Assembly: GCA_964404275.1 (NCBI GenBank) | Contig: CAYOJH010000002.1 | Span: 19,042-83,041, forward strand | Direction: 5' to 3' | DNA from: an uncultured Gammaproteobacteria bacterium | GTDB lineage: Bacteria > Patescibacteriota > Patescibacteriia > SG8-24 > DYFX01 | DNA length: 64,000 nt | Shown here: positions 1 through 64,000 of the stretch, in pieces | Layout of the letters: each line of letters begins with the position of its first letter | Position numbering within the stretch: position 1 is the stretch's first letter | The notes under the pieces: model-generated | What the model saw: only the letters and a program-made list of their open reading frames with translations | Databases searched by the model: none | Told to the model about the DNA's origin: nothing | Translations under genes and position numbers: made by a program

Positions 1-465
1 TGGGTGATTTCCTCTCACGTGCTTGAACATCTTCCGGATTTCGACAAAGGCCTTTCCGAGATCCACCGCGTCACGAAAAAGCGCGCGATCGTGGCGCTCC
101 CGACCTGCCTCAATCTGGCCGGCGCGTCGCAGCTCGGCGGCGCAGACTTCTGGCGCCTTTCGAAACGGGCGATCATTGCCTTGCCATGGGGACTTCTCCG
201 GATCCTCGGCAACCTCGGACGCGAAGGCGTCCAGGAAGGCTACGCCGGAGTCGGTGAGCTGCCGCACATCTGGCGCTACCCCTGGGTCATGCGCCGGCGT
301 CTTGAAAGAGGCGGCTTCCGGATCACGCGTTTCGAAGCCGCGACGCTCATGCTCCCGTATTTCACCTTCCTGCTGCCGCTGGTGAAACTGCTCGACCGCG
401 CCAAGCACCTGCCATTCTTCCGCAATTTCGGCTACGGCTCCGTCGCGGTCTTGGAGAAAAAATGA
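1..465 (+). CDS. Class I SAM-dependent methyltransferase, 5' end outside the window
   Basis: ORF runs in frame from position 1 with no start. HVLEHLPD resembles the methyltransferase type-11 motif after motif II. Stop at 463-465. Confidence 0.55.
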   Translation, partial: WVISSHVLEHLPDFDKGLSEIHRVTKKRAIVALPTCLNLAGASQLGGADFWRLSKRAIIALPWGLLRILGNLGREGVQEGYAGVGELPHIWRYPWVMRRRLERGGFRITRFEAATLMLPYFTFLLPLVKLLDRAKHLPFFRNFGYGSVAVLEKK

Positions 466-499
466 ATCGCAAAAAAGCCGCGCATGCCGCGGCTTTGTG

Positions 500-1816
500 T
501 CATCGACCTTTCCGCTTCAGCACGCTGTAAATTGTCTTCAGCACGATCGCGGCGTCGAGAGCGAGCGAGCGGTATTTTAGGTAGTAGAGATCGTGGCGCA
601 GCTTCATCAAGTGGTCTTCGCGCGTGGCGGCGTAGGGGGCGGAGACTTGGGCCCAGCCCGTCAGGCCGGGGCGCACCAGGTGCCGCACGGGGAAGAGAGG
701 AATCGTTTTCGACAATTCGTCCTCGATCTCCGGACGCTCGGGACGCGGGCCGACGAAGCTCATCTCGCCGCGCAGGATGTTCCAGAGCTGGGGGATCTCG
801 TCGAGGCGCGAGGCGCGCAGGAAGCGTCCGAACGACGTGACGCGCGGATCGTGTTCCTGGGCGAAAGCGGCGCCGTGCTTTTCCGCGTCGACGCGCATCG
901 TCCGGAATTTCACGATCGTGAACGGACGGCCGCCGTGGCCCACGCGCCGCTGGCGGTAGAAGACCGGACCGCGATCCGCGATCCAAACTCCTGCGGCGAT
1001 GCAGAGCGCCAAGAGCAGCGCCGGCACGGAGAAGAGCAGGGCGAGGAGCACGTCGCAGGCCCGCTTGGCGTGCTCATAGAACGACGTTTCCTGCGCGGCG
1101 AGGTTGTCGAGGATCCAGCGCTCGTTGAGCGCCGATTCCGGCACCGCGTGGCGGATTTTTTCGTAGAACGTCGGCAGATCGAAGATCGTGACCGCCTGGA
1201 AGAATTTTCGGTACAAGCGCGCGGTCATCTCCGGAAGATGTTGCAGGTGCCGCGAGACGACGATCAAGTCGGAGGCCGGAAGGTTTTCATGCGAGCCGTC
1301 GTCCAGGACGCCGACGCAGGTATAGCCGAGATGCGTGTTCAGCTTCAGAATCTCGCAAAGCGTTCGCGCTTCTTCGCCGCCGCCGAGGAACAGCACCTTC
1401 AGGCGGAAGCGTTCGGCGGAAAACAGATCCATCGTCGCGAGCCGCCAGCCGAAGAACAGCGCCGCGTAGAGCGCGACGACGATCACGAGATTGGTTTTCG
1501 GCGCGATGCCGATGCCGGGAACGAAATAGAAGACCGCCATCGTGACCGCGAAGGCGGCGATCAACGCTTCGCCGGCGCGGGCGGCCAGCTCGATCTTGCT
1601 GCGCAAGGCGTCGAAATCGTAGAGGCCGACGATGTAGAAGATCGCGAGCCAGCAGGCGAAGACGATCGTGAACGGCCCGGCGTGCTCTGGCCAGTGCTGG
1701 CGATAGCCGGCGGGGCCGTAGCGCAGCACGAGCGCCGAGAGCAACGAAAGATAGGCGGCCAGGAGATCTCCCGCCGCCAGGATGAGCAGTTTGAATCGGC
1801 GCAGATCGCCAGCCAT
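500..1816 (-). CDS. Polyprenyl-phosphate sugar phosphotransferase (WbaP / bacterial sugar transferase family)
   Basis: C-terminal domain has PF02397-like motifs (RPFTIVKFRTM, DEIPQLWNILRGEMSFVGPRP, GLTGWAQV) after N-terminal TM helices. Start moved to the internal ATG at 1814-1816 (MAGDLRRFKLL) because the upstream part of the ORF is an R/A-rich extension. Confidence 0.8.
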   Translation of the reverse strand: MAGDLRRFKLLILAAGDLLAAYLSLLSALVLRYGPAGYRQHWPEHAGPFTIVFACWLAIFYIVGLYDFDALRSKIELAARAGEALIAAFAVTMAVFYFVPGIGIAPKTNLVIVVALYAALFFGWRLATMDLFSAERFRLKVLFLGGGEEARTLCEILKLNTHLGYTCVGVLDDGSHENLPASDLIVVSRHLQHLPEMTARLYRKFFQAVTIFDLPTFYEKIRHAVPESALNERWILDNLAAQETSFYEHAKRACDVLLALLFSVPALLLALCIAAGVWIADRGPVFYRQRRVGHGGRPFTIVKFRTMRVDAEKHGAAFAQEHDPRVTSFGRFLRASRLDEIPQLWNILRGEMSFVGPRPERPEIEDELSKTIPLFPVRHLVRPGLTGWAQVSAPYAATREDHLMKLRHDLYYLKYRSLALDAAIVLKTIYSVLKRKGR

Positions 1817-1839
1817 AGCGCCTTGAGGATAGCGAAAAA

Positions 1840-1859
1840 CGGCTTGAAACTCAAGCCGG
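1840..1859. promoter_or_regulatory. Perfect palindrome CGGCTTGAAACTCAAGCCG between two divergent genes; candidate operator
   Basis: Read directly from the sequence. A 9-bp inverted repeat with a 3-nt spacer sits in the 73-nt divergent intergenic region between the sugar-transferase gene (-) and the GT4 gene (+). Confidence 0.35.
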
Positions 1860-1889
1860 AACGGCGTAGAGTGGGAACGCATCGCACGC

Positions 1890-2972
1890 ATGCGCATCGC
1901 GTTTTTGACGACAACATTGGACGAAACCATCGGCTGGGGCCGCTATGCCGCCGGCTTTTTGGCCGAAGCGCGCCGCCGGAACGGCGCGGAAAACGTGCTC
2001 GCGCCCGATCCCGCGCGCTTGCGTTCGGGAAACATCCGCTGGAAGCAGCCGTTTCTGGCGCTCTCCGACGCTTTCGCGCTTCGGAAGGAATTGAAAAATG
2101 CCGACGTGATTCACGCGGCCATCGAGCCGGCCGCGCCGCTCGCGTTTTTCCTGTCGCTCCTGCTCCGCAAGCCGTACGTCGTGTCGGTCTGCGGCACCTT
2201 TGCCGACATCGCATCGTATTCGTGGCCGATACGCTGGCTGTATCGCTTGGCATTCCAGCGAGCCGGACGCGTTGCCGTCTTGAGTCGCTATACCTTGAAA
2301 GTGTTCGAGCGCGGCGTGAAGGACGCGAAGACGACGATTGTCTACGGAGGATTCGTGCCGGCTGCGCATGCGCCGAAAAAAGAGCGCATCAGTTCCCAGC
2401 GCCGCATCTTGGCCGTCGGCGCGATCAAGCCGCGCAAAGGATTCCACACGCTCCTCGAAGCGCTCGGTGCGCTGAAAAAAGAAGGCTTCGCCTTCCGCGC
2501 AGATTGCGTGGGACCGAAAGACGAAAGCGCGTATGTCAAAAAACTTGAAACGCGCCTCAGGGAACTCGCGCTCGAAGATGTCGTCACGTTTCACGGCCGC
2601 GTTTCGGAAGCGATGCTTCATCGGTTCTACGCGGATGCCGATCTTTTCGCGCTGCCGTCGGAGCACAGCGGCACGGCTTTCGAGGGCCTCGGTCTCGTCT
2701 ATCTTGAAGCGATGACGGTCGGCTTGCCGGTCATCGGCTGCCTCGATTCCGGCGCGGAAGACGTCATCCAAGACGGCCTGAACGGACGACTCGTGCCGCC
2801 CGGAAACGCGCAGACACTGGCGGCCGCGATCAAGGAAATTCTCGGTGATGAATCGAAGTGGAAGCAAATGAGCGAGGCCGCGCCTGGCAGCATCGAGCGC
2901 TTCCGCTGGGAAAACGTCGGCGCAGAGATGGACGCCGCCTATCGCGCCGCGCTTGCCGCGTATGCCCGCTGA
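1890..2972 (+). CDS. Glycosyltransferase family 4 (GT-B, retaining)
   Basis: C-terminal EHSGTAFEGLGLVYLEAMTVGLPVIG...DGLNG motif is typical of GT1/GT4 enzymes. Confidence 0.8.
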   Translation: MRIAFLTTTLDETIGWGRYAAGFLAEARRRNGAENVLAPDPARLRSGNIRWKQPFLALSDAFALRKELKNADVIHAAIEPAAPLAFFLSLLLRKPYVVSVCGTFADIASYSWPIRWLYRLAFQRAGRVAVLSRYTLKVFERGVKDAKTTIVYGGFVPAAHAPKKERISSQRRILAVGAIKPRKGFHTLLEALGALKKEGFAFRADCVGPKDESAYVKKLETRLRELALEDVVTFHGRVSEAMLHRFYADADLFALPSEHSGTAFEGLGLVYLEAMTVGLPVIGCLDSGAEDVIQDGLNGRLVPPGNAQTLAAAIKEILGDESKWKQMSEAAPGSIERFRWENVGAEMDAAYRAALAAYAR

Positions 2973-3933
2973 ACGCTTACGCGGTCTCTTCGGCGAACGC
3001 GTGAAAGAACGCGAAGCGCTGGCCAAGCACGTCAACATCCGCTTGGGCGGTCCGGCCGATTTTTATTTCGAAGCGAAAACCTCCGACGAGCTCGCGCAGG
3101 TCGTCGAAGCCGCGCTCGCGGATGGCTTGTCGTACGCCGTCCTCGGCGGGGGATCGAACACGTTGCCGAGCGACGAAGGCTTCCGCGGCCTGGTCATTCA
3201 AGCCTCGAATCGCGGCTGGAAGATCGAGGGCGCGCGCGTGTCGGCCGAAGCGGGCGTGCCGTCGGGTTTCTTGGCGCGTAAAACGGCCGAAGCGGGACTG
3301 ACGGGCTTCGAATGGGCGGTCTCGCTGCCGGGCACGATCGGCGGCGCGGTGCGCGGCAACGCGGGCTGCTTCGGCGGAGAAACGAAGGATGCGCTCGTGT
3401 CCGTCGAAACGCTACGCGTCAATGGCGGAACGACGGAACGCGTGACGTATGACAAGGAAGCCTGCGCCTTCGGCTACCGCGATTCCGTTTTCAAGCGGAA
3501 CGGCGAGGTGATCCTGTCAGCGACGTTCACGCTTGCGCCGGCTTCGAAAGAAACATGCCTCACCAAGCTCGAAGCCGTGCTTGCAGAGCGAAAGGAAGAG
3601 CAGCCGAGCAACGCGCCCTCCGCCGGCTGCATGTTCAAGAATTTCGAATTCAAGGACGAAAGCGAGGTCTCGACATTGAAAAGCGCCGCGCGCGTCCCCG
3701 AAGCTTTTTTGGCCGCCAAGCGCATTCCCGCCGGCTGGCTGATCGAGCGGTCCGGCCTCAAGGGCGCCACGATCGGCGGCGCGCAGGTGTCCGAGAAGCA
3801 CGGTAATTTCTTGGTGAATCTCGGAAACGCGACGGCGTCGGACGTGGTGCAGCTCATCTCGCGGATCAAGATGAAGATCCGCGACGGGTACGGCCTCCAG
3901 CTCGAGGAAGAAGTGCAGCTGCTGGGTTTTTAA
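2953..3933 (+). CDS. murB: UDP-N-acetylenolpyruvoylglucosamine reductase (MurB)
   Basis: FAD-binding N-terminus (NIRLGGPADFY...AVLGGGSN) and MurB C-terminal domain. Overlaps the preceding gene by 20 nt. Confidence 0.85.
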   Translation: MPRMPAERLRGLFGERVKEREALAKHVNIRLGGPADFYFEAKTSDELAQVVEAALADGLSYAVLGGGSNTLPSDEGFRGLVIQASNRGWKIEGARVSAEAGVPSGFLARKTAEAGLTGFEWAVSLPGTIGGAVRGNAGCFGGETKDALVSVETLRVNGGTTERVTYDKEACAFGYRDSVFKRNGEVILSATFTLAPASKETCLTKLEAVLAERKEEQPSNAPSAGCMFKNFEFKDESEVSTLKSAARVPEAFLAAKRIPAGWLIERSGLKGATIGGAQVSEKHGNFLVNLGNATASDVVQLISRIKMKIRDGYGLQLEEEVQLLGF

Positions 3934-3941
3934 GCGCTTTC

Positions 3942-5243
3942 ATGTCGACACTCCGCGAGAAAGCCAAGCGCGTGCTGGCCTGGTCCCAGACCTATGCCAA
4001 AACCGACATGGTCTATGTGGCCAAGAGCGGTTTTTGGACCACGCTGAATTTCGCGGTCGGCGGCGCGGTCGCGCTGCTGCTCGCGGCCGCTTTCGCCAAC
4101 CTGCTGCCGAAAGAAACCTACGGTACCTATAAATACATCCTGTCGATCGCCGGCGCCTTCGGTTTCCTGTCGCTGACCGGCATGAACACGGCGGTGACTC
4201 GCGCGACCGCGCGCGGTCATGACGGCGCGCTGCCGGAATCGGTCCGGATCCAGCTGCGTTGGAATCTGATCTACACCGCGGTCCTGACCTGCTTGGGCGC
4301 GTACTACCTGGTGCGCCACGGCGCGTTCGCGCTCGGCGTTTCGCTGTTGATCCTGGGCGCGCTGACGCCGCCGGCCTGGGCCTTCGCCACCTTCTCGTCG
4401 CTCTTGGCCGGCAAGAAGGATTTCAAACGAAGTGCCAAATATTCGATCCTCGGCTCGCTGCTGTACCTGGCGATCATGCTGATCGGCATCGTCTTCGGCC
4501 GCTCGCCGACGTGGCTGGTCGTCGCGTACGCGATCAGCAACTGCCTCGTGTACGCGCTGCTCTACGCGCTGACGATCGCCAGATACAAGCCGAAAGGCAT
4601 GGACGCGGCCGAGCGCCGCGAGATGCTCGACTTCAGCAAGCACCTCAGCGTCGTGAACGTCTTCGCCACGATCGCGCAGCAGATCGACAATATCGCGGTC
4701 TTCAAATTCCTGGGGCCCGCGCAGCTGGCCGTCTATGCCTTCGCCGGACTCATGCCCGACCGGATCCGCAATTTCGGCAAGACGGGCATGGGCATCATCA
4801 TGCCCAAGCTTTCGGCCAAGAATCTGCCGGAGGTCATGCGCTCGTTTCGTTTGCGTCTCGTCCAAAGCTTCGCGATCGGCACGCTCTTCGCCGTCGGCTA
4901 CGTGCTGATCGCGCCGCCACTCTTCCGTCTGTTATTTCCGCGCTACGTCGACGCGATCTTGTATTCGCAACTGATCGCCCTGAACCTGGTCTTCACGGTG
5001 CCGATCACCTACATGGCCTACGTCCACCAATCCCAGAAGCTGATTCCCGAGATTTACGCGACCAGCCTGGCGTCAAACGGGTTGCGCATCGCGCTCATGC
5101 CGATCGGCGGCGCACTTTTCGGCATCCTGGGCGTGATCGCGGGCAAGTTGGTCGGCAACATGTTCGGCGTGCTCATCAGCGCCCTGGCGCTGAGGCGGGC
5201 GCTCAAGCGGCACGCGGTTGCCAGTTCTGAGCCCGTCGCGTAG
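3942..5243 (+). CDS. Polysaccharide flippase, Wzx-like (MOP superfamily)
   Basis: About 12 predicted TM segments. Paralogous to 16379-17671 (shared GFW...FANLLPKETYGTYKY region). Confidence 0.75.
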   Translation: MSTLREKAKRVLAWSQTYAKTDMVYVAKSGFWTTLNFAVGGAVALLLAAAFANLLPKETYGTYKYILSIAGAFGFLSLTGMNTAVTRATARGHDGALPESVRIQLRWNLIYTAVLTCLGAYYLVRHGAFALGVSLLILGALTPPAWAFATFSSLLAGKKDFKRSAKYSILGSLLYLAIMLIGIVFGRSPTWLVVAYAISNCLVYALLYALTIARYKPKGMDAAERREMLDFSKHLSVVNVFATIAQQIDNIAVFKFLGPAQLAVYAFAGLMPDRIRNFGKTGMGIIMPKLSAKNLPEVMRSFRLRLVQSFAIGTLFAVGYVLIAPPLFRLLFPRYVDAILYSQLIALNLVFTVPITYMAYVHQSQKLIPEIYATSLASNGLRIALMPIGGALFGILGVIAGKLVGNMFGVLISALALRRALKRHAVASSEPVA

Positions 5244-5254
5244 ACTCTCGGCGT

Positions 5255-6259
5255 ATGCAGAAAACCGCTTTCGTCACCGGCATCCTTGGCCAGGACGGCC
5301 CGTATCTCGCGCAGCTGCTTCATGAGAAAGGCTATCGCGTCTACGGCCTGATTCCGCGCCACTCGAATCCGAATTTTTCGAATACGGATTACCTCGGCGT
5401 GACCGACGCGATCGAATTCGTGACCGGCGACATGTCGGATGAAGGCTCGCTCCTGCACCTCATCCGCGCGACGCGGCCGGACGAAGTCTATAACCTGGCG
5501 GCGCAGTCGTTCGTCGGCGCGTCCTGGGATCTCGCCAGGCTGACGACCGAAGTCAACGCCCTCGGCGTGCTCTATCTTTTGAACGCGATCAAACATCATC
5601 AGCCGACCGCCAAATTTTATCAGGCCTCGACCAGCGAAATGTTCGGCAACAGTTCGGAGGACGGCGGCGTGCAGACGGAAAACACGCCCTTTCATCCGCG
5701 CAGCCCGTACGCCATCTCGAAATTGTACGCGTATTGGATGACGGTCAATTTCCGCGAAAGTTACGGCATGTTCACGGCCAATGGCATCCTCTTCAACCAC
5801 GAATCGCCGATCCGCGGCAAGGAATTCGTGACGCGCAAGATTACCGACGGCGTCGCCAGGATCAAGCTCGGTCTGGCCGACGAGATCCGCCTCGGCAACC
5901 TCGACGCGCGCCGCGACTGGGGTTTCGCCGGCGACTACGTCGACGCGATGTGGCGGATGCTTCAGCAGCATGAAGGAAACGACTATCTCGTCTCGACGGG
6001 GGAGACGCATTCGATCCGCGAATTCCTGGACGCCGCCTTCGCGCACGCCGGCGTCGAAGATTGGCAACACTACGTGAAGATTGATCCGCGCCACAAGCGC
6101 CCGGCCGAAGTCAACGTGCTTCAGGGCAAGGCGCACAAAGCCGCCGAAACGCTCGGCTGGAAACCGACCGTCGGCTTCCAGGAACTCGTGGCCATGATGG
6201 TCGACGCCGATCTGGAACGCCACAGAGCGACGCTTGCCAAACGCGTCTTTTCGGTATAA
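5255..6259 (+). CDS. gmd: GDP-mannose 4,6-dehydratase
   Basis: N-terminus FVTGILGQDGPYLAQLLHEKGYRVYGLIPRHS plus SDR catalytic motifs (YAISKLYAYW). Confidence 0.9.
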   Translation: MQKTAFVTGILGQDGPYLAQLLHEKGYRVYGLIPRHSNPNFSNTDYLGVTDAIEFVTGDMSDEGSLLHLIRATRPDEVYNLAAQSFVGASWDLARLTTEVNALGVLYLLNAIKHHQPTAKFYQASTSEMFGNSSEDGGVQTENTPFHPRSPYAISKLYAYWMTVNFRESYGMFTANGILFNHESPIRGKEFVTRKITDGVARIKLGLADEIRLGNLDARRDWGFAGDYVDAMWRMLQQHEGNDYLVSTGETHSIREFLDAAFAHAGVEDWQHYVKIDPRHKRPAEVNVLQGKAHKAAETLGWKPTVGFQELVAMMVDADLERHRATLAKRVFSV

Positions 6260-6275
6260 ACTGCCCTCACCCCAT

Positions 6276-6587
6276 ATGCGTATCAATCGCATCAAAGCCA
6301 CCGGAATCGAGCTGACCGACGCCATCAAGGATGCTGTCGAGAAGGAAATGTCCTCGCTTGACGAGCTTGTTTCTCGCTGGGGCGAGGCCGTGCACGCCGA
6401 CGTCGAAGTCGGCCGGACCTCGAACCACCATCACAAAGGCGACGTGCATCGCGCCGAGATCAACCTGCACCTGGGCGGCAAGACGCTGCGCGCCGAGCAC
6501 GAAGGCCAAGACCTCTACGTCGTCATCAAAGAGACGGTGCGCACGATGCATCGCGAAGTGGTCAAGGAAAAGGAACGCCACGGCTGA
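6276..6587 (+). CDS. hpf: Ribosome hibernation promoting factor (HPF/RaiA family)
   Basis: MRINRIKATGIELTDAIKDAVEKEM...VEVG...HLGGKTL matches the YfiA/HPF fold. Lies directly upstream of secA. Confidence 0.8.
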   Translation: MRINRIKATGIELTDAIKDAVEKEMSSLDELVSRWGEAVHADVEVGRTSNHHHKGDVHRAEINLHLGGKTLRAEHEGQDLYVVIKETVRTMHREVVKEKERHG

Positions 6588-6593
6588 ACCCGC

Positions 6594-9344
6594 ATGTCCA
6601 TCTTCCGGAAGATTTTCGGCGATCCGAACGCCCGCGTCGTCGCCAACCTCCAACCCGTCGTCGACCGGATCAACGCGCTTGAAAAAGACATCCAAGCGCT
6701 CTCCGACGACGGCCTGGCGGCCAAAACCGGCGAACTCAAAGAGCGTTTGAAGAACGGCGCGACGCTTGATGATGTCCTGCCGGAAGCGTTTGCGTTGGTC
6801 CGCGAAGCCGCGCGCCGGACGCTCGGGCAGCGCCACTACGACGTTCAGCTGGTCGGCGGCATGGTCCTGCATGAAGGCGGCATCGCCGAAATGCGGACCG
6901 GTGAAGGCAAAACGCTGGTCGCCACCACGTCCGTCTATTTGAATGCGCTCGAAGGCAAGGGCGTGCACGTCATCACCGTCAACGATTATCTCGCGCGCCG
7001 CGACGCCGGTTGGATGGGCCGCGTCTATCATCGCTTGGGCCTCTCGACGGCCTGCATCAACCATCAGTCCGCCTACCGCTACGATCCGCTGTACAAGGCG
7101 GCGGCGAAGCCGGAAGAGGGCGCGGCGGTCGAAATCAAAGCCGTCGACACGACGGCCGCGTTTCATGTCGACATGGACGAGATGCGCCCGATCGGGCGCA
7201 AGGAGGCCTACCTGGCCGACATCACCTACGGCACCAACAACGAATTCGGTTTCGATTACCTGCGCGACAACATGGTGACCGTGCCGGATCAGGCGGTCCA
7301 GCGCGAACTGCACTACGCGGTCGTCGATGAAATCGACTCGATCTTGATCGACGAAGCGCGCACGCCGCTCATCATTTCCGCGCCGGCCGAGGAATCTTCG
7401 GAGCAGTATTATCATTTCGCCGACGTCGTCCGTCCGCTTGAAGAGGGGAAGGATTACAACGTCGATGAAAAGATGCGCGGCGTGGCCTACACGGAAGACG
7501 GCCAGAACCGCGTTTCGAAAGCGCTGAACAACGATCCGTGGAAGACGTCGGACATCATCACGATCTATCACTTGGAAGCCGCGTTGCGCGCCAAGGCGCT
7601 CTTCCATCTCGACAAGGAATACGTCGTGCGCGACGGCGAAGTCGTGATCGTCGACGAATTCACCGGCCGCCTCATGCCGGGCCGCCGCTATTCGGAAGGC
7701 CTGCATCAGGCCATCGAGGCCAAAGAAAAAGTCAAGATCCAGCGCGAAAGCCGCACGCTCGCGACCGTCACGTTCCAAAATTATTTCCGTTTGTACAAAA
7801 AATTGTCGGGCATGACAGGCACTGCGGCCACCGAGGCCGAGGAATTCGCCAAGATCTACAAGCTCGAAGTCACCACCATCCCGACCAACAAGCCGGCCCA
7901 GCGCCTCGACCTGACGGATCGCGTCTACAAAAACCATTCGGGAAAGTTCGCGGCCGCGGTGCAGGAAATCAAGGCGCGTCACGAAAAAGGCCAGCCCGTC
8001 CTGGTCGGCACGATTTCGATCGACCAGAACGAAGAACTTTCGCATCTCCTCGAACTCGAAGGCGTGCCGCATCAGGTGCTGAACGCCAAGAACCATGAGC
8101 GCGAAGGCGAAATCATCGCGCAAGCCGGCCGCAAGAGCGGCGTGACGATCGCCACCAACATGGCCGGCCGCGGCGTCGACATCATCTTGGGCGGCAACCC
8201 GTACGAGGCGGCCAAGGCCGCGGAAGTCCGCGAGCTCGGCGGCCTGATGGTCATCGGCACCGAGCGTCATGAATCGCGCCGCATCGACAACCAGCTTCGC
8301 GGCCGCGCCGGCCGCCAGGGCGATCCGGGCACCTCGCAATTCTACGTCTCGATGGAAGACGATTTGATGCGCATCTTCGGTTCGGACCGGATGAAGAACA
8401 TGATGGACAAGCTCGGCATTCCCGACGACATGCCGATCGAGAACGGCCTGGTCTCCAAGTCGATCGAATCCGCGCAGCACAAAGTGGAAGGCCACAACTT
8501 CGACATCCGCAAGCACCTCCTCGAATACGACGACGTGCTCAACAAGCATCGCGAAGGCTTCTATCGTCGCCGCAAGGAAATGCTGTTGTCGGACGGCGAA
8601 ACCGTCCGGACGAGCGTCTTCGAGATGATCGAGCGCGAAGTCGAACAGGTGACGCTCTTCCACACGCCGACCGAAAACGAAGCGGAGTGGAACCTCGAGG
8701 AAATCTACGAGGTCATGTCGACGATCTTCCCCGTGCCGAACGAGACGCGCATCAAGATGGACGGCATCCACACCGCTCTCGAGGCGAAAGAGGACAAGCT
8801 GGCCGGCATCCACGCCCGCACGGCCATCATCCAATACCTGACCGGCATCGCCCGCGCCCAGTTCGACAAGATCGAGCGCGAGATCGGCCTCGAGATGCTG
8901 ACGCAGGTCTGCCGCGGCTTGTCGCTGCGCGCCATGGACAACTTCTGGATCGAGCATCTCGACGCGATCGATCACCTGCGCAAAGGCATCGGCCTGCGTG
9001 GCTACGGCCAGCGCGATCCGCTCGTCGAATACAAGAAGGAGGCCTATCGCATGTGGAACGAATTGCTCCATGCGATCGAGCGCCAGATCGTCTACGCCGT
9101 CTACAAAGTCCAAGTCGCCGCCCAATTCGCGCCGTCGCTTTTGGAACAGGGTGGCATCACCGTCAGCGCGCCGGCCAAAGAATCCCCCTTCGCCAAGGCT
9201 TCGGGGGACGAGGGGTTGTTTGATAAAGCGCCAGCCACGAGCATCGACGCAGGCTTGCCCGCCGTAGCTTCAGCGAAGGTGGGCCGCAACGACCCGTGCC
9301 CGTGCGGCTCGGGAAAGAAGTATAAGAAGTGCCACGGGGCCTGA
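6594..9344 (+). CDS. secA: Preprotein translocase ATPase SecA
   Basis: Full-length 916 aa with DEAD-like motor motifs and the C-terminal zinc-binding tail [14 protein letters not shown]. Confidence 0.97.
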
Positions 9345-9350
9345 CGAGAC

Positions 9351-9380
9351 GGAAAGAAAAAACCTCCCTTGATCGGGAGG
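9351..9380 (-). terminator. Rho-independent terminator for the minus-strand gene 9381-9737
   Basis: Hairpin CCTCCC-ttgatc-GGGAGG followed on the minus strand by TTTTTTCTTTCC. It lies between the convergent secA and the Cys-rich gene. Confidence 0.7.
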
Positions 9381-9737
9381 TCAGCCGAAGTCGACTTCGA
9401 AGTCGCGGCCGCAGGTCGGGCAATGGTAGGGGACGACGTCGCCCTCCCATTCGGGGTTGACGTCGACGGCCTCGACATGGATCCAGTACTCGGACGCGGG
9501 CGCGTCGGCGGGACAGGGGTGATCCTTGGTGCAGTACTTGGTCTTGACCATGAAGTCGTGCGCCCAGTCCTGGGTATAGCGACAGCCATCTTCGGCGCAG
9601 CGCCAGCCGGCCGTCTCGGCTCTGAGCGGCGCGTCCGGATGGGTCGGGCACGTGAACGGGCGCATCGAGCCCCAGCGCTGCCAGGCGTTGAGGGCTTCGA
9701 CCTGGGCGTCGTTGAACGGCGCTTGGATTTTCGACAT
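9381..9737 (-). CDS. Small cysteine-rich protein, putative zinc-ribbon protein (118 aa)
   Basis: Eight Cys in CP/CxxC-like pairs (FTCPTHP, RCAEDGC, YCTKDHPCP, HCPTCG). GGAG Shine-Dalgarno 7 nt upstream of the ATG at 9737; terminator immediately after the stop. Confidence 0.6.
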   Translation of the reverse strand: MSKIQAPFNDAQVEALNAWQRWGSMRPFTCPTHPDAPLRAETAGWRCAEDGCRYTQDWAHDFMVKTKYCTKDHPCPADAPASEYWIHVEAVDVNPEWEGDVVPYHCPTCGRDFEVDFG

Positions 9738-9795
9738 GACGGCTCCTGAAAAAGGACGAGGGTCTACAGACGGTATACCATGACCGGAATCGGAC

Positions 9796-10758
9796 ATGAA
9801 AGCCGCGGAGCTTGACGACGGCGAAATTCCTGAATCCGACGGCATACGCTATAGTGGCGGGGTTGTTATGGATGCAGAAGCTTTGACGCGCGAACTCCTG
9901 GCGGAACCGATCGAGCGGGCCGATTTTTATTGGCATGCGCCGGAGTATCGGTCCTCTCTTGAAAATTGGAACGCGCTCGCGACCGAAAACGAGGTGCATG
10001 CGGCGATTTCCGCCCGGGACGAGAAAGCGGAGCAGAAAAAAAGCCGGAAGGACATCGCCTTCGTGACGACCCACGCCGGACCGGGCGGACGCCTGCTCGA
10101 CGTGGGCTGCGGCTACGGCCGCCTCGCGAAATATCTGCTTCCGTCCGTGGCGTTCGAAGCGTACGTCGGCCTCGACAGCTCGCGCGTCATGCTCGGAAAA
10201 TTTCAAGAGCGGTACGCGGCGCGGCCGGAAGAGCAAACAACGCCGCTCGTCCTGGTCCAGGCGGACATCGACCGCTTGCCGCTCCGGGACGGTTCCATCG
10301 ATTGCTGCGTCGTCTCGGCGGTCTTCCTGCACAACCACAAGGACGTCACGCGAAGGTCGATCGGCGAGATCGTCCGCGTCTTGAAACCGGGCGGGAAACT
10401 GCTGGCCATCGGCTCGTTTCCGAACGCGCAGAGCCTGACGGGCCTGCAGGGCTGGGCTTTCCTGCGTTATCTGCGCTGGCGCGGCCAGGAAAAGAAAAAC
10501 GGTCCGGTGCGGTATTTCAGCCGCGTTGAAATTCTCGGCTTGCTGGATGGCTTTACGGACGTCGCTTTCTATCCGAGCGGTTTCTCGGTGTATCCGAAAA
10601 TGCTGCTCGGCTTGCCGGCCTTTCTGCGCTGGCATTACCGCCGTTTCTACGACATCCTTCACGGCTTTTTGCGCCATCATCTTCCCAAGCCCGTTCAAGA
10701 CATTTTCTGCGTGTATCACGACGTGGTTGCGGCTAAGGTTCCGTCTGACGGAGATTGA
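9796..10758 (+). CDS. Class I SAM-dependent methyltransferase
   Basis: Motif I LLDVGCGYGRLAKYL, then DIDRLPLRDGSIDCCV and RVLKPGGKLL. The start may instead be the ATG at 9868. Confidence 0.7.
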   Translation: MKAAELDDGEIPESDGIRYSGGVVMDAEALTRELLAEPIERADFYWHAPEYRSSLENWNALATENEVHAAISARDEKAEQKKSRKDIAFVTTHAGPGGRLLDVGCGYGRLAKYLLPSVAFEAYVGLDSSRVMLGKFQERYAARPEEQTTPLVLVQADIDRLPLRDGSIDCCVVSAVFLHNHKDVTRRSIGEIVRVLKPGGKLLAIGSFPNAQSLTGLQGWAFLRYLRWRGQEKKNGPVRYFSRVEILGLLDGFTDVAFYPSGFSVYPKMLLGLPAFLRWHYRRFYDILHGFLRHHLPKPVQDIFCVYHDVVAAKVPSDGD

Positions 10759-10798
10759 CGTCGCGCCTGTGCTATGCTAAGGAGACTTGAATTCTCCT

Positions 10799-11578
10799 AT
10801 GGCCAAAGCCCTGATCGTCATTCCGGCCCGCATGTCCTCGACCCGCTTTTCGGGCAAGCCGATGGCCGTGATCGCCGGCAAAAGCATGATCGAACGCGTC
10901 TGGCGGATCGCCAAGGCCGTGCCTTCGGCCGCGCGCGCGATCATCGCCACCGACGACGCGGAACTGAAAACGTTTTGCGAAACGTTCGGCGCGGAGGTCA
11001 TGATGACGAGCCCGGAGTGCGCGACCGGCACCGACCGCGTGGCCGAAGTCGCCGCCGCGCTTCCGGACTATGACATCATCTTCAACTTTCAGGGCGACGC
11101 CGTCCTGACGCCGCCGGCCGTGATCGAAACGCTGATCCAGGCCATGCAAGCCGACCTGGCCGCGCCGGTGGGCACGCCGGTCGTCCACCTCAAGGGAGAA
11201 GCGCTCGAAGGGTTTTTGGAAAAGAAAAAAGCCGGCAGCACGACCGGCACGACGGCCGTCTTCGATCTGAACGGTTACGCGCTGTATTTTTCGAAGGCGG
11301 TGATCCCCAACGTCCGCGGAAAGATGGAGCATCCGCCGATCTTCAAGCACGTCGGCCTCTACGCCTATCGCCGCGAAGCGCTTGCGAAACTCGCTTCGTT
11401 GCCCGAAGGCCGCTTTGAAAAAGCCGAGAAGCTCGAGCAGCTGCGCGCGCTCGAGAACGGCATCCGCATCGCGTGCGTCGAGGTCGAGCTGGGCGGCCGC
11501 ACGATGGCCTCGGTCGACAATCCGGAAGACGTCGCGCAGGTCGAGTCGATCATCGCCAAGGAGGGCGAGCTGCTGTGA
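10799..11578 (+). CDS. kdsB: 3-deoxy-manno-octulosonate cytidylyltransferase (CMP-Kdo synthetase)
   Basis: MAKALIVIPARMSSTRFSGKPMAVIAGKSMIERV is the KdsB N-terminus. AAGGAG lies 15 nt upstream of the ATG; the ORF-track start at 10787 is a TTG. Confidence 0.85.
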   Translation: MAKALIVIPARMSSTRFSGKPMAVIAGKSMIERVWRIAKAVPSAARAIIATDDAELKTFCETFGAEVMMTSPECATGTDRVAEVAAALPDYDIIFNFQGDAVLTPPAVIETLIQAMQADLAAPVGTPVVHLKGEALEGFLEKKKAGSTTGTTAVFDLNGYALYFSKAVIPNVRGKMEHPPIFKHVGLYAYRREALAKLASLPEGRFEKAEKLEQLRALENGIRIACVEVELGGRTMASVDNPEDVAQVESIIAKEGELL

Positions 11579-11579
11579 T

Positions 11580-12209
11580 ATGCTGCGCCTCTTTTTCCTC
11601 CGGCACGGCAATACGTTCGAGGACGGCGAGGCCTCCTGCCAGATCGGCGCCAAGACCGACATTCCACTGACCGCCCAGGGCCGCGCGCAAGCCGAAAAGG
11701 CCGCCGACTTTTTCGCCTCGCAGGACATCGCGCTCTCCGCCATCCATGCCGGCGGCTTGAAGCGCCAGAGAGAAACGGCGGAGATCGTGGCGAAAAAAAC
11801 CGGCGCGCCGGTCTTGGAAACGGACGCGCTCTCCGAGCTCGACTACGGCGCCTGGGAAAATCTCACGACCGACGAAGTCAAAGCGAAATTTCCCGCCTCG
11901 TACGAGGCGTGGAGCAAAGCGGGGGAGTGGCCGGCTGAATTCGCCGGCAGCGCCGAGGATGCGCGCCGACGCTTGTCGGTTTTTCTCGAGCGCATCCGCT
12001 GCTCGTACGAAGACGGTTCGGCCGTGCTGGCCGTGACGAGCCAGGGCATCATGAAACTCGTCACTTCCGTGATCGAACCGGAGCGTTGGACCGAGCTGCA
12101 GTCCCGCCGCGCCGTCGATGATCTCAAGGTCAAAACCGGCGCGATCTGCGAGATCGCGCTCGAGCGGGATGGATGGAGGACGATTGCCTGGAACGTCGTT
12201 CCGGAGTAA
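11580..12209 (+). CDS. Histidine phosphatase family protein (phosphoglycerate-mutase-like)
   Basis: LFFLRHGNT is the RHG catalytic motif. ATG is 2 nt after the kdsB stop. The gene sits between kdsB and kdsD where a Kdo-8-P phosphatase would be expected. Confidence 0.7.
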   Translation: MLRLFFLRHGNTFEDGEASCQIGAKTDIPLTAQGRAQAEKAADFFASQDIALSAIHAGGLKRQRETAEIVAKKTGAPVLETDALSELDYGAWENLTTDEVKAKFPASYEAWSKAGEWPAEFAGSAEDARRRLSVFLERIRCSYEDGSAVLAVTSQGIMKLVTSVIEPERWTELQSRRAVDDLKVKTGAICEIALERDGWRTIAWNVVPE

Positions 12210-12225
12210 GGTGGAATTCAAGCGT

Positions 12226-13233
12226 ATGAACGGAATTGCCGAGGCGAATTTAACGGCCAAGACCATGGATGATCTGTCGCAGGACGCGCAGGATCGCGAT
12301 TTTGTCGCCAAACAGGCGGCTGCCATTCAGTCCGTCCTGAAAAATCTGGACGGCGAACTGGACAAGGCCGTCGGTCTTTTGGTCGGCGCGCGCGGAAAAG
12401 TGATCGTGACCGGCATCGGCAAATCCGGTCACATCGGCATGAAAATCGCCTCGACCATGAACAGTCTCGGCACCATGGCGGCTTTCCTGCACCCGGCCGA
12501 AGCCTTCCATGGCGATCTCGGCCTCGTCGGCAAGGACGATATCGTCGTGATGCTGTCGCACAGCGGTGAAACCAAGGAAACGCTGCGGCTTTTGCAGCAC
12601 GTAAAGCGCCACGGCACGGCCGTGATCGCCATCACCGGCAACGACGCTTCGTCCATGGCCATGGCTTGCGACGCCGTGCTGACGTACGACGTCGAAGACG
12701 AAGGCTCGCCGCACAACTTGGCGCCGATGGCCTCGACCGCCGCGATGCTCGTGATCGGCGATCTCTTGGCTGCGCGCCTTTGCCGCGCGCGCGGCTTCAC
12801 GGCCCAGGATTTCGCCGCCTCGCATCCGGGCGGCGCGCTCGGCCTCCAGCTCACGCGCGTCTCGGAACTGATGAAAACAGGCGAAGCGGTGCCGCTCGTT
12901 TCCGCCCAAACCGCGTTTCTCGAAGCGCTGCGCGCCATGAACGCCAAAAAGCTCGGCGTGGTCGGCGTGACCGATCCACAAGGCCGCTTGATCGGCGTCA
13001 TGTCCGACGGCGACGTCCGCCGCTTCGTATCTTCAGAACGATTTTCGCTCGAGGCGCCCGTTTCCGACGCAATGACGCCGCATCCGAAAGTCATCGGCGC
13101 CGAGGATTCGTTGAAAGACGCCTTGGCGTTGATGGAACAATACAAGATCACGGTGCTGTTCGCGCTTGATCGGGACGGCAAGCCGCAAGGCGTCATCCAC
13201 ATGCATCACATCATCGAAGGAAAAATCGTATGA
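12226..13233 (+). CDS. kdsD: Arabinose-5-phosphate isomerase (KdsD/KpsF; SIS domain plus tandem CBS domains)
   Basis: SIS motif VIVTGIGKSGHIGMKIASTMNSLGT, MLSHSGET, and C-terminal CBS pair. AAGGTGG Shine-Dalgarno is present. Confidence 0.85.
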   Translation: MNGIAEANLTAKTMDDLSQDAQDRDFVAKQAAAIQSVLKNLDGELDKAVGLLVGARGKVIVTGIGKSGHIGMKIASTMNSLGTMAAFLHPAEAFHGDLGLVGKDDIVVMLSHSGETKETLRLLQHVKRHGTAVIAITGNDASSMAMACDAVLTYDVEDEGSPHNLAPMASTAAMLVIGDLLAARLCRARGFTAQDFAASHPGGALGLQLTRVSELMKTGEAVPLVSAQTAFLEALRAMNAKKLGVVGVTDPQGRLIGVMSDGDVRRFVSSERFSLEAPVSDAMTPHPKVIGAEDSLKDALALMEQYKITVLFALDRDGKPQGVIHMHHIIEGKIV

Positions 13234-14063
13234 GCGCGGCACAGCGGCATATCGCGATCGGCGGTTTCGCGGCCGGCAACGACTTGCCGTTTTTCTTTAT
13301 CGGCGGTCCCGACTCCCTCGAGAACCTGGAGCACGCCATGAAGATGGCGACCGAAATCAAAAAGATCTGCGACGCGCTGGGTATCCCGTACGTTTTCAAA
13401 GCCTCCTACGACAAAGCCAACCGCACCTCGGCCAAGAGCTTCCGCGGCGTCGGCCTGGAACGGGGGATCGAGATCCTCTCCGCGATCAAGCGCGAACTGG
13501 GCATCCCGGTCACGACCGATTTTCATACGGCGGAAGAAGCGGAAAAAATCGGTCCCGTCGTCGACATGTTGCAGGTGCCGGCGCTCTTGTCGCGCCAAAC
13601 CGATCTGATCCAGGCCGCGGCCAAGCACGCCAAGGTCGTCAACATCAAGAAAGGCCAGTTCATCGCGCCGCATGACATGCGCCAGGTCATCGCCAAGGCG
13701 ACGCTGGCGGGCAACGAGAATATCCTGGCCACCGAACGCGGCTACATGTTCGGCTACAACGACGTGGTCGCCGACATGCGCTCGCTCCACGAAATGAAAA
13801 AGACGGGTCATCCCGTGATTTTCGACGCCGCGCATACGGCCCAAACGCCCAGCACGAACGGTGAATCGTCCGGCGGCGATCGGACGCTCATGCCGCCGCT
13901 CGCCCGCGCCGCCGTGGCGGTCGGCGTAGCTGGCATTTTCATGGAAGTCCACGATGATCCGGACAACGCGCCGGTCGACGGCCAGAGCTCGCTGGACCTC
14001 AAGGATCTGAAATCCGCGCTCGCGACCCTCAAGGAACTCGACCGCGTCGTCAAAGGCGCGTAA
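13230..14063 (+). CDS. kdsA: 2-dehydro-3-deoxyphosphooctonate aldolase (Kdo-8-phosphate synthase)
   Basis: DAHP/KDO8P synthase family motifs (LPFFFIGGP, KASYDKANRTS, FDAAHT). Overlaps kdsD by 4 nt. Confidence 0.9.
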   Translation: MSAAQRHIAIGGFAAGNDLPFFFIGGPDSLENLEHAMKMATEIKKICDALGIPYVFKASYDKANRTSAKSFRGVGLERGIEILSAIKRELGIPVTTDFHTAEEAEKIGPVVDMLQVPALLSRQTDLIQAAAKHAKVVNIKKGQFIAPHDMRQVIAKATLAGNENILATERGYMFGYNDVVADMRSLHEMKKTGHPVIFDAAHTAQTPSTNGESSGGDRTLMPPLARAAVAVGVAGIFMEVHDDPDNAPVDGQSSLDLKDLKSALATLKELDRVVKGA

Positions 14064-14068
14064 GCGCT

Positions 14069-15532
14069 ATGGACGAATTCGCGGCCGCTTTGAAAAATCT
14101 CAAGACGTTCAACCGGATGGTTTCGACGCATCCGGAACTTTCGTCGCTCCTGATCGACGGCGACCATGATTTCCTGCAGTGGCGGCAAGCCAAGATTTTC
14201 GTGGCCTTCCGCGAGCAGTATCGGCGCGCGACCGCGCGAGGAGCGAAAAAAAGCCGCGACAGAGCGCGGTATCTCCTTTCCGGACTTCTCGCCTGCGCGC
14301 TGACCGCCTGGGCTGCCTTGGCGCGAGGAAAAAAGGACGTCGTGATCTTCGGCGTGGACAAGATCAGCGCGGAACGGGATCACGATTTCCGTCTCGACGG
14401 CATCTATCGTTTCCTGAAAGAAAAAAACCTTTCGTTCACCGAAATCCTCCATACGCAGCTCGACGGAACGATGGGCCGGAACGCGCGGAGCCGCAAGCGC
14501 GCCGCCGTCTACCGCGAGGCTTTCGAATTCCTGGGCCTGATCTGGTTTCGTTTCTGCCGGTGCCGCGCCGAAGCGCGCCGCGTCGCCTCCGCTCTTTCCT
14601 GCGCGGAATTCGAAGAAGGCGATCGCGCCTTCGCGCGCGCGCTCGCCGAAAAACTGCTCCGCGGACGGCTGGCCTCGCGTTTTGAAATCGCTTGGTATCG
14701 GCGCGTGCTGCGGCGCATCAAGCCGCGCATGATCCTGGCGATCGACGATACGCGCTATCTGCAAGAAATCTGCGCGGCGGCACGGGCCGAACGTATCCCC
14801 GTCTACGCGTTCCAGCACGGCCACTTCACGAAATATCACGCCGGCTGGCTGGCCTCCGGCGCCGGCGGCGGAACGGACGCGCGGCCGGACGCGCTATTCG
14901 TCTGGAGCCCGTATTGGAAAAACGAGCTTTTGCGCCTCGGCACGAATTTCCGGGCGGACGAGCTGCGCGTCGGCGGAAATCCGAAAGGCGACGCGCCGAT
15001 CATTGAGGTATCGACCTATCAGCCCCCGGCGGCCGGGGACAGGATCGAACTGCTCGTGCCATTTGAATCTGACGCGCCCTTCGACGAGATGAAAGCCGTC
15101 ATGCGCTCGCTGCTTTCCACGGGCCGCGTCAAGATCTGGCTGAAGACGCGTCCTGACTGGGGCGCGCAGGAACAAATGCGGCGCTACGGACTCGACGAAC
15201 TTTCGCGCGAACAGGCCGAGGCGATTCCGGACCATCGGCCTCTGATCGGCCGGATCCATGCCGTGGCCGGAGCGTATTCGACCTTTCTCTATGACGCGCT
15301 ATCGGCGCTGCGCCCGGTTTTCATTTTCAAGACTTCGATGGATTTCGGGGAGGGCATGCTGATAAACGGCTTGGCTGACGCTTTTGATGCGCATGCGTCT
15401 GATCCGGCCGGGCGCTTGTCGTCCTCATGCGCGGAAGCCGCACCGAAACTGAAAAACCGCCTTGAAACGTATCAGGGCGGCGCAGGGAACCTCACTGAGA
15501 CGCTGCGGGCGCTTTTTGGGAAACAGGCGTAA
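14069..15532 (+). CDS. Unclassified GT-B-fold glycosyltransferase-like protein in the Kdo cluster (candidate Kdo/capsule transferase)
   Basis: 487 aa. The C-terminal half has a GT-B-like donor-binding signature (IHAVAGAYSTFLYDALSALRPVFIF). It lacks the WaaA motifs. Family assignment is inference. Confidence 0.4.
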   Translation: MDEFAAALKNLKTFNRMVSTHPELSSLLIDGDHDFLQWRQAKIFVAFREQYRRATARGAKKSRDRARYLLSGLLACALTAWAALARGKKDVVIFGVDKISAERDHDFRLDGIYRFLKEKNLSFTEILHTQLDGTMGRNARSRKRAAVYREAFEFLGLIWFRFCRCRAEARRVASALSCAEFEEGDRAFARALAEKLLRGRLASRFEIAWYRRVLRRIKPRMILAIDDTRYLQEICAAARAERIPVYAFQHGHFTKYHAGWLASGAGGGTDARPDALFVWSPYWKNELLRLGTNFRADELRVGGNPKGDAPIIEVSTYQPPAAGDRIELLVPFESDAPFDEMKAVMRSLLSTGRVKIWLKTRPDWGAQEQMRRYGLDELSREQAEAIPDHRPLIGRIHAVAGAYSTFLYDALSALRPVFIFKTSMDFGEGMLINGLADAFDAHASDPAGRLSSSCAEAAPKLKNRLETYQGGAGNLTETLRALFGKQA

Positions 15533-16382
15533 AGATCATCTTCATGCCATAGGAGGGGATTTGGAGAAACGAGTCGTTGACTTCCACGAGGTTAAATCCA
15601 TTGCGTTGCATGACACGGCAAAGGGTCTCGCGGCTATAATGGTACAAATGACCGAGGCTGATCGCATCCATGCGTGAGCCGTACTTTTGTACGTCGGGCA
15701 CTTCAAGAATGAGGAAGCCATGATCGGAAATGCGCTCGTGCAGACTCGCCAACAAACGGTCAGGATCGCCGATATGCTCGAACACATGCCAAAGCGTGAT
15801 CGCATCGAATGTCCTGCGCGGAACGGCGTCCAACGAAGGGTGGATAACGAGATCGGTCGAAGCGGAACCCAAAAAGCGGCTTCCTGGTTCCACGCCCTGG
15901 ACGTCAACGCCCGGCCAGGCTTTCTTAAGGAGGTGAAGAAACATGCCCTCCGCGCAGCCATAGTCGAGGATGACCGGTTCTGCGGTCTTGAAAAGGCCGC
16001 GTTGACGGAGATGGAGGACATACCTCACGTTGCGCGCGGCGACAACGGCGGTTTTTCGGAAATGAGAAGCACCGGGCCAAAGCCAGCCGCTTTCAATGCC
16101 TCGATACAAGTGGCTGCGGTAATAGCGCTCGATGAAGCGCGGCGTCGGCATCGGGTTTTCCATCACGAATCCACACTGACAGCGCACCGTCGCTATCTGC
16201 AGGCCGTATTTGTCTCGGTCATGCAATAACGTAAAGACGCCCCCCCCACACAGGAGGCAAGGGCGAAGCTCCGTTTCCAGCACGCGCATGATCGCATGCC
16301 GATACCAACAACGGATGACGGCGTGCAGCATGCGCTCGATTTTCGCGACGAGCCGGCCGGCCACAGGAAACGTTTTCCTCAT
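15492..16382 (-). CDS. SAM-dependent methyltransferase with N-terminal Cys4 zinc-finger
   Basis: CLLCGGG...CQCG followed by motif I ILDYGCAEGMF and LWHVFEHIGDP. Shares a 4-nt overlap with the upstream flippase. Confidence 0.7.
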   Translation of the reverse strand: MRKTFPVAGRLVAKIERMLHAVIRCWYRHAIMRVLETELRPCLLCGGGVFTLLHDRDKYGLQIATVRCQCGFVMENPMPTPRFIERYYRSHLYRGIESGWLWPGASHFRKTAVVAARNVRYVLHLRQRGLFKTAEPVILDYGCAEGMFLHLLKKAWPGVDVQGVEPGSRFLGSASTDLVIHPSLDAVPRRTFDAITLWHVFEHIGDPDRLLASLHERISDHGFLILEVPDVQKYGSRMDAISLGHLYHYSRETLCRVMQRNGFNLVEVNDSFLQIPSYGMKMIFTPVSQKAPAASQ

Positions 16383-17671
16383 AGGGAACGCGCTGCGCCA
16401 TGTTCTGCGCGTCGGCTGACGCGTTCGGCGTAGAAGAGCCCGAGCGCCAAACCGCTGAATTTAGAGATGATTTTGGCGTAAGCCACGCCCATCAAACCTA
16501 ACGGTTTGATGAGCAGCAGGAGGAAAACGATGAAAACGATCGAAGGACCGTTGCCGGCGATGTACCTGCCGCGGATATCGTGGTGCGCCGTGATGAAGGC
16601 CTGCGGAAGATGCGACGGCACGATGAAGATCTGGGCGGCGAGGAGCACGATCGCGTAGCGCGCCGCTTCCTGGTAGGCGGGAAAGACCAGCCGGTAGGCC
16701 CAGGGCGCGAGCAGCATCGCGATGCCGGAAAGCGGCGCGGCGACGATCATCGTGATGATCGTTTTGCGGAGCAGCGGAGCGAAAGCCTTGGCTGGCGATT
16801 GCTCCGCGAATTTCGGCATGGCCAGCGTTTTCAAATTCGAGGTCAGGCCGTCGACCTGTTCAGGCAAGGCCTGGGCCAGTGCGTAAACTGCCGTCGGCGC
16901 TGCGCCGAAGAATTGGAAAATCAGGATCTTGTCGAGGTTGACCGTCAAACTGCCGATCACGTTCAAAAAGCTGGCGTGTGCTCCGAAACGCATCGCCCCT
17001 GGATCCACCGTGTCGTTGGAAGTGTGGCGGGCGATCGTCAGGCGGTAGGCCGCGTACATGGCCAGGGCGGTGGACCCGACCGAAACCGTCACCAGGATCG
17101 CCGGATTGTGCGGCAGGAACAGCAAGGCCAGGACGAGTGCGGTGGCCGGCGCCGCCTGGCGCAAGGTGTTGTATACCGCGGCGGTTTTAAAAACTTTCTT
17201 ACCGCGCAAGAAGTGCGAGAACAGACTCGCGGACTGGGTGATCGGCAGGCAGATCCCGATCGCGACGAGCGCCCAAGCGAGCTTCGTATCGGCGTGCCAA
17301 AAGTACCAGCCGGCGCCGAGGAGGGAAAATAAACCGATCAGCAGATTCCATCGGAAGGATCGGTGCGCCAAAAAGCGCAGCGTGCCGTCCTGCCCGGTGG
17401 CGGCGGAGCGCACCAGCGCTTCTCCCAGGCCGGTCAAGGTGAAGCCGGTCAAAGCGCCGCCGATCGACATCAAATATTTGTAATACCCGTAGGCCTCCTT
17501 GGAGGCCAAATTGGCGAACAGGATGGCGACGACCAGCGACATGAGCGATCCCGCCAGCGAGCCGAAAGCGAGCCAAAAACCGCCCTTGGCGGCGTAGAGA
17601 ACGTCGGTCCGGAAGATCGGCTGCAGCCGAAGCAGCAGCGCTTTCGAGCGGTTTTTCAGGGCCTCGAACAT
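16379..17671 (-). CDS. Polysaccharide flippase, Wzx-like (MOP superfamily)
   Basis: Polytopic membrane protein, paralogous to 3942-5243. Confidence 0.7.
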   Translation of the reverse strand: MFEALKNRSKALLLRLQPIFRTDVLYAAKGGFWLAFGSLAGSLMSLVVAILFANLASKEAYGYYKYLMSIGGALTGFTLTGLGEALVRSAATGQDGTLRFLAHRSFRWNLLIGLFSLLGAGWYFWHADTKLAWALVAIGICLPITQSASLFSHFLRGKKVFKTAAVYNTLRQAAPATALVLALLFLPHNPAILVTVSVGSTALAMYAAYRLTIARHTSNDTVDPGAMRFGAHASFLNVIGSLTVNLDKILIFQFFGAAPTAVYALAQALPEQVDGLTSNLKTLAMPKFAEQSPAKAFAPLLRKTIITMIVAAPLSGIAMLLAPWAYRLVFPAYQEAARYAIVLLAAQIFIVPSHLPQAFITAHHDIRGRYIAGNGPSIVFIVFLLLLIKPLGLMGVAYAKIISKFSGLALGLFYAERVSRRAEHGAARSL

Positions 17672-17710
17672 GGCTTGATCTTACCCGGACTTTCCGCAAA
17701 AGGACAGCCG

Positions 17711-18169
17711 ATGGTACAATCGTCGCCGACGCGTTTTTATCCCCATCCGCCTATGCCCAGCCTGGAAGAAGTCCACGGTCGTTTGCGCGCCAAAGCCCGA
17801 GAGAAAAGCGAGCTCCAGAAAGCTTTCAAGGACGAGCTCGCCAACAATCCGCGCTACCAGCAGATCGTCGAGCAGCTCAAGACGTTGAAAGAAGAAAAAA
17901 AATCAATCGAGAACCAGACGTGGGCCTCATCTTCGGCCGACGCGCAGAAGCTCGATCTCCTGACGCTCGACATCCAGTCCGACAAGGAGATGCTTTCCGA
18001 ACTCGCGCTCAACCTGTACGTCAAAGGTCAGACAGTCGAGATCGTCGACGAGTTGCATGTCCGCTGGGTCCCGAAATTTTCCGTCGCGTTTAAAAAAGAC
18101 GACGAAGCGCAGGAGGAGCGCGCGTCGAACCACGCCGTCGCGGTCCCCGAACCGGACTTCGCGGCCTAA
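17711..18169 (+). CDS. Hypothetical coiled-coil protein
   Basis: Start chosen at the internal ATG MVQSSP, because the upstream part of the ORF is antisense to the flippase. Charged K/E-rich heptads. No recognizable domain. Confidence 0.4.
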   Translation: MVQSSPTRFYPHPPMPSLEEVHGRLRAKAREKSELQKAFKDELANNPRYQQIVEQLKTLKEEKKSIENQTWASSSADAQKLDLLTLDIQSDKEMLSELALNLYVKGQTVEIVDELHVRWVPKFSVAFKKDDEAQEERASNHAVAVPEPDFAA

Positions 18170-18184
18170 GCCGTTATCCTCCCT

Positions 18185-18826
18185 ATGGACGAGAAAACGA
18201 TCCAAAAGATGAACACCGCGATTTCCGTCGTGTTCATTTCCGCCGCGCTGATCCTGTTCATGGTCGCGCTTCAGCATCGCCAAGCGTCCGTCGCCAACCC
18301 AGGCGGCGCTTCGACGGCGCCGAAAACGAGCGATACGCAGGACTACGACGATCTGGCCGGCATGCAGCAGGCCGCCTTGGGCAAGGATTTCGCCAGCTGG
18401 ACGCCGGAAGGCAAACTGGACGCCGAGAAGACGCTGACCGCGTCGCTCGTCGTCAAAGGCCAGATCGCCAAGGCATACCTCGCGGTCAAAGCCTCGCTCG
18501 ACGGCAAGCCGCTCACGAAATACGAAAGCGTCTATCTGAAATTGAACGACGTCGGCGGCCATCTGTTCCGCCCGCAGAGCTTGAAGACGCCTGACACGGG
18601 CGACACCAGTCTGCTCTACGAGTTGAACGACGTGCCGGTCCTGCCGAGCGTGCCGTACGACGAAGCGCGCGTGCCGGAGAAGGCCGACCTCGCCGCGACG
18701 CTCCAGGACGGCAAGACGGTCCGCCTGACGGCCTTCATCTCGTCGCTCCGCCCGGCCCTGCTCGAAGACGTGACGATCGCCTACGTCTGCGCCGACAATT
18801 CCGACTGCTCGCTGACGATAAAATAG
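18185..18826 (+). CDS. Hypothetical membrane-anchored protein (N-terminal TM, extracytoplasmic domain)
   Basis: TM helix ISVVFISAALILFMVAL followed by a hydrophilic domain with a C-terminal Cys pair. Confidence 0.45.
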   Translation: MDEKTIQKMNTAISVVFISAALILFMVALQHRQASVANPGGASTAPKTSDTQDYDDLAGMQQAALGKDFASWTPEGKLDAEKTLTASLVVKGQIAKAYLAVKASLDGKPLTKYESVYLKLNDVGGHLFRPQSLKTPDTGDTSLLYELNDVPVLPSVPYDEARVPEKADLAATLQDGKTVRLTAFISSLRPALLEDVTIAYVCADNSDCSLTIK

Positions 18827-18840
18827 AAACGGGGATAAAC

Positions 18841-18880
18841 CGGCCTGGCGCGAGCGCGCGCAGGCCGGTATTGTTTTGGC
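18841..18880 (+). terminator. GC-rich stem-loop (ACCGGCCTG...CAGGCCGGT) followed by a T-run; probable terminator
   Basis: 9-bp perfect inverted repeat flanking a GC palindrome, then ATTGTTTT, just upstream of the GGGAGG Shine-Dalgarno of the next gene. Confidence 0.4.
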
Positions 18881-18901
18881 GTTCCTGACAGGGAGGAAAC
18901 G

Positions 18902-19624
18902 ATGGAACCCGATGTACGTTTCAAGCTGCTCGAGGGCCGTTTTCACAAGATCCTGGCCCGGCTGCGCGAGTTCCGGCGCCTTCATCCCGCGAAGATGCTC
19001 GTGCTCGTCGCCGAGTTCTGGGGAACGCCGAAGGCCGGCAAGTCCACGATGCTCACGATGGCGCGCGACTTCTTGAAGCGCGTCGGCGCGAAGGTGACGG
19101 CGCGGCCGGAGGGCGCGGAAGTCGTCGATCTTCCCCGCACCACGCCGCACTACAACCTGCAGACGTGCCGCTACGCGCTGACCGAGCTGTTCATGCACCT
19201 CTTCGGCGATTGGGAGATCGTTCTCCTCGACCGAGGGCTCAAGGACGGCGAAGTCTGGATGGACTACTGGTTCGGCAAGGACATGCTCTCGGAAGGGGAT
19301 CACCGCGCGCTCGTCGGCGCGTACAACGCCCGGATCTACCGCGATCTGTTCGACCTGCACATTTGCATGGTCTGCGATCCCGAGACCGCGCTTGACCGCG
19401 AGCTCGCGCACGCCATCTCGAAGATGGAAGGCGAGACGATGAACCTCAAGACGCTGCGCAATCTGCGGGCGATCCATGAGCGCGTCTGGGCGCGCGGAGG
19501 CGGCGAGGCCGATCCCAAGATGGTCTGGCACGATACGTCCAAGGAAACGCCGGTCGAAACGTCGGAGGCCATCCTGCATGCGCTGGCCGACGCCTTCGAA
19601 CGGCGGCTCGCGACGATCAAGTAA
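18902..19624 (+). CDS. P-loop kinase, deoxynucleoside-kinase-like
   Basis: Walker A EFWGTPKAGKST, then a DRG...YWF segment and DPE...LDRE resembling dNK family motifs. GGGAGG Shine-Dalgarno 5 nt upstream. Confidence 0.55.
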   Translation: MEPDVRFKLLEGRFHKILARLREFRRLHPAKMLVLVAEFWGTPKAGKSTMLTMARDFLKRVGAKVTARPEGAEVVDLPRTTPHYNLQTCRYALTELFMHLFGDWEIVLLDRGLKDGEVWMDYWFGKDMLSEGDHRALVGAYNARIYRDLFDLHICMVCDPETALDRELAHAISKMEGETMNLKTLRNLRAIHERVWARGGGEADPKMVWHDTSKETPVETSEAILHALADAFERRLATIK

Positions 19625-19650
19625 CCCGCGGCTTCGCGGGTTTTTTCTTT
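19625..19650 (+). terminator. Rho-independent terminator
   Basis: CCCGCG-gctt-CGCGGG followed by TTTTTTCTTT, immediately after the TAA stop. Confidence 0.8.
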
Positions 19651-19668
19651 GTGTTATGGTGGAGGCCT

Positions 19669-20247
19669 ATGCAGCCTCTCCGCATCGGCCTCGATTTCGA
19701 CGGCGTGATCGTCGACCACCATCCGCGCAAGCTGCGCCTGGCGGGGGAGATGGGCGTGCCGCTCGAGCGTTGGCAAGCGAATTCGAATTTCGTCAAAAAA
19801 TGTTTCGCGCCCGAAGCGTACCGGGCCTTTCAGTCGCACATCTACGGCGAAGGCATGAAGGACGCGCCGCCGGTCGCGGGCGCGCTCGAAGCGCTCGCGC
19901 GGCTGCCCGGCGAAGCCTACGTCATTTCCGCCCGACGGCCGGAAAACGAAACGCACGCGCGCGCCTGGATGCGGGCGCACGGTCTTCACGACGTGATTCC
20001 ATCCGACCGCGTCATCTTCTGCAACGAAGGCGCGGACAAGCGTCTGCACTGCGAGCGGCTTGGGCTCGCGCTCTTCCTCGACGACAAGCTTTCCTATCTC
20101 GCGCATCTTCCCGCCTCGATGACGCGGGTCCTGTTCGACGCGGATCGGATCGCTTCGCGGCTCGAGATTCCCGGCGATCTCCGCGTGGCGGAAAGTTGGG
20201 CGGAGTTTTCGGCGATCGCCAAAGCGCTGGTTGGGGAGCGCGCGTAA
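19669..20247 (+). CDS. HAD-superfamily hydrolase, 5'(3')-deoxyribonucleotidase (NT5C)-like
   Basis: Motif I GLDFDGVIVD and a distal LDDK motif. About 190 aa. GGTGGAGG Shine-Dalgarno is present. Confidence 0.6.
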   Translation: MQPLRIGLDFDGVIVDHHPRKLRLAGEMGVPLERWQANSNFVKKCFAPEAYRAFQSHIYGEGMKDAPPVAGALEALARLPGEAYVISARRPENETHARAWMRAHGLHDVIPSDRVIFCNEGADKRLHCERLGLALFLDDKLSYLAHLPASMTRVLFDADRIASRLEIPGDLRVAESWAEFSAIAKALVGERA

Positions 20248-20270
20248 AAAAAGAGACCCCGGGAAGGGAT

Positions 20271-20753
20271 CTAACGTTTGGCGGCGGGCGCCTTCTTCGG
20301 CTGCTCCGGCGGCGCGGAGGCGACGGCGGGCTTCTTGCGTCCGAAGAGCTTGCGGAACGGCCAGCTGACCGCGCGCCACGTCTTCTTCAGGACGAAGGCC
20401 GCGAGCAGGAAGCCGACGACGGTGCCGAAGCCCGCGACGGTGTAGAGCGACGGCAGGAAGTACAGCGCGCAGAATCCGCCCGTGAGCAGGAGGATCGCCA
20501 GCGCGACGGGCTTGTATCCCGCCTTGCCGACTTTCAGCGCGAAGAGCGCGTTGACGATGGCGATGAGCGCGGTGAAAGCCGCGACGATCGTGCTGCCGAC
20601 GGGCCAGCGTTCGAGGAGCGACGCGTCGTAGAACGGTCGATCGAGGCTGGCCAGGTCATGAGAGAAGATCGCCCAGACCGCCGTGCCGACCAGCTCCGTC
20701 ACGAGGGTTTCGATGAGCGCGAGTACGCCCAGAGAACGCCAGGGATTCTTCAT
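20271..20753 (-). CDS. Hypothetical small membrane protein with K/P-rich C-terminus
   Basis: Four predicted TM helices. AAGGAGG Shine-Dalgarno 6 nt upstream of the ATG on the minus strand. Confidence 0.5.
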   Translation of the reverse strand: MKNPWRSLGVLALIETLVTELVGTAVWAIFSHDLASLDRPFYDASLLERWPVGSTIVAAFTALIAIVNALFALKVGKAGYKPVALAILLLTGGFCALYFLPSLYTVAGFGTVVGFLLAAFVLKKTWRAVSWPFRKLFGRKKPAVASAPPEQPKKAPAAKR

Positions 20754-20841
20754 GAGAGCCTCCTTCTGCGGGAAAAGAACCGTGAAAGAAGCCTAGCCTG
20801 CGCGGGCGTCCGCGTCAATTCCCGCCTTATTTATGCGGGCG

Positions 20842-20870
20842 TTGCCTTTTTCCGGGGCCTTCTTTATACT
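20842..20870 (+). promoter_or_regulatory. Candidate sigma70-type promoter for secDF (-35 TTGCCT, 17 nt, -10 TATACT)
   Basis: Hexamers and spacing read directly from the sequence, about 60 nt upstream of the secD start. Confidence 0.45.
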
Positions 20871-20927
20871 GCCTCCGTATTGTGGATGGTGAGAACGTTC
20901 TGATCTGATTTGACTACGCTTTCCCGT

Positions 20928-22997
20928 ATGACCACACGTCGCGGCCGACCGTTTTTTTATTACGTCTCGCTGCCATTCGCCTGGATCGGCCGGGGGATCG
21001 CGCGCCTCTTCAAACCCACGCCGCGCGGCAAGATCCGCTGGGCGGTCTTGAGCGTGCTGATCCTGGCCGCTCTGGCCGGTTCCCTGGCGTATCCGCAGCC
21101 TTGGGATCGCGCCGCCGACGCTTGGAACGCCAAGGTCGTTGCGTCGTTCAGATTGCCGAACGCCTTGAAGATCCCGCACTTCAAGGACATTCCGTATCGC
21201 CTCGGCCTCGACTTGCAGGGCGGCACGCATCTTGTTTACGAGGCCGACGTCAAGGACATCCCTGATGCGGACCGCGCCAACGCGATGGAAGGCGTGCGCG
21301 ACGTGATCGAGCGGCGCGTGAACGCGTTCGGCGTGTCCGAACCGGTCGTTCAGACCAACAAAGCCGGCGACCATTGGCGCATCATCGTCGAGCTGGCCGG
21401 CGTCAAGGACGTCAACCAGGCCATCACGATGATCGGCGAGACCCCGATCTTGGAATTCAAGGAACAGAATGACGTCAGCCAGATTCCCTTGACGGCCGAT
21501 CAGCAGAAGGAACTGGACGCGAAAAACGCCGTGATCAAAAAGCAGGCGACCGACGCGTTACACGCGGCGCTGACCAACCCGAATGATGCTTCTCTTCAAT
21601 GGGACAAGCTCGGCCCGGTCACCGAGGCGCAATATCCGGAACTTTGGAAATGGGCCGACACGCATCCGGGCGTGAAGATCGACGCCGCGCTGGTCGAAGA
21701 CCAGGACGGCTGGAACGTGCTGCGCGTCAACGGCAAGGACACCTCGCAGCTCGAAGATCACGCGAGTCATATTTTGATCTGCTATCAGGGCGCCCAAAGC
21801 TGCCAAGAGCCGCTCACTAAACAGCAGGCTTTGGATCAGATCACCAAGCTGCGCGCCGAAGTCACGCCGCAGAACTTCGCCGAAAAGGCCAAGGCCAACT
21901 CGACCGACGGATCGGCCCAGACGAACTCCGGCGACCTCGGCTGGTTCACCAAGGACACGATGGTCAAGGAATTCGCCGACGCCGTCTTCGCCATGAAGAC
22001 GGGCGATATTTCGCAGCCGGTCGAATCGCCGTTCGGTTACCACCTGATCTGGAAACAGGGCGAGCGTCCGTCCGTCCGTTACGACATGGATCGTCTTCAC
22101 TTCAAGAAAGCCACGGCGGCTGACGTCGCTCCGGCGGCCGATCCCTGGAAGAACACGGGCCTTTCGGGCAAGCACGTGGCGCACGCCCAAGTGGAATTCG
22201 ATAACACCACCAGCCAGCCGCAGGTGCTCCTGACCTTCAACGACGAAGGCAAGAAGCTCTTCGGCGAGATCACCAAGCGCAACGTCGGCAAGCTCGTCGC
22301 GATCTATCTCGACGGCCAGCCGATCTCCATTCCGCGCGTCCAGCAGGAGATCGACGACGGCAATGCCGTGATCTCCGGCAGCTTCGATATCAAGGAAGCC
22401 AAGCTGCTCGCCCAGCGCCTGAACGCCGGCGCCTTGCCGGTCCCGATCAAGCTGCTTTCGCAGGAGACGATCGGCGCTTCGCTCGGCCAGGATTCGCTGA
22501 CCAAGAGCCTCAAAGCGGGCTTCTACGGCTTCCTGATCGTCGTGCTGTTCATGATCCTGTATTACCGCCTGCCGGGCCTCCTGGCCTCCTTGGCGCTCGC
22601 GATGTACACGGCCTTCTCGCTCGCCGTCTTCAAGCTCCTCGGCATCACGCTGACGCTCTCGGGCATCGCCGGCGTGATCCTCTCGATCGGCATGGCCGTC
22701 GACGCCAACATCCTGATCTTCGAGCGCATGAAGGAAGAACTGAAGAACGGCCGTCCGCTCGATTCGGCCGTCAACGAAGGCTTCAAGCGCGCTTGGACGT
22801 CGATCCGCGACTCCAACATCTCCTCGCTGTTGACTTGCGCGATCCTGTATTCCTTCACCTCGAGCTCGGTTCGCGGCTTCTCGGTCACGCTCGCGCTCGG
22901 TATCGTCATCTCGCTGTTTTCCGCCATCACCGTGACGCGCTCGCTGCTCCGTTTCGTCGGCCCGTGGGCGATGAAACATCGCTGGCTCTTCAAGTAA
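20928..22997 (+). CDS. secD: Protein translocase subunit SecD carrying an inserted parvulin-type PPIase domain
   Basis: SecD N-terminal TM, P1 head and C-terminal six-TM RND-like domain (GIAGVILSIGMAVDANILIFER). The ORF-track start at 20910 is a TTG; the first ATG is 20928. Confidence 0.9.
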   Translation: MTTRRGRPFFYYVSLPFAWIGRGIARLFKPTPRGKIRWAVLSVLILAALAGSLAYPQPWDRAADAWNAKVVASFRLPNALKIPHFKDIPYRLGLDLQGGTHLVYEADVKDIPDADRANAMEGVRDVIERRVNAFGVSEPVVQTNKAGDHWRIIVELAGVKDVNQAITMIGETPILEFKEQNDVSQIPLTADQQKELDAKNAVIKKQATDALHAALTNPNDASLQWDKLGPVTEAQYPELWKWADTHPGVKIDAALVEDQDGWNVLRVNGKDTSQLEDHASHILICYQGAQSCQEPLTKQQALDQITKLRAEVTPQNFAEKAKANSTDGSAQTNSGDLGWFTKDTMVKEFADAVFAMKTGDISQPVESPFGYHLIWKQGERPSVRYDMDRLHFKKATAADVAPAADPWKNTGLSGKHVAHAQVEFDNTTSQPQVLLTFNDEGKKLFGEITKRNVGKLVAIYLDGQPISIPRVQQEIDDGNAVISGSFDIKEAKLLAQRLNAGALPVPIKLLSQETIGASLGQDSLTKSLKAGFYGFLIVVLFMILYYRLPGLLASLALAMYTAFSLAVFKLLGITLTLSGIAGVILSIGMAVDANILIFERMKEELKNGRPLDSAVNEGFKRAWTSIRDSNISSLLTCAILYSFTSSSVRGFSVTLALGIVISLFSAITVTRSLLRFVGPWAMKHRWLFK
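21759..22064 (+). other. Parvulin (PpiC-type) peptidyl-prolyl isomerase domain embedded in the SecD periplasmic head
   Basis: HASHILI...SGDLGWFTKDTMVKEFADAVFAMKTGDISQPVESPFGYHLIWK matches the parvulin signature (HIL, GGDLGWF, MV..F, S.PV.S.FGYHLI). Confidence 0.7.
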
Positions 22998-23001
22998 ACG
23001 T

Positions 23002-23919
23002 ATGCTGCGCATCACCCAACATCGCGCGAAATTCTTCATCCTCTCCGGACTGGCCATGACGCTGTCGCTCGCGGCCTGGCTTTTCTGGGGCCTCAAGCCC
23101 GGCATCGACTTCACCGGCGGTTCGCTCTTGGAGCTCTCGTTCTCGCAGAATCCGCCGCCCATTTCGGCCATCGTCGATACGGCCAAAACCTCGCTCGGCA
23201 ACGCCCAGGAAGAAGTCACGGCTCAGCCGATCGGCGCGAACGGCGTCGTCCTGCGCATGCCGCCGATCGAAGAGGGCGCCCACCAGAAGCTCGTGACCGA
23301 TCTCAAGAGCGCCTACGGCAAGGACGGCAACGCGCTTGAAGAAAAGCAATTCCAGTCGATCGGACCCGTGATCGGCGCCGAACTCCAGCAAAAAACGATC
23401 TACGCCGTCGTCGGCGCGATCCTGGCGATCGTCCTGTTCATCACCTACGCCTTCCGCAAGGTTTCGTATCCGGTCGCGTCTTGGAAATACGGCGTCTGCA
23501 CGATCGTCGCGCTCTGCCACGACGTGCTCATCCCGGTCGGCGTCTTCTCGGCGCTCGGCCATTTCCGCGGCGTCGAAGTCGGCGCCTGGGTCGTGACCGC
23601 GCTCTTGACCGTCCTCGGCTTCTCGGTGCACGACACGATCGTCGTGTTCGACCGCATCCGCGAAAACCTGGCGCACGCCGGACGGATGTCGTTCGAGGAC
23701 GTCGTCAACCGCAGCATGAACGAGACGCTCGGCCGCTCGATCAATACCTCGCTGACCGTCATGCTGGTCTTGCTCGCGACTTACGCGTTTGGAGGCGCTT
23801 CCATCAAGGACTTCATCCTGACCATGATCGTCGGCGTCGGCGTCGGCACCTACTCCTCGATCTTCGTGGCCTCGCCGCTCCTGGTCTCCTGGCACCTGCG
23901 CTCGCAGAAAAAGCGCTAG
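23002..23919 (+). CDS. secF: Protein translocase subunit SecF
   Basis: Six-TM SecF with a periplasmic domain and the conserved TM4-6 motifs (TIVVFDRIREN, SINTSLTV). Confidence 0.92.
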   Translation: MLRITQHRAKFFILSGLAMTLSLAAWLFWGLKPGIDFTGGSLLELSFSQNPPPISAIVDTAKTSLGNAQEEVTAQPIGANGVVLRMPPIEEGAHQKLVTDLKSAYGKDGNALEEKQFQSIGPVIGAELQQKTIYAVVGAILAIVLFITYAFRKVSYPVASWKYGVCTIVALCHDVLIPVGVFSALGHFRGVEVGAWVVTALLTVLGFSVHDTIVVFDRIRENLAHAGRMSFEDVVNRSMNETLGRSINTSLTVMLVLLATYAFGGASIKDFILTMIVGVGVGTYSSIFVASPLLVSWHLRSQKKR

Positions 23920-24005
23920 AAAAAGAGGAAAAAAGCCTCTTCCAAAAATCCGAAAAATATGCTACGCTTCCGCCGACACGGGAGCGTCGCATTTTTTATC
24001 CGTCC

Positions 24006-25331
24006 ATGCCGCAGATCGTCATCGACCTTTCGCCTTTGTACGCGCTGATGGACAAGTCCCCGCTCCAGATCGCCTGGACGGTTTTCGCGTACGGCGGCTG
24101 GATTCCGTTCGTTTGGGTGCTGTGGAAAGGCTTATCGGATCTCTGGCTCCTGTCCCGCCAGGAAAAATACGCGCCGACCATCACTTACATCGTGCTCAGC
24201 ATCAACATCCCCAGGATGAACGAGCAGAGCCCGAAGGCCGTCGAACACATCTTCACGCACATCGCCGGCACGTATTCCTCGCCGAACTGGAAGGAAAAGT
24301 GGATCCAGGGCAAGTTCACGCCGGCCTTTTCGTTCGAATACGCTTCGCTCGAAGGCTACACGCAATTCATCGTGCGCTGCCCGATCCAGTTCCGCGACCT
24401 GATCGAAGCCTCGATTTTTTCGCAGTATCCGGACGCCGAGATCGCCGAGATCGCCGATTACACCAAGAGCGTGCCGCACAGCTTCCCCGATCCCGAATGG
24501 GACTGCTGGGGCACCGAATTCGTCCTCTCGAAGCCGAGCGCCTATCAGCTTCGGACCTACCCGGAATTCGAGCACGAGCTCTCCGGCGAGCTGAAGGATC
24601 CGCTCTCGACGCTGCTCGAGACGCTTTCGCGCCTGCGGAAAGGGGAACAGGTCTGGATCCAGCTTTTGGTCTATCCGCGCGATCAGTCCTGGATGCTGGA
24701 CTCCGCCAAAGTCGCCGCCAAAATGAAGGGCAAGGAAATCAAGAAGAAGCCGCCGGCTTGGCAGCACTTCGTCGAGGAAATGTTCAGCCTGGTCACCATG
24801 GGCGTGAGCCAGGTGGTCGGCGTGGGCGGCGAGGCCGAGAAAAAGCCGGAAGCGCGGCCGGAGAACAAGCTGTCGACCATGTCGACGGGCGAAAAAAAGG
24901 TGCTCGAGAAGATCGAAGAGAAAATGTCCAAGATCGGCTTCGGCGTGAAAATGCGCTTCGTCTATGTCGGCAAGCGCGACGTCTTCCGCAAGGGCCCGAT
25001 GATCTCGATGGTCCGCGGCGCGCTCGGGCTGTTCGGCTCGCTCGACGGCAACAGCTTCAAGAACTACGGCAAAGCCGCGCCCAAGACCGATTATTTCTGG
25101 CAGCGCTGGAGCGCCGATGAGAAGAAAACCAGGATTATCAGGCGTTTTTCGGGCCGCTCGTCCGCCGGCGCCGACCGTTTCATCTTGAACGTCGAAGAAC
25201 TGGCCAGCCTCTGGCACTTCCCGCAGATCCTGGTCAAGGCGCCGCTGCTCAAGAAGGTCGAATCGCGCAAGGTCGAACCGCCGTTCTCCTTGCCGGAAGT
25301 GCCGCCGGGGCTGCCTGAACCGAACGCTTGA
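24006..25331 (+). CDS. Hypothetical single-pass membrane protein, partner of the downstream ATPase
   Basis: N-terminal TM (LQIAWTVFAYGGWIPFVWVLW) followed by a roughly 400-aa soluble domain. Start set at the first ATG after the secF stop. Its stop overlaps the TTG/ATG region of the next gene. Confidence 0.55.
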   Translation: MPQIVIDLSPLYALMDKSPLQIAWTVFAYGGWIPFVWVLWKGLSDLWLLSRQEKYAPTITYIVLSINIPRMNEQSPKAVEHIFTHIAGTYSSPNWKEKWIQGKFTPAFSFEYASLEGYTQFIVRCPIQFRDLIEASIFSQYPDAEIAEIADYTKSVPHSFPDPEWDCWGTEFVLSKPSAYQLRTYPEFEHELSGELKDPLSTLLETLSRLRKGEQVWIQLLVYPRDQSWMLDSAKVAAKMKGKEIKKKPPAWQHFVEEMFSLVTMGVSQVVGVGGEAEKKPEARPENKLSTMSTGEKKVLEKIEEKMSKIGFGVKMRFVYVGKRDVFRKGPMISMVRGALGLFGSLDGNSFKNYGKAAPKTDYFWQRWSADEKKTRIIRRFSGRSSAGADRFILNVEELASLWHFPQILVKAPLLKKVESRKVEPPFSLPEVPPGLPEPNA

Positions 25332-25336
25332 GCGCT

Positions 25337-27241
25337 ATGCCTCCGTATCCCGCCGTGCCGTACAACCACGATCACGAGAACGAGGTCATTCCGTTCGCCG
25401 AGACGAATTTCCGCGGCCAGAACCGCGCGTTCGGCATCAAGACGGACGACCGGCGCCGCCACGTCTACGTGATCGGCAAGACGGGCATGGGCAAAACGAC
25501 CCTGCTCGAAAATTTCGTGATGTCCGACATCTACGCCGGGCATGGCTTGTGCTACATCGATCCGCACGGCGACACGGCCGACAAGATTCTGGATTTCATC
25601 CCGCCGTGGCGCATCAACGACGTCGTCTATTTCAATCCGGCCGACATGGAATTTCCGGTCGGTTTCAACATCCTCGAAATCGCGAACGAGAATCAGAAGC
25701 ACCTGGTCGCTTCGGGCTTGATGGGCGTCTTCAAGAAGATCTGGCCGGACGTCTGGTCGGCCCGCATGGAATACATCCTGCTGAACTGCGTCTTGGCGCT
25801 GCTCGACACGCCGGGCTCGACGCTCCTCGGCATCAGCCGCATCCTGGCCGACAAGGATTTCCGCAAGAAAATCGTCGAGAACGTCAAGGACCCGGTCGTC
25901 AAGGGCTTCTGGCTCAACGAGTTCGCCAAATACACCGACAAATTCGCGTCGGAAGCGATCGCGCCGGTCCAGAACAAGGTCGGCCAGTTCCTGTCGAACA
26001 CGATCATCCGCAACATCGTCGCGCAGACCAAGTCGACGCTCAACGTCCGCGAGATCATGGACTCGCGGAAAATTTTCATCGTCAATCTCTCGAAAGGCCT
26101 GGTCGGCGAAGACTCCTCGAAGCTGCTCGGCGGCATGCTGATCACGCGCCTGCAGCTCGCGGCCATGGAGCGCGTCGACATGCCGGAAAAGGATCGCCAG
26201 GACTTCTACCTGTACGTCGACGAGTTTCAGAACTTCGCGACGGAATCCTTCGCCAACATTTTGTCCGAAGCCCGCAAGTACCGCTTGGCGCTGATCACGG
26301 CGCATCAATATATCGAGCAGCTCGAAGAAGAAGTCGCGGCCGCGGTCTTCGGCAACGTCGGCACGATCATCTCCTTCCGCGTGGGCGCCAACGACGCCGA
26401 GCATCTCGCCAAGGAATTCGCGCCGACCTTCGTCGAAGAAGACATCATCAACCTGGCCAAATACGAGGTCTATCTCAAGCTGATGATCGACGGCGTGGCC
26501 TCCTCGCCGTTTTCGGCCAAGACGCTTTCGCCGATCGCCAAAAGAACCGAAAGCCGCGAGAAGGTCGTCAACGCTTCGCGGCAGCGGTACGCGCTCACGC
26601 GCGAAGACATCGAAACCAAGGTCAACACCTGGGCCGGCTTCGACGAGGCGACCGGAACCTTCGTCGGCACGGCTCGCGCGGGCGCGACGCCGGGCGTCAC
26701 GGGCGCCGCGCCTCGGGCCGCCACGCCGGAAGGCACGCCGTTCAAGGAAACTTCCGATCGGCAATACACCGCCAATTGCTCGCGCTGCAATAAAGAATTG
26801 CATTTGAAATTCCCGCCCGATCCGAACCGGCCTTTCTACTGCAAAGAGTGCCTGCCGTTCGCGCGGGCCGAAGCCGCCGCCGCGCCCGCGAAGCCCGCGC
26901 CTCGTCCACCTGCGCCTTCAAGTCCGCCGCGCCCCGCCCCCAAAGCCGCCATCCCGCCGCCGCGCCCGGCTCCCGCCCCTGCCCCGCGCCCCTCGGCGCC
27001 TCCCAAAGCCGTCGAACGCCCGCTCCCGCCTCCGCCGAAGCCGGGCATGTTCGGCGGCAAGATCCGCATTGTGACGGGGGAGCAGGAGCCCGAGGCTCTC
27101 GCGCCGGCCGCCCAGGAGAGCCCTAAGCCGCTGCCCACGCCGCCCAGGCCGCCCGCGCCGCCTCGGCTGCCCCCGCTTTCTCAAAAAGTCCCGCCATCAG
27201 CCCAAAAACCGCCCTCTGAAACGCCTTTGCCTTCGGCGTAA
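25337..27241 (+). CDS. VirD4/TrwB-like (FtsK/HerA-superfamily) P-loop ATPase with C-terminal zinc ribbon and proline-rich tail
   Basis: Walker A VIGKTGMGKTT, YIDPHGD (compare T4CP DPKGE), Walker B FYLYVDEFQNF, EARKYRLALITAHQ (RKYG...Q motif of coupling proteins and HerA). Also CSRCNKE...YCKEC and a roughly 125-aa Pro-rich tail. No N-terminal TM helices. A TTG at 25328 is an alternative start. Confidence 0.7.
   Translation: MPPYPAVPYNHDHENEVIPFAETNFRGQNRAFGIKTDDRRRHVYVIGKTGMGKTTLLENFVMSDIYAGHGLCYIDPHGDTADKILDFIPPWRINDVVYFNPADMEFPVGFNILEIANENQKHLVASGLMGVFKKIWPDVWSARMEYILLNCVLALLDTPGSTLLGISRILADKDFRKKIVENVKDPVVKGFWLNEFAKYTDKFASEAIAPVQNKVGQFLSNTIIRNIVAQTKSTLNVREIMDSRKIFIVNLSKGLVGEDSSKLLGGMLITRLQLAAMERVDMPEKDRQDFYLYVDEFQNFATESFANILSEARKYRLALITAHQYIEQLEEEVAAAVFGNVGTIISFRVGANDAEHLAKEFAPTFVEEDIINLAKYEVYLKLMIDGVASSPFSAKTLSPIAKRTESREKVVNASRQRYALTREDIETKVNTWAGFDEATGTFVGTARAGATPGVTGAAPRAATPEGTPFKETSDRQYTANCSRCNKELHLKFPPDPNRPFYCKECLPFARAEAAAAPAKPAPRPPAPSSPPRPAPKAAIPPPRPAPAPAPRPSAPPKAVERPLPPPPKPGMFGGKIRIVTGEQEPEALAPAAQESPKPLPTPPRPPAPPRLPPLSQKVPPSAQKPPSETPLPSA
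26868..27241 (+). repeat. Proline-rich low-complexity coding repeat (PAPRP/PPRP units) in the ATPase tail
   Basis: Repeated AP(R/K)PP units in the translation and GCGCCCGC/CCGCCGCG units in the DNA. Confidence 0.6.
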
Positions 27242-27260
27242 TCCCGGGGGGTTGCGGCTC

Positions 27261-27291
27261 TGTAAGATCTCTGCTGTAGTGACGTCTTACA
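27261..27291. promoter_or_regulatory. Inverted repeat TGTAAGA-N17-TCTTACA upstream of the ECF sigma gene
   Basis: Perfect 7-bp arms read from the sequence, 17 nt upstream of the sigma ATG. A CGTC element lies inside the spacer. Confidence 0.3.
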
Positions 27292-27307
27292 AACCGAACT
27301 CGACCAC

Positions 27308-27862
27308 ATGGAACGGTTGAAGGAAGCGCTGCTCTTACGCAGAATCCAGTCGGGGGACGAGACGGCGTTCATTGAGACGTACGACGTTTTTGGGCCTAAG
27401 ATCTATCGCCACGCCCTCTTTCGTACCAGTTCGCCGGAAACGGCGGACGACATCATGAGCGAGACCTTCGTGCGCGCCTGGCAATCGGTGCGCGTCAAGG
27501 CGGAAGAGATCCAGCACCTGAAAGCTTTTCTCTACCGCATCGCCGATAACCTGATCATCGACCATTATCGCCGCAACGCCCGCGCCGCCGTGGCCATCAG
27601 CGACGAGATCGAAGAAACGCTGCGCGCGCCGGGCGATCCGCATGAGGAAATGGATCGTCTGCTGAAAAGCGAGCGCCTGGGTCAAGCCCTCTCCCGCCTG
27701 CGCCCCGAAGTCCGCGATCTGCTGGTCATGCGCTACATCGACGATCTGCCGATCGAGCATATCGCCGAACTGACCGGAAAAAAGAAAAACGCCGTATACG
27801 TGGCCCTGCACCGGGCCGTCAAAGAACTGAAACTCGCATGTCCTGCCACCCCCGAGAATTAA
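27308..27862 (+). CDS. ECF-type RNA polymerase sigma-70 factor
   Basis: Region 2 (YRHALFRTSS...DIMSETFVRAW) and region 4 HTH (LPIEHIAELTGKKKNAVYVALHRA). Confidence 0.85.
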   Translation: MERLKEALLLRRIQSGDETAFIETYDVFGPKIYRHALFRTSSPETADDIMSETFVRAWQSVRVKAEEIQHLKAFLYRIADNLIIDHYRRNARAAVAISDEIEETLRAPGDPHEEMDRLLKSERLGQALSRLRPEVRDLLVMRYIDDLPIEHIAELTGKKKNAVYVALHRAVKELKLACPATPEN

Positions 27863-28626
27863 AAAGACTCCGCCGCATTCCGGTCCCGGAAAGCGTGCTC
27901 GAAGCCGGCCGCAAACGCCTGCTGGAGTTCATGGCTGAAACGCCGATGGTGCCTCTGGGCCGCCGTCCGATGCTTTTGCGTTGGAGGCCAGCGGCCGTCA
28001 TGCTTCTCGTGGCGGTTTTCGTGACTTCGGGAGGCGGCATCGTCTTCGCCGCCCAGCGCGCGCTGCCGGGCGATCACCTGTATGCCCTGAAGCTGGCAAG
28101 CGAGGAGGTTCAGGAACGCCTGGCGATCTCGCCCGCGCAGAAATTCGCGGTCCAGGCATCCCACGCGGCCCGGCGCCTCGACGAGACCGAGCAGCTCATG
28201 CAGCGCAACGGCCTCGCGCCGCAGGAACGCGTCCTGCGCGTCCAATCGGCCCTCAAAGCGTATGAATCGCATCTCTTCGCCATGAACGTCATCGCGCTCA
28301 CGATGGCCGTCAATCATCCGAAGTCCGAAGACGGACGGAAATCGATCCAGGCCGCCGAGCGCGTGCTCGACCGCCACGCGGCCATGATCGCCTCCGCCAC
28401 CGCCGCGCAGCCGGCCATGACGGATGCGGTGCTGGATCCGATCGACGAGGACATCGAATTGCAAACCGACATGATGGGGGTCATGCCCGCCGCGTCCGGC
28501 TCCGATTCCGAAGAGGAGAATCTGCAGCACCGTCATGAAGAACGCACCCGGAAGATCGAAGAGCATCTGAAGTCGCTGCAGCTCGATCTGGGCGGAAGAT
28601 CGCTTCAACCGATGCCGAAATCGTGA
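27838..28626 (+). CDS. Putative anti-sigma factor, membrane protein with a DUF5667-like domain
   Basis: Overlaps the sigma gene. TM segment AAVMLLVAVFVTSGGGIVFAA then LPGDHLYALKLASEEV, the hallmark of DUF5667. Confidence 0.6.
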   Translation: MSCHPRELKRLRRIPVPESVLEAGRKRLLEFMAETPMVPLGRRPMLLRWRPAAVMLLVAVFVTSGGGIVFAAQRALPGDHLYALKLASEEVQERLAISPAQKFAVQASHAARRLDETEQLMQRNGLAPQERVLRVQSALKAYESHLFAMNVIALTMAVNHPKSEDGRKSIQAAERVLDRHAAMIASATAAQPAMTDAVLDPIDEDIELQTDMMGVMPAASGSDSEEENLQHRHEERTRKIEEHLKSLQLDLGGRSLQPMPKS

Positions 28627-28643
28627 TAGGCTTTCTCCGTCGT

Positions 28644-29261
28644 ATGACGGAGAAAGCTTTGTATTTTAAAAGATTTCTTGGAGTCTTTTTGCTGGTCCTG
28701 CTCGCGGCCAGGCCCGTTTTGGCGGCCACGCAGCCGGCGGCCGACACGGACGGGGACGGCCTGAGCGACGCCGACGAAATCCTGTACGGCACCGATCCGT
28801 TCAATGCCGATAGCGATCACGACGGCTACCCTGACGGACTCGAAGTCCAGAACGGCTACGATCCGACCAAGCCTGACGGCGCGAAGCTGAAGAAGCGGAT
28901 CGTCATCACGCTCGCTTCGCAAAACCTGGAATACGATCTCGGCCCGAAGACGCTCGGCGCCTATCGCATCTCGACCGGCCGGCCCGGCCACCCGACTCCC
29001 GTCGGCACCTTCGCCATTCTCGACAAGAAACCGCGAGCCTGGTCGAATGAAGCCAAGCTTTGGATGCCCTGGTGGATGCCGTTCAAGGGCACGTCCTACG
29101 GCATCCACGAGCTGCCCGAATGGCCCGGCGGCAAGAAGGAGGGCGCGAACCATCTCGGCACGCCCGTCTCCGGCGGCTGCGTCCGGCTGGGCATCGGTCC
29201 CGCCAAGACGCTCTACGACTGGGCCGAGGTCGGCACCGAAGTGATCATCAAAAAGACCTGA
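28644..29261 (+). CDS. L,D-transpeptidase (YkuD domain) with N-terminal thrombospondin-type-3-like Asp-rich repeats
   Basis: Signal/TM, DTDGDGLSDADE...DSDHDGYPDG calcium-binding-like repeats, and the catalytic HELPEW...SGGCVRL motif. GTG at 28623 is an alternative start. Confidence 0.8.
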   Translation: MTEKALYFKRFLGVFLLVLLAARPVLAATQPAADTDGDGLSDADEILYGTDPFNADSDHDGYPDGLEVQNGYDPTKPDGAKLKKRIVITLASQNLEYDLGPKTLGAYRISTGRPGHPTPVGTFAILDKKPRAWSNEAKLWMPWWMPFKGTSYGIHELPEWPGGKKEGANHLGTPVSGGCVRLGIGPAKTLYDWAEVGTEVIIKKT

Positions 29262-29262
29262 C

Positions 29263-30588
29263 ATGTTCGAACTGCGCGATCCCATCCACCAGACGATCGA
29301 GTTCGACGATCGCGAAAAGGCGGTCATTGATCACGCGATCTTCCAGCGCATGCGCTACGTGCGCCAGCTCGGCTTGTCGTACCTCGTCTATCCAGGCGCG
29401 ACGCATGACCGCTTCAGCCACATGCTCGGCGCGATGCACATCGCCGGCCGCGTTTGGGACAACATCGCCAGCGTCAGCGCGGACGTGCTGAAACCGTTGT
29501 ATAAAAAAGACGACCTGGCGTACTTCCGGCGGATCCTCCGGTTCGCGGCGCTGCTGCATGACGTCGGCCACGCGCCGTTTTCGCACGTGTCGGAAAAACT
29601 CATGCCGAAGTTCGGCGAGCTCGACGCGCCGAGGAAGTGGTACCGCTCGTTCAATGACGCGCATCCGGCCGAGCATGAGGATTATTCGGTCATGATGATC
29701 GCGGCACTCGGCAATGATCCGATGATCCCCATTGCGCCGCACGAAGCCCAAGACATCGCGTCACTCCTCCATCATCAGATCAAGCCTTCTGCGCAGTGGA
29801 AGAAAACCTATGCCGGAAAAAAGGGCGCCATCCACGAACTGCTGAGCGCGCTGATCTCGGGCGAGCTCGACGTCGATCGCATGGATTACCTGATGCGCGA
29901 CGCGCATTTCACGGGCGTGGCCTACGGCTTTTATGACAAGGACCATCTGATCCGCAATCTCGGCGTGACCCTCCTCAAAGGACGGCCGGTGCTGACGATC
30001 GACTCGACTGCCATGCGCGCCTTCGAGGATTTCCTGCTGGCGCGCTACCACATGTTCCTGCAGGTTTACCATCACAAGACCACGAACGGCTTCGACCACT
30101 TCCTGAAGCAGGCCTTCGGGCGGCAGGAAGTCGAGATCCACGTGCCGGGCACGGTCGAAGGCTATCTGCAGATGAGAGACAGCACGTTTCTCGAAGCGCT
30201 TTTCGAGGCGGCCAAAGATCCAAAAAACGTCTGGTCGCGGCGCTTCGCCGAGCGGAAGCCGGCCAAACGCCTCTTTTCCGCGACCGGCGATCGTCCGGAA
30301 ACGCGCGTGACGATGCGACAGCTGCGCAAGAAATTGACCAAGGCCGGCATTCCGCATTTCGCGATCAACTCGCATCAGTATCTTTCGAAACTCGACGCCT
30401 TCCGGAAGCTCCAGAAACCCGGCAGCGCGCGCATGTACGTGCGCGAAAAATCCCTCAATCGGAAAGTGTATACGCCGGTCGAGCATTACAGCGTGTTGCT
30501 CAAGAAATACAACGAGGTCATCGACATCGTGAACCTCTACGTGCTGCCGGAGCACGAGAAAGCGGCCTTGAAAGCGATCGGCGTTTGA
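29263..30588 (+). CDS. HD-domain phosphohydrolase (dNTP-triphosphohydrolase-like)
   Basis: HD motifs HDRFSHMLGAMHIA and LLHDVGHAPFSHVSE; DxD motif ELDVDRMDYLMRD. Confidence 0.75.
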   Translation: MFELRDPIHQTIEFDDREKAVIDHAIFQRMRYVRQLGLSYLVYPGATHDRFSHMLGAMHIAGRVWDNIASVSADVLKPLYKKDDLAYFRRILRFAALLHDVGHAPFSHVSEKLMPKFGELDAPRKWYRSFNDAHPAEHEDYSVMMIAALGNDPMIPIAPHEAQDIASLLHHQIKPSAQWKKTYAGKKGAIHELLSALISGELDVDRMDYLMRDAHFTGVAYGFYDKDHLIRNLGVTLLKGRPVLTIDSTAMRAFEDFLLARYHMFLQVYHHKTTNGFDHFLKQAFGRQEVEIHVPGTVEGYLQMRDSTFLEALFEAAKDPKNVWSRRFAERKPAKRLFSATGDRPETRVTMRQLRKKLTKAGIPHFAINSHQYLSKLDAFRKLQKPGSARMYVREKSLNRKVYTPVEHYSVLLKKYNEVIDIVNLYVLPEHEKAALKAIGV

Positions 30589-30631
30589 GGCTGGACAAGG
30601 CGCGTTTCGCGTGGTACGCTGGCGCATCGTT

Positions 30632-31732
30632 ATGAACCTCGCCACGCTCGAAAAAGCGCTCGAAGGTCAGCCGGCCTATCGTCGGAAGCAGGCGGCGGAA
30701 CTCGTGTTTCGCGGCCTGATTTCCGATTGGGATGAAGCGAGCTCGCTCTCGAAAGAGTTGCGGGCGAAACTGAAAGCGGAAGTGCCGATCTCGAGCGTCG
30801 AGCGCGTGCAGACGTCGTCGTCTTCGAAAGGGGATACGCAGAAAGAAGCACTGCGCTTGAAAGACGGGCAGCTGATTGAAACCGTGCTCATGCGCCATCG
30901 GGACGAGCGCGCCACGGTCTGCGTTTCTTCGCAGGCGGGCTGTCCGATGGCCTGCGCCTTTTGCGCGACGGGCACGCTCGGTTTGAAGCGCAACCTCACC
31001 TCCGAAGAAATCGTCGATCAGGTGCTGCACTTCGCGCGCCTGTTGAAGAAGGAGGACGAGTCGGTCACGAACGTCGTCTTGATGGGCATGGGCGAGCCGC
31101 TTCACAATTACGACAACGTGATGGAAGCGCTGCGCAGGCTGAACGATCCGGAAGGCTTCGGGTTTGGCGCGCGGCGCATGTCGATCTCGACCTGCGGCAT
31201 CGTGCCGGGCATTTTGCGCCTGGCCGACGAGCCGATGCAGGTCAACCTGGCGATTTCGCTGCACGCGCCGAACGACGAGCTGCGCTCGAAACTGATGCCG
31301 GTCAACAAGGCGTATCCGCTCGCGAAATTGTTCGCCGCCATCAAGACGTACGTGCAGAAGAGCGGGCGCAAGGTCATGTTCGAATATTTGCTGATCGACG
31401 GCGTGAACGATACGCCCGAAATCGCCGACGAGCTGGCCGACCTTCTGATCCGCGAGAATCCCGAGGGCAAAAACCGCCCGAGCGGCCTCTATCACGTCAA
31501 TTTGATCAAATACCATACGACCGACGTCGCGGCTTCGGCCGCCGAGCGCTTCGGTTTGCCGATCGATCCGAAATCGGGGACAGGCACCTTTCCGTCTTCC
31601 CCCGTGGAACGCCGCAAAGCCTTCATGCAGGTGCTCGAAGAGCGCGGCATCTCCGTCACGCATCGCATCACCTTCGGCGAAGACATTGACGCCGCCTGCG
31701 GGCAGCTTGCGAACAAGGCCGCGACCCATTAA
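30632..31732 (+). CDS. rlmN: 23S rRNA (adenine2503-C2)-methyltransferase RlmN (radical SAM)
   Basis: CVSSQAGCPMACAFCATG radical-SAM cluster motif and RlmN/Cfr family architecture. Confidence 0.88.
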   Translation: MNLATLEKALEGQPAYRRKQAAELVFRGLISDWDEASSLSKELRAKLKAEVPISSVERVQTSSSSKGDTQKEALRLKDGQLIETVLMRHRDERATVCVSSQAGCPMACAFCATGTLGLKRNLTSEEIVDQVLHFARLLKKEDESVTNVVLMGMGEPLHNYDNVMEALRRLNDPEGFGFGARRMSISTCGIVPGILRLADEPMQVNLAISLHAPNDELRSKLMPVNKAYPLAKLFAAIKTYVQKSGRKVMFEYLLIDGVNDTPEIADELADLLIRENPEGKNRPSGLYHVNLIKYHTTDVAASAAERFGLPIDPKSGTGTFPSSPVERRKAFMQVLEERGISVTHRITFGEDIDAACGQLANKAATH

Positions 31733-31764
31733 TCTGATGCCATCGTCCTTTGAAAGGGGGCCTC

Positions 31765-33018
31765 ATGGCATCGAGAACGTCTCGGAGCCGGAAGGCTCCC
31801 AAGCGCAAGCGCAACCGTTTTTTCGTCCACGGCCGATGGATCACGGTCTCGTACTTCAAAGGCTATGAAAAGCGCCATTTGAAGCCGGACCACATCGATA
31901 TCATGCATTGGCGCGGCGACGGTTCGGAACGCGGCGAGCATATTCCGCGCAACGTGCTCAAGATCGACGAACGCTACGTGGCGGAGACGCCTTTTCTCGT
32001 CAAGATCTTCGCGATCGAGACGATGCGGAAGTGGACGCGCCGCGGCGACAACGAACGCCTGCCGCCGTATCAGGAGCAGCGCAAGTACCTGAAGCAGCAG
32101 CTCTGCCTTCCCGGACCGGCGCCCGACTACGTCGAGCGTCGCGAGTGGAACGAAGAGCATCAGCTGCACGTCTGGTACGTGCGCGGCGACATCGTGCGGC
32201 AGTATTTCGATCCGCACTTCATCTTCGGCGGGCACGATCTCGTCTACGGCTCGTACATCACGATGCCGCGAACGGTCTGGATCGACGTCTGCCAGGACGA
32301 ACGCGAGATCGCCTACACGCTGCTGCACGAGATGGTCGAGCGGAGACTGATGGAACGCGGCTGGTCGTACGCCAAGGCGCACGCCAAGGCGATCGAGGCC
32401 GAGATGTCGCTTCGCTACGCGGAATACGATTCGGACGCCGTCTACGAAGTCGTTTCGGAACCGCTGCCGGTCGAAGCGATCGAGCAGATGACCGACGCCG
32501 GCTGCGGCCCGACCGCCCTCGCGATGCTGCTCGACCACGACGGCATCAAAAAGCCGAACGGCACGCCCTGGACGGAAGCCGATCTCATCGAACTGTGCGG
32601 CTGCGATCCTGCCATGGGAACCGATCACGAGCCGCTCGTGCGGGCCGTACGCTCCATCGTGGGCGAGGCGTTCACGGTCGGCGTGAACGGCACGCTCGAC
32701 GACTTGCGCCGCCTGGTGCTCGAAGAGCGCCGGCCGGTCCTGGTCGGCTGGTGGAACGGCGCCCATCGGACGTCCGAAGAGGTCCAAGCCGATCCCGAGA
32801 TCGACGAGGGCCATTACGGCGTCGTGAAGCACGTGACGACCCATGTCTGGCTGGCCGATTCATGGATCGTCCATCGCGAAGGCCCCGGCGACCATAAGGT
32901 TCGCCTCAAAGAGTTCGCGGAACGCTGGTACGACATGGACGGGACGCCGACCGAAAACGATCCGGGCTATCGCCGGGTCAACGGCTGGCATCTCTACCTG
33001 CACGCCAAGAAAGGCTGA
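31765..33018 (+). CDS. Two-domain protein: basic N-terminus, uncharacterized middle domain, C-terminal C39-like papain-fold cysteine peptidase
   Basis: Q-x5-CGPTALAMLL (catalytic Cys context of Peptidase_C39_2) and a distal EGHYGVV His. No signal peptide. AAAGGGGG Shine-Dalgarno 6 nt upstream of the ATG. Confidence 0.55.
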   Translation: MASRTSRSRKAPKRKRNRFFVHGRWITVSYFKGYEKRHLKPDHIDIMHWRGDGSERGEHIPRNVLKIDERYVAETPFLVKIFAIETMRKWTRRGDNERLPPYQEQRKYLKQQLCLPGPAPDYVERREWNEEHQLHVWYVRGDIVRQYFDPHFIFGGHDLVYGSYITMPRTVWIDVCQDEREIAYTLLHEMVERRLMERGWSYAKAHAKAIEAEMSLRYAEYDSDAVYEVVSEPLPVEAIEQMTDAGCGPTALAMLLDHDGIKKPNGTPWTEADLIELCGCDPAMGTDHEPLVRAVRSIVGEAFTVGVNGTLDDLRRLVLEERRPVLVGWWNGAHRTSEEVQADPEIDEGHYGVVKHVTTHVWLADSWIVHREGPGDHKVRLKEFAERWYDMDGTPTENDPGYRRVNGWHLYLHAKKG

Positions 33019-33049
33019 CCCCGTACCGTCCGGTACGGGGTTTTCTCTT
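33019..33049 (+). terminator. Rho-independent terminator
   Basis: CCCCGTACC-gtcc-GGTACGGGG followed by TTTTCTCTT. Confidence 0.65.
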
Positions 33050-33088
33050 GCCGACCTCTTTTTCCTATGATACGTTTTCGACACACGT

Positions 33089-33937
33089 ATGAAACCGCAG
33101 CGATTCACGATCGTCGGTGTCATGGGCCTCGGCATGGTCGGCGGCGCCATTTTTCGGCACTTCCAAAAGACGGGTTACGTCCCGGGCGAAACGCTCGTCG
33201 GCTATGATCCGGTCAAGGAAGGCCAGAACGATCTCGCGCCGATCCAGAAGGCGGATATCGTCTTCGTGGCCGTGCCGACGCCGTATCTGACGGGCGAAGA
33301 CGGCCGCACCGGCTTCGATTTGTCGCTTGTCCGTTCCGCCATCGAAACGCTCGAGGGCTCCAAAGTCATCGTCATCAAATCGACGGTCCTGCCCGGCGCG
33401 ACGGAAGAACTCCAGGCGGAATTCCCGCATCACAAAATCCTCTTCAATCCCGAATTCCTGACGGAAGTTTCAGCCGACCAGGACATGGCTTTTCCGGATC
33501 GTCAGCTGGTCGGTGCGACCGAGCAGTCGTTCAACGTCGCCGCCGACGTGCTCGCGATCCTGCCGCTCGCGCCGTTCGAGCGCGTCATGAAAGCGCGTGA
33601 AGCCGAGATGGTGAAGTACTACGGCAACACCTGGTTCTCGACCAAAGTCATCTTCGCCAACCAGATGTACGATCTCTGCCAAGCCATCGGCGTCGACTAC
33701 GACACGGTCAAGGAAGCCGCCGCAGCCGACAAGCGCATCGGCCGCACGCATCTCGAAATCTTCCACAAAGGCTATCGCGGTTACGGCGGCAAGTGCCTGC
33801 CGAAAGACACGCGCGCGCTGATCGAGCTGGGTGACAAGCTCGGCGTCGAAATGGCGCTCTTGAAACGCGTCGAAGAGCTGAACAACGCGCTGGTCGCGGC
33901 CCAAGCGGAAAAGAAAGCCGAAACGCAGCCCGCCTGA
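33089..33937 (+). CDS. Nucleotide-sugar dehydrogenase family protein (UDP-glucose 6-dehydrogenase-like), short form lacking the C-terminal domain
   Basis: N-terminal Rossmann IVGVMGLGMVGGAI and catalytic-Cys region GGKCLPKDT. Only 282 aa. Confidence 0.65.
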   Translation: MKPQRFTIVGVMGLGMVGGAIFRHFQKTGYVPGETLVGYDPVKEGQNDLAPIQKADIVFVAVPTPYLTGEDGRTGFDLSLVRSAIETLEGSKVIVIKSTVLPGATEELQAEFPHHKILFNPEFLTEVSADQDMAFPDRQLVGATEQSFNVAADVLAILPLAPFERVMKAREAEMVKYYGNTWFSTKVIFANQMYDLCQAIGVDYDTVKEAAAADKRIGRTHLEIFHKGYRGYGGKCLPKDTRALIELGDKLGVEMALLKRVEELNNALVAAQAEKKAETQPA

Positions 33938-33965
33938 AAACGATCCCTTGAAAGGATCGTTTTTG
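33938..33965 (+). terminator. Rho-independent terminator
   Basis: ACGATCC-cttgaaa-GGATCGT followed by TTTT. Confidence 0.7.
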
Positions 33966-33966
33966 C

Positions 33967-35091
33967 ATGGTAGGTTGGCCCGTTATGTGGCAGCACGACG
34001 GCAAGCCCAAAGTCATGGTCGGCATGTCCGGCGGCGTGGATTCTTCCGTCGCCGCGGCCTTGCTGTTGGATCAAGACTATGACGTCGTCGGCGCCTTCAT
34101 GAAGAACTGGTCCGAAACCAAGGATCCCAAGACGGGGGAGTGCGCCTGGAAAGAGGAGCGACGCGACGCCATGCGCGTGGCAGCCGAGTTGGGGATCCCG
34201 TTCGTGACATATGATTTCGAAAAAGAATACGACGAAGCCGTCGTGCAGTATCTCTATCGAGAATACGCCGCCGGACGCACGCCGAATCCTGACGTGCTTT
34301 GCAACCGCGCGGTAAAATTTGATCTCTTCCTGAAAGCGGCACGCGCGGACGGCGCGGATTTCATCGCGACGGGACACTACGCGCGCGTTTCAAAAAATGA
34401 AAACGGTCGCTATGCGCTTCTTGCCGGACTTGATCGCGCCAAGGATCAATCCTATTTCGTCTTTTCGCTCGGCCAAGAGCAACTGAAGCATGTGCTGTTT
34501 CCGATCGGGCATCTCGACAAGCGCGACGTGCGCGCCTATGCGCGCGAGCGCGGGATCAGCACGGCCGAGAAAAAAGATTCGCAAGGCATCTGTTTCATCG
34601 GCCAGGTCGAGATCCGCGAATTCCTGAAGCGCGCGCTGACCCCGAAACCGGGCGCGATCGTTTCGACCGAAGGAAAAGAACTCGGACGCCATGACGATGC
34701 GCAGGCCTTCACGCTCGGGCAGCGCCAAGGACTTCGCCTTTCCGGCGGCCCGTGGTTCGTGGCGGCGATCGACGTGGCGACGGGGACGGTCACCGTCGCG
34801 CACGGCGCGGATCATCCCGCGTTGTTTAAGGGGAAACTGACGGCGAAAGATTGGCACTGGGTTTCGGGAAAGCCGCCCGAGCTCCCGCTCCGCTGCCAGG
34901 CCCGCATCCGCTATCGCCAGCCGCTTCAAGCCTGCGAGGTACATCTACCTGACACAAATGTACCTGGTACAAAAGTAGCAGATGAATTGGAAGTGCATTT
35001 CGAGAAGCCGCAGCGCGCGGTCACGCCCGGACAATTCGTCGTGCTCTATGCGGGCGACGAAGTCTTAGGCGGCGGCGTCATCGAAAAATAA
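33967..35091 (+). CDS. mnmA: tRNA-specific 2-thiouridylase MnmA
   Basis: PP-loop VGMSGGVDSSVAA and MnmA family Cys motifs. The start may be a downstream ATG. Confidence 0.88.
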   Translation: MVGWPVMWQHDGKPKVMVGMSGGVDSSVAAALLLDQDYDVVGAFMKNWSETKDPKTGECAWKEERRDAMRVAAELGIPFVTYDFEKEYDEAVVQYLYREYAAGRTPNPDVLCNRAVKFDLFLKAARADGADFIATGHYARVSKNENGRYALLAGLDRAKDQSYFVFSLGQEQLKHVLFPIGHLDKRDVRAYARERGISTAEKKDSQGICFIGQVEIREFLKRALTPKPGAIVSTEGKELGRHDDAQAFTLGQRQGLRLSGGPWFVAAIDVATGTVTVAHGADHPALFKGKLTAKDWHWVSGKPPELPLRCQARIRYRQPLQACEVHLPDTNVPGTKVADELEVHFEKPQRAVTPGQFVVLYAGDEVLGGGVIEK

Positions 35092-35116
35092 AAGCTCCCC
35101 GCGCGGGGAGTTTTTT
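35092..35116. terminator. Bidirectional Rho-independent terminator
   Basis: CTCCCCGCGCGGGGAG palindrome with a T-run on both strands. Overlaps the stop of the minus-strand gene. Confidence 0.7.
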
Positions 35117-36285
35117 CAGAGATAGCCGAGCTCACGAAGAAGCGACTGCCGTTCCCAGATCGGACACGGCGCGTTCGTCCTGGCGGCGGTGACGGCCAGG
35201 CCGAAGCCGAGCTGCCGGGCCAAGACGCCGCGATTCTGGAGACAATCTTTCCATTGAAAAGGCCACCAGTCCCGATCGTCGCTCATCGCGCCCATCATCG
35301 CGCCGACCATCGAGGCGACGGTGTCGGTATCGCCGCCGGCGTTGATCGCTTCGAGCACGGCCGCCGTCGGCTCCTGATCTTCGCAATGCCGGTACCAGAT
35401 CGCGAGCGCGAGCGGCACGGTGTTGAGCGAGTCCGCGATGCCTTTGCTGCCGAAGGCCCAGAGCTCTTCCGGCTTGCCGGAGAGCGAGAGCGCGTGGTGC
35501 AGCGCGTAGGAGAAGCGGTCGCGGCCTTTGTGCAGCAGGTTCAGCTGCACGTCCGCCGTTTCGACGCGCGCCTTGAGCAGCGTGAACGCGCCCTCCGGTC
35601 CGAAGCCGCGGACCAGATCGTGGACGACGCTCGCGACCGCGTAGGCGGCGACCGCGCAGAGCGGATCGCCGTGCGTGATGCGGGAGAATTCGAGGATCTG
35701 CATCAACGCTTCGCCGGACGCGAAGACGTCGCTTCTGCCGCGCAGGGCCATGAAGGCCGCGAGCGGCGCGATCTTCATCGACGGGCCGTTGCCGCGGGCC
35801 TTCTCGCGCCGTTGCGCCGGATGCGCGGGATCGCGCGGCTGCGCGGCTTCCCAGAGCGTCCGGTCCGCCGGCTTCTTGAAGGCCGGCGGAGGATGTTTCG
35901 CGAACAGCTTTCGCCGCTCGCGGTACCACTTGTCGATCTCGTAGAGACCGCGCTTGGTGGTGCGACCCCAGCCGGAGACGTCGTTCCAGAGCGCCTTGAG
36001 ATGCAACAGCACTTGGAGCTCATGGACGTAGCCGTCACCCATGATCAGGCCGTCGGCCACGGCGTTCGCGAGCTGGCTGTCGTCCGACGTGGAGCCGGGC
36101 GGCAGGTCGCGCGTGTCGTCGATCTTGCGTTCGATCTTGAGATCGAATCGCGGCCGATCGACGCCGAAGCCGCCGGTCGCGTCCAAGATCTCCTGGCGCG
36201 TCATGCATTCGAACGGCACGCCGAGCGCGTCGCCGAGGTGGACGCCGAGCATCACATTGGCCAGTCGCTGTTTGCTATTGGACAT
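35116..36285 (-). CDS. ADP-ribosylglycohydrolase family protein (DraG/ARH-like)
   Basis: GDALGVPFE N-terminal motif and GGDTDTVASMVGAMMGA C-terminal motif. AAAAGGGG Shine-Dalgarno 5 nt upstream of the ATG at 36285. Confidence 0.75.
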   Translation of the reverse strand: MSNSKQRLANVMLGVHLGDALGVPFECMTRQEILDATGGFGVDRPRFDLKIERKIDDTRDLPPGSTSDDSQLANAVADGLIMGDGYVHELQVLLHLKALWNDVSGWGRTTKRGLYEIDKWYRERRKLFAKHPPPAFKKPADRTLWEAAQPRDPAHPAQRREKARGNGPSMKIAPLAAFMALRGRSDVFASGEALMQILEFSRITHGDPLCAVAAYAVASVVHDLVRGFGPEGAFTLLKARVETADVQLNLLHKGRDRFSYALHHALSLSGKPEELWAFGSKGIADSLNTVPLALAIWYRHCEDQEPTAAVLEAINAGGDTDTVASMVGAMMGAMSDDRDWWPFQWKDCLQNRGVLARQLGFGLAVTAARTNAPCPIWERQSLLRELGYL

Positions 36286-36384
36286 GCGGACCCCTTTTGA
36301 AAGAACGTGGGGGAGCGTAGCAGCGCGCGGGCGTTTCGTCCAGTCTCCCACCCGTGCTATCATAGTCCGGAAATTCCATCATTG

Positions 36385-36546
36385 ATGCGAAATCTCCTCC
36401 GCTTCGCCCGACGCAACAAGTTCCTGCTGATCGCCACGGTTTTGCTGATGGCGGGCGCGGGCTGCGTCGGCGCGGCGCGGCAGGCCAGCCAGCAGCTTTC
36501 GCAGGACGCGCAGAAGCCGATCGAAATTCCCGCCACGCAAAAATAA
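36385..36546 (+). CDS. Small putative lipoprotein or membrane peptide (53 aa)
   Basis: Signal-like FLLIATVLLMAGAGC with a lipobox-like AGC. Followed by a terminator. Confidence 0.4.
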   Translation: MRNLLRFARRNKFLLIATVLLMAGAGCVGAARQASQQLSQDAQKPIEIPATQK

Positions 36547-36573
36547 AGCCGTCCCTGAGAGGGGACGGTTTTT
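36547..36573. terminator. Bidirectional Rho-independent terminator
   Basis: CCGTCCC-tgaga-GGGACGG with T-runs on both strands. Confidence 0.7.
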
Positions 36574-37186
36574 AGAGACAGTGGTTGATCTGGCAGAAGT
36601 GCTGATGATCGATCATCGTGGTGTGCGTTCGGACGACCTTCGGCGTCATGAGGCTTTCGGCATCCTGCGCCTGATGTCCGAGTCCGCCAGCATGACCGAT
36701 CTCGTGTCCTGCGACGCCTTGCATCATCCAGGTCGCGTGCGGTCCCAGGAGCGGATTCAGCAGATCCGGATCCTCGTTGAAGATGACGATGTCGTCATTG
36801 TCGTAGAGGCCGGCGGCATCATCGGAACTCAGATGATAATCGTTCCACAGCTGCCGGCCGTAGTCGGTCAGGTTGTTGCGGTGCGCGTATTTCGTGTCGT
36901 TGATCAGCTGATAGACGCAGTGGACGCCGTCGCCGACGTTGTTCTCGTCGTACGTCGCCATCTCCGGCTTCTGGCCGCCGTAAGCGTAGGGCGCATTGCC
37001 CGTCGCCAGAGTCACGCCGGCGTTCCAGTCCGCGATCGCGGCTTGGATCTGCGTCAGCTGCGCGGGCTGCCACTCTCCGCAAGCGTAGACGGTGGCCGTC
37101 CGGCCTTCGGCGAACTCGGGATACGGACTGAGCGCGTTGCAGGCGGCCGAGAAGACGCAGAAACACGCGATGAGCATGGTCTTCAT
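36572..37186 (-). CDS. Secreted metzincin-type zinc metalloprotease (HExxHxxGxxH)
   Basis: Signal peptide MKTMLIACFCVFSAAC and zinc motif GHEIGHAGGLGH. GGGAGG Shine-Dalgarno 5 nt upstream. Confidence 0.75.
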   Translation of the reverse strand: MKTMLIACFCVFSAACNALSPYPEFAEGRTATVYACGEWQPAQLTQIQAAIADWNAGVTLATGNAPYAYGGQKPEMATYDENNVGDGVHCVYQLINDTKYAHRNNLTDYGRQLWNDYHLSSDDAAGLYDNDDIVIFNEDPDLLNPLLGPHATWMMQGVAGHEIGHAGGLGHQAQDAESLMTPKVVRTHTTMIDHQHFCQINHCL

Positions 37187-37234
37187 GGAAACCTCCCGGC
37201 CTCAATCTTCCATACTTTAGCGCAAATGTCAACC

Positions 37235-37263
37235 TTGCGAGGCGAACGAATCTCTTGTAGATT
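37235..37263 (+). promoter_or_regulatory. Candidate promoter for alaS (-35 TTGCGA, 17 nt, -10 TAGATT) ending 6 nt before the ATG (leaderless)
   Basis: Hexamers read from the sequence. No Shine-Dalgarno between the -10 and the ATG at 37270. Confidence 0.35.
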
Positions 37264-37269
37264 GCCCCT

Positions 37270-39072
37270 ATGACCACGAATGAAATCCGCTCGAAATTCC
37301 TGGATTTTTTCAAAGAAAAGGGCCACGCGATCATCCCTTCGGCCTCTTTGATTCCCGAAAACGATCCGACGGTGCTGTTCACGACGGCGGGCATGCATCC
37401 GCTCGTGCCATACCTGCTCGGCGAACCGCATCCGGCCGGCCGGCGCTTGGCCGACGTGCAGAAGTGCGTCCGCACCGGCGACATCGACGAAGTCGGCGAC
37501 AACCGCCACCTCACGTTTTTTGAGATGCTCGGCAACTGGTCGCTCGGCGATTACTTCAAGCGCGAGGCGATCACCTGGTCGTTCGAATTCCTGACCTCGC
37601 CGCGCTGGTTGAATCTCGATCCAGGACGCATCTACGTCACCGTCTTCGAAGGCGATGCCGATGCGCCGCGCGACTTGGAATCCGTCGCGATCTGGCAGGA
37701 CGCGTACCAAACGCGCGGCATTGAAGCGCGCTTCAACGAGCGCATCTTCGCCTATCCGAAAGACAAGAACTGGTGGGGACCGGCCGGCATGACCGGTCCG
37801 TGCGGTCCCGACACGGAAATTTTTTGGGACACCGGCCGTCAGCACGATCCGCGCCACGGCGCCGAGTGCCATCCGAACTGCGACTGCGGACGCTTCATCG
37901 AGATCTGGAACAACGTCTTCATGGAGTACAACAAGTCGGCGGCGGGCGCCTTCGAGCCGCTCGCGCAGAAGAACGTTGACACCGGCATGGGTCTGGAACG
38001 CGTCGTGGCGGTGCTGCAAGGCAAGTCGACGGTCTTCGACACGGAAAATTTTCAGGAGATGCTGGCCGCCGCCGGCGCGATCTGCGGCAAGACGTACGGC
38101 AAAAATGAAGACGACGACCGCGCCATGCGTATCGTCGTCGATCACGTCCGCACGGCCGTCTTCATGATCGGCGATCCGCGCGGCATCACGCCGTCGAACG
38201 TCGATCAGGGCTACATCCTGCGCCGCTTGATCCGCCGCGCCGTTCGTTATGGACGCCAGCTCGGCATCGAAGGCTTCTTCACGTCCAAAATCGCCGAGAA
38301 GGTGATCGAACTTTTCCGCGACGCGTATCCCGAGCTTGAAAAGAACCGCGATCGCGTGATCGGCGAACTCGACGCCGAAGAGGACAAATTCATGCGCACG
38401 CTCCAGAACGGCCTGCGCGAAGTCGAGAAGGTCAAGAAAGACCTGGAAGCCTCGCCGACCATTCCGGGCGAGACGGCCTTCTATTTGTACGAATCGTTCG
38501 GCTTTCCGAAAGAATTGACCGAGGAAACCGTCGGAAAGAAGGTGGACGAAGCCGAATGGCAAAAAGCCATGAAGGCCCACCAGGACCTTTCGCGCCAAGG
38601 CGCCGAGAAGAAGTTCAAGGGCGGCTTGGCGGACCACTCCTGGGAGACGACGCGCCTTCACACCGCCACGCATCTTTTGCATAAAGCGCTCCGCAACGTC
38701 CTCGGCGCGCACGTCGAGCAGAAAGGCTCCAACATCACCGCCGAGCGTCTGCGTTTCGATTTCTCGCATCCGAACAAGATGACGCCGGAAGAACTCAAGA
38801 ACGTCGAAGACATGGTCAACGAGGCCATCGTCCGCGATCTCCCCGTCCACTTCGAAGAGATGACCGTCGGCGAAGCCAAGCGCGGGGGAGCGATCGGCCT
38901 GTTCGAAGACCGTTACGGCGACAAGGTCAAAGTCTACGTCGTCGGCGATTATTCCAAGGAAATCTGCGGCGGCCCGCACGTCCAGCACACGGCCCAGCTC
39001 GGACGCTTCAAAATCTTGAAGGAGGAAGCGTCGTCGGCCGGCGTGCGCCGCATTAAAGCGATCGTTGAATGA
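37270..39072 (+). CDS. alaS: Alanine--tRNA ligase, short form lacking the C-Ala/DHHA1 domain
   Basis: Class II catalytic core ([23 protein letters not shown]), tRNA-recognition domain, and editing domain (HTATHLL...CGGPHV). Ends at 600 aa. Confidence 0.92.
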
Positions 39073-40034
39073 AATCCTATCTCGTCACCGGCGCCGCGGG
39101 CTTCATCGGCTTCCATGTCGCGAAGCGCCTGCTCGAGCGCGGCGACGCCGTGATCGGGCTCGATAATTTGAACGATTACTACGACGTTTCCTTGAAGGAA
39201 GCGCGTTTGGCGCGCCTGGCGCATCCGCACTTCCGTTTTGAAAAACTCGATATCGCCGATCGTGAAGGCATGAAGCGTTTTTTTGAAAAAGCCTCTTTTG
39301 ACGTCGTGATCCACCTGGCCGCGCAGGCCGGCGTGCGCCATTCGCTGACGCATCCCGAGTCGTACATCGACAGCAACCTGGTCGGCTTCGGCAACATCCT
39401 CGAGGGCTGCCGCCACAAAAAGGTCGCGCACCTGGTCTACGCCTCGTCGAGTTCCGTTTACGGCGGCAACACCGAGATGCCCTTCTCGACCTCGCAGAAC
39501 GTCGATCATCCGCTCAGCCTGTACGCGGCCACCAAGAAAGCCAACGAGCTCATGGCGCACGTCTACAGCCACCTCTACGCGCTGCCGACGACCGGCCTGC
39601 GTTTCTTCACCGTCTACGGTCCGTGGGGGCGTCCCGACATGGCGATGTTCTCTTTCACCAAAGCGATCCTCGAAGGCAAGCCGATCGACGTCTTCAATCA
39701 CGGCAAGATGCAGCGCGATTTCACCTACATCGACGACATCGCCGAGGGCGTGATCCGCGCAGCCGACCATCTGCCGGCGGGGGAGCCGCCCTACAAAATC
39801 TACAACATCGGCAACAACGCGCCGGTCGAGCTCGGTCATTTCATCGCCACGATCGAGAAAGCGCTCGGACGGGAAGCCAAGAAGAATTTCCTGCCGATGC
39901 AGCCCGGCGACGTGCCGGCCACCTACGCCGACGTGGACGACCTGATGCGCGACGTCGGCTTCAAACCCGCCACGCCGATCGAAGAAGGCGTTGACAAATT
40001 CGTCGCGTGGTACAAAGAATACTATCGTCCATAG
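39069..40034 (+). CDS. NAD-dependent epimerase/dehydratase (UDP-glucuronate 4-epimerase-like)
   Basis: [10 protein letters not shown] Rossmann, [18 protein letters not shown] catalytic YxxxK. ATGA overlap with alaS. Confidence 0.85.
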
Positions 40035-40042
40035 GAGGTCCG

Positions 40043-40417
40043 ATGCGGTTCTTTAAAACAGCGTCCTTGCTCACGTTCGCGTTCGCCGGGATCTGGCTCT
40101 TCCTGTGTTGGGATCTGATGATCGAAACGAGGGACATCCGAATCCTGCTCATTGCGGCCGTGCCGTCCGCTCCTGCGCTCCTCGGCCTGGTCGGGTGTGT
40201 CCTGTACGAGCGTTTCCGCGCGCCAGATGTTATCATCCGGGTGGCGCTCAAGCCGCTGCCCGAACGCTTCCTGCTTCAGGAACAGCGCCTCGAACAGCGG
40301 GAGCGGCTCAGGAAGCAGCTCTTCGATCTCAACTGCGAGATCGAGACCTTCAACGCCAACCTCGCGCCCGATGAACGCAAGGCCTGGAGGCATCGTCCAG
40401 GTCCCTACGGCAAGTGA
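40043..40417 (+). CDS. Hypothetical membrane protein (124 aa)
   Basis: AGGAGG Shine-Dalgarno 4 nt upstream. Two TM helices then a charged coiled-coil tail. Confidence 0.45.
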   Translation: MRFFKTASLLTFAFAGIWLFLCWDLMIETRDIRILLIAAVPSAPALLGLVGCVLYERFRAPDVIIRVALKPLPERFLLQEQRLEQRERLRKQLFDLNCEIETFNANLAPDERKAWRHRPGPYGK

Positions 40418-40418
40418 T

Positions 40419-40442
40419 CCGCCTTATTTAGGGCGGTTTTTT
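40419..40442 (+). terminator. Rho-independent terminator
   Basis: CCGCC-ttatttag-GGCGG followed by TTTTTTC. Confidence 0.6.
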
Positions 40443-40459
40443 CGTCCGTGAGGCCGCCC

Positions 40460-40488
40460 TTGACGCGTTCGGGCCGTTTTGTTAGACT
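40460..40488 (+). promoter_or_regulatory. Promoter P1 for the infA-rpoA operon (-35 TTGACG, 17 nt, extended -10 TGTTAGACT)
   Basis: Read from the sequence. Consensus-like -35 and a TGn-TAGACT -10. Confidence 0.5.
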
Positions 40489-40517
40489 TTCCGCAAGCAA
40501 AGTCCCCGCCTGGCGAC

Positions 40518-40546
40518 TTGCGTCATTTTTTGGTTCGGATTAGACT
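40518..40546 (+). promoter_or_regulatory. Promoter P2 (-35 TTGCGT, 17 nt, -10 TAGACT), a tandem copy of P1
   Basis: Same TAGACT -10 hexamer and 17-nt spacing, 58 nt downstream of P1. Confidence 0.45.
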
Positions 40547-40578
40547 ATCCGACACTTCAATAATTCTTGACGAGCAGA

Positions 40579-40815
40579 ATGCAGAATAACGGATCAGGAG
40601 GAGTGGGGAAGGATTTCATCGAAGCCGCCGGCGTCGTTGAAGAGCTTCTCCCCGCCACGACCTTTAAAGTGAAGCTCGAAAGCGGACACAGCATCCTGGC
40701 CCACCTCTCGGGCAAGATGCGCATGAACCGCATCCGTCTCCTTCCCGGAGACCGCGTCAAAATCGAGATGACGCCGTACGATCTCACCAAAGGCCGCATC
40801 GTCTACCGTTTCTAA
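40579..40815 (+). CDS. infA: Translation initiation factor IF-1
   Basis: S1-like fold sequence GVVEELLP...[32 protein letters not shown]. Confidence 0.9.
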
Positions 40816-40836
40816 CGCTCGTCATCAACGTCTCGC

Positions 40837-40953
40837 ATGAAAGTCCGCTCGTCCGTCAAAAAAATCTGCCGCGACTGCACGGTCATCCGCCGCAAGCGCC
40901 GCGTCATGATCATCTGCGAAAAGAACCCTAAGCATAAGCAGCGCCAGGGCTAA
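40837..40953 (+). CDS. rpmJ: 50S ribosomal protein L36
   Basis: Found by reading; it is below the 60-aa ORF-track cutoff. [38 protein letters not shown] has the C-x2-C...C-x4-H zinc ribbon. Confidence 0.9.
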
Positions 40954-40962
40954 TTTGACTTT

Positions 40963-41352
40963 ATGGCACGTATCGCAGGCGTTACCCTCCCGAACAACAA
41001 GCGCGTGATCATCGCCCTGACCTACGTCTACGGCATCGGCAAGACGCAGGCCAAGAAGATCATCGAAAAGACCGGCGTGAATCCGGACACGCGCGTCAAG
41101 GATCTTCCCGAAGCGGAAGCCAACAAGCTCCGCGACCACATCGAGAAGACCATGAAGGTCGAAGGCGAGCTCCGCCGCGACACGCTGGCGCAAATCAAGC
41201 GGCTCCGCGAAATCGGCTCCTACCGCGGCACGCGTCACGCCAAGAACCTGCCGGCCCGCGGCCAGCGCACCAAGACCAACTCCCGCACCACGCGCGGCAA
41301 TGTCCGCAAGACGATGGGCTCCGGCCGCGTCAAAGCGGGCATGAAGACCTAA
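40963..41352 (+). CDS. rpsM: 30S ribosomal protein S13
   Basis: [26 protein letters not shown] is the S13 N-terminus. Confidence 0.95.
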
Positions 41353-41373
41353 TCCGCCTCGACGTAAACCTTT

Positions 41374-41829
41374 ATGGAAGAAACCACGAACGTCATCGCC
41401 CCGGCCGAGGCCGACGCGAAGACGGAAGAAGGGAAGAAGTCCAAGGCGGCTCCTCGCAAGAAGACCAAGAAAACGGTCCGCCAGGTCTCCCACGGCCGCT
41501 GCTACGTGCAGGCGACCTACAACAACACGATCGTCACCCTGACCGACGCGAACGGCAACGTGCTGGCCTGGTCGTCCGCCGGCAAAGTCGGCTTCAGTGG
41601 CCCGAAGAAGTCCACGCCGTACGCCGCCTCGATGATCATCAAGGACGTCACCGAAAAGGTGAAGGATACCGGACTCAAAGACGTCAACGTCTTCGTCAAA
41701 GGCATCGGCTCCGGCCGCGAATCCGCGGTCCGCGCCTTGAACGCCAACGGCATCAACGTGCTCTCGATCAAAGACGTCACCCCGATTCCTCATAACGGCT
41801 GCCGGCCGCCGAAACCGCGCCGCGTGTAA
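41374..41829 (+). CDS. rpsK: 30S ribosomal protein S11 with an N-terminal extension
   Basis: C-terminal [20 protein letters not shown], with a K-rich N-terminal extension. Confidence 0.95.
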
Positions 41830-41832
41830 CCT

Positions 41833-42462
41833 ATGGGACGCAATACCGAACCCAAATGCAAACAGTGCCGGCGCGAAGGCGAGAAGCTCTATCTCAAAGG
41901 TGAGAAGTGCCTCGGTCCGAAGTGCCCGGTCACCCGCCGCGCGTTCCCTCCGGGCCAGCACGGTCCGACTTCCCGCGCCAAAATCACGCCGTTCGGCGTG
42001 CAGCTGCGCCAGAAGCAGAAGGCCAAGCGCATCTACGGCCTGATGGAAAAGCAATTCGAGAACTACTTCGTGAAAGCCGCCAGCCGCAAGGGCGACACCG
42101 GCGTCTTCCTGAAACAGTTCCTGGAAATGCGCTTCGACAACGTCGTCTACCGCCTCGGTTTCGCCAAGAGCCGCGCCCAGGCCCGCCAGATGGTCGGCCA
42201 CGGCCTGCTCACGGTCAACGGCAAGTCGGTCGACATCCCGTCGTACCAGCTCCGCGCCGGCGACATCGTCGCCATCAAGGAAAACAAGATCCACAAAGGC
42301 GCCTTCAAGGAACTGAAAGACCGCCTCTCCAAGCATCAGACCCCGGGCTGGCTCACGACCGACGCCGCCAACGCCACGGGCAAGATCATCAACCGCCCGA
42401 CGGCCGAAGAGCTCGAACAGAGCTTCGACGCCAAGCTGATCGTCGAATTCTACTCTCGCTAA
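41833..42462 (+). CDS. rpsD: 30S ribosomal protein S4
   Basis: N-terminal zinc ribbon CKQCRREGEKLYLKGEKCLGPKC and an S4 domain. Confidence 0.95.
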   Translation: MGRNTEPKCKQCRREGEKLYLKGEKCLGPKCPVTRRAFPPGQHGPTSRAKITPFGVQLRQKQKAKRIYGLMEKQFENYFVKAASRKGDTGVFLKQFLEMRFDNVVYRLGFAKSRAQARQMVGHGLLTVNGKSVDIPSYQLRAGDIVAIKENKIHKGAFKELKDRLSKHQTPGWLTTDAANATGKIINRPTAEELEQSFDAKLIVEFYSR

Positions 42463-42535
42463 TCCTTGGTCCGTCCCAGTGCCGCGCGGCGATTGCTGAT
42501 CTGTCGCGTCGCGTGCCGCAGGACTCCCAACCACT

Positions 42536-43351
42536 ATGGAAGACATTCTTCTTCCGTCGAAGATCGAAATCACTCCGACCGGGCGCGACAACGAGTCGAT
42601 GCTCGTCATGGAGCCGTTCTTCCACGGCTACGGCCACACGGTCGGCAACGCCCTTCGCCGGGTCTTGCTCTCGTCCCTCCAGGGCGCCGCGGTCATCGCC
42701 GTGAAGATCAAAGGCGCGTCGCACGAGTTCCAGGCCATCCCGAACGTCAAGGAAGACGTCCTCGAGATCATCCTGAACCTCAAGCAGCTCCGCCTGAAGG
42801 TGTTCTCCGATGAGCCGGTCAAGCTGACGCTTCACGCCAAAGGCGAGAAGAAAGTCACGGGCAAAGACATCCTGCCGAACTCGGACGTGGAAGTCGCCAA
42901 CCCGAACATGCACATCGCGACGCTCACGGACAAGTCCGGCGAGCTCGAAATGGAGATCACCGTGGCCAAGGGCCGCGGCTACGTCCCGACCGAGGAGCGC
43001 GGCAAGGAGCGCGGCGAACTCGGCACGATCGCCATCGACGCCCTCTACAGCCCGATCCGCTCGGTCGGCTACAAGGTGGACGACGTCCGCGTCGGCCAGA
43101 TCACCAACTTCGACAAGCTGACGCTCACGATCGAGACCGACGGCACGGTGGACGCCGACGAGGCCATCCGCTCGTCCGCTAAAATCCTGATCGACCACTT
43201 CGGTCTTCTGACCGGCCTCGCGGCCGGCGAGGCTCCGGCCAAGGCCGAAGCCGCCGAAGAAGCCTCCGGAGAAGCCGGAGAGGAATCGTCCGAACCCTCC
43301 GCCGACGGAGAAGAGAAGCCCAAGAAAAAGAAGGCTTCCAAAAAGAAATAA
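42536..43351 (+). CDS. rpoA: DNA-directed RNA polymerase alpha subunit, N-terminal domain only plus a charged tail
   Basis: The alpha-NTD is complete (EPFFHGYGHTVGNALRRVLLSS...). After about residue 228 the sequence is AAGEAPAKAEAAEE...KPKKKKASKKK, not a helical alpha-CTD. Confidence 0.9.
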   Translation: MEDILLPSKIEITPTGRDNESMLVMEPFFHGYGHTVGNALRRVLLSSLQGAAVIAVKIKGASHEFQAIPNVKEDVLEIILNLKQLRLKVFSDEPVKLTLHAKGEKKVTGKDILPNSDVEVANPNMHIATLTDKSGELEMEITVAKGRGYVPTEERGKERGELGTIAIDALYSPIRSVGYKVDDVRVGQITNFDKLTLTIETDGTVDADEAIRSSAKILIDHFGLLTGLAAGEAPAKAEAAEEASGEAGEESSEPSADGEEKPKKKKASKKK

Positions 43352-43353
43352 GT

Positions 43354-43704
43354 ATGCGCCATCGCGTTAAAGGAGCCATCTTGAGCCGAACGAAAGGGCC
43401 GCGCACCGCGCTGCTCCGCAATTTGGCGACCTCCGTCGTCTTGTACGAGAAGGTCAGGACCACCAAGGCCAAGGCGAAATTCGTCCGCCCGCTGGTCGAG
43501 AAGGCGATCACGATCGGCCGCGTCGGAACGCTCGCGTCCCGCCGCCAGCTGCATACGATGTTCACCCTCGAAAACGCGATCAAGAAGATCGTCGAGGAAC
43601 TCGGCCCCAAGTACAAGGGCCGCTCCGGCGGTTACACGCGCATCACGCCGCTCAAGCGCCGCGAAGGCGACGCCGCCGAGATGGTCATGATCGAACTGGT
43701 TTAA
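43354..43704 (+). CDS. rplQ: 50S ribosomal protein L17
   Basis: MRHRVKGAILSRTKGPRTALLRNLATSVV is the L17 N-terminus. Confidence 0.95.
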   Translation: MRHRVKGAILSRTKGPRTALLRNLATSVVLYEKVRTTKAKAKFVRPLVEKAITIGRVGTLASRRQLHTMFTLENAIKKIVEELGPKYKGRSGGYTRITPLKRREGDAAEMVMIELV

Positions 43705-43705
43705 T

Positions 43706-44071
43706 ATGCCGAGCACTTCCATCACCCGCAAAGCCGTCGAACTCGACGCCGCCGGACAGTCCGTCGGCCGCTTGGCGACGCAGATCGCGCGCATTTTGAT
43801 CGGCAAGCACAAGGCGACCTACACGCCGAACGTCGACGCCGGCGACACCGTCCGCGTCAAGAACGCGCACAAGCTCGTCCTGACCGGCAACAAGCAGGAA
43901 ACGAAACTCTACTACCACTACTCGCAGTATCCGGGCGGCATGAAAACCCGCGAAGCCAAGACCTTGATGGTCAAGGACCCGGGCAAGATCCTCCGCTACG
44001 CCGTCGATCGCATGCTCCCGAAGAACACGCTGCGCGCTCGTCGCATCAAGCGCCTGACGATCATCAAATAA
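43706..44071 (+). CDS. rplM: 50S ribosomal protein L13
   Basis: L13 family sequence (GRLATQIARILIGKHKATYTPNVDAGD). Confidence 0.92.
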   Translation: MPSTSITRKAVELDAAGQSVGRLATQIARILIGKHKATYTPNVDAGDTVRVKNAHKLVLTGNKQETKLYYHYSQYPGGMKTREAKTLMVKDPGKILRYAVDRMLPKNTLRARRIKRLTIIK

Positions 44072-44076
44072 GCGCT

Positions 44077-44571
44077 ATGACGACGAAGAAAGAACCCGCC
44101 AAAAAGACCGCCGCCAAGCACGCTCCGGCCAAAGCCGAAGCGAAAGCGGCTTCGAAGAAGCAAGTGAAGCACGAAGCCACCGGCACGTACGTCTACGCGC
44201 TCGGCCGCCGCAAGCGCGGCGTCGCCCAGGTCCGCGTCTACCTCGCCGGCAAAGGCAGCGTCACCGTCAACTCGAAGCCGATGAAGGACTACTTCCCGGT
44301 CGACGAGCTCCAGGACGCCGTGCTGTCGCCGCTCAAGGCCGTCGGCATGGACGCGACCGCCGACGTGGTCGCTTCCGCCCACGGCGGCGGCATCCGCGGT
44401 CAAGCTGACGCCGTCAAGCTCGGCATCGCCCGCGCCCTCCTGGTCCACAACCCCGATTTCCGCGCCACCCTGAAACCCCTCGGCGTCCTGACCCGCGACC
44501 CCCGCGAAAAGGAACGCAAGAAGTACGGTCTCAAGAAAGCCCGCAAGTCCCCGCAGTGGGCGAAACGTTAA
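44077..44571 (+). CDS. rpsI: 30S ribosomal protein S9 with a K/A-rich N-terminal extension
   Basis: GGGIRGQADAVKLGIARAL and C-terminal DPREKERKKYGLKKARKSPQWAKR. Confidence 0.93.
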   Translation: MTTKKEPAKKTAAKHAPAKAEAKAASKKQVKHEATGTYVYALGRRKRGVAQVRVYLAGKGSVTVNSKPMKDYFPVDELQDAVLSPLKAVGMDATADVVASAHGGGIRGQADAVKLGIARALLVHNPDFRATLKPLGVLTRDPREKERKKYGLKKARKSPQWAKR

Positions 44572-44580
44572 ACGCACCAG

Positions 44581-44607
44581 CTCCGCCGAAAGGCGGAGTT
44601 TTGGTTT
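44581..44607 (+). terminator. Rho-independent terminator after rpsI
   Basis: CTCCGCC-gaaa-GGCGGAG followed by TTTTGGTTT. Confidence 0.7.
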
Positions 44608-44640
44608 AGAAAAAACCTTCACGCGCGGGGTCGTGCACCA

Positions 44641-44994
44641 TTACGGTGCACGGCGGGGCGGGAAGGTGGCGGAGGCGTACTTGAGGAGGGGAGCGAGGAG
44701 CGTGTCGAACTTGAAGACGATGTCCGGTTCGCTCGGCAGGAGCCAGATGCGGCTGACGGAGCGCTGGAGTTGCTTGCCGCCGACCAGGAACTGGATGTCC
44801 GCGTCGAGTCCGCGCTCGATGACCGAGCGGCTGCGGCGCATGACCGAGCCGTAGATCGTTTGGTTGGTCTTTCGCTGGAACTCGGCGTAGACATCAACGA
44901 GCTTCTGGATATCGGCGCGGTTCCAGCCCTTGCGCTCGAGGTGTTGGAGAACGCCGATCAGGATGTGCTCGCTGTTCGCGGCGAAGACCTTCAC
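44641..44994 (-). CDS. Small hypothetical protein, paralog 1 of a tandem pair (117 aa; possibly a winged-helix regulator)
   Basis: GTG start overlapping the TGA of paralog 2 (GTGA). Aligns residue-for-residue with paralog 2 (RKGW, LVDVY, IYGSV, C-terminal FPPRRAP). Confidence 0.5.
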   Translation of the reverse strand: MKVFAANSEHILIGVLQHLERKGWNRADIQKLVDVYAEFQRKTNQTIYGSVMRRSRSVIERGLDADIQFLVGGKQLQRSVSRIWLLPSEPDIVFKFDTLLAPLLKYASATFPPRRAP

Positions 44995-45350
44995 GGCGCG
45001 CTCCGCGGCGGAAAGATGACATCCGCATGTTTGATGAGCGTGCGGTAATGCGGGTGGAGCGTGAGCGAGGCCGCGGCCGGAAGGCCGAGCGTCGTGAGCT
45101 GCACGCGGCTTACCGTCCGTTGGACGAGCTGGCGATTCTCGAGATCCTTGAGATCCTGTACGAGATCGTCCTTGAGCGCGCCTCGCGTCGGATTCCGCAC
45201 GGAGCCGTAGATCACGGCGCCGGTGGCGCGCTGGTACGCATCGTACACGTCGACAAGCTTGTCGACGTCGAGAAGATCCCAGCCCTTTTTGCGCAGATCG
45301 AAGATCAGGGCGAACAGGACTTGATCGTGCGTCGTGGCAATGATCGGCAT
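44991..45350 (-). CDS. Small hypothetical protein, paralog 2 of a tandem pair (119 aa)
   Basis: ATG at 45350 with a GGAGG Shine-Dalgarno 5 nt upstream. Ends FPPRSAP. The remainder of the longer ORF is an upstream extension antisense to nothing recognizable. Confidence 0.5.
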   Translation of the reverse strand: MPIIATTHDQVLFALIFDLRKKGWDLLDVDKLVDVYDAYQRATGAVIYGSVRNPTRGALKDDLVQDLKDLENRQLVQRTVSRVQLTTLGLPAAASLTLHPHYRTLIKHADVIFPPRSAP

Positions 45351-45447
45351 CCGAACCTCCGAATGGGTCCGGACTGAGCATAGCCATGACCGAGGCCGAC
45401 CGTCAAGGTTGATATTTTGCCTTGGAAATGGGAAAATAAAGGCGGAT

Positions 45448-46878
45448 ATGTCCGTCGCGCGGAACACCGCAACCCTGCTCGTCGCCTCGATTTTGCAGAA
45501 AATCCTGGCTTTCGCGTACTTCGCCGTGATCGCGCGGCTGGCCGGCGTGCACGATACCGGCACCTATTTCTTCGCGCTGTCGTGGACGCTGATGTTTTCG
45601 ATCGTGACGGATTTGGGATTGACCTCGGTCCTGATCCGCGAATCGGCTCGCGATCACGAGCGCGCGGAACACGTCTTGAATCAAGTGCTTTCGCTCAAGG
45701 CACCCCTCATCGCGCTCATGGCGATCGCCTCGATCGGCGCGGCCTACGTGACCGGCACGCGAGGAGTAGCGCTTCTGATGATCACGCTCGGCACGATCGT
45801 GCTGGCGCTCGATGCGACCTCCGTCACGTTTTACGGCCTGCTCCGCGGACACCACGTGCTCGTGTACGAAGGTATCGGCCTCGTGATCGGCCAATCGCTG
45901 ACGCTCGTGATCGGCGGCTTCCTGCTCGCGACGCACGCGCCGCTGTTCATGCTGATGTTCGCGATCGTCGCCGGCAGTTTTTGGAACGCCTGTGCGTCGT
46001 ATTACGTCGTCCGAACCAAGCTCAAGATCCATCCGCGCTTCGCTTGGAACCGCGCGCTCGCCAAGATGATCGTCAAGACCGCGATCCCGTTCGCGCTGGC
46101 GGGAGCGTTCGTGAAAATCTATACCAACATCGACGTCGTGCTGCTCACCAAGTTCGCGGGCGTGACGGCGGCCGGTCTTTACAGCGTGCCGTACAAGCTG
46201 ACCTTCGCGTTCCAATTCATCCCGCTCACCTTCACCGCGGCGCTCTATCCGGCCATGAGCCGGGCGTACGTCGAGGACAAGACCAAACTGGCCGACCTGT
46301 TCCACAAGGCGCTCTGGGCGCTCTCCATGATCGTCGCGCCGATTATCGCGGGGCTGGTCGCGCTCGGGCCGGAGATCGTCCGCGCGGTTTACGGCGCGGC
46401 CTATGCGCCGTCGATCCTGCCGACGCAGATCCTGATTTTCACGTTGATTTTCATCTTCCTCGATATCCCGATCGGCTCGCTCTTGAACGGTTCCGATCGA
46501 CAGGTCACGCAGACGACCTTGATGGGCGTCGCGATGCTCGTGTCGGTCATCTTGAACGTCGCGCTGATTCCCGTGATCGGCGTCATGGGCGCGGTCGCGG
46601 CCTCGCTCGTCAGCCATGCCGTGCTCTGTTTCGGCGGCTTGCACGCGATCGACAAGTTCCTCGCCTGGCCGCGTCTCCGATTCTTCGGCTTGGCGCTCAG
46701 GATCGCGCTCGCGGCCGGCGGCATGGGCGCGGTCGTCTGGCTCGCCAAGCCGCATCTCCCGCTGATCGCTTCGGTGCTCCTGGGCGGCCTGGCTTACGCC
46801 TTTTTTTCCTTCCTCTTCCGTACCGTCTCCGCGGACGATCTCCGCGATTTGACCGGACGGATTTTGAAACGCGCCTGA
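45448..46878 (+). CDS. Polysaccharide biosynthesis flippase (MOP/MATE-like, Wzx family)
   Basis: About 14 TM helices. AAGGCGG Shine-Dalgarno 4-5 nt upstream of the ATG at 45448. Confidence 0.7.
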   Translation: MSVARNTATLLVASILQKILAFAYFAVIARLAGVHDTGTYFFALSWTLMFSIVTDLGLTSVLIRESARDHERAEHVLNQVLSLKAPLIALMAIASIGAAYVTGTRGVALLMITLGTIVLALDATSVTFYGLLRGHHVLVYEGIGLVIGQSLTLVIGGFLLATHAPLFMLMFAIVAGSFWNACASYYVVRTKLKIHPRFAWNRALAKMIVKTAIPFALAGAFVKIYTNIDVVLLTKFAGVTAAGLYSVPYKLTFAFQFIPLTFTAALYPAMSRAYVEDKTKLADLFHKALWALSMIVAPIIAGLVALGPEIVRAVYGAAYAPSILPTQILIFTLIFIFLDIPIGSLLNGSDRQVTQTTLMGVAMLVSVILNVALIPVIGVMGAVAASLVSHAVLCFGGLHAIDKFLAWPRLRFFGLALRIALAAGGMGAVVWLAKPHLPLIASVLLGGLAYAFFSFLFRTVSADDLRDLTGRILKRA

Positions 46879-46888
46879 ATTCCATCGC

Positions 46889-47986
46889 ATGAAATCTTTT
46901 TTCAACCGCTATCGCGCGCACCAGAAAGGCTTCAGCTCGCGTTTCCGTTTCATGAAGGCCGCGCATGAGATGGGTGGAAAAAAAATCCTGCTCGTCACGT
47001 ACGAATATCCGCCCGACCTGGGCGGCGTGGCCAGTTACCTCGGAGGACTCTTCGGCGCGCTGCCGGAGGTGCGCGTGCTGAAGCTTCCGCAGCCAAAATT
47101 CCCGTTCGCCTGGCTCCTGCAATTGCCGAAGATGTGGAAAGCCGCCCGCGCGGCGGATCTTGTGGCCGTTTCGCATCTCCTGCCGCTTGGCACGGCGGCC
47201 ATGCTCTTAGGAAAACCGTACGTCGTCGTCGTCCACGGCCTCGATCTGCGCCTGGCGCGCCGAAAGAAAGGTCTGGCGTCGCGCGTCTTGAAGAAGGCCA
47301 GGCTCATCGTGGCCAACAGTCGCTCGACCGCTTCGGAATTGCCGTTCTTCGGCCTGCCGGCCGCGTCGGCGCTCGTCCTGACGCCCGGGTTCGATCCTTC
47401 GTTCGAAAAATTCGCCGAAAAGGCGGGGCACTCCGCCTTCCAGGCCTCGCTCCTGTCCGTCGGCCGGTTCGTGCCGCGCAAAGGCTTCGACCGTTTGATC
47501 GGCCTCTTGCCCAAGCTGCGCGAACGATGTGGCGACGTGATGCTGATTTTGGCCGGCTCCGGTCCGGAAGAGGGGAAGCTCCGCCAGGAGGCGAAGAAGC
47601 TCGGCATGAGCGCCCACGTCCAGTTCGTGATCGCGCCGGATCGCGTCACCCTGGCCGCCCACTACTGGGCCTGCGAAGTTTTCGCGCTGGCGGCTCGCGC
47701 CTCCGAAGATGACGTCGAAGGCTTCGGCATCGTCTGCCTGGAAGCCGCGCTGTTCGGCAAGCCGGTCGTGGCCACGCGCGCCGGCGGCCTGGCCGAAGCG
47801 GTGGCGGACAATGAAACGGGCCTTCTGGCCGATCCCGGTTCGGACCAAGAGCTGCTGGAAAAACTCGCTTCGCTTTTCGCGGACCATGAGCGGGCGCGCC
47901 GTTTGGGCGCAGCCGGACGCGCGCGCGTCCTGCGCGACTTCCGCTGGGAAGACCGCGCGAAACTGTTGCGGGAACGCCTGGCATGA
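46889..47986 (+). CDS. Glycosyltransferase family 4
   Basis: EGFGIVCLEAALFGKPVVATRAGGLAEAV...GLL is the GT4 E-x7-E region. The start may be a downstream ATG. Confidence 0.8.
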   Translation: MKSFFNRYRAHQKGFSSRFRFMKAAHEMGGKKILLVTYEYPPDLGGVASYLGGLFGALPEVRVLKLPQPKFPFAWLLQLPKMWKAARAADLVAVSHLLPLGTAAMLLGKPYVVVVHGLDLRLARRKKGLASRVLKKARLIVANSRSTASELPFFGLPAASALVLTPGFDPSFEKFAEKAGHSAFQASLLSVGRFVPRKGFDRLIGLLPKLRERCGDVMLILAGSGPEEGKLRQEAKKLGMSAHVQFVIAPDRVTLAAHYWACEVFALAARASEDDVEGFGIVCLEAALFGKPVVATRAGGLAEAVADNETGLLADPGSDQELLEKLASLFADHERARRLGAAGRARVLRDFRWEDRAKLLRERLA

Positions 47987-48690
47987 AAAAAATTTCCGTC
48001 ATCATCCCGTGCTACAACCACGCCTCCACGATCGGCCGCTGCCTGGAGAGCGTTTTCGCGCAGACGTACGAAAACGTCGAAGTGATCGTGGTTGACGACG
48101 GCTCGCGGGACGCGCTGGATGCCGCCCTCGCGCTGTTTCGCGATCGCGTCCGCGTGATCCGCCAGCACAACCAAGGCGGACCCGCCGCCCGCAACCGCGG
48201 CTTCCGCGAATCGACGGGCGACTTCGTGATGTTCTGCGACGCCGACGCGCGTTTGCGGAAAGACGCCCTTGAAAAATTGTCGGCGGCGCTCGAGGCGCAT
48301 CCCGAAGCGGCCTACGCCTATGCTTCTTTCAGATTCGGCTGGAAAAAATTCCCGCTCGGTCCGTTCGATCCCGAACGCCTCAAGAAGCATAATTACATCC
48401 ACACGGGGTCCTTGATCCGCCGCGAAGCCTTTCCGGGTTTCGACGAGACGCTCAAGCGCTTCCAGGACTGGGACCTTTGGCTTACGATGATGGAGCAAGG
48501 GAAGACCGGCATTTGGGTTCCCGAAATGCTGAGCAAGGTCCACGTCTCCTCGAAGCGAGGCGGCATCTCGAATTGGCTGCCGAAATTCGTCTACCGTCTG
48601 CCCTGGCGCCTGCTCGGCTGGAAACCGAAGCGCCTCTCCGACTACGAAGAGGCCGCGACCGTGATCCGAAAAAAACATCGCCTGGCATGA
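47983..48690 (+). CDS. Glycosyltransferase family 2
   Basis: ISVIIPCYNHAST...VIVVDDGSRD and DxD motif FCDADA. ATGA overlap with the previous gene. Confidence 0.8.
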   Translation: MKKISVIIPCYNHASTIGRCLESVFAQTYENVEVIVVDDGSRDALDAALALFRDRVRVIRQHNQGGPAARNRGFRESTGDFVMFCDADARLRKDALEKLSAALEAHPEAAYAYASFRFGWKKFPLGPFDPERLKKHNYIHTGSLIRREAFPGFDETLKRFQDWDLWLTMMEQGKTGIWVPEMLSKVHVSSKRGGISNWLPKFVYRLPWRLLGWKPKRLSDYEEAATVIRKKHRLA

Positions 48691-49574
48691 GCCGTCCCGC
48701 CGATCTCTCGATCGTGACCGTCAACTGGAAAGTCGCCGAACTGGTCGGCGAGCTTTTGGGCTCGATCGAAGCCAACAAAGAAGATTTGGCGCTCGAGATT
48801 TTCGTCGTCGACAACGATTCCCGTGACGACCTCGAAAACGTCGTCACGCGTTTCAAGAATCGCTCCGGCATTCCGATCACGCTGATCAAGAACGCGCGGA
48901 ATCTCGGCTTCGCGGCCGCCAATAACATCGCGCTGCGCCGCGCCTCCGGCCGCTACGTCGCCCTGCTCAATCCCGACGCACGCGCGACGCACGGATCCTT
49001 GAAAGCCATGCTTTCCTGGATGGACGCGCATGCGGACGTCGGCATCGCCGGCCCGAAACTCTTGAACGTCGACGGTTCGCTTCAGGCGTCAGTCCGCCGC
49101 TTTCCGACGCTTTGGGATCAGACGCTGATTCTTTTGAAAGTCCAGCACCTCTGGCCCGACGCGCCCGCTTTCAAGCGATACCTGGCGAAGGATTTTGACT
49201 ACGCGAAAGCGCAGGACGTCGATCAGGTCATGGGCGCCGCCTTGTTCGTGCGCCAGGACGTGTTCAAGAAGATCGGCCTGCTCGACGAGGCGTTTTTCAT
49301 CTGGTTCGAGGAGGTGGATTTCTGCAAACGCGCCAAGGACGTCGGCTGGCGCATCGTGTATACACCCATAGCCTCGTTCATCCATCACGGCGGCGCCAGC
49401 TTCGCCAAGGCGATGACCTTCAAGAAACAGCGCTATTTCACGAACAGCATGCGGATCTATTTCGCCAAGCATCGCGGCGCTTGGACGAGCGTCGTGCTGG
49501 CGCTGCCGATGCTCTTCGGCCTCGGTTCCGCCGCGCTCTTTTCCCTATGGACTTCCGCACCCCGCAAATCGTGA
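48687..49574 (+). CDS. Glycosyltransferase family 2 (rhamnosyltransferase-like)
   Basis: LSIVTVNWK...IFVVDNDSRDD and LLNPDA. ATGA overlap with the previous gene. Confidence 0.75.
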   Translation: MSRPADLSIVTVNWKVAELVGELLGSIEANKEDLALEIFVVDNDSRDDLENVVTRFKNRSGIPITLIKNARNLGFAAANNIALRRASGRYVALLNPDARATHGSLKAMLSWMDAHADVGIAGPKLLNVDGSLQASVRRFPTLWDQTLILLKVQHLWPDAPAFKRYLAKDFDYAKAQDVDQVMGAALFVRQDVFKKIGLLDEAFFIWFEEVDFCKRAKDVGWRIVYTPIASFIHHGGASFAKAMTFKKQRYFTNSMRIYFAKHRGAWTSVVLALPMLFGLGSAALFSLWTSAPRKS

Positions 49575-51073
49575 AAAAACACCTGCCGCTTTTCGTGTTC
49601 CTGCTGTCGGGAACGCTCGAGATGGTGTCGTATTGGGGCTGGCACGCGCCCGAGGTGCGAATTTCGGCGCTGGCGTTCCTCGGCATCGGAGCGCTCGTGC
49701 TGGCGTGCCTTGACTTGCGCTGGCTCTTCGCCCTGGTCCTGATCGAAGCGGTCATCGGCAGCCATGGCCGCCTGTTCTTCGCCGACGTCGGCGGCTTCTC
49801 GCTCTCGCTCAGGATGACGCTCTTCGCCGTCCTGGTCGCGGGCTGGACGCTGCACGCCGCGCGGGGCTGCGCCCGCATCCTGCACTTTCGCCACGTGCAC
49901 GTGGCGGGACCGCTCCTGCTGCTCGTGGCCGCCGTGACCTTGGCGTCCGTGCGCGGCTGGGGGATGGGCGCGCCGCTTTCCGAAATTTTCAACGACGCGA
50001 ACGGGTACGCCTTTCTGCTCCTGATCCCGATCGGACTCGACCTCTTCGCCGACCGTCCGGCCTTCGCCTGGCTCTTGCGGGCGCTCTCCGGCGCCGTCGC
50101 CTGGCTCTGCGCGAAGAGCTTGCTGCTCTTGTATGTCTTTTCGCACTCGTTCAAAGGCGGCTTCTTGCCGGATCTCTACGCTTGGCAGCGCAAATTCGGC
50201 CTGACGGAGATCACGCATCTTTCCGGCGGGGCGGTCCGCGTCTTCGCCGCTTCGGACGTCCTGTTGATTCCTGCGCTCGCGCTCGGCGCGCTCTTCGCCT
50301 GGGAAACGAAGCGCCGCTCCGTTTTCCTGTGGACTTCGCTCGTCGGGGCGACCTTGCTGCTCAGCTTGTCGCGCAGCTTCTGGCTCGGCCTGATGGTCGC
50401 GACGACCTTCATGCTGCCGGTCCTGCTGCGCTTCGAGCTCGCGCCGCTCCGCGCGCTCGGCCGGCTGTTCTTGAAAGGCTGCTACGCGATCCTGCTCGGC
50501 GCGGCCCTGCTCGCGGCGCTCGTGCTTTTCCCGCTGCCCAAGCCGGCCGCGAACGCCTCCGCCTGGTCGGTCTACGGCGGACATTTCGTCGACGCGAGCG
50601 ACGCGGCCGTTTCGAGCCGCTGGAACATGCTTCAGCCTTTGCATGACGGCATCGCCGCCGCGCCGATCCTGGGCTCCGGCTTCGGGGCGCAGATCACGTA
50701 TCACTCCGACGATCCGCGCATGCAGGATCTGTATCCGGGCGGCGCCGTCACGACCGGCGCGATCGAATGGCAGTACCTCGAAATCTGGTTCAAGATGGGC
50801 CTCTTCGGCCTCCTGGCCGTGTTTTGGCTGTGGTGGCGGATCGGCCTGCTCTTCTGGAAAACATTCGAGACGGCCCGGGGAGAGGACCGTCTCGTGGCCG
50901 CGGGCTTGATGCTGTCGTTCCTGGCCTTCGTCGTCGCCAATTTGTTCACGCCGTACGTCAATCATCCGCTCGGCTGGTGTTTCCTGACGCTCGTGATCGT
51001 CGGCTTCCATGCCGCCGAAGAACACGCGCGGCCCGAACATCACGAGGTTCCTAGGCCAATTCGGCTCCGTTGA
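49547..51073 (+). CDS. O-antigen ligase / polymerase-like membrane protein (Wzy_C family)
   Basis: Polytopic, with SLSRSFWLGLMV (SR..WL motif of the O-antigen ligase family) and a large loop. Confidence 0.6.
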   Translation: MDFRTPQIVKKHLPLFVFLLSGTLEMVSYWGWHAPEVRISALAFLGIGALVLACLDLRWLFALVLIEAVIGSHGRLFFADVGGFSLSLRMTLFAVLVAGWTLHAARGCARILHFRHVHVAGPLLLLVAAVTLASVRGWGMGAPLSEIFNDANGYAFLLLIPIGLDLFADRPAFAWLLRALSGAVAWLCAKSLLLLYVFSHSFKGGFLPDLYAWQRKFGLTEITHLSGGAVRVFAASDVLLIPALALGALFAWETKRRSVFLWTSLVGATLLLSLSRSFWLGLMVATTFMLPVLLRFELAPLRALGRLFLKGCYAILLGAALLAALVLFPLPKPAANASAWSVYGGHFVDASDAAVSSRWNMLQPLHDGIAAAPILGSGFGAQITYHSDDPRMQDLYPGGAVTTGAIEWQYLEIWFKMGLFGLLAVFWLWWRIGLLFWKTFETARGEDRLVAAGLMLSFLAFVVANLFTPYVNHPLGWCFLTLVIVGFHAAEEHARPEHHEVPRPIRLR

Positions 51074-52013
51074 AATCGGGATGGCCGTTCAAAAAAGCTT
51101 TCGCTTCGATTTCGTTTTTTCCTTCGAGCTGAATCGTCTTGAGAAGGAGGGAACCCGTGCCGCAATTCACGCCGAGCGTGCCGTCGGACAATGCGCAGAC
51201 GGTGCCATGTTTTCCGCTCGCATCGCAGAAGCTGGTCGGATGGAGCAAGGAGGCTTTCTTGATCGTGAGCTTCAGGGGTTTGCCTTTGCGGGTCCAGGTC
51301 GTGAAGGCTTCCGGCCAGGGCTGCATGGCACGGACGAAACGTTCGATTTCGACGGCGGATTTCGACCAGTCGATGCGTCCGTGCCCGCGCTCCAGGATGC
51401 CGGCATAGCTCGCTTGGGAGTGGTCCTGGGCTTTCGGCTGGAGCGCGCCGCCGAGATAGGCCTTGAGCGTCGGCAAGATCAGGTCCGCGCCGAGCGCCGA
51501 GAGCTTGCTCGTCAGCGTCGTGGTCGTGTCGTCATCGGCGATCGGCAGGCGCGCCACGCCAAGCACTGGGCCTTCATCCATTTTTTCGTTCATGACCATG
51601 ATCGTCACGCCGGTTTCTTTTTCGCCCGCGGCGATGGCGGCGGAGATCGGCGAGGCGCCGCGATAGTTCGGCAAGATCGACGCATGCACGTTCACGCCGC
51701 CGAAGGCGGGAATTTCCAAAAGCGTACGCGGCAGGATTTTTCCATATGAGACGACGACGAAAGCTTGGACGCCGAGACGCTGGAAATGGGCGAGGGCGGC
51801 TTCGTCACGCAGGGATTCCGGCTGGAAGACCGGCAGCCCGAGGCCGAGCGCGGCGCGTTTGACGTCCGGCGCGGTCAGGACCTTTTTGCGTCCGGCCGGA
51901 CGGTCCGGCTGCGTCACGACCTCGAGAATCGAAAAATCCCCGTCGGCGGCCAGGCGCTCGAGCACGGGGACGGCGAAATCCGAAGTGCCGAAGAAGGCGA
52001 TCTTAGACGTCAT
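51051..52013 (-). CDS. fmt: Methionyl-tRNA formyltransferase
   Basis: IAFFGTSDFAVPVL...VVTQPDRPAGRKK, HASILPNYRGASPI. Confidence 0.9.
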   Translation of the reverse strand: MTSKIAFFGTSDFAVPVLERLAADGDFSILEVVTQPDRPAGRKKVLTAPDVKRAALGLGLPVFQPESLRDEAALAHFQRLGVQAFVVVSYGKILPRTLLEIPAFGGVNVHASILPNYRGASPISAAIAAGEKETGVTIMVMNEKMDEGPVLGVARLPIADDDTTTTLTSKLSALGADLILPTLKAYLGGALQPKAQDHSQASYAGILERGHGRIDWSKSAVEIERFVRAMQPWPEAFTTWTRKGKPLKLTIKKASLLHPTSFCDASGKHGTVCALSDGTLGVNCGTGSLLLKTIQLEGKNEIEAKAFLNGHPDFNGAELA

Positions 52014-52467
52014 AGACTTTTTTGGCGCGGTCGACGAACAGCACGCCATCGAGGTGATCGAGCTCGTGCTGCAAGACGCGGGCGAAAAATCCGTGCGCGT
52101 CGTGCGTGACCGGCTTGCCCTCGCGATCGAGTCCCTTGAGCGTGAAGCCGCGCGCGCGGCGGACGATGCCCCATTTGCCGGGAACCGACAAACAGCCCTC
52201 TTCGCCGTCCTCCATGCGCCAGGATTTCTTGACCAGCACGGGGTTGATGACGATGTGCGGCGTCTTGCCGTCGACGGCCACGAAGACGCGAACCCAGCGC
52301 CCCGCTTGCGGAGCGGCGATGCCGACGCCGTCGGCTTTCCACATGGTTTCGACGAGATCGTCGAGCCAGACCTGGAAGTCCGGGGTGGAAATGTCTTTGG
52401 GATCGACCTCGGCCGAACGGGTCCTGAGCTGCGGATTCGGCAGGGTCACGATGGGTAATTTGGCCAT
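52003..52467 (-). CDS. def: Peptide deformylase
   Basis: GVGIAAPQ, EGCLSVPG, HELDHLDG metal-binding motifs. Confidence 0.9.
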   Translation of the reverse strand: MAKLPIVTLPNPQLRTRSAEVDPKDISTPDFQVWLDDLVETMWKADGVGIAAPQAGRWVRVFVAVDGKTPHIVINPVLVKKSWRMEDGEEGCLSVPGKWGIVRRARGFTLKGLDREGKPVTHDAHGFFARVLQHELDHLDGVLFVDRAKKVYDV

Positions 52468-52486
52468 AGAAAACGCGCTCAACCTA

Positions 52487-52753
52487 TCACTTTTTGGGGT
52501 TTTTGGCAAGCCACATGAAGAGCTTGCGGGGACTGGCCACATTGGCGCTTTCGCTCTTGAGTTCGGCGAAAATCGCGCGTGCCTTCGGAATGCCCATGCG
52601 GGTGATGACCCCGAGGTACATGCCGAACTTTTTGCGTTCGTTGAAATAGATGCTCATCTCCTCGGCCAAGACATGCGCTTCCGAATGGAGCCGCTTGTTG
52701 ACCGTTGCGCCCGCGCGCTTCTTGATGACGCCGCCGATGCCTTCCATGCTCAT
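52487..52753 (-). CDS. Small hypothetical protein (88 aa), possibly HTH-containing
   Basis: ATGA-coupled to the upstream gene. GMYLGVITRMGIPKARAIFAEL resembles an HTH. Confidence 0.4.
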   Translation of the reverse strand: MSMEGIGGVIKKRAGATVNKRLHSEAHVLAEEMSIYFNERKKFGMYLGVITRMGIPKARAIFAELKSESANVASPRKLFMWLAKNPKK

Positions 52754-53544
52754 GCGAGTTTGTAGTTGGCCGTGAGATAGCCGATGCCGAACGGACTTTC
52801 GTACGAAAGAATTTCGGGCGCGGCTTCGATGCCGTCCATGATGCCCGAGAGGATCGTGAGCGACGGCAGCGCGCACTGCGCGGCCTTCTCGGCCAGCTGC
52901 GGCTCGAACGTCACGAAGGCCGAAGGTTTTTTCTCCTGGAGGATCGCCAGGACCTTGTCGTCGAACTTTTTTCCGTACGGCGAATAGCCGGCGGGGGACG
53001 AGCGCGCCAGGCGATGCGAGAGATCGACCGAGCCGATCACGGCCACGCGGCGGTCGGCATGCATCAGGACTTCCTGGATGGCTTGGCCGAATTCGAAGTG
53101 CGCCTTGAGCGGCAGTTGCGACGGCGAGACCGGCAGGATCGCGACGGGCGAGAGACGCGACGCGAGGTAGGTCAGCGGTACCACGACGCCGTAATCGAGG
53201 CCGGCGTCGGAGCGCAGCATGAACGGCACGCCGCGGTCTTCGAGATGCTCCTTGAGCGCGCTGGCCAGGCGGAAATCGGAACGGAATTCGAGCGGCACCT
53301 CGAACACGCCGAAATTCTTGAGATCGGGTTCGTAGCGCTCGCGAAGCTCCATCGTGAAGTGGTCCGCTTCGACGCGGCCGTGCGGAGAAACGATCAGGAT
53401 CGCGTCGGGCCGCGCGGCGTAGAGGTCCTGTTCGAGCCGGCGCAGCGCGGTCAAGGTCTTCTTGAGCTTCTTCAAATGCTCCTTGCCGACTGAGGGCAGG
53501 AGAACCGGCGTGTGCGGGACGATGGCGGAAAAGACGAGAGACAT
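52750..53544 (-). CDS. MEMO1/LigB-type (class III extradiol-dioxygenase-like, AmmeMemoRadiSam protein B-like) family protein
   Basis: IVPHTP...ILIVSPHG and VDLSHRL His-containing motifs. Confidence 0.55.
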   Translation of the reverse strand: MSLVFSAIVPHTPVLLPSVGKEHLKKLKKTLTALRRLEQDLYAARPDAILIVSPHGRVEADHFTMELRERYEPDLKNFGVFEVPLEFRSDFRLASALKEHLEDRGVPFMLRSDAGLDYGVVVPLTYLASRLSPVAILPVSPSQLPLKAHFEFGQAIQEVLMHADRRVAVIGSVDLSHRLARSSPAGYSPYGKKFDDKVLAILQEKKPSAFVTFEPQLAEKAAQCALPSLTILSGIMDGIEAAPEILSYESPFGIGYLTANYKLA

Positions 53545-53545
53545 G

Positions 53546-54973
53546 TTATTGGGCCAAGGCGGTTTGCGCGGAGGCCGGCGCCGCGGCCGGGATGCCGGTG
53601 ACCGGCTGGCCGAGCGGGTGCAGGTTCAAGACGGCGTCGGTCGTCCAGATGATGCGCTTCCAGGAATAGCCGAGCTGTTCGAAGGCTTCGCCCGAGATGA
53701 TCGGCCGACGCTGGCCGTTCGAAATCACGAAGACCGCCTTGTGCGCGCCGGGGCTGGTGATCAGATCGCCGTCATTGAAGAGGAGAGGAGAGGCCGTCTC
53801 GTATTTCGCGAGCGCGTCCGGCGCGACGACGCTGATCCGCTTGTTCGGATAATCGGCTTTCATGATTGAGGCGTCGATGATCGGGCTCTTCTTGCCGCCT
53901 TCGACGAAATAGACGCCGCCGGTCTTTTTGTCCTGAAGCAGGGCGCCGGTCGGGTAGGCGCTCTTCAGCGTGATCGGGTCGCCATCGGCGTACGGCGCGA
54001 GGTCGGTCGGATCGACGTCATCGACTTCTTCCGGATCGAAGCCGATCTCGCGGAAGACTTCCATCGAGGCGATCGGCCGCTTTTTGTCGCCGACCAAAAG
54101 ATAGATGGTTCCCGTGCCCGGATCGCGGACGAGGGAATAGTCGGCGAATTGGATCGGCGCGCCGTCTTCAAAACCGGCCAGCACCGCGTCGGAGACGGGG
54201 ATGATTTTTTTCGCGTCGACGCGCGTATGCAGCGCACTCTTGTTGGCGAAGGCGCGCTTCAGGCCGCTCTGGATCAGATAGACCGTGCCGTCGGAACCGG
54301 AGAGCGCCGAGCCGTCCGGATAACCGAGCGAGAACCACTGGTCCCAGATCGTCCGCAGATTCTGGTTGCCGTGGAGATGCGGCGTATACGTATAGAGGAT
54401 GGCCGAAGCGAGGTTGGCGGGGGTCACCTGCTGGCCGTCGATGGCCACGGAGATGCCGGGAAAATAGCCGAAGGACCGCGCGGCGCCCGAGGTGTCCTGA
54501 TCGTAGATGTAGCGCACGAACGAGGCCGCGTTCACGATCTGCGAGGTGAAGCCGCGATAGCGCTGCCAGTTCGGGTCGTCGCAGGTCGAGCCGTCTGGGC
54601 GTCCGTAACCGGCGGCCCAATCGATCTGGCATTGACTGGGACCGCGGTCATCCACCAGGCTCTGCTCTTTCTGGATGAGGGCGAGCAGGAAGCGCGGATT
54701 CACGCCGGCCGCCTTGCCGTAGTAGTCGACGAGATAGCCCGGCGTCTTCATGGAGCCGTCGAGATCCGTAAATTTCATGGACGCCAGCGCGCCGCCGTGG
54801 GCCACCAGGAATTTTTGCGAAAAGCCGTCCGGCACGTTGATATCGGTCAGGTCGCTGTCGGACAGGACGTAGCCCGGATCGGCGTCCGAGGCGGCGCGCA
54901 CGGGAAATGCGGCCATGAGCAGCGAAATCTGCAGGAAAATCAGCAAGAATTTGCGCATAAGCGCCCTCAGCAT
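53546..54973 (-). CDS. Secreted hypothetical protein with a roughly 60-aa internal repeat array
   Basis: Signal peptide MLRALMRKFLLIFLQISLLMAAFPVRA. Repeats of the form G-x-[IV]Y[LF][IV]-x2-G-x-[KR]-[RS]-P-I occur at least four times. The first 266 codons of the ORF-track entry are antisense to htrA and were rejected. Confidence 0.5.
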   Translation of the reverse strand: MLRALMRKFLLIFLQISLLMAAFPVRAASDADPGYVLSDSDLTDINVPDGFSQKFLVAHGGALASMKFTDLDGSMKTPGYLVDYYGKAAGVNPRFLLALIQKEQSLVDDRGPSQCQIDWAAGYGRPDGSTCDDPNWQRYRGFTSQIVNAASFVRYIYDQDTSGAARSFGYFPGISVAIDGQQVTPANLASAILYTYTPHLHGNQNLRTIWDQWFSLGYPDGSALSGSDGTVYLIQSGLKRAFANKSALHTRVDAKKIIPVSDAVLAGFEDGAPIQFADYSLVRDPGTGTIYLLVGDKKRPIASMEVFREIGFDPEEVDDVDPTDLAPYADGDPITLKSAYPTGALLQDKKTGGVYFVEGGKKSPIIDASIMKADYPNKRISVVAPDALAKYETASPLLFNDGDLITSPGAHKAVFVISNGQRRPIISGEAFEQLGYSWKRIIWTTDAVLNLHPLGQPVTGIPAAAPASAQTALAQ

Positions 54974-55022
54974 AGCACGCGAAAAGGTTGATTGGCAATC
55001 GCCCGGCAGGTACCATGGCGGC

Positions 55023-56144
55023 ATGGATATCCGCACACCCCGTTCCAGATTTTTGAGAGCGTCCGGTCTCGTTTTTTTGAACATCGCGGTCGCGCTGACG
55101 GTGCACTTCGCCTGGTCGGCCTGGCTGCCGGCGGCCGGCGCCGCGCAGAAACCGGTCGCGCCGCTTACGGACGAAGGCCGCATGATCCAGACGATCGCCA
55201 AAACGTCGCCGGCCGTCGTCTCGATCGTCGTCCAGCAGCATGGACCGAACGATGCGATCATCAACGTCGGCAGCGGTACCGGCTTTCTGGTCGACGCGAA
55301 CGGCCTGATCGCCACCAACCGCCACGTGGCCTTTCGCCGCGACGCCGTGCTGACGGTCCTCCTGAGCGACGGACGCTCGTTCCCCGCGCAGGTGGCCGAC
55401 ATCGATCCGGTCAACGATTTGGCGCTGCTCAAAATCGAGGCGTCCGGCTTGCCGACCTTGGCGCTCGAAACCGATGACAACCTGCATCTCGGCCAGACCA
55501 CGATCGCGATCGGCAACGCGCTCGGCAAATACGCCAACACCGTCACGCACGGCATCCTTTCGGGCGTCGATCGCAACATCGATGCCGCCAACAACGTGAC
55601 GGGCGCGACCGAACAGCTGGAAGAATTGCTGCAGACCGACGCCGCCATCAACGAAGGCAACTCCGGCGGCCCGCTCCTGAACCTGGGCGGCAAGGTCATC
55701 GGCATGAACACGGCGGTCGAGACGGACGCGCAGGGCCTCGGCTTCGCGATTCCGGCTTCCGAAATTCGCAAAGTCGTCGATTCCTACCATATGTACGGAG
55801 CGATCGCGCGTCCGCGCCTCGGCGTCCGCTATTTCATGATCACGCCCGACCTGCAGATCGAAAAGAAGCTTCCGTACGGCTACGGCGCGCTGGTCGGGAC
55901 CGATACGCCGGGCGAGCCCGTCGTGCTGGCCAACAGCCCCGCCGCCGCGGCCGGCCTCATGGACGGCGACATCATCCTCGAGATCAACGGCAAAAAGCTC
56001 GAAGGCAAGATGACGCTGGCTAAAGTCGTCTTGGGCTTGCATGTCGGCGACGCGATCGCGCTGAAAGTCGTGCGCGGCGGCGTGGAGCTGACGCTGACCG
56101 CCCGGCTCGACGCCCAGCCGCCGTACGTCACGGACGCGCCATGA
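55023..56144 (+). CDS. htrA: HtrA/DegP-type trypsin-like serine protease with PDZ domain
   Basis: Catalytic triad contexts (TNRHV, D...L, GNSGGPL) and a C-terminal PDZ. N-terminal TM anchor. Confidence 0.88.
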   Translation: MDIRTPRSRFLRASGLVFLNIAVALTVHFAWSAWLPAAGAAQKPVAPLTDEGRMIQTIAKTSPAVVSIVVQQHGPNDAIINVGSGTGFLVDANGLIATNRHVAFRRDAVLTVLLSDGRSFPAQVADIDPVNDLALLKIEASGLPTLALETDDNLHLGQTTIAIGNALGKYANTVTHGILSGVDRNIDAANNVTGATEQLEELLQTDAAINEGNSGGPLLNLGGKVIGMNTAVETDAQGLGFAIPASEIRKVVDSYHMYGAIARPRLGVRYFMITPDLQIEKKLPYGYGALVGTDTPGEPVVLANSPAAAAGLMDGDIILEINGKKLEGKMTLAKVVLGLHVGDAIALKVVRGGVELTLTARLDAQPPYVTDAP

Positions 56145-57406
56145 TCGAACGGATCCGCCAGCTCGAACCGCTGCATGCACGCTGGAGCGCTCCGGTGCAT
56201 GTCTTCGGCTGGATCGTGATCGCCGGCACTTCGGCGCTGGCGGTCTTGTATCTCACGACGAGCGCGCCGGTTTTGGCGGACGCGCCCGCCGACTCCGCGT
56301 CGTCCACGGCGGCCGTGATCGCGGCGCCGCCGCATCGGTCGATGCCGAAAGAAGTCCGCGGCGTCTACATGAGCGCCGCCACGGCCGGATCGGCCGCCTT
56401 GCGCGCCGACGTCTTCGCCTACTTGAAACGGAATCGGATGAACGCGGTCGTGATCGACGCGAAAGACGGCAACGGCCGCTTGGCCTTCAAACCCGAACGC
56501 GCTTCGCTCGCCTCGGCCTCGCCGGACGTCGCCACCATCAAGGATCTCGACGCGCTGCTCAGCCAGGCGGGAGAGCAAGGCCTCTATCGCATCGCGCGCG
56601 TCTTCGTCTTCCAGGATCCTTCCTACGTGTCGCGCTTCCCGGCCGAGGCCATCCACAAGAAAGACGGCGGCATCTGGGCCGATAACAAAGGCGTCGTCTG
56701 GGTGAATCCCGCTTCGAAAGCCGATTGGTATTACAACGCCGAGATCGCTCGCGAGGCCTACGCGCGCGGCTTCGACGAAGTGCAATTCGATTACATCCGT
56801 TTTCCCAGCGACGGCGCGATGGACGCGATCGGCTACCCGCCGGCCGAAGCAGCCAAGCCGAAGCACGAAGTCATCCGCGATTTTTTCCGCTTCATGCATT
56901 CCCAGCTGGAAGTCAAGAGCCGGATACCGATCTCATACGATCTCTTCGGCTACACGACCTGGTACGTCGACTACGATCTCGGCATCGGACAGCTCCTGGC
57001 GGACGCGCTGCCGAACGCTTCCGCGATCTCGCCCATGGTGTACCCTTCGCACTACGCCAGGAACACCCTGGGCTACCCGAATCCCGCCGAGCATCCCTAC
57101 GAGATCATTTCCTCCAGCCTGCAAAAAGCCAACGAACAGCTCTACCGGCCGCATAACAAGGAATGCGACGACCTGATGACCGGGGTGAAAAGCGCGACGT
57201 CCGCCTTCCTGATGCCTTGCAACGCGCCGCTCGCCGAACAGCGGCCCTGGATCCAAGCCTTCGACATCGGCGCCGTCTATACGCCCGACATGATCCGCAC
57301 GCAGATCAAGGCGGTGCGCGATCAGGGCGGCACCGGTTTCCTGCTCTGGAACGCCCGGAACGTCTACCGCGACTTCGACGCCGCCTCGACCTCAACCACT
57401 CAATGA
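56141..57406 (+). CDS. Putative glycoside-hydrolase-like TIM-barrel protein (DUF4015/GHL-like), membrane anchored
   Basis: N-terminal TM, VRGVYMSA...MNAVVIDAKDGNGRLAF and FDEVQFDYIRFP resemble GH-like barrels. Family assignment is tentative. Confidence 0.45.
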   Translation: MIERIRQLEPLHARWSAPVHVFGWIVIAGTSALAVLYLTTSAPVLADAPADSASSTAAVIAAPPHRSMPKEVRGVYMSAATAGSAALRADVFAYLKRNRMNAVVIDAKDGNGRLAFKPERASLASASPDVATIKDLDALLSQAGEQGLYRIARVFVFQDPSYVSRFPAEAIHKKDGGIWADNKGVVWVNPASKADWYYNAEIAREAYARGFDEVQFDYIRFPSDGAMDAIGYPPAEAAKPKHEVIRDFFRFMHSQLEVKSRIPISYDLFGYTTWYVDYDLGIGQLLADALPNASAISPMVYPSHYARNTLGYPNPAEHPYEIISSSLQKANEQLYRPHNKECDDLMTGVKSATSAFLMPCNAPLAEQRPWIQAFDIGAVYTPDMIRTQIKAVRDQGGTGFLLWNARNVYRDFDAASTSTTQ

Positions 57407-58773
57407 AGCTCATGCGTTTCCACACCCGCCTCGCCGCCGTCTTCTTAGCCCTTTGCGCCTTCGGTCTGGCCGCCGCCGCGCGCGCCGATGATTGCGTTTC
57501 GCCGTTTTTCCAGATGGCCGACGGGCGTTGCTACGACGCGACGACGCATCTTTCGGCCGACTCGAGCGGCGAACTGTTCAAGCTGATCGACGCGCAGGGC
57601 TCGGCTTCCTCGACGCCGATCGCGGACGCGACCGCGACGCCGGCGCTCCCTCCGACGCCGACGATCGTGCTGGCCGTCCAGCGCGCGCATCAACTGCTGC
57701 AAGCCGCCATCGACGCCGACGCGAACAAGAAACCGAAAATCGTGACCAGCCAGAACGTCTGGGTGGACGTGACCTTGGCCGTCTGGAACGCCGAGACCGA
57801 CGAGATCCAGCTCGTGCAGGCCAAGAAGAACGGCATGAGCCTCAAGCTCGACCCCGCCGCGCCGGATGATTTCAAGATCACCGTCGCGAAAAACAACGGC
57901 GTCAATTCCACCTTCGCGGTGGATAGGGGCGAGCGGATCGTGGTAGCCGTGCGCTATCCGATCTTCAAGAACGTTTCGGTCTCGCGCCGCAAGCCGCGCT
58001 TCGCCTTGCATGACGTCGTCTACACGCCGTACTCCGACGCGCTGCGCACTTCCGAGATGATCGCTTGGGGCAAAGACACGGCGCATGGAGAAATTCGCGC
58101 CGCCTTCGACGCGCTCCGCGCCGCCTCCGTCCATTCGCGCGCCTTTCCGGATCAGCTTATGTCCGACGTCATCGATCCCAAGCTGGTCGAGTCGATCGCG
58201 ATCATCGAGCACGTCGGGCTCGGCGGCCTGTCGGACGGCTACGACACCGCCACGGACGCGTTCTATGTGACGCTCGGCGGCAATCAGGCTGACGCGTATC
58301 TCTACGCGCGCTCGCCGGCCGGCGCGCTCGGACTCGTGCAATTCATTCCCAGCACCTACGCGCTGATGGCCAAGCGTAAGGATCTCGGGCTGATTCCCAA
58401 TTTCGATCAGGGCATGGCCGATCCGGTCAACGCCATTAAGGCGCAGATCGGCTACCTCGACGCGATCCTGGCGGACATGCCGCTTTCGGTGAAGGATCTG
58501 TATCACGTCGACCCGACTCGCGTGGATGAATACCTCGCCGCCGCCTACAACACCGGCGACGGGCGCGTCCGCAAGACGATCGCGCAATGGGGCGACGCCT
58601 GGTCGGAGCCGCATGCGGCGGACATCAACGCGCTGGCCAAGAAAAAGGGCCGAAGGAGCCATGCCGTCAAGAAACTCAAGGCCGCGACGCTGCTTCCGGA
58701 GACCGTCATCTACGTCAAGAAACTCCGTCAGGCGCTGAATTTCCTGAATCCGCCCGCGCTGCCGCTTGCCTGA
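57403..58773 (+). CDS. Secreted protein with a C-terminal lytic transglycosylase (SLT) domain
   Basis: Signal peptide, SPAGALGLVQFIPSTY (SLT S..GA.GLMQ motif). ATGA overlap with the previous gene. Confidence 0.65.
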   Translation: MKLMRFHTRLAAVFLALCAFGLAAAARADDCVSPFFQMADGRCYDATTHLSADSSGELFKLIDAQGSASSTPIADATATPALPPTPTIVLAVQRAHQLLQAAIDADANKKPKIVTSQNVWVDVTLAVWNAETDEIQLVQAKKNGMSLKLDPAAPDDFKITVAKNNGVNSTFAVDRGERIVVAVRYPIFKNVSVSRRKPRFALHDVVYTPYSDALRTSEMIAWGKDTAHGEIRAAFDALRAASVHSRAFPDQLMSDVIDPKLVESIAIIEHVGLGGLSDGYDTATDAFYVTLGGNQADAYLYARSPAGALGLVQFIPSTYALMAKRKDLGLIPNFDQGMADPVNAIKAQIGYLDAILADMPLSVKDLYHVDPTRVDEYLAAAYNTGDGRVRKTIAQWGDAWSEPHAADINALAKKKGRRSHAVKKLKAATLLPETVIYVKKLRQALNFLNPPALPLA

Positions 58774-58776
58774 ATG

Positions 58777-58785
58777 TGCTAGAAT
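58777..58785 (+). promoter_or_regulatory. Extended -10 element TGCTAGAAT 8 nt upstream of the G8-gene ATG (leaderless transcript likely)
   Basis: TGn-TAGAAT read from the sequence. No Shine-Dalgarno. Confidence 0.35.
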
Positions 58786-58793
58786 GCGTCCAT

Positions 58794-61424
58794 ATGCGGA
58801 ATCTCCGCCTGCACGTCTTCTTCGCGCTCTTTGCCGCGCTCTTTCTCGCCGCGGGCCTGCCCCCCGAAGCCTTGGCGGAGGTGGGTTCGCTGATCAAAGG
58901 CTCGACGCCGGCCGTCTACTACATCGATGAAGGCAAGCGCTACGTCTTTCCGAACGAGAACGTCTACTTTTCCTGGTACGCGGATTTCTCGCAGGTGCGC
59001 GCGGTCACGGATGACGAACTGGCTTCGTATCCGATCGGCGGCAACGTCACCTACAAACCCGGCGCGCGACTGGTGAAGCTGCAGAGCGACCCGCGCGTCT
59101 TCGCCGTCGGCGCCGGCGGGACGCTGCGCTGGATCGCGTCCGAAGGCGCGGCCCGCGCGCTCTACGGCGACGATTGGAACAAGAAGGTCGACGATCTCCC
59201 GGACGCGTTTTTTTTCGCGTACAAAGAAGGAGAAGCGGTCGCCTCGGCCGCCGATTTCGATAAAACTTCTGAACGTGAAGAATCATCCATCGCGGACGAC
59301 CTGGCCGCCAAGACCGGCACGCCGGCTTCGCAAGATTTCGCCGCCGTCAGAAGCGGTTCTTGGAGCGACGCGGAGGTTTGGAACGGTTCACGCCCGACGG
59401 CAGGCGCGCGCGTGACGATCCCCGTTGGAACGAGCGTCGTCTACGACATGGCCGACGGCCCGACGATGAAATCAATCGACGTTTCCGGCAGCCTGTCCTT
59501 CGCGACGGATCGTTCCGCGCGGCTGGCGGCGCGCCAGATCACCGTGCGCGGCACGCTGTCGGCGGGCAGCGCCGCAGCGCCTTTGCCGGCGGACAAGCGC
59601 ATCGAGATCGCGTTGACCGGCGCGGCGGACACGGCCGTCGCCGACGACGGTTTGACGATCGACGGCGGCACGCTCGCGCTCTACGGCGCGGACGTCGGCG
59701 CCGCCTGGACGCGCTTGGCCTCGCCGGCGGAGATCGGCGCGACGAAACTCTCGCTCGAAGCGGCCGAGGCTTGGCCGGTCGGCGGGCAGATCGCGATTCT
59801 CGGCGCGACCACGGCGGAAGAAGAAGTGCGGCAGATCAAGAGCGTCGACGGCGCGACGATCACGCTCGACCGTCCGCTCGAACGCGCGCATCGTTCCGAA
59901 GACGGGCTGCGTTCCGAAGTCGCGCTGCTTTCGCGCAACATCGTGATCGACGGCGTCGGCGAGGGTCGCGGTTCCTACGCCCGTGGCATCAATCACGCCA
60001 AGATCGTCGTGCAGGACGTCGAGCTCGCTTCGCTCGGACGCAAAGGCGCGTCAGGACAATCGCCGCTGATGCTGGACGGTCTTTCGGGCGCGACGGTCGC
60101 GGGTGACGCGATCCACGACTCCGGCAATCGCTGCGTGACCTTGCGGCAGGCGACCGGCGTCACGATCCGGAATACCGTCGCCTTCCGCGCGTACGGCCAT
60201 TGCTTCGCGACCGAAGACGGTTCGGAAATCGGCAACGTCTTCGTCGACGACCTGGCCGCCGATATCCGTCCCGGCGCGCTTCCGTCCGACGCGGCGCCGG
60301 CGGCCTTCCTGCTGAAACATCCCGGCAACCGCGTCGAAGGCAATGCTGCGGTCGGCGCGACTTTCGGCTATTGGTATCTCCTGACAGATCACGCGACGAC
60401 GAACGCCGGCGTCGAACTGCATCCGCGCGAAGCCGCGCTCGGCAGTTTCGATCAGAACGTCGCCCGCGCGAACGCGAAGGTCGGCCTGTACGTCGACGAC
60501 GGCGCCGGCAAGGGCGATTTCATCCCGGCTTCCAAAGCGTCGTTTACCGGTCTGACGAGCGTCATGAACGGCGAACGCGGTTTCTGGATCCGCGGCGTGA
60601 ATCTTGAAGTCTCCGGCGCGTTCCTCGCCGAGAATTTGATCGGCGGCAGTTTCGCCGCCTTCGGCGCGACGCTCAAGGATTCGACGATCGCCGGTCGGCT
60701 TGAAGGCTCGACGGCGCCCGCCGTCAAGGCTGCCTACGGTTTCACCTTCGACGACGGTCCGGTCAGCGTCCAGAACGTGACCTTCGCGCATTTCAAAAAG
60801 GGCGCTTCCGCTTTCGGCTTCGAAGAAAAAAATGCCGAGCTGCCGGACCCGCGCAACAGCGAGAAAGGCATCATCTTGAACGACGCGGACGCCTGGCACG
60901 CCCCGAACCCCGTCACGCCTGGCGACGCCATGGCCGCGGTCCGCGATCTCGATCAAGGCGATGTCGTCGGCCCGCGCTCGGCCTTCCTCGGCGCCGATTG
61001 CAAAGCCGCCGACGGCAATGTCGAGCGCTGTCCGGGCCCGTACGCCCAGCTGGAGATCGCGCTTCGCGACGGAAAAGGGGACAAGAGCGTGACCTTCACC
61101 GAACTCGGAACGAACGCTTCGGTCACGCTCTCGCCCGGTCCGGCCTTCGACGGCCAGTATGCGTACGCGACCGTGGCCGAAGGCGGCCGGTATCGCGCGA
61201 ACGTGCTCGACGCCGCTTCGGTCGAGGCGAGCTACGACGGACTCGCCAAGCCGCTGCTCGTCCGCGTCCCCGCCGGTCTCGGCGCTTCGGTGCGTTCCGA
61301 CGGCCAGACGCTTCAAAAAACCGAACTCGCCGCGCTCGCGCCCGGCGGCTGGGCCTATGATGGCGGGTCGGCCGAGGCGGTGCTCTGGCTGAATCCCGGC
61401 GACGATTTCGAACTGACCCGCTGA
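58794..61424 (+). CDS. Large secreted G8-domain / right-handed beta-helix protein (876 aa)
   Basis: Signal peptide. G8-like segment WSDAEVWNGSRPTAGARVTIPVGTSVVYDM...IDVSGSLSFA...ITVRGTLSAG followed by beta-helix-like repeats. The N-terminus shares a repeat with 53546-54973. Confidence 0.6.
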   Translation: MRNLRLHVFFALFAALFLAAGLPPEALAEVGSLIKGSTPAVYYIDEGKRYVFPNENVYFSWYADFSQVRAVTDDELASYPIGGNVTYKPGARLVKLQSDPRVFAVGAGGTLRWIASEGAARALYGDDWNKKVDDLPDAFFFAYKEGEAVASAADFDKTSEREESSIADDLAAKTGTPASQDFAAVRSGSWSDAEVWNGSRPTAGARVTIPVGTSVVYDMADGPTMKSIDVSGSLSFATDRSARLAARQITVRGTLSAGSAAAPLPADKRIEIALTGAADTAVADDGLTIDGGTLALYGADVGAAWTRLASPAEIGATKLSLEAAEAWPVGGQIAILGATTAEEEVRQIKSVDGATITLDRPLERAHRSEDGLRSEVALLSRNIVIDGVGEGRGSYARGINHAKIVVQDVELASLGRKGASGQSPLMLDGLSGATVAGDAIHDSGNRCVTLRQATGVTIRNTVAFRAYGHCFATEDGSEIGNVFVDDLAADIRPGALPSDAAPAAFLLKHPGNRVEGNAAVGATFGYWYLLTDHATTNAGVELHPREAALGSFDQNVARANAKVGLYVDDGAGKGDFIPASKASFTGLTSVMNGERGFWIRGVNLEVSGAFLAENLIGGSFAAFGATLKDSTIAGRLEGSTAPAVKAAYGFTFDDGPVSVQNVTFAHFKKGASAFGFEEKNAELPDPRNSEKGIILNDADAWHAPNPVTPGDAMAAVRDLDQGDVVGPRSAFLGADCKAADGNVERCPGPYAQLEIALRDGKGDKSVTFTELGTNASVTLSPGPAFDGQYAYATVAEGGRYRANVLDAASVEASYDGLAKPLLVRVPAGLGASVRSDGQTLQKTELAALAPGGWAYDGGSAEAVLWLNPGDDFELTR

Positions 61425-61425
61425 T

Positions 61426-61785
61426 ATGCTCCGCATCCTTCTCCACATTCTGGTCATGCCCGCCATGCTCTGGTTGGAACGCCGAAGCGGCCCGCGCTTG
61501 CGTCCTTCACGCGCGGCGCTCGCCTGGTACGTCTTGGGCCTGCCGCTCATGGCGGTCGAGGCTTCGGTCTCCGGCCGCGACGGGATGCCGGTCTTCCTGC
61601 AGAGCGCGATCGTCGCGCTGTTCTTCCTGCCGCCGGCCTACTTCGCGTTCCGCTACGCGCGGCGGCATGGCGGCGTCTGGAAGCCGTTTCTTCTGTACCT
61701 GGCCCTGTCCTGCATCGCCGGCGTCGTCGCGGCTTTGTCCCTGGCGCATGCGCCGCTCGTGCTCGGAAGTGTTTGGAAAGCGTGA
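61426..61785 (+). CDS. Hypothetical small membrane protein
   Basis: Three or four TM helices. ATG 1 nt after the previous stop. Confidence 0.45.
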   Translation: MLRILLHILVMPAMLWLERRSGPRLRPSRAALAWYVLGLPLMAVEASVSGRDGMPVFLQSAIVALFFLPPAYFAFRYARRHGGVWKPFLLYLALSCIAGVVAALSLAHAPLVLGSVWKA

Positions 61786-61799
61786 TAGAATAAACCCAT

Positions 61800-63131
61800 A
61801 TGGCCTTGCGCTACGACTTCCTGAACATGATGCGGAATCGCGTCGGCGCGGAAGGCGTTTCGCCTGAAGAGCTGCAGGCGCTGGCGGGTCGCTTGGAAAT
61901 CGCCAGGCGCGCGCTGGCCGCTCGGAAGAAAGACGGAACGCTCGGATTTTTCGACGCGCCGAAGCGCCGCCCGAGCCGCGACGCGATGGCGAAGCTCGTG
62001 CGGGGTTTTCATAAGAGCGTCGACACGCTGGTCGTGATCGGCATCGGCGGCTCGCTGCTCGGCGCGCAAGCCGTGGCCGAAGCGCTGGCGGGACTCGAAC
62101 CGCTTCGGCGCGGCGAGCGGGCGCTCAAGCTCGTCTTCGCCGGCGACGCGACGGATCCGCGCGCGGTCCGGGACGTCGTCGAGCGCGTCGATTGGAAGCG
62201 CGCCGCGATCAACGTCATTTCGAAAAGCGGCGACACGCTCGAGCCGATGTCGGTCTTCGCGCTCCTGCGCCACGAGCTGATCCGCGCGGTCGGCCGCGAA
62301 CAGGCCGCCAAGCGCGTCGTCGCCACGACCGACGCGAAGAAAGGGACGCTGCGCGAGATCGCCGCGCGCGAAGGCTACGCGACCTTGCCGGTGCCGGACA
62401 ACGTCGGCGGACGCTATTCGGTGCTGACGGAAGTCGGCGCCTTCCCGCTCCTCGCGGCCGGCATCAACGTCGACGAGCTTTGGAAAGGCGCGGCGGCCGA
62501 AGAAGCGGCCTTTTGGAAAAACGCGCCGCTCAAGAACGCGCCGCTGACGTTCGCCGCGCTCCAATGGCTGCTCTATCGCCGCGGAAAAACGATTTCCGTC
62601 TTCATGCCGTACGCCAAGCGCCTGGCGCTCGTTGGGCAATGGTACCGTCAGCTGTGGGCCGAGAGCCTCGGCAAGAAGCAGGACCGCGGGGGAAAAAAGG
62701 CGAACGTCGGGCCGACCCCGATCGCGGCCGTCGGTCCCGCCGACCAGCATTCGCAGATCCAGCTCTACAACGAAGGCCCGGCCGACAAGATCGTGACCTT
62801 CGTCGAGATCGACGATTTCGGCATCGACGCGCGGTTGCCCGAACCGTGGCCGGACCTGGAAGGCGTTTCGTATTTTTCCGGGCACACGCTCTCCGAGATC
62901 GCGCAGATCGAGCGCCAAGCCACGGCCGAAGCCCTGGTCGAGAACCGCCGGCCGAACGGCACGCTCCATCTGCCGGACCTGTCCGGCGCGTCGCTCGGCG
63001 CGCTGCTGCAAGGCTTGATGATCGCGACGGCCGTGGCGGGCGAGCTTTTCGACGTCAACGCGTTCGACCAGCCGGGCGTCGAAACCGGCAAGCGCGCCAT
63101 GTACCGCTTGCTCGGCCGCGCCGGTTCCTGA
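61800..63131 (+). CDS. pgi: Glucose-6-phosphate isomerase (short bacterial/archaeal type)
   Basis: SIS domain VIGIGGSLLGAQAV, ISKSGDT, and C-terminal PGI motifs. Confidence 0.88.
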   Translation: MALRYDFLNMMRNRVGAEGVSPEELQALAGRLEIARRALAARKKDGTLGFFDAPKRRPSRDAMAKLVRGFHKSVDTLVVIGIGGSLLGAQAVAEALAGLEPLRRGERALKLVFAGDATDPRAVRDVVERVDWKRAAINVISKSGDTLEPMSVFALLRHELIRAVGREQAAKRVVATTDAKKGTLREIAAREGYATLPVPDNVGGRYSVLTEVGAFPLLAAGINVDELWKGAAAEEAAFWKNAPLKNAPLTFAALQWLLYRRGKTISVFMPYAKRLALVGQWYRQLWAESLGKKQDRGGKKANVGPTPIAAVGPADQHSQIQLYNEGPADKIVTFVEIDDFGIDARLPEPWPDLEGVSYFSGHTLSEIAQIERQATAEALVENRRPNGTLHLPDLSGASLGALLQGLMIATAVAGELFDVNAFDQPGVETGKRAMYRLLGRAGS

Positions 63132-63132
63132 T

Positions 63133-63324
63133 ATGGCGACGCCGAGCCTGTTCGCGCTGATGGCGCACCTGACCGTCGAGGAACGCCAAAAATTCGGCGA
63201 GCGCCGCCGCCAGATGAAAGGCCGCGACGGCGTGCGGGAGCGCTTGATCCAAGTCGCCGGGAAAATTTGGAAACTGGAGTATTGGAAGGGCAAGGAAAAA
63301 CTCGACGAGCTCGTCATCGCCTGA
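63133..63324 (+). CDS. Small hypothetical protein (63 aa)
   Basis: ATG 1 nt after the pgi stop. K/E/R-rich composition atypical of GC-driven noise. Followed by a terminator. Confidence 0.35.
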   Translation: MATPSLFALMAHLTVEERQKFGERRRQMKGRDGVRERLIQVAGKIWKLEYWKGKEKLDELVIA

Positions 63325-63331
63325 GAAAGCG

Positions 63332-63364
63332 AAAACGCCCCGAAGCATGACGGGGCGTTTTCGT
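63332..63364. terminator. Rho-independent terminator (bidirectional)
   Basis: AACGCCCC-gaagcatga-CGGGGCGTT followed by TTTCGTT. Confidence 0.65.
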
Positions 63365-63380
63365 TCACTTGATGTTTGTC

Positions 63381-63557
63381 TTATGCGCGTCCGTCGGGAG
63401 ACTGGCCGAGATCGCGCCGAAGGCGCTTGTTCTCGTCCTGCTCGTTCGGATGCGTCGGCTTTTCGCCTTTCCAGGCGCCGCGTTCCGCGCGACGATCGTC
63501 GCGGTTCTCGCGCTCGCCCTTCCAGTCGCCGCGCGGCGCGCTATTTTCGCGATCCAT
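63381..63557 (-). CDS. Small hydrophilic low-complexity protein, or 3' part of a frameshifted gene
   Basis: MDRENSAPRGDWKGERENRDDRRAERGAWKGEKPTHPNEQDENKR is D/E/K/N-rich, which is unusual for out-of-frame GC-rich DNA. Confidence 0.3.
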   Translation of the reverse strand: MDRENSAPRGDWKGERENRDDRRAERGAWKGEKPTHPNEQDENKRLRRDLGQSPDGRA

Positions 63558-63741
63558 AAAAGCGACCCTGGTCGTCGCGCGCGTTTTGGGCGGCCGCCGC
63601 CTGGCCGCCGCGCGAACGGTCTTCCGGACGGAGATTGCGGGCGTTGTTCGCGCGCCCGTCGGAAGTTTTCTGCGGCTGCTGACCGTCGTTGCTCTCGTTC
63701 TTGTCTTTCTGGTCGTTGTTGTCGTTCTGCGCATCGGCCAT
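63541..63741 (-). CDS. Small hydrophilic low-complexity protein (66 aa), possibly a KGG/hydrophilin-like stress protein
   Basis: MADAQNDNNDQKDKNESNDGQQPQKTSDGRANNARNLRPEDRSRGGQAAAAQNARDDQGRF. Confidence 0.35.
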   Translation of the reverse strand: MADAQNDNNDQKDKNESNDGQQPQKTSDGRANNARNLRPEDRSRGGQAAAAQNARDDQGRFYGSRK

Positions 63742-63827
63742 AGTGCGTAAATGTTCGAGGGGAGTTACGCCTCCCGCACCATGTCAGACGCTGGGCGCGA
63801 GGCATTCTTACTTCGCTAATCTTCGCT

Positions 63828-63854
63828 AAAAAAACCGGTCGGAACCGGTTTTTT
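63828..63854 (-). terminator. Rho-independent terminator for a minus-strand gene entering from the right edge
   Basis: AAAACCGG-tcggaa-CCGGTTTT flanked by A- and T-runs. Confidence 0.55.
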
Positions 63855-63862
63855 CGCGATGA

Positions 63863-64000
63863 TCAGGCAATTCCCAAATCGCGGTCGTCATCGATGTCCG
63901 CGCGGACGTCTTCGTCCGTATCCGCGTCGACGCCCAGGTCGATGTCATCCTCGTTGCGGATGCCCGTGCCCTTGCGGGTATTTCGCCGCGCGTTATTCAT
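63863..64000 (-). CDS. 3' end of an unidentified gene with an acidic C-terminus (5' end outside the window)
   Basis: In-frame ...GIRNEDDIDLGVDADTDEDVRADIDDDRDLGIA-stop, with the stop at 63863-63865. Confidence 0.3.
   Translation of the reverse strand: MNNARRNTRKGTGIRNEDDIDLGVDADTDEDVRADIDDDRDLGIA

What the first reader, a model, noticed from the sequence alone, without database searches (positions are those of the whole stretch)
21759..22064. Complete parvulin PPIase domain inserted into the periplasmic head of SecD
SecD here is 689-695 aa against the usual 400-620. Residues about 284-385 match the parvulin/PpiC signature: HIL...GDLGWF...MV.EF..A.F....G.IS.PV.S.FGYHLI.

The insertion lies between the N-terminal TM and the C-terminal six-TM RND-like domain, inside the P1 head region. 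A prolyl isomerase fused in-line to the translocon subunit thought to pull or fold emerging preproteins would be a notable architecture. It is the first thing a substrate would meet on the trans side. The roughly 100 residues preceding it (about 190-283) could be a SurA/PrsA-like N-terminal chaperone module.
Basis: partly seen in the sequence, partly recalled or inferred. Interest (0 to 1): 0.65.

Follow-up and report, generated by a model that had tools for sequence, protein, structure and literature searches.

The report
SecD with built-in parvulin foldase cassette
The protein-export motor subunit SecD of this uncultured Patescibacteria (candidate phyla radiation) bacterium carries a prolyl-isomerase (parvulin) cassette spliced into its outward-facing substrate-grabbing domain, a conserved but apparently undescribed way of wiring protein folding directly to protein export.

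Summary
One uninterrupted secD gene (window 20928-22997, 689 aa; secF follows at 23002) encodes a complete parvulin domain at residues 274-376. It scores far above Pfam cut-offs (Rotamase_3 E=2.6e-24) and every catalytic position is kept.

The domain lies in the extracytoplasmic P1 domain, between the P1-base strand and the P1-head core. It is not a chimera: hundreds of Patescibacteria SecD proteins share it, with conserved synteny and dN/dS of about 0.1-0.2.

The roughly 90 residues before the domain are not a SurA/PrsA helical chaperone module. They are a second, degenerate parvulin that is circularly permuted: its first strand lies after the active domain, so the active domain is nested inside it.

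Relatives carry one, two or three or more parvulin units. The single-unit form is a permuted but catalytically complete parvulin. An 80%-identical relative lacks the cassette with clean boundaries.

Best reading: a translocon-tethered foldase/holdase, the covalent counterpart of PrsA, PpiD-SecDF and the Mycoplasma Sec "dome". Enzyme activity and geometry are inferred, not shown. I found no paper describing this. It is a new variant of known kinds, of moderately high interest.

The parts
20928..22997 (+). secD coding sequence (689 aa from ATG; an in-frame TTG at 20910 would give 695 aa)
   Evidence: ORF list. TIGR01129 secD 390 bits against cut-off 244. 100% identical 689-aa database protein P0001 and 689-aa orthologues.
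21024..21092 (+). TM1 of SecD (about residues 33-55), preceded by a lineage-variable N-terminal helix (residues 9-27)
   Evidence: AF2 helices H9-27 and H32-54. Aligned to the region upstream of the P1 domain of solved SecDF structures.
21192..21470 (+). P1-base, N-terminal half (residues 89-181; includes Pfam SecD_1st and the strand ILEFKE that precedes the cassette)
   Evidence: Pfam SecD_1st 2e-17. Aligned to T. thermophilus SecDF 32-117. Most conserved extracytoplasmic region (78% mean identity).
21495..22118 (+). Whole inserted cassette (about residues A190-A397, 208 aa): two nested parvulin units
   Evidence: Boundaries inferred by aligning with the clean 115-aa indel between P0149 (with cassette) and P0187 (without), which are about 80% identical on both flanks. 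Replaces T. thermophilus SecDF 118-159. AF2 of the cassette alone: pLDDT 92.5, pTM 0.72.
21483..21731 (+). ParvA: degenerate, circularly permuted pseudo-parvulin (residues 186-268). Long alpha1 helix, then beta2-alpha4-beta3-beta4. About 17 residues (alpha2/alpha3 and the catalytic loop) are deleted in this lineage, and Asn263 replaces the second catalytic His.
   Evidence: No significant Pfam hit in the window copy (Rotamase_2 E=0.034). The orthologous segment in relatives is a parvulin lacking beta1 (Rotamase_3 6.8e-17, profile 25-116). Under purifying selection (dN/dS 0.15-0.21).
21747..22055 (+). ParvB: canonical, complete parvulin PPIase domain (residues 274-376).
   Evidence: Rotamase_3 2.6e-24 and Rotamase 6.2e-22. 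Best solved relatives: SurA P2 and PrsA. Foldseek: SurA P2 4g2p, TM 0.83, rmsd 2.1 A. In 121 orthologues: H281 120/121, H372 121/121, D/E327 121/121, M345 119/121, F349 and F369 121/121.
21768..21770 (+). His281, first catalytic His of ParvB (Pin1 His59 position; motif ASHILIC)
   Evidence: H in 120 of 121 orthologues. Aligned to SurA P2 ARHILL. The Pin1 equivalence comes from established parvulin alignments (own knowledge).
21780..21803 (+). Cys285...Cys292 (C-x6-C) in the beta1-alpha1 loop of ParvB: putative extracytoplasmic disulfide
   Evidence: C/C in 119 of 121 orthologues. The two exceptions lost both cysteines together. The disulfide itself is inferred.
21906..21908 (+). Asp327 (Pin1 Cys113 / PrsA Asp position) in NSTDGS
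   Evidence: D in 69 and E in 52 of 121 orthologues.
22041..22043 (+). His372, second catalytic His of ParvB (FGYHLI)
   Evidence: H in 121 of 121 orthologues.
22074..22109 (+). C-segment VRYDMDRLHFKK (residues 383-394): displaced beta1 strand that completes ParvA. Arg389 sits at the first-His position.
   Evidence: Family consensus Y.V.RILFKK resembles parvulin beta1 V.ASHILIK. Moving it in front of ParvA in silico extends Rotamase_3 coverage from 29-116 to 13-116 in an orthologue. His at this position co-occurs with His at the ParvA beta4 position (15 H/H against 5 mixed). AF2 shows a continuous 24-residue strand running from ParvB beta4 into this segment.
22152..22442 (+). P1-head core (residues 409-505)
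   Evidence: Pfam SecDF_P1_head 5e-28, profile 18-114. Aligned to T. thermophilus SecDF 160-253. 71% mean identity.
22443..22976 (+). TM2-TM6 RND-type membrane domain, including the TM4 Asp (Asp592, nt 22701-22703; equivalent to T. thermophilus Asp340)
   Evidence: SecD_SecF_C, MMPL and ACR_tran hits. The alignment AVDAN / AVDGN places Asp592 on Asp340. D592 and N594 are invariant.
23002..23919 (+). secF, 4 nt downstream of the secD stop codon. Keeps the TM10 Asp (VHDTIVV) and TM11 Arg (TLGRS).
   Evidence: TIGR00966 275 bits. Translation compared with T. thermophilus SecDF 637-671 as printed.

Best explanation
This is a genuine secD-secF operon of a Patescibacteria (Parcubacteria-type) chromosome. 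SecD has acquired a roughly 208-residue cassette at the variable junction between the P1-base strand and the P1-head core.

The cassette has two parvulin units arranged like nested dolls:
- The outer unit, ParvA, is circularly permuted (alpha1...beta4, with its beta1 strand supplied last). In this lineage it is catalytically dead and shortened.
- The inner unit, ParvB, has canonical order and all catalytic and proline-pocket residues. It sits in the beta4-beta1 hairpin of ParvA.

The SecDF proton-motor residues are intact. The most likely function is therefore the normal PMF-driven SecDF pulling cycle with a membrane-tethered prolyl isomerase/holdase held at the trans-side exit of the translocon. 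ParvB would bind and isomerise Xaa-Pro bonds of emerging unfolded chains. ParvA would serve as a rigid stalk or extra binding surface.

This is the covalent equivalent of lipoprotein PrsA in Firmicutes, of PpiD contacting SecD in E. coli, and of the PrsA-like dome on SecDF in Mycoplasma.

Shown here: architecture, conservation, selection, modularity. Inferred: PPIase activity, substrate contact, position relative to SecYEG.
For: Domain identity and order:
- Pfam, NCBIfam; alignment to solved SecDF and to SurA/PrsA; AF2; cassette pLDDT 92.5; Foldseek: SecDF; SurA P2 TM 0.83.

Real gene:
- All 120 best 90%-identity clusters share the architecture.
- 73 of the best 150 50%-identity representatives carry parvulin inserts.
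- Conserved synteny secD-secF-DUF8128-TrwB-like.
- dN/dS 0.10-0.23 in both units.

Catalytic competence of ParvB:
- Near-invariant His281, Asp/Glu327, Leu337, Met345, Phe349, Phe369 and His372.

Permutation and nesting:
- Single-unit relatives read alpha1...FGYHIIKK-linker-ASHILIK followed by the P1 head, with both His and the Asp/Cys kept in 70-74 of 78 sequences.
- In-silico re-permutation restores full-length Pfam coverage (Rotamase 8-97 becomes 1-97, +5 bits).
- His/His co-occurrence between ParvA beta4 and the C-segment.

Modularity:
- Clean 115-aa presence/absence between proteins 80% identical.

Motor intact:
- Asp592 in SecD; Asp and Arg in SecF.

Functional precedent:
- Mpn444 PPIase cross-links to SecD (10.1101/2024.09.05.611430).
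- The Mycoplasma dome of PrsA-like PPIC proteins integrates SecDF/SecYEG, with substrate density at the active PPIC domain (10.1101/2025.04.25.650208).
- The P1-head cavity contacts precursors (PMC5974789).
- No other parvulin ORF in the 64-kb window.
Against: - No activity, binding or genetic data exist.
- I could not read model coordinates, so the position of the cassette relative to the P1-head cavity and SecYEG is unknown. I also cannot say whether it rides on the head or the base.
- PPIase activity is dispensable in several relatives: SurA works without its parvulin domains (cited in PMC8669966). That the PpiD parvulin is inactive rests on my own knowledge.
- The cassette is absent from an 80%-identical SecD, so it is accessory.
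- At least one Patescibacteria genome encodes a separate PrsA-like protein (L014). The fusion is therefore not simply a replacement for a lost PrsA.
- dS is near saturation, so dN/dS values are rough.
- The His/His co-occurrence is not corrected for phylogeny.
Confidence: 0.62

Rival explanations
1. The cassette is a non-catalytic substrate-capture or holdase extension of the P1 head, or simply a structural stalk. On this reading the conserved parvulin pocket serves only to bind peptides, and prolyl isomerisation is irrelevant, as in PpiD and the SurA P1 domain.
For: ParvA has lost both His residues and part of the fold, yet is still under purifying selection. SurA chaperone function survives deletion of its parvulin domains (reference cited in PMC8669966). 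The number of units varies from 1 to 3 or more, many of them degenerate.
Against: ParvB keeps every catalytic and proline-pocket residue in 119-121 of 121 orthologues. The single-unit permuted form keeps them in about 90% of 78 sequences. Such strict conservation is not seen in known inactive parvulins. At least one catalytically complete unit appears to be retained in each of the 121 double-unit sequences and in about 90% of the 78 single-unit sequences; the multi-unit forms were not scored.
Confidence: 0.25
2. One reading: a full SurA/PrsA-like chaperone (N-terminal helical chaperone module plus parvulin) is inserted in SecD.
For: NCBIfam PrsA and SurA models and the solved HP0175/PEB4/PrsA structures align beyond the parvulin core.
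Against: There is no SurA_N or PrsA NC-domain hit. The preceding segment is homologous to a parvulin in orthologues (Rotamase_3 6.8e-17). AF2 shows one long helix (the parvulin alpha1) followed by beta-strands, not a helical bundle. The overlaps with PrsA/HP0175 have rmsd 11-14 A outside the parvulin core.
Confidence: 0.03
3. Artefact: an assembly chimera or frameshift joins secD to a separate PPIase gene.
For: None found.
Against: The parvulin is flanked on both sides by SecD P1 segments in a single frame. The identical architecture appears in more than 120 clusters from NCBI, JGI, ENA and Logan assemblies, including complete genomes and contigs up to 0.9 Mb. Both units are under purifying selection.
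Confidence: 0.01
4. The cassette is dedicated to a specific client system rather than to general secretion. One candidate is the conserved neighbouring DUF8128 protein and TrwB/TraG-like ATPase; another is pilins or surface-layer proteins.
For: secD-secF-DUF8128-TrwB-like synteny is conserved across loci whose cassettes are only 34-80% identical.
Against: Synteny alone is weak evidence. SecDF is a general factor. Nothing links parvulins to TrwB-like ATPases. I did not test whether cassette-less SecD genes have the same neighbours.
Confidence: 0.05

Closest known systems
Canonical SecD / SecDF (T. thermophilus 3AQP/5YHF, D. radiodurans 5XAN, E. coli SecD)
   Same: Same TM1-P1-TM2-6 layout. P1-base and P1-head core align (T. 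thermophilus 32-117 and 160-424). The proton-relay Asp in TM4 and the Asp/Arg in SecF are kept. secF is adjacent.
   Different: T. thermophilus residues 118-159 are replaced by a 208-residue double-parvulin cassette. Canonical relatives have only 6-42 residues at this junction, and E. coli has about 130 unrelated residues there. No described SecD has an enzymatic domain there, as far as the searched literature shows.
PrsA (Bacillus/Staphylococcus lipoprotein foldase)
   Same: An extracytoplasmic, membrane-tethered parvulin of the non-phospho-specific type with an Asp at the Pin1-Cys113 position. ParvB resembles the PrsA PPIase domains (2jzv TM 0.81, 6xd8 TM 0.90). The proposed role is the same: folding of proteins as they leave the Sec channel in a cell without an outer membrane.
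   Different: PrsA is a separate lipoprotein dimer whose parvulin is inserted in a helical NC chaperone domain. Here there is no NC domain, the tether is SecD itself, and the host domain is another (permuted) parvulin.
SurA (E. coli; N-P1-P2-C)
   Same: Tandem parvulins, one inactive (P1) and one active (P2). SurA P2 is the closest solved sequence and structure relative of ParvB.
   Different: SurA is soluble, its parvulins are sequential and in canonical order, and chaperoning resides in the N/C core. Here the units are nested, the outer one is circularly permuted, and there is no core domain.
PpiD-YfgM at SecYEG/SecDF (E. coli, Vibrio)
   Same: A membrane-anchored parvulin protein positioned at the periplasmic face of the translocon. 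[quoted passage not shown]
   Different: The association is non-covalent, with its own TM anchor and extra chaperone domains. The PpiD parvulin is catalytically inactive (own knowledge), whereas ParvB keeps all catalytic residues.
Mycoplasma pneumoniae Sec 'dome' (Mdp444/436/489 PrsA-like PPIC lipoproteins on SecDF-SecYEG)
   Same: A genome-reduced, outer-membrane-less bacterium in which PPIC-domain proteins are physically integrated with SecDF to couple translocation to folding. Only some PPIC copies keep catalytic residues.
   Different: That is a separate giant lipoprotein trimer forming a chamber. Here one or two small parvulin units are fused in-line into SecD, and there is no evidence of a chamber.

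Membership tests
SecD (protein translocase subunit; RND-type SecDF) | Full-length match to the curated SecD model above its cut-off | tested here: met
   TIGR01129 390.3 bits against cut-off 244.4, spanning residues 98-680.
SecD (protein translocase subunit; RND-type SecDF) | TM1, then a large extracytoplasmic P1 (base plus head), then a five-helix bundle | tested here: met
   Pfam SecD_1st, SecDF_P1_head and SecD_SecF_C. AF2 helices and strands. Foldseek top hits are SecDF 5yhf/5xan/3aqp.
SecD (protein translocase subunit; RND-type SecDF) | Conserved proton-relay residues (TM4 Asp in SecD; TM10 Asp and TM11 Arg in SecF) and an adjacent secF | tested here: met
   AVD(592)AN aligns with T. thermophilus Asp340 and is invariant. 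SecF at 23002-23919 has VHD and LGR at the T. thermophilus Asp637 and Arg671 positions.
SecD (protein translocase subunit; RND-type SecDF) | PMF-dependent stimulation of protein export | not testable with these tools
   Needs genetics or biochemistry.
Parvulin (PpiC-type) PPIase: ParvB, residues 274-376 | Match to the Pfam Rotamase models above the gathering score | tested here: met
   Rotamase_3 86.5 bits (cut-off 22.5), Rotamase 78.8 (21.7), Rotamase_2 48.9 (27).
Parvulin (PpiC-type) PPIase: ParvB, residues 274-376 | Parvulin fold (beta-alpha3-beta-alpha-beta2) | tested here: met
   AF2 cassette pLDDT 92.5. Foldseek: SurA P2 4g2p TM 0.83 and rmsd 2.1 A; PrsA 6xd8 TM 0.90; Pin1 TM about 0.8.
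Parvulin (PpiC-type) PPIase: ParvB, residues 274-376 | Catalytic and pocket residues (two His, Asp/Cys at the Pin1-113 position, Leu/Met/Phe proline pocket) | tested here: met
   H281, D327, L337, M345, F349, F369 and H372 are all present and 98-100% conserved in 121 orthologues. The mapping onto Pin1 numbering rests on my own knowledge of parvulin alignments.
Parvulin (PpiC-type) PPIase: ParvB, residues 274-376 | Measured cis/trans isomerase activity | not testable with these tools
   Requires an enzyme assay.
Parvulin: ParvA, residues 186-268 plus C-segment 383-394 | Significant match to a parvulin model | tested here: inconclusive
   Window copy: only Rotamase_2 E=0.034, 15.4 bits, below cut-off. 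Nothing is found with shorter constructs. The orthologous segment in relatives is significant (Rotamase_3 6.8e-17 to 5.8e-8, profile about 25-116). Homology is therefore by descent, through alignment A2.
Parvulin: ParvA, residues 186-268 plus C-segment 383-394 | Catalytic histidines | tested here: not met
   Asn263 and Arg389 occupy the two His positions, and a deletion of about 17 residues removes the alpha2/alpha3 catalytic loop. Only 15 of 121 orthologues have His at both positions.
[quoted passage not shown] | Helical N (and C) chaperone domain flanking the parvulin | tested here: not met
   No SurA_N, SurA_N_2/3 or related hit at E<=0.1-1. AF2 shows a single alpha1 helix followed by strands. 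Alignments to SurA/PrsA/HP0175 outside the parvulin core have rmsd 11-14 A.
[quoted passage not shown] | Independent polypeptide with its own signal peptide, lipobox or TM anchor | tested here: not met
   The parvulins are internal to SecD, flanked by P1 segments.

The most novel reading that the evidence does not exclude
The cassette sits on the hinge or neck of the P1 head, the part of SecDF that swings with proton flow. The parvulin could therefore be moved mechanically through the SecDF power stroke. That would make this an energy-coupled extracytoplasmic foldase/holdase that alternately grabs, isomerises and releases the emerging chain. It would be a natural answer to how folding outside the cytoplasm, where there is no ATP, can be driven. 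In addition, the single-unit form would be the first natural circular permutant of the parvulin fold that is still an active enzyme.
Probability: 0.15. Interest if true: 0.85.

Novelty: new variant of a known kind. Interest (0 to 1): 0.62.

Why it matters
- Work on E. coli (PpiD-SecDF; SurA at the Sec machinery) and on Mycoplasma (the PPIC "dome" on SecDF) points to chaperones and PPIases docking on SecDF. These contacts are transient or need in-cell tomography to see.
- A natural in-line fusion is genetic (Rosetta-stone) evidence that a parvulin and the SecD P1 domain work on the same substrate at the same place.
- It also offers a compact, stoichiometric construct for structural and single-molecule work on how the P1 head hands over substrates.
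- The family documents modular evolution: clean cassette presence or absence, one to three or more units, one unit nested in another. It includes what appears to be an undescribed circular permutation of the parvulin fold that keeps all catalytic residues.
- For candidate-phyla-radiation biology, it shows how a small genome packs an envelope-folding function into core secretion machinery.

Tried and rejected
- Chimera or frameshift: rejected.
- SurA_N/PrsA NC module before the parvulin: rejected.
- Pfam on the window's ParvA alone, in native or re-permuted order: no hit. Its parvulin ancestry rests on orthologues.
- Exact look-up of P0001's contig: not on record.
- The listing of cluster members for taxonomy of the variant classes: returned no organism names.
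- Model coordinates cannot be read. Strand pairing in the cassette and its orientation on P1 were inferred only from DSSP strings, conservation and co-occurrence.
I could not test whether genomes with the fused SecD lack a stand-alone PrsA. One Patescibacteria genome (L014) does encode a 310-aa PrsA-like protein, but its secD is unknown.
- Literature searches for a prior description found none: SecD+parvulin; SecD+Patescibacteria+isomerase; SecD+PPIase domain+fusion; parvulin+circular permutation; SecD/rotamase/Parcubacteria; SecDF+PpiC. The library lacks most subscription journals.
- The Tsukazaki 2011 structure paper could not be opened, so exact head and hinge residue ranges are not quoted.
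- Rfam and tRNA scans of the window were empty.
Full report
**1. The observation**

The window holds one uninterrupted ORF, 20910..22997 (+), followed 4 nt later by a second ORF, 23002..23919. Composition is even across it.

Pfam places the following on the 695-aa ORF, in order:
- SecD_1st, residues 126-187, E=2e-17
- Rotamase_3, residues 273-380, E=2.6e-24, 86.5 bits against a cut-off of 22.5
- Rotamase, residues 287-380, E=6.2e-22
- SecDF_P1_head, residues 415-511, E=5e-28
- SecD_SecF_C, residues 514-683

NCBIfam calls it SecD (TIGR01129, 390 bits, cut-off 244) and calls the next gene SecF (TIGR00966, 275 bits).

The probable start is the ATG at 20928, giving 689 aa. A 100%-identical 689-aa database protein and the orthologues in L001, L002 and L015 all begin MT(T/N)RRG, and the sequence upstream is not conserved. 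From here on I use the 689-aa numbering.

**2. Not an artefact**

- All 120 best 90%-identity clusters (50-100% identical, 660-735 aa) carry SecD and Rotamase domains together. They come from NCBI, JGI, ENA and Logan assemblies, on contigs up to 0.9 Mb.
- Loci from species-representative genomes, including a complete 1.17-Mb Patescibacteria chromosome and Candidatus Uhrbacteria MAGs, encode 681-689-aa orthologues.
- The gene order secD-secF-DUF8128-TrwB-like ATPase is conserved.
- Nei-Gojobori dN/dS against three orthologues is 0.10-0.23 for the canonical parvulin and 0.15-0.21 for the stretch before it. This indicates purifying selection, though dS is about 1 and near saturation.
- The window is ordinary chromosome: secA, alaS and polysaccharide genes.

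**3. Where the insertion sits**

Against T. thermophilus SecDF, residues 89-179 align with 32-117 and residues 412-676 align with 160-424. The extra sequence therefore replaces T. thermophilus 118-159.

In cassette-less relatives the same junction is only 6-42 residues long. E. coli has about 130 unrelated residues there. It is thus a variable spot between the P1-base strand ILEFKE and the first strand of the P1-head core.

The sharpest mapping comes from two proteins that are about 80% identical on both flanks. P0149 (562 aa) has a parvulin unit and P0187 (446 aa, seen on 7 contigs in four sources) does not. The indel is a clean 115 residues, between ...EFKEQNP.PE.T and D.IDFENWQPWK.TGL.... 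Transferred to the window, the cassette is about A190-A397 (nt 21495-22118).

The site is extracytoplasmic by homology with the known SecD topology. "Inside the head" is better stated as "at the base-to-head junction".

**4. What the cassette is**

*ParvB (residues 274-376)* is a canonical parvulin.
- Its closest solved relatives are SurA P2 and the PrsA PPIase domains.
- The AF2 model of the cassette (pLDDT 92.5, pTM 0.72) superposes on SurA P2 with TM 0.83 and rmsd 2.1 A, and on PrsA with TM up to 0.90.
- In 121 orthologues, His281 is H in 120, His372 in 121, position 327 is D or E in all, Leu337 and Met345 are kept in 119, and Phe349 and Phe369 in 121.
- Two cysteines, C285 and C292, are present together in 119 sequences and absent together in the other 2. 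This suggests a disulfide, which is plausible outside the cytoplasm but is inferred.

*The roughly 90 residues before ParvB* are not a helical SurA/PrsA chaperone module.
- No such family is detected.
- In most orthologues the segment reads ...DF.ALA.EYS.D...K..GGDLGF....G.V...VET..G.NIIKV and scores as a parvulin (Rotamase_3 down to 6.8e-17). It covers only profile positions about 25-116, so the first beta-strand is missing.
- In the window lineage this unit (ParvA) has also lost about 17 residues (the alpha2/alpha3 region) and is no longer detectable on its own.

**5. Circular permutation and nesting**

A scan of 1.84 billion representatives, followed by local HMM dissection, showed that 73 of the best 150 SecD representatives carry parvulin units at this junction. 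They fall into four groups:
- one unit, about 550-610 aa
- two units, about 655-710 aa (the window class)
- SecDF-fused versions, about 1015-1100 aa
- versions with three or more repeats, about 775-940 aa

The single-unit proteins read, after LEFKE: alpha1 helix, DFA.LAKEYSEDPGSK.KGGDLGWF, MVPEFE.A.F, GEIT..LVKT.FGYHIIKK, a linker, ASHILIKTK, and then the P1 head. The beta1 strand with the first catalytic His therefore comes last, which is a circular permutation.
- Among 78 such sequences the beta4 His is kept in 74, the displaced beta1 His in 70, and Asp (or Cys, as in Pin1) at the Cys113 position in 73.
- Moving the C-terminal strand to the front in silico extends Pfam Rotamase coverage from positions 8-97 to 1-97 and raises the score from 85.9 to 91.1 bits. 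Rotamase_3 goes from 28-115 to 12-115 and from 99.4 to 105.6 bits.

In the two-unit proteins, the segment after ParvB (consensus Y.V.RILFKK; VRYDMDRLHFKK in the window) is the equivalent displaced strand of ParvA. Three observations support this:
- Re-permutation extends Rotamase_3 coverage from 29-116 to 13-116 in an orthologue.
- AF2 draws two 24-residue strands, one from ParvA beta4 into ParvB beta1 and one from ParvB beta4 into this segment. The ends of the cassette pair with each other.
- The ParvA beta4 His position and the C-segment His position vary together: H/H in 15 sequences, mixed in 5, neither in 101 (Fisher p = 2e-14, not corrected for phylogeny). Meanwhile the two ParvB histidines are invariant.

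That pattern fits ParvB nested in the beta4-beta1 hairpin of a permuted ParvA. It does not fit two side-by-side permuted units. I could not inspect coordinates, so this topology is well supported but not proven.

**6. How it most likely works**

The SecDF motor looks intact. The TM4 Asp (Asp592, equivalent to T. thermophilus Asp340) is invariant, and SecF keeps the Asp and Arg at the T. thermophilus 637 and 671 positions. The P1-head core is among the best-conserved parts of the protein.

Established work holds that the P1 head has an amphiphilic cavity that contacts precursors and swings between the Super-F, F and I forms to pull chains out of SecYEG (PMC5974789). Independent work shows parvulin-type proteins docking on this machinery:
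- The PPIase Mpn444 cross-links to SecD (10.1101/2024.09.05.611430).
- In Mycoplasma a dome of PrsA-like PPIC lipoproteins integrates SecDF/SecYEG, with substrate density at the one catalytically intact PPIC domain (10.1101/2025.04.25.650208).

The fused cassette is the covalent version of that partnership. I therefore propose a translocon-tethered foldase/holdase:
- ParvB binds and isomerises Xaa-Pro bonds in the emerging chain.
- The dead ParvA acts as a rigid stalk or auxiliary binding surface, as the SurA P1 domain does.

I put about 0.6 on this. The main rival, at about 0.25, is binding without relevant catalysis. The cassette is accessory rather than essential to SecD, since a near-identical SecD lacks it. 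At least one Patescibacteria genome has a separate PrsA-like gene (L014), so "replacement of a lost PrsA" is not established.

**7. Comparison and novelty**

By every testable criterion the protein is a member of the SecD family, and ParvB is a member of the parvulin family. The cassette is not a PrsA/SurA/PpiD-type chaperone, because it lacks the helical substrate-binding domain, although it probably works like one.

Databases annotate these proteins simply as "protein translocase subunit SecD". Six full-text searches found no description of the fusion or of a circularly permuted parvulin. The library omits most subscription journals, so an earlier mention cannot be excluded.

I rate it a new variant of known kinds. 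The components and the functional idea are familiar. The in-line fusion, the permutation, the nesting and the cassette-like modularity appear to be new. Named sources place it in Patescibacteria: Parcubacteria, Uhrbacteria, Kuenenbacteria, Buchananbacteria and Falkowbacteria. A few differently labelled MAGs are probably mis-binned or mislabelled, but I did not check this.

**8. Verdict**

- Observation: confirmed.
- Interpretation: partly supported. The core claim is right, the "SurA/PrsA N-module" is wrong, and the location needed refining.
- Interest: 0.62.

Noticed in passing
window 23990-25331 and 25328-27241 (+); also L015 13076-16300, L002 8491-11691, L008 8573-11983: Directly downstream of secDF lie a roughly 441-aa DUF8128 protein and a roughly 630-aa TrwB/TraG-type coupling-protein-like ATPase. 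In the window copy the ATPase has a Cys-rich zinc-finger motif and a long Pro-rich tail. This neighbourhood is conserved in Patescibacteria loci whose SecD cassettes are only 34-80% identical, so there may be a functional link to secretion.
   Followed up: partly
proteins P0149 vs P0187: Two SecD proteins about 80% identical on both flanks differ by a clean 115-residue presence/absence of the parvulin unit. This indicates a recent gain or loss of the cassette with precise boundaries.
   Followed up: yes
representatives P0180, P0173, P0154, P0230, P0259: Some SecD/SecDF proteins (775-940 aa) carry three or more parvulin-like repeats at the same junction, most of them degenerate. Others (1015-1100 aa) combine the cassette with a SecD-SecF fusion.
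   Followed up: partly
window 21780-21803 (Cys285, Cys292): A C-x6-C pair in the beta1-alpha1 loop of the active parvulin is present in 119 of 121 orthologues and lost only jointly. It is probably a disulfide. It is absent from the single-unit (permuted) forms.
   Followed up: partly
orthologues P0042-P0120 subset: In about 15 of 121 two-unit proteins the outer unit (ParvA) keeps His at both catalytic positions (GHHVVKF plus LRHILVK). Some family members may therefore have two active sites, whereas the window lineage has Asn and Arg there.
   Followed up: partly
window 20952-21008 (SecD residues 9-27): A hydrophobic or amphipathic helix (FFYYVSLPFAWIGRGIARLF), flanked by positive charges, precedes TM1. 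It is conserved only among close relatives, and its role (interfacial helix or extra TM) is unknown.
   Followed up: no
window 6594-9344 (+): secA (916 aa, with all SecA domains and the SEC-C zinc motif) lies 11.6 kb upstream of secDF on the same strand.
   Followed up: no
window 58587-61424 (+): A 945-aa protein with G8 and CEMIP-type beta-helix domains. I recall this combination mainly from eukaryotic hyaluronan-binding or depolymerising proteins (own knowledge, not checked here), which would make it unusual for a small-genome bacterium.
   Followed up: no
window 37270-39072 (+): The alanyl-tRNA synthetase is only 600 aa and ends at the tRNA_SAD domain. From memory, bacterial AlaRS is usually much longer (about 870 aa) and has a C-terminal C-Ala region, which would be missing here; not checked.
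   Followed up: no
L014 5431-6360 (Patescibacteria MAG JBAZIZ010000002.1); L011-L013: Stand-alone PrsA-like proteins of 278-316 aa with a single parvulin domain occur in other genomes, including one Patescibacteria MAG. Separate extracytoplasmic parvulins are therefore not universally absent from the phylum.
   Followed up: no
window 1-64000: There are no tRNA genes and no Rfam family at gathering threshold anywhere in the 64 kb. Several Wzx-type polysaccharide flippase paralogues (3942-5243, 16379-17671, 45334-46878) and an O-antigen-ligase-like gene (49481-51073) point to extensive surface-glycan biosynthesis.
   Followed up: no

Follow-up and report, generated by a model that had tools for sequence, protein, structure and literature searches.

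A DUF8128 membrane protein and a VirD4/TrwB-type ATPase as probable halves of one chromosomal machine in Patescibacteria

Patescibacteria, which live attached to host cells, account for a large part of bacterial diversity, and their macromolecule transport is poorly understood. In the stretch of 64,000 nucleotides analysed here (the window), two adjoining genes downstream of secDF, designated gene 1 and gene 2, raise the question of what an ATPase resembling the coupling proteins (T4CPs) of type IV secretion systems (T4SSs) does among housekeeping genes, and whether the membrane protein encoded beside it belongs to the same machine.

Gene order and chromosomal setting

The first-pass annotation described the two genes as an apparent operon directly after secF, with the stop of gene 1 overlapping the start region of gene 2. 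The adjacency holds (Table 1), but the TTGA overlap arises only with the TTG start; gene 2 more probably begins at the ATG, which is preferred because it agrees with the database protein P0001 and with the N-termini of homologues, and the two genes are then 5 nt apart. A DUF8128 gene, the family to which gene 1 belongs, lies directly 5' of the ATPase gene in 66 of 81 species-representative loci, at a median spacing of about -2 to -2.5 nt; 15 of the 81 have no DUF8128 within 10 kb of the ATPase, indicating that the anchor is not obligatory in cis. Solo ATPase genes adjoin nrdR-nrdD-nrdG or other genes.

Table 1. Positions of the gene pair, its parts and the upstream context in the window
Feature	Position	Strand	Basis
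secD (context), PpiC-type PPIase domain inserted in P1 region	20910..22997	+	Pfam
secF (context)	23002..23919	+	Pfam SecD_SecF_C 190.9 bits, Sec_GG
Terminator-like hairpin then T6, in 86-nt secF-gene 1 spacer	23964..23987	+	Consensus scan
Gene 1: DUF8128 (PF26449) putative membrane-anchor/scaffold subunit, 441 aa	24006..25331	+	ORF, family match
Gene 1 single N-terminal TM helix, residues 22-40	24069..24125	+	Hydrophobic Trp-rich stretch
Gene 1 predicted cytoplasmic alpha/beta domain, VirB4 N-terminal-domain-like fold, residues ~60-410	24183..25235	+	Fold search with predicted model
Gene 1 conserved C-terminal motif, EELASLWHFP...KAPLLKK..E.PP..LP	25194..25295	+	Column conservation
Gene 2: soluble VirD4/TrwB-type ATPase, 634 aa (637 aa from TTG 25328)	25337..27241	+	ORF, Pfam
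Gene 2 motor domain, residues 12-440, very strong conservation	25361..26647	+	
Gene 2 Walker A GKTGMGKT, residues 50-57	25475..25498	+	Sequence; G50 K51 T52 G53 G55 K56 invariant
Gene 2 predicted all-alpha insertion, residues 121-231, lying between the two Walker motifs	25688..26020	+	AF2 model
Gene 2 Walker B YLYVDE, residues 294-299	26207..26224	+	Sequence; Y296 D298 E299 invariant
Gene 2 EARKYRLALITAHQ motif, residues 314-327, sensor/arginine region of T4CP-type ATPases	26267..26308	+	Conservation
Gene 2 zinc ribbon CxxC-x17-CxxC (CSRC-x17-CKEC), residues 484-508	26777..26851	+	Pfam, sequence
Gene 2 disordered tail, 129 aa, 36% proline, net basic	26852..27238	+	Sequence, AF2 model
Conserved island PGMFGGKIRIV in gene 2 tail	27041..27073		

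A chromosomal, non-mobile module had been proposed from this window, and the wider comparison bears this out. A Pfam scan of the approximately 50 window proteins detected no T4SS, relaxase or phage gene, as claimed, and no integrase gene; no tRNA gene was found in the window, VirB3, VirB6 and VirB8 are absent from the window and from related loci, and T4SS genes are absent from the recurrent neighbours across the 81 loci. The pair is instead surrounded by secA, secDF, alaS, rpoA and ribosomal protein genes, and across the same genomes identity is 66% for the ATPase, 51% for SecD and 46% for SecF. The occurrence of the pair in 66 of 81 loci among housekeeping genes supports a chromosomal, vertically inherited core component of Patescibacteria (CPR), outside any conjugative element. 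Distant solo ATPases (38-46% identity) do occur in two integrative elements (L091 and L092) together with a P4-type integrase, an FtsK-like ATPase and Replic_Relax, and a 60%-identical solo ATPase lies on a phage-like CPR contig (L086), as would be expected if the pair had been left behind by a prophage or by an integrated element of conjugative or mobilisable type. That origin is nevertheless extremely improbable: DUF8128 is present in none of these elements, only 10 matches occur in 2.9 million viral contigs, the same housekeeping neighbours recur across Patescibacteria classes, the catalytic motifs are invariant, and the window, of uniform GC content (about 0.60-0.66), has no integrase, relaxase or tRNA gene.

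The proposed coupling to secDF stands as synteny only: in 32 of the 48 loci that could be tested, secF lies within 4.5 kb 5' of the pair, and the hairpin with its T6 tract between secF and gene 1 leaves co-transcription not established. The hairpin (nine pairs, six of them G-C) is itself weak evidence, the regional number of such sites not being above that in shuffled sequence. The SecD of the window contains SecD_1st, Rotamase_3 (residues 273-380), SecDF_P1_head and SecD_SecF_C domains, and the SecD of another locus (L001) shares this PpiC-insert architecture. The synteny could instead hint at protein export, with the pair working as a motor at SecYEG-SecDF, where it would feed in or pull out a particular set of proteins, perhaps surface proteins or proline-rich ones. 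The conserved order secD-secF-DUF8128-ATPase (secF directly adjacent in 17 loci), the presence of secA 5' of the pair in some loci, the protein-handling T4CPs DotL and Cag-beta among the structural matches, and the second-best fold match of DUF8128, to EccE, partner of an FtsK-like ATPase in ESX protein secretion, are all consistent with such a role. It appears improbable, however, given the hairpin, the Sigma70_r4/HARE-HTH gene that intervenes between secF and DUF8128 in 39 loci, the one third of testable loci in which secDF is not nearby, the solo ATPases located elsewhere, and the ability of small streamlined genomes to keep gene order without a functional link.

The membrane subunit and the motor subunit

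The length and single N-terminal TM helix given for gene 1 by the first-pass annotation are correct, but its statement that the protein has no recognizable family is not. The product is an exact copy of database protein P0121, and its Pfam family name is confirmed as DUF8128; since the PF26449 model is not in the local Pfam copy, the assignment comes from precomputed matches to P0121 and to its homologues (all 120 of those listed, from 1,276 word-index homologues). Cluster representatives matching gene 1 number 3,423 at E<=1e-3. The TM segment (IAWTVFAYGGWIPFVWVLW) falls inside a predicted helix spanning residues 19-58, and the remainder of the protein is probably cytoplasmic, because fused paralogues (described below) show no further TM segment before the ATPase. 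In a Foldseek search the best four matches were all TrwK chains, with EccE of the ESX type VII system as the second-best fold match; both fold searches started from the predicted model of gene 1. In hhalign, neither TrwK (0.3% probability) nor TrsD of pGO1 gave a significant match, so that the apparent link between DUF8128 and VirB4 is a structural one, through a predicted model. Conservation is concentrated in the C-terminal motif, where E397, E398, A400, H404, P406, E424, P426 and P430 are invariant or near-invariant in 96 sequences, and the motif recurs in the fused paralogue where DUF8128 meets the ATPase.

Gene 2 has more than 8,000 homologues and is routinely annotated in databases as a 'type IV secretion system DNA-binding domain-containing protein'. 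An HMM search supports the T4CP-type class proposed for it, with TrwB_AAD_bind (43.9 bits against a cut-off of 20.5), T4SS-DNA_transf, TraG-D_C and zf_Tbcl_2 above their cut-offs, and all motifs listed for it in the first-pass annotation are present, including DPHGD at residues 78-82. It lacks TM helices, as had been noted, with no 19-residue Kyte-Doolittle window above 1.5. Across 41 homologues the Walker A, Walker B and sensor motifs are invariant, the last at E314-L320, A325, H326 and Q327 (its counterpart in the TrwB alignment is KGRKAGLRVVAGLQ), indicating a motor that is probably catalytically intact and an active enzyme. The AF2 model is moderate overall (pLDDT 68, with residues 313-373 below 50), and its residues 121-231 form seven helices with pLDDT mostly 84-92, inside the stretch that hhalign aligns to TrwB 118-393; this region is the predicted counterpart of the T4CP all-alpha domain.

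The zinc ribbon and proline-rich tail were likewise recognized correctly. The ribbon (pLDDT 87-94) matches zf_Tbcl_2 (PF23477) at 27.6 bits against a cut-off of 27 and TIGR04272 at 28.9 bits, under the cut-off of 36; some homologues have the pattern CxxC...CxxH instead, and a domain of the zf_Tbcl_2 type binds zinc in small proteins of Methanosarcina mazei (PMC12704099). Homologue tails have a median length of 177 aa and a net charge of +12, and most terminate in PG[QE]xIxF, which is missing from gene 2 of the window.

Split pair, fused paralogue and known ATPases

On some of the fetched Patescibacteria contigs that bear the split pair, a TM segment, DUF8128 and the ATPase also occur fused in one chain of about 830 aa, and such fused proteins are encoded at L080:11200-13692 and L035:180-2777. 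Gene 1 matches the N-terminal half (E 1.6e-22) and gene 2 the C-terminal half (45% identity, E 3.5e-114), and each of the 120 best homologues found for the fused protein carries PF26449 together with PF10412. At one locus (L084) a T4SS_pilin gene lies 4.5 kb from the fused paralogue. The existence of this large single-chain family with the same architecture strongly supports the earlier suggestion that gene 1 supplies the TM anchor, and, with the tight abutment of the two genes across the phylum, suggests that the two proteins are one functional unit. Gene 1 as anchor and gene 2 as motor are thus very probably the halves of one ATPase.

Comparison with known systems places this ATPase near two families. 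T4CPs are defined, in a passage of PMC7431656, by a nucleotide-binding domain with Walker A and B motifs. Gene 2 has such a domain and, in the AF2 model, the all-alpha insertion that it has in common with TrwB of R388, DotL/IcmO and Cag-beta; its PDB sequence matches are TrwB and DotL only, and hhalign aligns it to TrwB over 257 columns that run from Walker A through the all-alpha region to Walker B (94.5% probability, E 8e-8), compared with 2.9% probability for VirB4/TrwK. Its tail could parallel the C-terminal extension by which T4CPs such as F TraD can recruit partners. Canonical T4CPs, however, have no DUF8128. Gene 2 lacks an N-terminal TM domain of its own, the TM helix being on gene 1 and in cis only in the fused paralogue, and it falls far below every curated NCBIfam equivalog or subfamily cut-off (TraD, VirD4-CD1115, TrbC), with 47.7 bits against 366 for SXT_TraD and 37.9 against 250 for CD1115. 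Unlike plasmid T4CPs it is chromosomal, phylum-wide, much more conserved and equipped with a zinc ribbon, and there is no genomic association with a T4SS or relaxase in the 64-kb window or among the recurrent neighbours of the 81 loci.

With VirB4 (TrwK of R388) the pair shares a two-part plan, an N-terminal alpha/beta domain of ~350-400 aa, whose fold the gene 1 model is predicted to have, and a C-terminal TrwB-like ATPase. In VirB4 both parts are in one chain; they are split in the window and joined in the fused paralogues, and the fused paralogue has 831 aa where TrwK has 823 aa. A separate, small N-domain-like protein directly 5' of a VirB4-like ATPase is known from pGO1 too (TrsD and TrsE; PMC12102498). 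Differing from VirB4, the ATPase is nearer VirD4 in sequence (TIGR00929 25.4 bits against a cut-off of 643), DUF8128 has no sequence likeness to TrwK or TrsD, and the DUF8128 module carries its own TM helix where VirB4 relies on VirB3; Patescibacteria also possess a separate clade of bona fide VirB4.

Other ATPases are more remote. EccE and EccC of ESX show a much weaker likeness to the pair, EccC having TM helices of its own and as many as three ATPase domains of FtsK type, and the ESX channel subunits EccB and EccD are absent here. FtsK/SpoIIIE, Streptomyces TraB, TcpA, HerA and the archaeal Ced ATPases, which bring a multi-helix membrane domain with them or work with a soluble partner (NurA), are less similar to the pair than VirD4/VirB4 in both structure and sequence; gene 2 scores 13 bits with FtsK_SpoIIIE and 22.5 bits with DUF87, both under cut-off, and 20.9 bits with NCBIfam CedD (cut-off 600). 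A PADLOC mad8 match of 55.6 bits and weak HerA matches might suggest an anti-phage defence or conflict system with a DptH/HerA/MADS-type ATPase, and the DptH/mad8 similarity is explained by shared T4CP-class ancestry. A defence role is very improbable, as the family is near-universal, syntenic and slow-evolving among housekeeping genes, quite unlike a defence island, PADLOC gives no match for DUF8128, and further genes of MADS, Dnd or HerA partners (nuclease, Sir2) are absent from the window.

Proposed mechanism and significance

Most T4SSs depend on a T4CP of the VirD4 type, so the pair might be the coupling protein of a Patescibacteria-type (MPF-FATA-like) T4SS encoded apart from the virB4 cluster, docking through DUF8128 and delivering proteins or DNA. 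A recent survey found 5,713 VirD4-type homologues in 2,918 of 3,035 Patescibacteria genomes, only 148 of them near virB4, so that T4SS clusters there usually have no T4CP nearby; t4cp is often distant from virB4 in other systems as well (Quinonero-Coronel et al. 2025, PMC12102498). The Southlakia T4SS cluster has no recognisable coupling protein (Wang et al. 2023), the predicted VirB4-NTD-like domain could bind the VirB4 partners VirB3 and VirB8, and the pilin gene near the L084 fused paralogue fits the same idea. We nevertheless regard it as unlikely. T4CP homologues occur in more genomes than VirB4, which was found in 2,417 of the 3,035; in Southlakia epibionticum the t4cp homologue was reported to be non-essential for epibiotic growth and the T4SS genes essential (PMC12102498); no T4SS gene is present among the recurrent neighbours or in the window; and, with split and fused forms counted, there are about two paralogues to a genome, which one T4SS would not obviously need. 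The survey's authors suggested exaptation for these 'orphan' homologues. The Southlakia result is at odds with the extreme conservation of the ATPase.

We favour, with a probability of roughly 0.55, a membrane-anchored two-protein ATPase of the VirB4/VirD4 clade that would act as a core, non-conjugative component, T4SS-independent or loosely T4SS-associated, in DNA handling at the membrane. It is proposed that this machine belongs to the VirB4/VirD4 clade of the HerA-FtsK superfamily and is presumably hexameric like its relatives, gene 1 contributing the TM helix and the VirB4-NTD-fold cytoplasmic domain and gene 2 the motor. In the R388 T4SS the VirB4 N-terminal domain ties the motor to membrane partners (VirB3 and the VirB8 tails), and here the ATPase may hexamerise on a DUF8128 scaffold at the membrane's inner face. 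Cargo or a partner might be recruited by the zinc ribbon together with the tail, which is long, basic and rich in proline and has short conserved islands, much as F TraD binds TraM through its C-terminal tail. ATP hydrolysis would then thread a polymer, DNA being the likeliest, or pass it on to a separate channel, since a single TM helix per subunit cannot form a conduit. DNA as the cargo is suggested by analogy and is held tentatively. A role in DNA uptake, exchange or export at the membrane of these host-dependent, naturally competent bacteria is a guess. Speculatively, split pair and fused paralogue could form a phylum-wide, T4SS-independent minimal translocation motor that joins a VirD4-type engine to a VirB4-type N-terminal scaffold with its own TM helix, intermediate between the two signature ATPases of type IV secretion and possibly near their common ancestor, for essential-in-nature DNA import or exchange, or for polymer export, at the host interface; we consider this broader picture doubtful.

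The novelty claimed for the pair is narrowed: DUF8128 and orphan T4CPs were already on record, and the family is known though uncharacterised, the 2025 survey having recorded thousands of such homologues (PMC12102498). What is new is the split DUF8128 and ATPase architecture; its substrate and partner channel are what we infer above. No precedent for a VirD4-like engine joined to a VirB4-like N-domain was found in the searchable literature. Few proteins in the compared loci are as conserved as the ATPase, yet it is named generically after conjugation and its partner is a DUF. An orphan T4CP thereby becomes a defined two-part machine, with a partner of predicted VirB4-NTD fold, split and fused forms on some contigs, and independence from T4SSs and mobile elements, and the pair bears on the evolution of VirB4 and VirD4 ATPases. 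Patescibacteria lack nucleotide biosynthesis and are naturally competent, and if the cargo is DNA, the pair would be a new candidate player in their DNA handling at the membrane.

Gene 2, a soluble coupling-protein-like ATPase

Gene 2 ends at 27241; it may start at TTG 25328 (637 aa), where a TTGA overlaps the stop of gene 1, or at ATG 25337 (634 aa), 5 nt downstream of gene 1. The ATG is the better fit to the database version of the protein (P0001) and to the N-termini of its homologues, so that the overlap of the two genes described in the first-pass annotation holds for the TTG start but becomes a 5-nt gap with the better-fitting one. An exact look-up of P0001 returned no record. Every motif that had been read in gene 2 was located in its sequence (Table), and its proposed lack of TM helices agrees with a count of zero hydrophobic segments. 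Among the families suggested for it, gene 2 lies above the Pfam cut-offs for TrwB_AAD_bind (43.9 bits against 20.5), TraG-D_C and T4SS-DNA_transf, but under that for DUF87; it also falls under the cut-off for FtsK_SpoIIIE, barely passes that for zf_Tbcl_2 (zinc ribbon) and is far under cut-off for all NCBIfam conjugation equivalogs. TrwB and DotL are its only sequence matches among solved structures. In a profile-wise comparison, the gene 2 alignment matched TrwB (R388 T4CP) at 94.5% probability (E 8e-8) over 257 columns, from Walker A via the all-alpha region to the sensor motif, and TrwK (R388 VirB4) at 2.9% over the P-loop only; the values for the pGO1 proteins were 9.5% over 284 columns for TrsK (T4CP) and 57% over 89 columns for TrsE (VirB4-like). 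Together, the profile comparisons and family matches place gene 2 by sequence among the VirD4/TrwB-type ATPases, and its motifs are those of a catalytically intact motor of the T4CP class. About 150 columns of the ATPase core are invariant in 41 sequences.

The gene 2 comparison list gave values of 18.6 for the DptH/DndH C-domain, 17.5 for the VirB4 C-terminal domain (4ag5), 16.5 for TrwB, 15.8 for DotL, 12.3 for Cag-beta, 11.7 for HerA and 7.6 for FtsK. A role of gene 2 as an FtsK replacement is disfavoured: its similarity to FtsK is low, and the occurrence of the term FtsK in two TM7x papers suggests that Saccharibacteria may encode FtsK. A role in anti-phage defence is likewise disfavoured, PADLOC having returned generic ATPase matches only.

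The C-terminal tails of gene 2 homologues are long, net-basic and proline-rich (median 177 aa, charge +12), and KIRIV and, at the very end, PG[QE]xIxF recur in most of them as conserved islands. The latter is absent from the window ATPase and from its two closest relatives, P0002 and P0006; a frameshift hiding it was dismissed, as the motif is absent from both other forward frames downstream of the stop. The CxxC-x17-CxxC domain binds zinc in small proteins of Methanosarcina mazei (PMC12704099). This type of zinc ribbon, here with an RGG-like tail behind it, also makes up separate small proteins encoded downstream of two ATPases that lack a DUF8128 partner, at a distance of ~2 kb in L018 and ~140 nt in L019, and in two other loci a shorter ATPase paralogue without the zinc ribbon directly follows the main ATPase as a tandem duplicate.

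Gene 1 and the predicted fold of DUF8128

Gene 1, identical to database protein P0121, is a 441-aa ORF with one N-terminal TM helix, as had been described; its sole hydrophobic segment lies inside a long predicted helix. The statement that it belongs to no recognizable family has to be corrected: it has zero matches in our local Pfam and NCBIfam copies, but precomputed annotation assigns PF26449 (DUF8128) to gene 1 and, among the matches listed, to its homologues. A DUF8128 profile search of 1.84 billion cluster representatives retrieved 3,423 members, with 1,129 reaching E<=1e-30. The AF2 model of gene 1, built from an input of 96 homologues, is good (pLDDT 84.7, pTM 0.77). In a Foldseek comparison of this predicted model, which covers PDB structures only, ranks 1-4 are all TrwK chains and the next is 6umm_A, a 285-residue chain of the ESX-3 complex that we take to be EccE3. 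The matched N-terminal domain of TrwK comprises residues 15-400; VirB3 wraps this domain in one VirB4 copy, whereas in another it is bound by the tails of VirB8 (Macé et al. 2022, PMC9259494). At the sequence level, homology of DUF8128 to VirB4 or TrsD was rejected: aligned by hhalign, the profile of 96 sequences gave no significant match to TrwK or to TrsD of pGO1, which has been reported as remotely homologous to the N-terminus of VirB4, and the DUF8128 profile found no match in the PDB at E<=1. The link to VirB4 is thus one of modelled fold only, and the model presents gene 1 as a partner that combines a TM helix with a predicted VirB4-NTD-like cytoplasmic domain.

Coordinates of the pair, its fused and solo relatives, and neighbouring features (gene 2 motifs and tail as located in the sequence)
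Feature	Location	Detail
Gene 1 (DUF8128)	window 24006-25331 (+)	
Gene 1 hydrophobic segment IAWTVFAYGGWIPFVWVLW	gene 1 residues 22-40	
Walker A GKTGMGKT	gene 2 residues 50-57	
DPHGD	gene 2 residues 78-82	
Walker B YLYVDE	gene 2 residues 294-299	
EARKYRLALITAHQ	gene 2 residues 314-327	
CSRC-x17-CKEC zinc ribbon	gene 2 residues 484-508	
Gene 2 C-terminal tail		129 aa, 36% proline
ATPase end without PG[QE]xIxF	window 27200-27241	
Terminator-like hairpin	window 23964-23987	
SecD with inserted PPIase	window 20910-22997	domain at residues ~273-388
SecD-PPIase fusion	L001:4910-7279	
ECF-type sigma factor	window 27308-27862	
DUF5667 protein	window 27838-28626	one TM
SIS+CBS and DAHP_synth_1 proteins	window 12118-14063	
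Protein with G8 and CEMIP beta-helix domains	window 58587-61424	945 aa
Protein without Pfam match	window 53546-55771, opposite strand	741 aa
Fused paralogue	L080:11200-13692	831 aa
Fused paralogue	L035:180-2777	866 aa as scanned, ORF stop to stop
Fused paralogue before dnaX	L084:10001-12520	
Fused paralogue before dnaX	L085:10001-12535	
Small zinc-ribbon proteins	L018:13934-14326; L019:12090-12461	
Tandem ATPase paralogues	L005:11617-13347; L015:8253-9701	
Sigma70_r4 + HARE-HTH, examples	L078:2-1099; L035:7351-8502; L052:7625-8644	~330-400 aa
Phage-like solo ATPase	L086:7860-9251	464 aa as scanned, ORF stop to stop
Integrative-element regions	L091:4313-12904; L092:1-7528	

Split pairs, fusions and solo copies

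Eighty species-representative loci found with the ATPase profile, together with L001 (exact look-up), were screened with HMMs of both proteins. In 66 of these 81 loci a same-strand DUF8128 gene immediately precedes the ATPase; the median distance between the DUF8128 stop and the start of the ATPase profile match is -2.5 nt, and the values run from -39 to +229. Two loci, L080 and L035, also contain a single ORF matching both profiles end to end, in which a TM helix, DUF8128 (E 1e-37 to 1e-43), an EELSSLFHFP junction motif and the ATPase (E ~1e-137 to 1e-145) follow one another; the N-half of the L080 protein is 24% identical to gene 1 (E 1.6e-22) and its C-half 45% identical to gene 2 (E 3.5e-114). 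The window holds zero fused copies. All of the best 120 matches to the fused form are 767-858 aa long, carry PF26449 and PF10412 and come from Patescibacteria-type assemblies, and the fused form is a large family. By the classical fusion argument the split products should therefore interact, and DUF8128 should lie in the cytoplasm, since the fused paralogue has no TM helix between it and the ATPase. Fusion and adjacency indicate that gene 1 and gene 2 form one unit. At ~830 aa, the fused paralogue resembles VirB4 (TrwK, 823 aa) in size and two-domain plan; the Pfam class of its ATPase is again T4CP-like.

The ATPase occurs without a DUF8128 partner in 15 of the 81 loci, beside nrdR-nrdD-nrdG, a HIT protein or other genes. 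An N-terminal 'HDHE' motif, considered as a DUF8128 docking signature, occurs in 20 of the 58 paired ATPases but in none of the 15 solo copies and is therefore lineage-specific and not diagnostic. In two unrelated genomes (L084 and L085) the fused paralogue is followed by dnaX (DNA polymerase III gamma/tau); L084 also has a T4SS_pilin gene 4.5 kb upstream of the fused paralogue.

Genomic setting and proposed function

The pair is chromosomal, vertically inherited, phylum-wide and slowly evolving. Window GC is uniform (~0.60-0.66) and tRNA genes are absent; among ~50 window proteins scanned against Pfam we found zero VirB4, relaxase, integrase or phage genes, in line with the first-pass annotation. 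The genes present include secA, secD, secF, mnmA, alaS, the S13-S11-S4-rpoA-L17 block, S9, a radical SAM enzyme at the position of rlmN, a YkuD transpeptidase, an HD protein and numerous cell-envelope polysaccharide genes. An ECF-type sigma factor gene starts 66 nt past the ATPase stop and overlaps that of an anti-sigma-like DUF5667 protein. A SIS+CBS protein (KpsF/GutQ-like sugar-phosphate isomerase) sits beside a KdsA-like DAHP_synth_1 protein, surrounded by large clusters of polysaccharide and glycosyltransferase genes; a CPR bacterium, being presumably monoderm, would not be expected to make KDO-type sugars. The 945-aa and 741-aa proteins may be large surface proteins. Related loci span Uhrbacteria, Magasanikbacteria, Buchananbacteria, Moranbacteria, Falkowbacteria, Nealsonbacteria and Parcubacteria. 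Many TPA metagenome contigs with a CPR-typical locus (L010, L013, L014, L017, L018 and others) bear the title 'uncultured Gammaproteobacteria bacterium' or 'Candidatus Saccharibacteria', which look like placeholder or wrong taxonomy.

The wider ATPase class has relatives in mobile elements, but an origin from a mobile element or prophage is disfavoured for the pair, which lies outside them, integrative elements containing distant solo relatives only. A scan of 2.9 million viral contigs yielded only 10 ATPase relatives, and 0 of 10 have DUF8128, so the pair was not encountered in the integrative context that the earlier annotation had set against its novelty. One solo ATPase, 60% identical to gene 2 and lacking both tail and DUF8128, is on a phage-like, 42%-GC IMG/VR contig (L086) that also encodes a 1000-aa protein and an M23 peptidase; it may represent a CPR phage with a captured host gene. 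Several others are 32-46% identical, and the two examined, both ~40% identical and on higher-GC contigs, have integrative-element neighbours. Both have a P4-type integrase, which is accompanied in L091 by an FtsK-like ATPase of 718 aa and a Replic_Relax protein, and in L092 by a 1198-aa protein without Pfam match.

The synteny of secDF, gene 1 and gene 2 noted in the window is conserved in part: among 48 pair-bearing loci with >=4 kb of upstream sequence, secF lies <=4.5 kb upstream in 32 (directly adjacent in 17), but not in the remainder. Across these 32 genomes with a linked secF, the ATPase is the most similar to its window counterpart, at a median identity of 66%, followed by SecD (51%), SecF (46%) and DUF8128 (39%). 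A Sec-linked role in protein handling is suggested by this synteny and by the EccE resemblance of DUF8128; the terminator-like hairpin, the gene inserted between secF and DUF8128 in numerous loci and the loci without secDF argue against it. In 39 of 81 loci, the gene immediately before DUF8128 encodes a protein with Sigma70 region 4 and HARE-HTH domains; where such a locus also has secF, this gene separates secF from DUF8128. It is absent from this position in the window. In the window SecD, the extracytoplasmic P1 region carries an inserted peptidyl-prolyl isomerase domain of the PpiC type, a fusion also seen in another Patescibacteria genome (L001).

We propose that DUF8128 would hold a ring of ATPase subunits at the membrane, that the zinc ribbon and the long, net-basic, proline-rich tail would recruit cargo or a partner, and that the cargo, by family analogy most likely DNA, would be handed to a separate channel, as a conduit needs more than one TM helix per subunit. 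The main rival to this proposal is a trans-encoded coupling protein of the Patescibacteria T4SS, and the essential Southlakia T4SS cluster has no recognisable coupling protein (Wang et al. 2023). This reading is weakened by three points: more genomes have the family than have VirB4, its Southlakia homologue is non-essential whereas the T4SS is essential, and its neighbourhoods are without T4SS genes. VirD4-type T4CP homologues number 5,713 in 2,918 of 3,035 Patescibacteria genomes, VirB4 occurs in 2,417 of the 3,035, only 148 of the 5,713 T4CP genes lie near virB4, epibiotic growth of Southlakia does not require its homologue, and exaptation of these T4CPs 'cannot be ruled out' (Quinonero-Coronel et al. 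2025, PMC12102498). The resulting ~2 homologues per genome fit the split and fused paralogues described here.

The observation made in the first-pass annotation is confirmed and its hedged interpretation supported. The family is already annotated and was earlier flagged as 'orphan T4CPs'; our searches of the literature returned nothing on DUF8128, its VirB4-like fold or the split/fused relationship. What is new is the anatomy, a VirD4-type engine on a predicted VirB4-type N-domain, together with the split/fused paralogy, the degree of conservation, and the independence of the family from T4SS loci and mobile elements.

Follow-up and report, generated by a model that had tools for sequence, protein, structure and literature searches.

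The stretch of DNA analysed here, hereafter called the window, is 64 kb long with a GC content of about 62%, and it carries a gene for RNA polymerase's alpha subunit (rpoA) whose product has no alpha C-terminal domain (CTD). The coding sequence lies at 42536..43351 on the plus strand, runs from an ATG to a TAA stop codon (43349..43351, plus strand) and encodes 271 amino acids. It is placed between rpsD (ribosomal protein S4; 41833..42462, plus strand), directly upstream, and rplQ (ribosomal protein L17; 43354..43704, plus strand; PF01196, E 2.8e-30), which starts 2 nt past the rpoA stop. These genes are part of the cluster infA-rpsM-rpsK-rpsD-rpoA-rplQ-rplM-rpsI (40567-44571), and the position of rpoA in the alpha operon (rpsM-rpsK-rpsD-rpoA-rplQ) is the conserved bacterial arrangement. 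A plausible promoter was also noticed at 40460-40488, upstream of infA and past a terminator-like hairpin, and an Rfam scan of the window gave zero matches. A preceding sequence-only reading had called rpoA at 42536-43351 with rplQ immediately behind it, and both calls were confirmed. The gene is the genuine rpoA of an ultra-small Patescibacteria (Uhrbacteria-like) bacterium and the sole copy visible in the 64-kb window; an identical protein is already deposited, from a 90.6-kb NCBI contig.

Domain content of the alpha subunit

The alpha N-terminal domain (NTD), responsible for dimerisation and for beta/beta' assembly, spans residues 1-228 (42536..43219, plus strand). It is matched by PF01000 (residues 56-172, E 3.9e-33) and PF01193 (residues 26-222, E 2.4e-23), and it conserves the GNALRRVLLSS motif together with other invariant assembly residues, including R41 and R42; it is, as had been claimed from the sequence, intact. 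The protein scores above the cutoffs of TIGR02027 (266.7 versus 227.8) and NF003519 (286.3 versus 277), while six other PRK05182 sub-models remain below their own cutoffs because the CTD part is missing. The NCBIfam rpoA models align through the first ~245 of ~300-340 positions only, and a Pfam search of the window alpha, extended to E<=1, brought up no alpha-CTD match (PF03118), which agrees with the earlier claim that this domain is absent. By NTD orthology, model scores and synteny, the protein is a member of the RpoA family in which the canonical third feature, the CTD, is missing.

An alignment to the E. coli and B. subtilis proteins, proposed in the sequence-only reading, confines the homology to query residues ~5-250. 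The same range is covered by the solved RpoA chains of M. tuberculosis, B. subtilis, Thermus and E. coli (E ~1e-50 to 1e-61), to which the window alpha is 45-50% identical. Residues 9-235 of E. coli alpha pair with query residues 5-229, so the folded part of the window alpha stops at the start of the E. coli interdomain linker; residues 15-226 of M. tuberculosis alpha also align to the NTD. In an AlphaFold2 model built with a 44-sequence alignment, the pLDDT is >90 across most of the NTD, whose last helix is predicted at 207-228, and it is <50 for residues 234-271.

The canonical RpoA of E. coli, B. subtilis, T. thermophilus and M. tuberculosis thus shares with the window alpha the NTD orthology, the rpsD-rplQ position and a flexible segment that begins near residue 235. 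The two differ in what follows: in the canonical subunit it is a helix-hairpin-helix CTD, which serves UP elements and activators, whereas the window alpha has 43 disordered residues made of an acidic block and a lysine run. The archaeal Rpo3 (subunit D) and the eukaryotic Rpb3 and AC40 are also alpha-NTD-like assembly platforms that likewise lack an alpha-CTD. The window alpha, however, reaches just 25.7 bits with the archaeal subunit D model NF001988 (cutoff 153) and is clearly of the bacterial type; in contrast to Rpo3 and Rpb3, it is a homodimer-type subunit with its gene in a bacterial alpha operon.

It may be argued that the missing domain is an artefact or a partial picture, in which a frameshift or misassembly hides the CTD, or in which the domain is provided in trans by another rpoA copy or by a separate CTD gene. 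Since rplQ starts 2 nt past the rpoA stop, there is no space for a CTD between the two genes. Alpha-CTD probes from E. coli, B. subtilis and Thermus, run against all six frames of the 64 kb, gave a best E of 0.9. The comparison of rpoA lengths across the lineage, which the sequence-only reading had recommended, returned a uniform picture: the best 120 homologues are all 237-291 aa long and carry PF01000 and PF01193 only, and those that bear a source name are assigned to the Patescibacteria group, Parcubacteria or Uhrbacteria. A CTD-less alpha was also found in 34 loci of GTDB species representatives, named Uhrbacteria, Falkowbacteria, Buchananbacteria, Veblenbacteria, Magasanikbacteria, some Moraniibacteriota or simply Patescibacteria. 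An iterated CTD HMM, which recovered the domain in 46/46 CTD-bearing loci used as a positive control, was run over all frames up to 3 kb on either side of rpoA in these 34 loci and picked up nothing that resembles a CTD. Where the flank was readable (31 CTD-less loci), rplQ lies directly past rpoA with a gap of 1-101 nt. As HMM and phmmer scans in six frames came up empty for the window and for the 34 loci alike, a frameshift, which had already been thought unlikely, or a hidden CTD was rejected.

As for a CTD in trans, the part of the genome scanned was 64 kb. A search of low power, made with a profile built from 17 Patescibacteria CTDs against a 5.8-billion-protein set, gave 19 short matches and lends no support to a stand-alone CTD. 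Three of these matches were inspected in their context. Two are pieces of a split rpoA that adjoin rplQ on low-coverage contigs of CTD-bearing relatives (L085, L086), and the third is a phage-like protein next to DnaB (L081, L082). Such split genes and stand-alone CTD-like proteins can be counted in favour of an artefact or of a domain in trans. Against both stands the NTD-plus-tail architecture itself, which recurs in >150 independent assemblies, and this explanation is regarded as very improbable indeed.

Anatomy and conservation of the tail

The tail past residue 228, which the sequence-only reading had put at about 45 low-complexity residues, comprises 43 (229-271), with the same sequence: AAGEAPAKAEAAEEASGEAGEESSEPSADGEEKPKKKKASKKK. 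It is made of two parts of opposite charge. The first 32 residues (229-260; 43220..43315, plus strand) form an acidic low-complexity segment with 11 D/E and 1 K, which is predicted to be disordered. The last 11 (261-271; 43316..43348, plus strand) form the basic terminal motif KPKKKKASKKK, which holds 8 K and zero acidic residues and which is proposed, from its conservation and lysine density, to be a DNA-contact element. The net charge is about -10 in the former and +8 in the latter. Eight lysines in 11 residues is the densest lysine window among the ~19,400 residues of the predicted proteins of the window (binomial P ~1.3e-8 at the local lysine frequency of 5.5%).

The acidic segment is probably the retained NTD-CTD linker. 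It is read in this way because the CTD-bearing relatives in Patescibacteria have, at the same position, unusually long linkers of 40-80 aa that are charged and of low complexity.

The two parts of the tail evolve very differently. Averaged over pairs of 64 close homologues, identity reaches 0.87 in the NTD and 0.81 in the last 13 residues but falls to 0.44 in residues 229-258; P262, K263, K265 and K270 are near-invariant. The consensus basic end of this clade is (E/D)(E/D)KPKKKKASKKK. When the window gene is compared with that of L001, whose protein is 91% identical, the last 14 codons show 4 synonymous and 0 non-synonymous changes. Lysine-rich ends were also found in loci ranging from 31% to 62% GC. 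Selection appears to act on the basic end, since its identity is near that of the NTD, the changes are synonymous only and the motif persists across this range of GC.

The conservation bears on whether the tail could be a neutral relic, i.e. a leftover linker with a few lysines and no function, on a polymerase that works as a CTD-less basal enzyme. The fast evolution of the linker would fit such a relic. So would the tails of some other lineages: among all the CTD-less sequences collected, 135 combine an acidic tail with a basic terminus and 10 have the AT-hook-like end KKRGRPKK, while 13 tails are acidic only and 11 are very short, so that some CTD-less alphas have nearly no tail (232-238 aa). 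The existence of these tail-poor lineages implies that a CTD-less polymerase can work without a basic end. Moreover, E. coli alpha needs no CTD in vitro, whether for assembly or for basal transcription (PMC8321222). On the other hand, a relic is hardly expected to hold a terminal motif that comes close to the folded domain in conservation, that differs from L001 by synonymous changes alone and that is kept across the whole GC range.

Two further explanations of the lysine codons were considered at the DNA level. They might have formed the ribosome-binding region of rplQ; this was rejected, as lysine-rich ends are present also where the gap between rpoA and rplQ is 74 or 101 nt, and AAA and AAG vary synonymously. 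The window rplQ lies in the -1 frame relative to rpoA, and this frame is open for 171 nt upstream. A programmed -1 frameshift on the A-rich run, which would fuse alpha to L17, was rejected because the frame is closed in related loci with longer gaps. The open -1 frame in the window is a by-product of T-poor sequence.

Distribution of CTD-less alphas and the AT-hook-like sister clade

The distribution was surveyed in the best 150 representatives at 50% clustering. A CTD is present in 81 of them; ~45 are credible CTD-less alphas whose tails are of low complexity, and what is left consists of fragments or frameshifted calls. CTD-bearing alphas occur within the Patescibacteria group (P0127, P0130, P0134) and also in Woykebacteria, Parcubacteria and one Moraniibacteriota genome (L040, L041, L024), so the loss of the domain is clade-specific within the radiation. 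In a rough neighbour-joining (NJ) tree, the window alpha lies inside a large CTD-less crown group. A CTD-less trio of the Moranbacteria type (L027, L036, L071) clusters instead with CTD-bearing sequences in 196/200 NJ bootstraps; its members are 62-73% identical to these CTD-bearing relatives and 47-57% identical to the crown group. The tree, computed on 209 columns, is crude and does not fix the exact number of losses, but the branching indicates at least two independent losses of the alpha-CTD in Patescibacteria. By these comparisons, the absence of the domain is a property of large clades and not of the window genome alone. The independently CTD-less alphas of the Moranbacteria type also terminate in lysine runs, which would represent convergence. 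This recurrence after independent loss is a further point against a neutral relic.

A sister clade was searched with an AT-hook-type alpha (P0125) as the query. The best 120 homologues are 63-100% identical to it, and some are named Falkowbacteria. The terminus KKRGRPKK is present in 108/120 of these sequences, and the other 12 end in lysine runs. The G, R and P of the motif and the next K are at least 90% conserved, equal to the core residues of the NTD. The leading match to a DNA-binding family other than RpoA is Pfam AT_hook (PF02178; 13 positions), which is found in 40/120 members, always below threshold, with 9.5-13 bits against a gathering cutoff of 17.4 and a best E of 0.021. As these scores lie below the gathering cutoff, the motif is named AT-hook-like. 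The sister-clade residues K-K-R-G-R-P-K-K nevertheless correspond to the published AT-hook, as known from HMGA: a GRP core with basic flanks in a disordered context. The window tail shares with it the basic residues in a disordered region (8 K in the last 11 residues; pLDDT <50). It has, however, no GRP, and KAS stands where the sister clade has RGRP; hence it is not an AT-hook.

The two kinds of tail resemble each other in several respects. The lead-in (E/D)(E/D)KPKKK is common to many sister-clade tails and the window tail, and an acidic-then-PKK lead-in was found by a simple pattern in 46/120 of the sister-clade sequences. Intermediates between the tail types, such as KPKKKRGRSKKK and KPKKKISKTKK, were also observed. 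The two clades are alike in median tail length (48-49 aa) and in the number of K/R among the last 12 residues (7-8), and their median linker net charges are -7 and -12. From the lead-in and the intermediates, lysine-run and AT-hook-like tails are considered to be probably homologous, tentatively so because the acidic-then-PKK lead-in shows in no more than the 46/120. The near-invariant RGRP core is hard to explain without selection, and the neutral relic is judged to be distinctly improbable.

Proposed role of the tail and related systems

The C-terminus of the alpha-NTD, where the linker to the CTD exits, faces the upstream DNA, and each polymerase has two alpha subunits. The AT-hook binds the AT-rich minor groove, and disordered regions rich in lysine show little specificity in their DNA binding. 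The alpha-CTD, in turn, docks activators and contacts A/T-rich UP elements through their minor groove (PMC8321222). Taken with the comparative evidence, this makes it moderately likely that the CTD-less alpha is an assembly domain with a disordered two-part tail of ~43 residues, the basic end of which anchors upstream DNA and partly replaces the CTD. The claim made earlier from the sequence, that the lysine-rich end could provide a nonspecific DNA contact, has gained comparative support in that this end is conserved about like the NTD, recurs after independent loss and is AT-hook-like in 108/120 of the sister clade; the binding itself, its reach and its regulatory consequences we infer.

In this proposal, the loss of the CTD left the alpha-NTD, the acidic segment, most likely the old linker, and a short conserved basic end. 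Each polymerase would then possess two flexible tethers that leave the NTD at the usual exit of the CTD linker, and a disordered chain of ~43 residues would be long enough to reach the DNA upstream of the -35 element. The basic end would bind this DNA electrostatically, via the backbone or the minor groove, with little sequence specificity, and such binding would partly substitute for the UP-element-type contact of the alpha-CTD. The acidic block may serve as a spacer, as an internal partner for the lysines or as a repeller of nonspecific nucleic acid. In the sister clade, the RGRP core would bind the AT-rich minor groove, the same type of DNA target as that of the alpha-CTD. The surface for docking activators is gone with the CTD, and regulation would then proceed via sigma factors and via repressors or other factors independent of the alpha-CTD.

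The tail may also be functional in some other way than as a contact for upstream DNA: as an acidic mimic of DNA or RNA with regulatory lysines, as a binder of RNA, the ribosome or the nucleoid, or as an agent of polymerase clustering. The charge blocks of about -10 and +8 resemble those of self-interacting polyampholytes, and the delta subunit of B. subtilis has an acidic tail that clears nonspecific nucleic acid, along with a lysine tract. The basic extensions of S11 and S9, encoded in the same operon, bind RNA, and the acidic-only tails of some lineages are also compatible with such roles. Basic extensions are common on the nucleic-acid-binding proteins of this genome, S11 and S9 among them, so the tail could reflect a general trend and not a promoter contact, and the linker, being negatively charged overall, might work against binding to DNA; both count against the proposed role. 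The AT-hook-like core of the sister clade, however, points to minor-groove DNA and not to RNA or protein, and the tail is attached at the linker site of the alpha-CTD, which faces the upstream DNA. These points, along with a known bacterial precedent, render such other functions rather unlikely, and the upstream-DNA contact is the reading preferred here.

The precedent is CarD of M. xanthus, which comprises an RNAP-binding domain, an acidic region of ~50 residues and four RGRP hooks (PMC4374960, PMC8156234). The disordered tail of CarD binds AT tracts in the minor groove upstream of promoters, at -63 and -77, and the lysine-rich part of histone H1 can functionally take its place (PMC4374960, PMC8156234). 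CarD and the CTD-less alphas are alike in that a module attached to RNAP leads into an acidic disordered stretch and from there into a basic end, in the same order, and for CarD the DNA binding is proven. The dichotomy between the AT-hooks of CarD and the lysine-rich part of H1 is mirrored between the alpha clades of Patescibacteria. There are differences as well. CarD is a separate factor that binds beta via CarD_CdnL_TRCF (PF02559) and has four hooks, whereas the window alpha has its tail within a core subunit, is much shorter in this region and gives no PF02559 match, and the alpha tails of Patescibacteria have one hook or none. The resemblance is one of analogy, not of homology.

Alphas without a CTD have been recorded before, in the endosymbionts Hodgkinia and Tremblaya and in the chloroplast rpoA of Euglena (PMC8321222). 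The same source states in one sentence that the alpha-CTD is also lost in Parcubacteria (PMC8321222); the paper cited there lists rpoA only in its table of core genes and leaves RNA polymerase undiscussed in its main text (PMC4508563). The Hodgkinia, Tremblaya and Euglena alphas likewise keep the NTD and lose the CTD, in reduced genomes. These cases are described as erosion, with no conserved replacement tail reported there. The Patescibacteria, in contrast, are large free-standing clades with genomes of ~0.9-1.2 Mb, repeated loss and a conserved basic or AT-hook-like terminus. In the literature, searched mostly outside the subscription journals, no description was found of the basic or AT-hook-like terminus, the retained linker or the repeated loss. 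More generally, it is conceivable, and put forward with some reserve, that in large parts of the Patescibacteria a minimal DNA reader, disordered and held on a charged tether, has repeatedly taken the place of the folded alpha-CTD, with a single AT-hook-like motif in one clade and a lysine run in the clade of the window.

From the known roles of the alpha-CTD, transcription independent of activators is a reasonable inference for a polymerase that lacks it. An ECF sigma factor gene with a DUF5667 neighbour is present at 27308-28626, and no recognisable activator-type transcription factor was seen among the Pfam-scanned ORFs, which cover most of the window; together these are weakly consistent with the proposal. 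The link that the sequence-only reading had drawn to short, consensus-like promoters in the window is not supported: the 5 sigma-70-like matches in 30000-49999 are no enrichment over shuffled sequence, which gave 3.6 +/- 2.1, and an upstream AT-tract signal could not be established either.

These findings have a practical side. CTD-less rpoA genes are easily mistaken for truncations during annotation, and their recognition bears on the reconstruction of transcription in organisms that are mostly uncultured. The stub kept on the old linker, which is conserved and either lysine-rich or AT-hook-like, offers a testable model of a minimal contact with upstream DNA, and it suggests how polymerases might be engineered to carry short tails that anchor them to DNA.

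In textbooks, the alpha-CTD is where UP elements and many bacterial activators make contact, and a large, abundant radiation without it would mean that such regulation is not found in all bacteria. If the domain was indeed replaced in this way, class I-type activation via alpha would be missing from a major bacterial radiation. These Patescibacteria lineages would then have kept the upstream-promoter contact and discarded the docking of activators, and they would thus provide a natural experiment that splits the two functions of the alpha-CTD.

The rpoA-rplQ junction and alpha-CTD genes on other contigs

At the junction of the CTD-less rpoA with rplQ (window 43316-43356), the frame of rplQ lies at -1 relative to that of rpoA. 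No stop codon interrupts this -1 frame in the 171 nt before the rplQ ATG, a stretch with two (G/C)-AAA-AAG runs, an arrangement that could be read as a frameshift fusion of the two genes. Such a fusion is unlikely, because the open -1 frame is not conserved among the related loci compared.

A stand-alone protein of 112 aa with an alpha-CTD-like domain (PF03118) is present on 6 contigs. At L081:413-751 and L082:365-703, it heads a block of small genes that includes a DnaB-type helicase, and this setting is phage- or mobile-element-like. Another kind of CTD gene is found directly before rplQ on two low-coverage metagenome contigs from CTD-bearing relatives, where rpoA is called in at least two overlapping pieces, an NTD gene and a short CTD gene (L085:3342-4255 and L086:527-1502). 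These split calls are probably sequencing frameshifts, and are probably also one source of false 'stand-alone CTD' proteins in the databases.

The record titles of the related loci also deserve mention. Several public MAGs (L006, L009, L012, L019, L020, L023, L028, L029 and L032) are titled 'uncultured Gammaproteobacteria bacterium', and their CTD-less rpoA and alpha operon are clearly of the Patescibacteria type. A further record, L026, has Bdellovibrionales in its title, and its rpoA is CTD-bearing. These records look mislabelled.

A likely sigma/anti-sigma pair and other reading frames

The sole transcription regulator recognised within the 64-kb window is a gene pair on the plus strand (27308-28626), in which the end of an ECF-type sigma factor gene (regions 2 and 4) overlaps the beginning of a gene for a DUF5667 protein of 262 aa. 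The two are likely a sigma/anti-sigma pair. Also on the plus strand, the gene at 25328-27241 encodes a type IV coupling protein that is VirD4/TrwB-like and contains a treble-clef zinc finger. Upstream of it lies a 616-aa ORF (23481-25331) that gave no match in the Pfam scan and holds the second-densest lysine window of the region. Just past rpsI, the minus strand (about 44640-45560) has two ORFs side by side that are clearly paralogous in sequence, sharing the motif KGW..(D/A)(V/I).KLVDVY...QR.T...IYGSV and a C-terminal FPPR(R/S)AP.

Domain architectures and basic extensions

In a 695-aa SecD/SecF-type protein (20910-22997, plus strand), the N-terminal P1 part of SecD is separated from the P1 head by an inserted peptidyl-prolyl isomerase domain of the PpiC type (residues ~273-388), which makes the protein an unusual translocon subunit-foldase fusion. 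The alanyl-tRNA synthetase (37270-39072, plus strand) is only 600 aa long. Nothing follows its catalytic core and second additional domain, so that the C-terminal domain usual in this enzyme appears to be missing, apparently a further case of domain trimming in this genome.

Two ribosomal proteins, S11 (rpsK, 41374-41829) and S9 (rpsI, 44077-44571), each carry an N-terminal Lys/Ala-rich extension of ~40 residues, their Pfam domains starting at residues 42 and 43, respectively. Extensions of this basic, low-complexity kind are thus a more general habit among the nucleic-acid-binding proteins of this genome.
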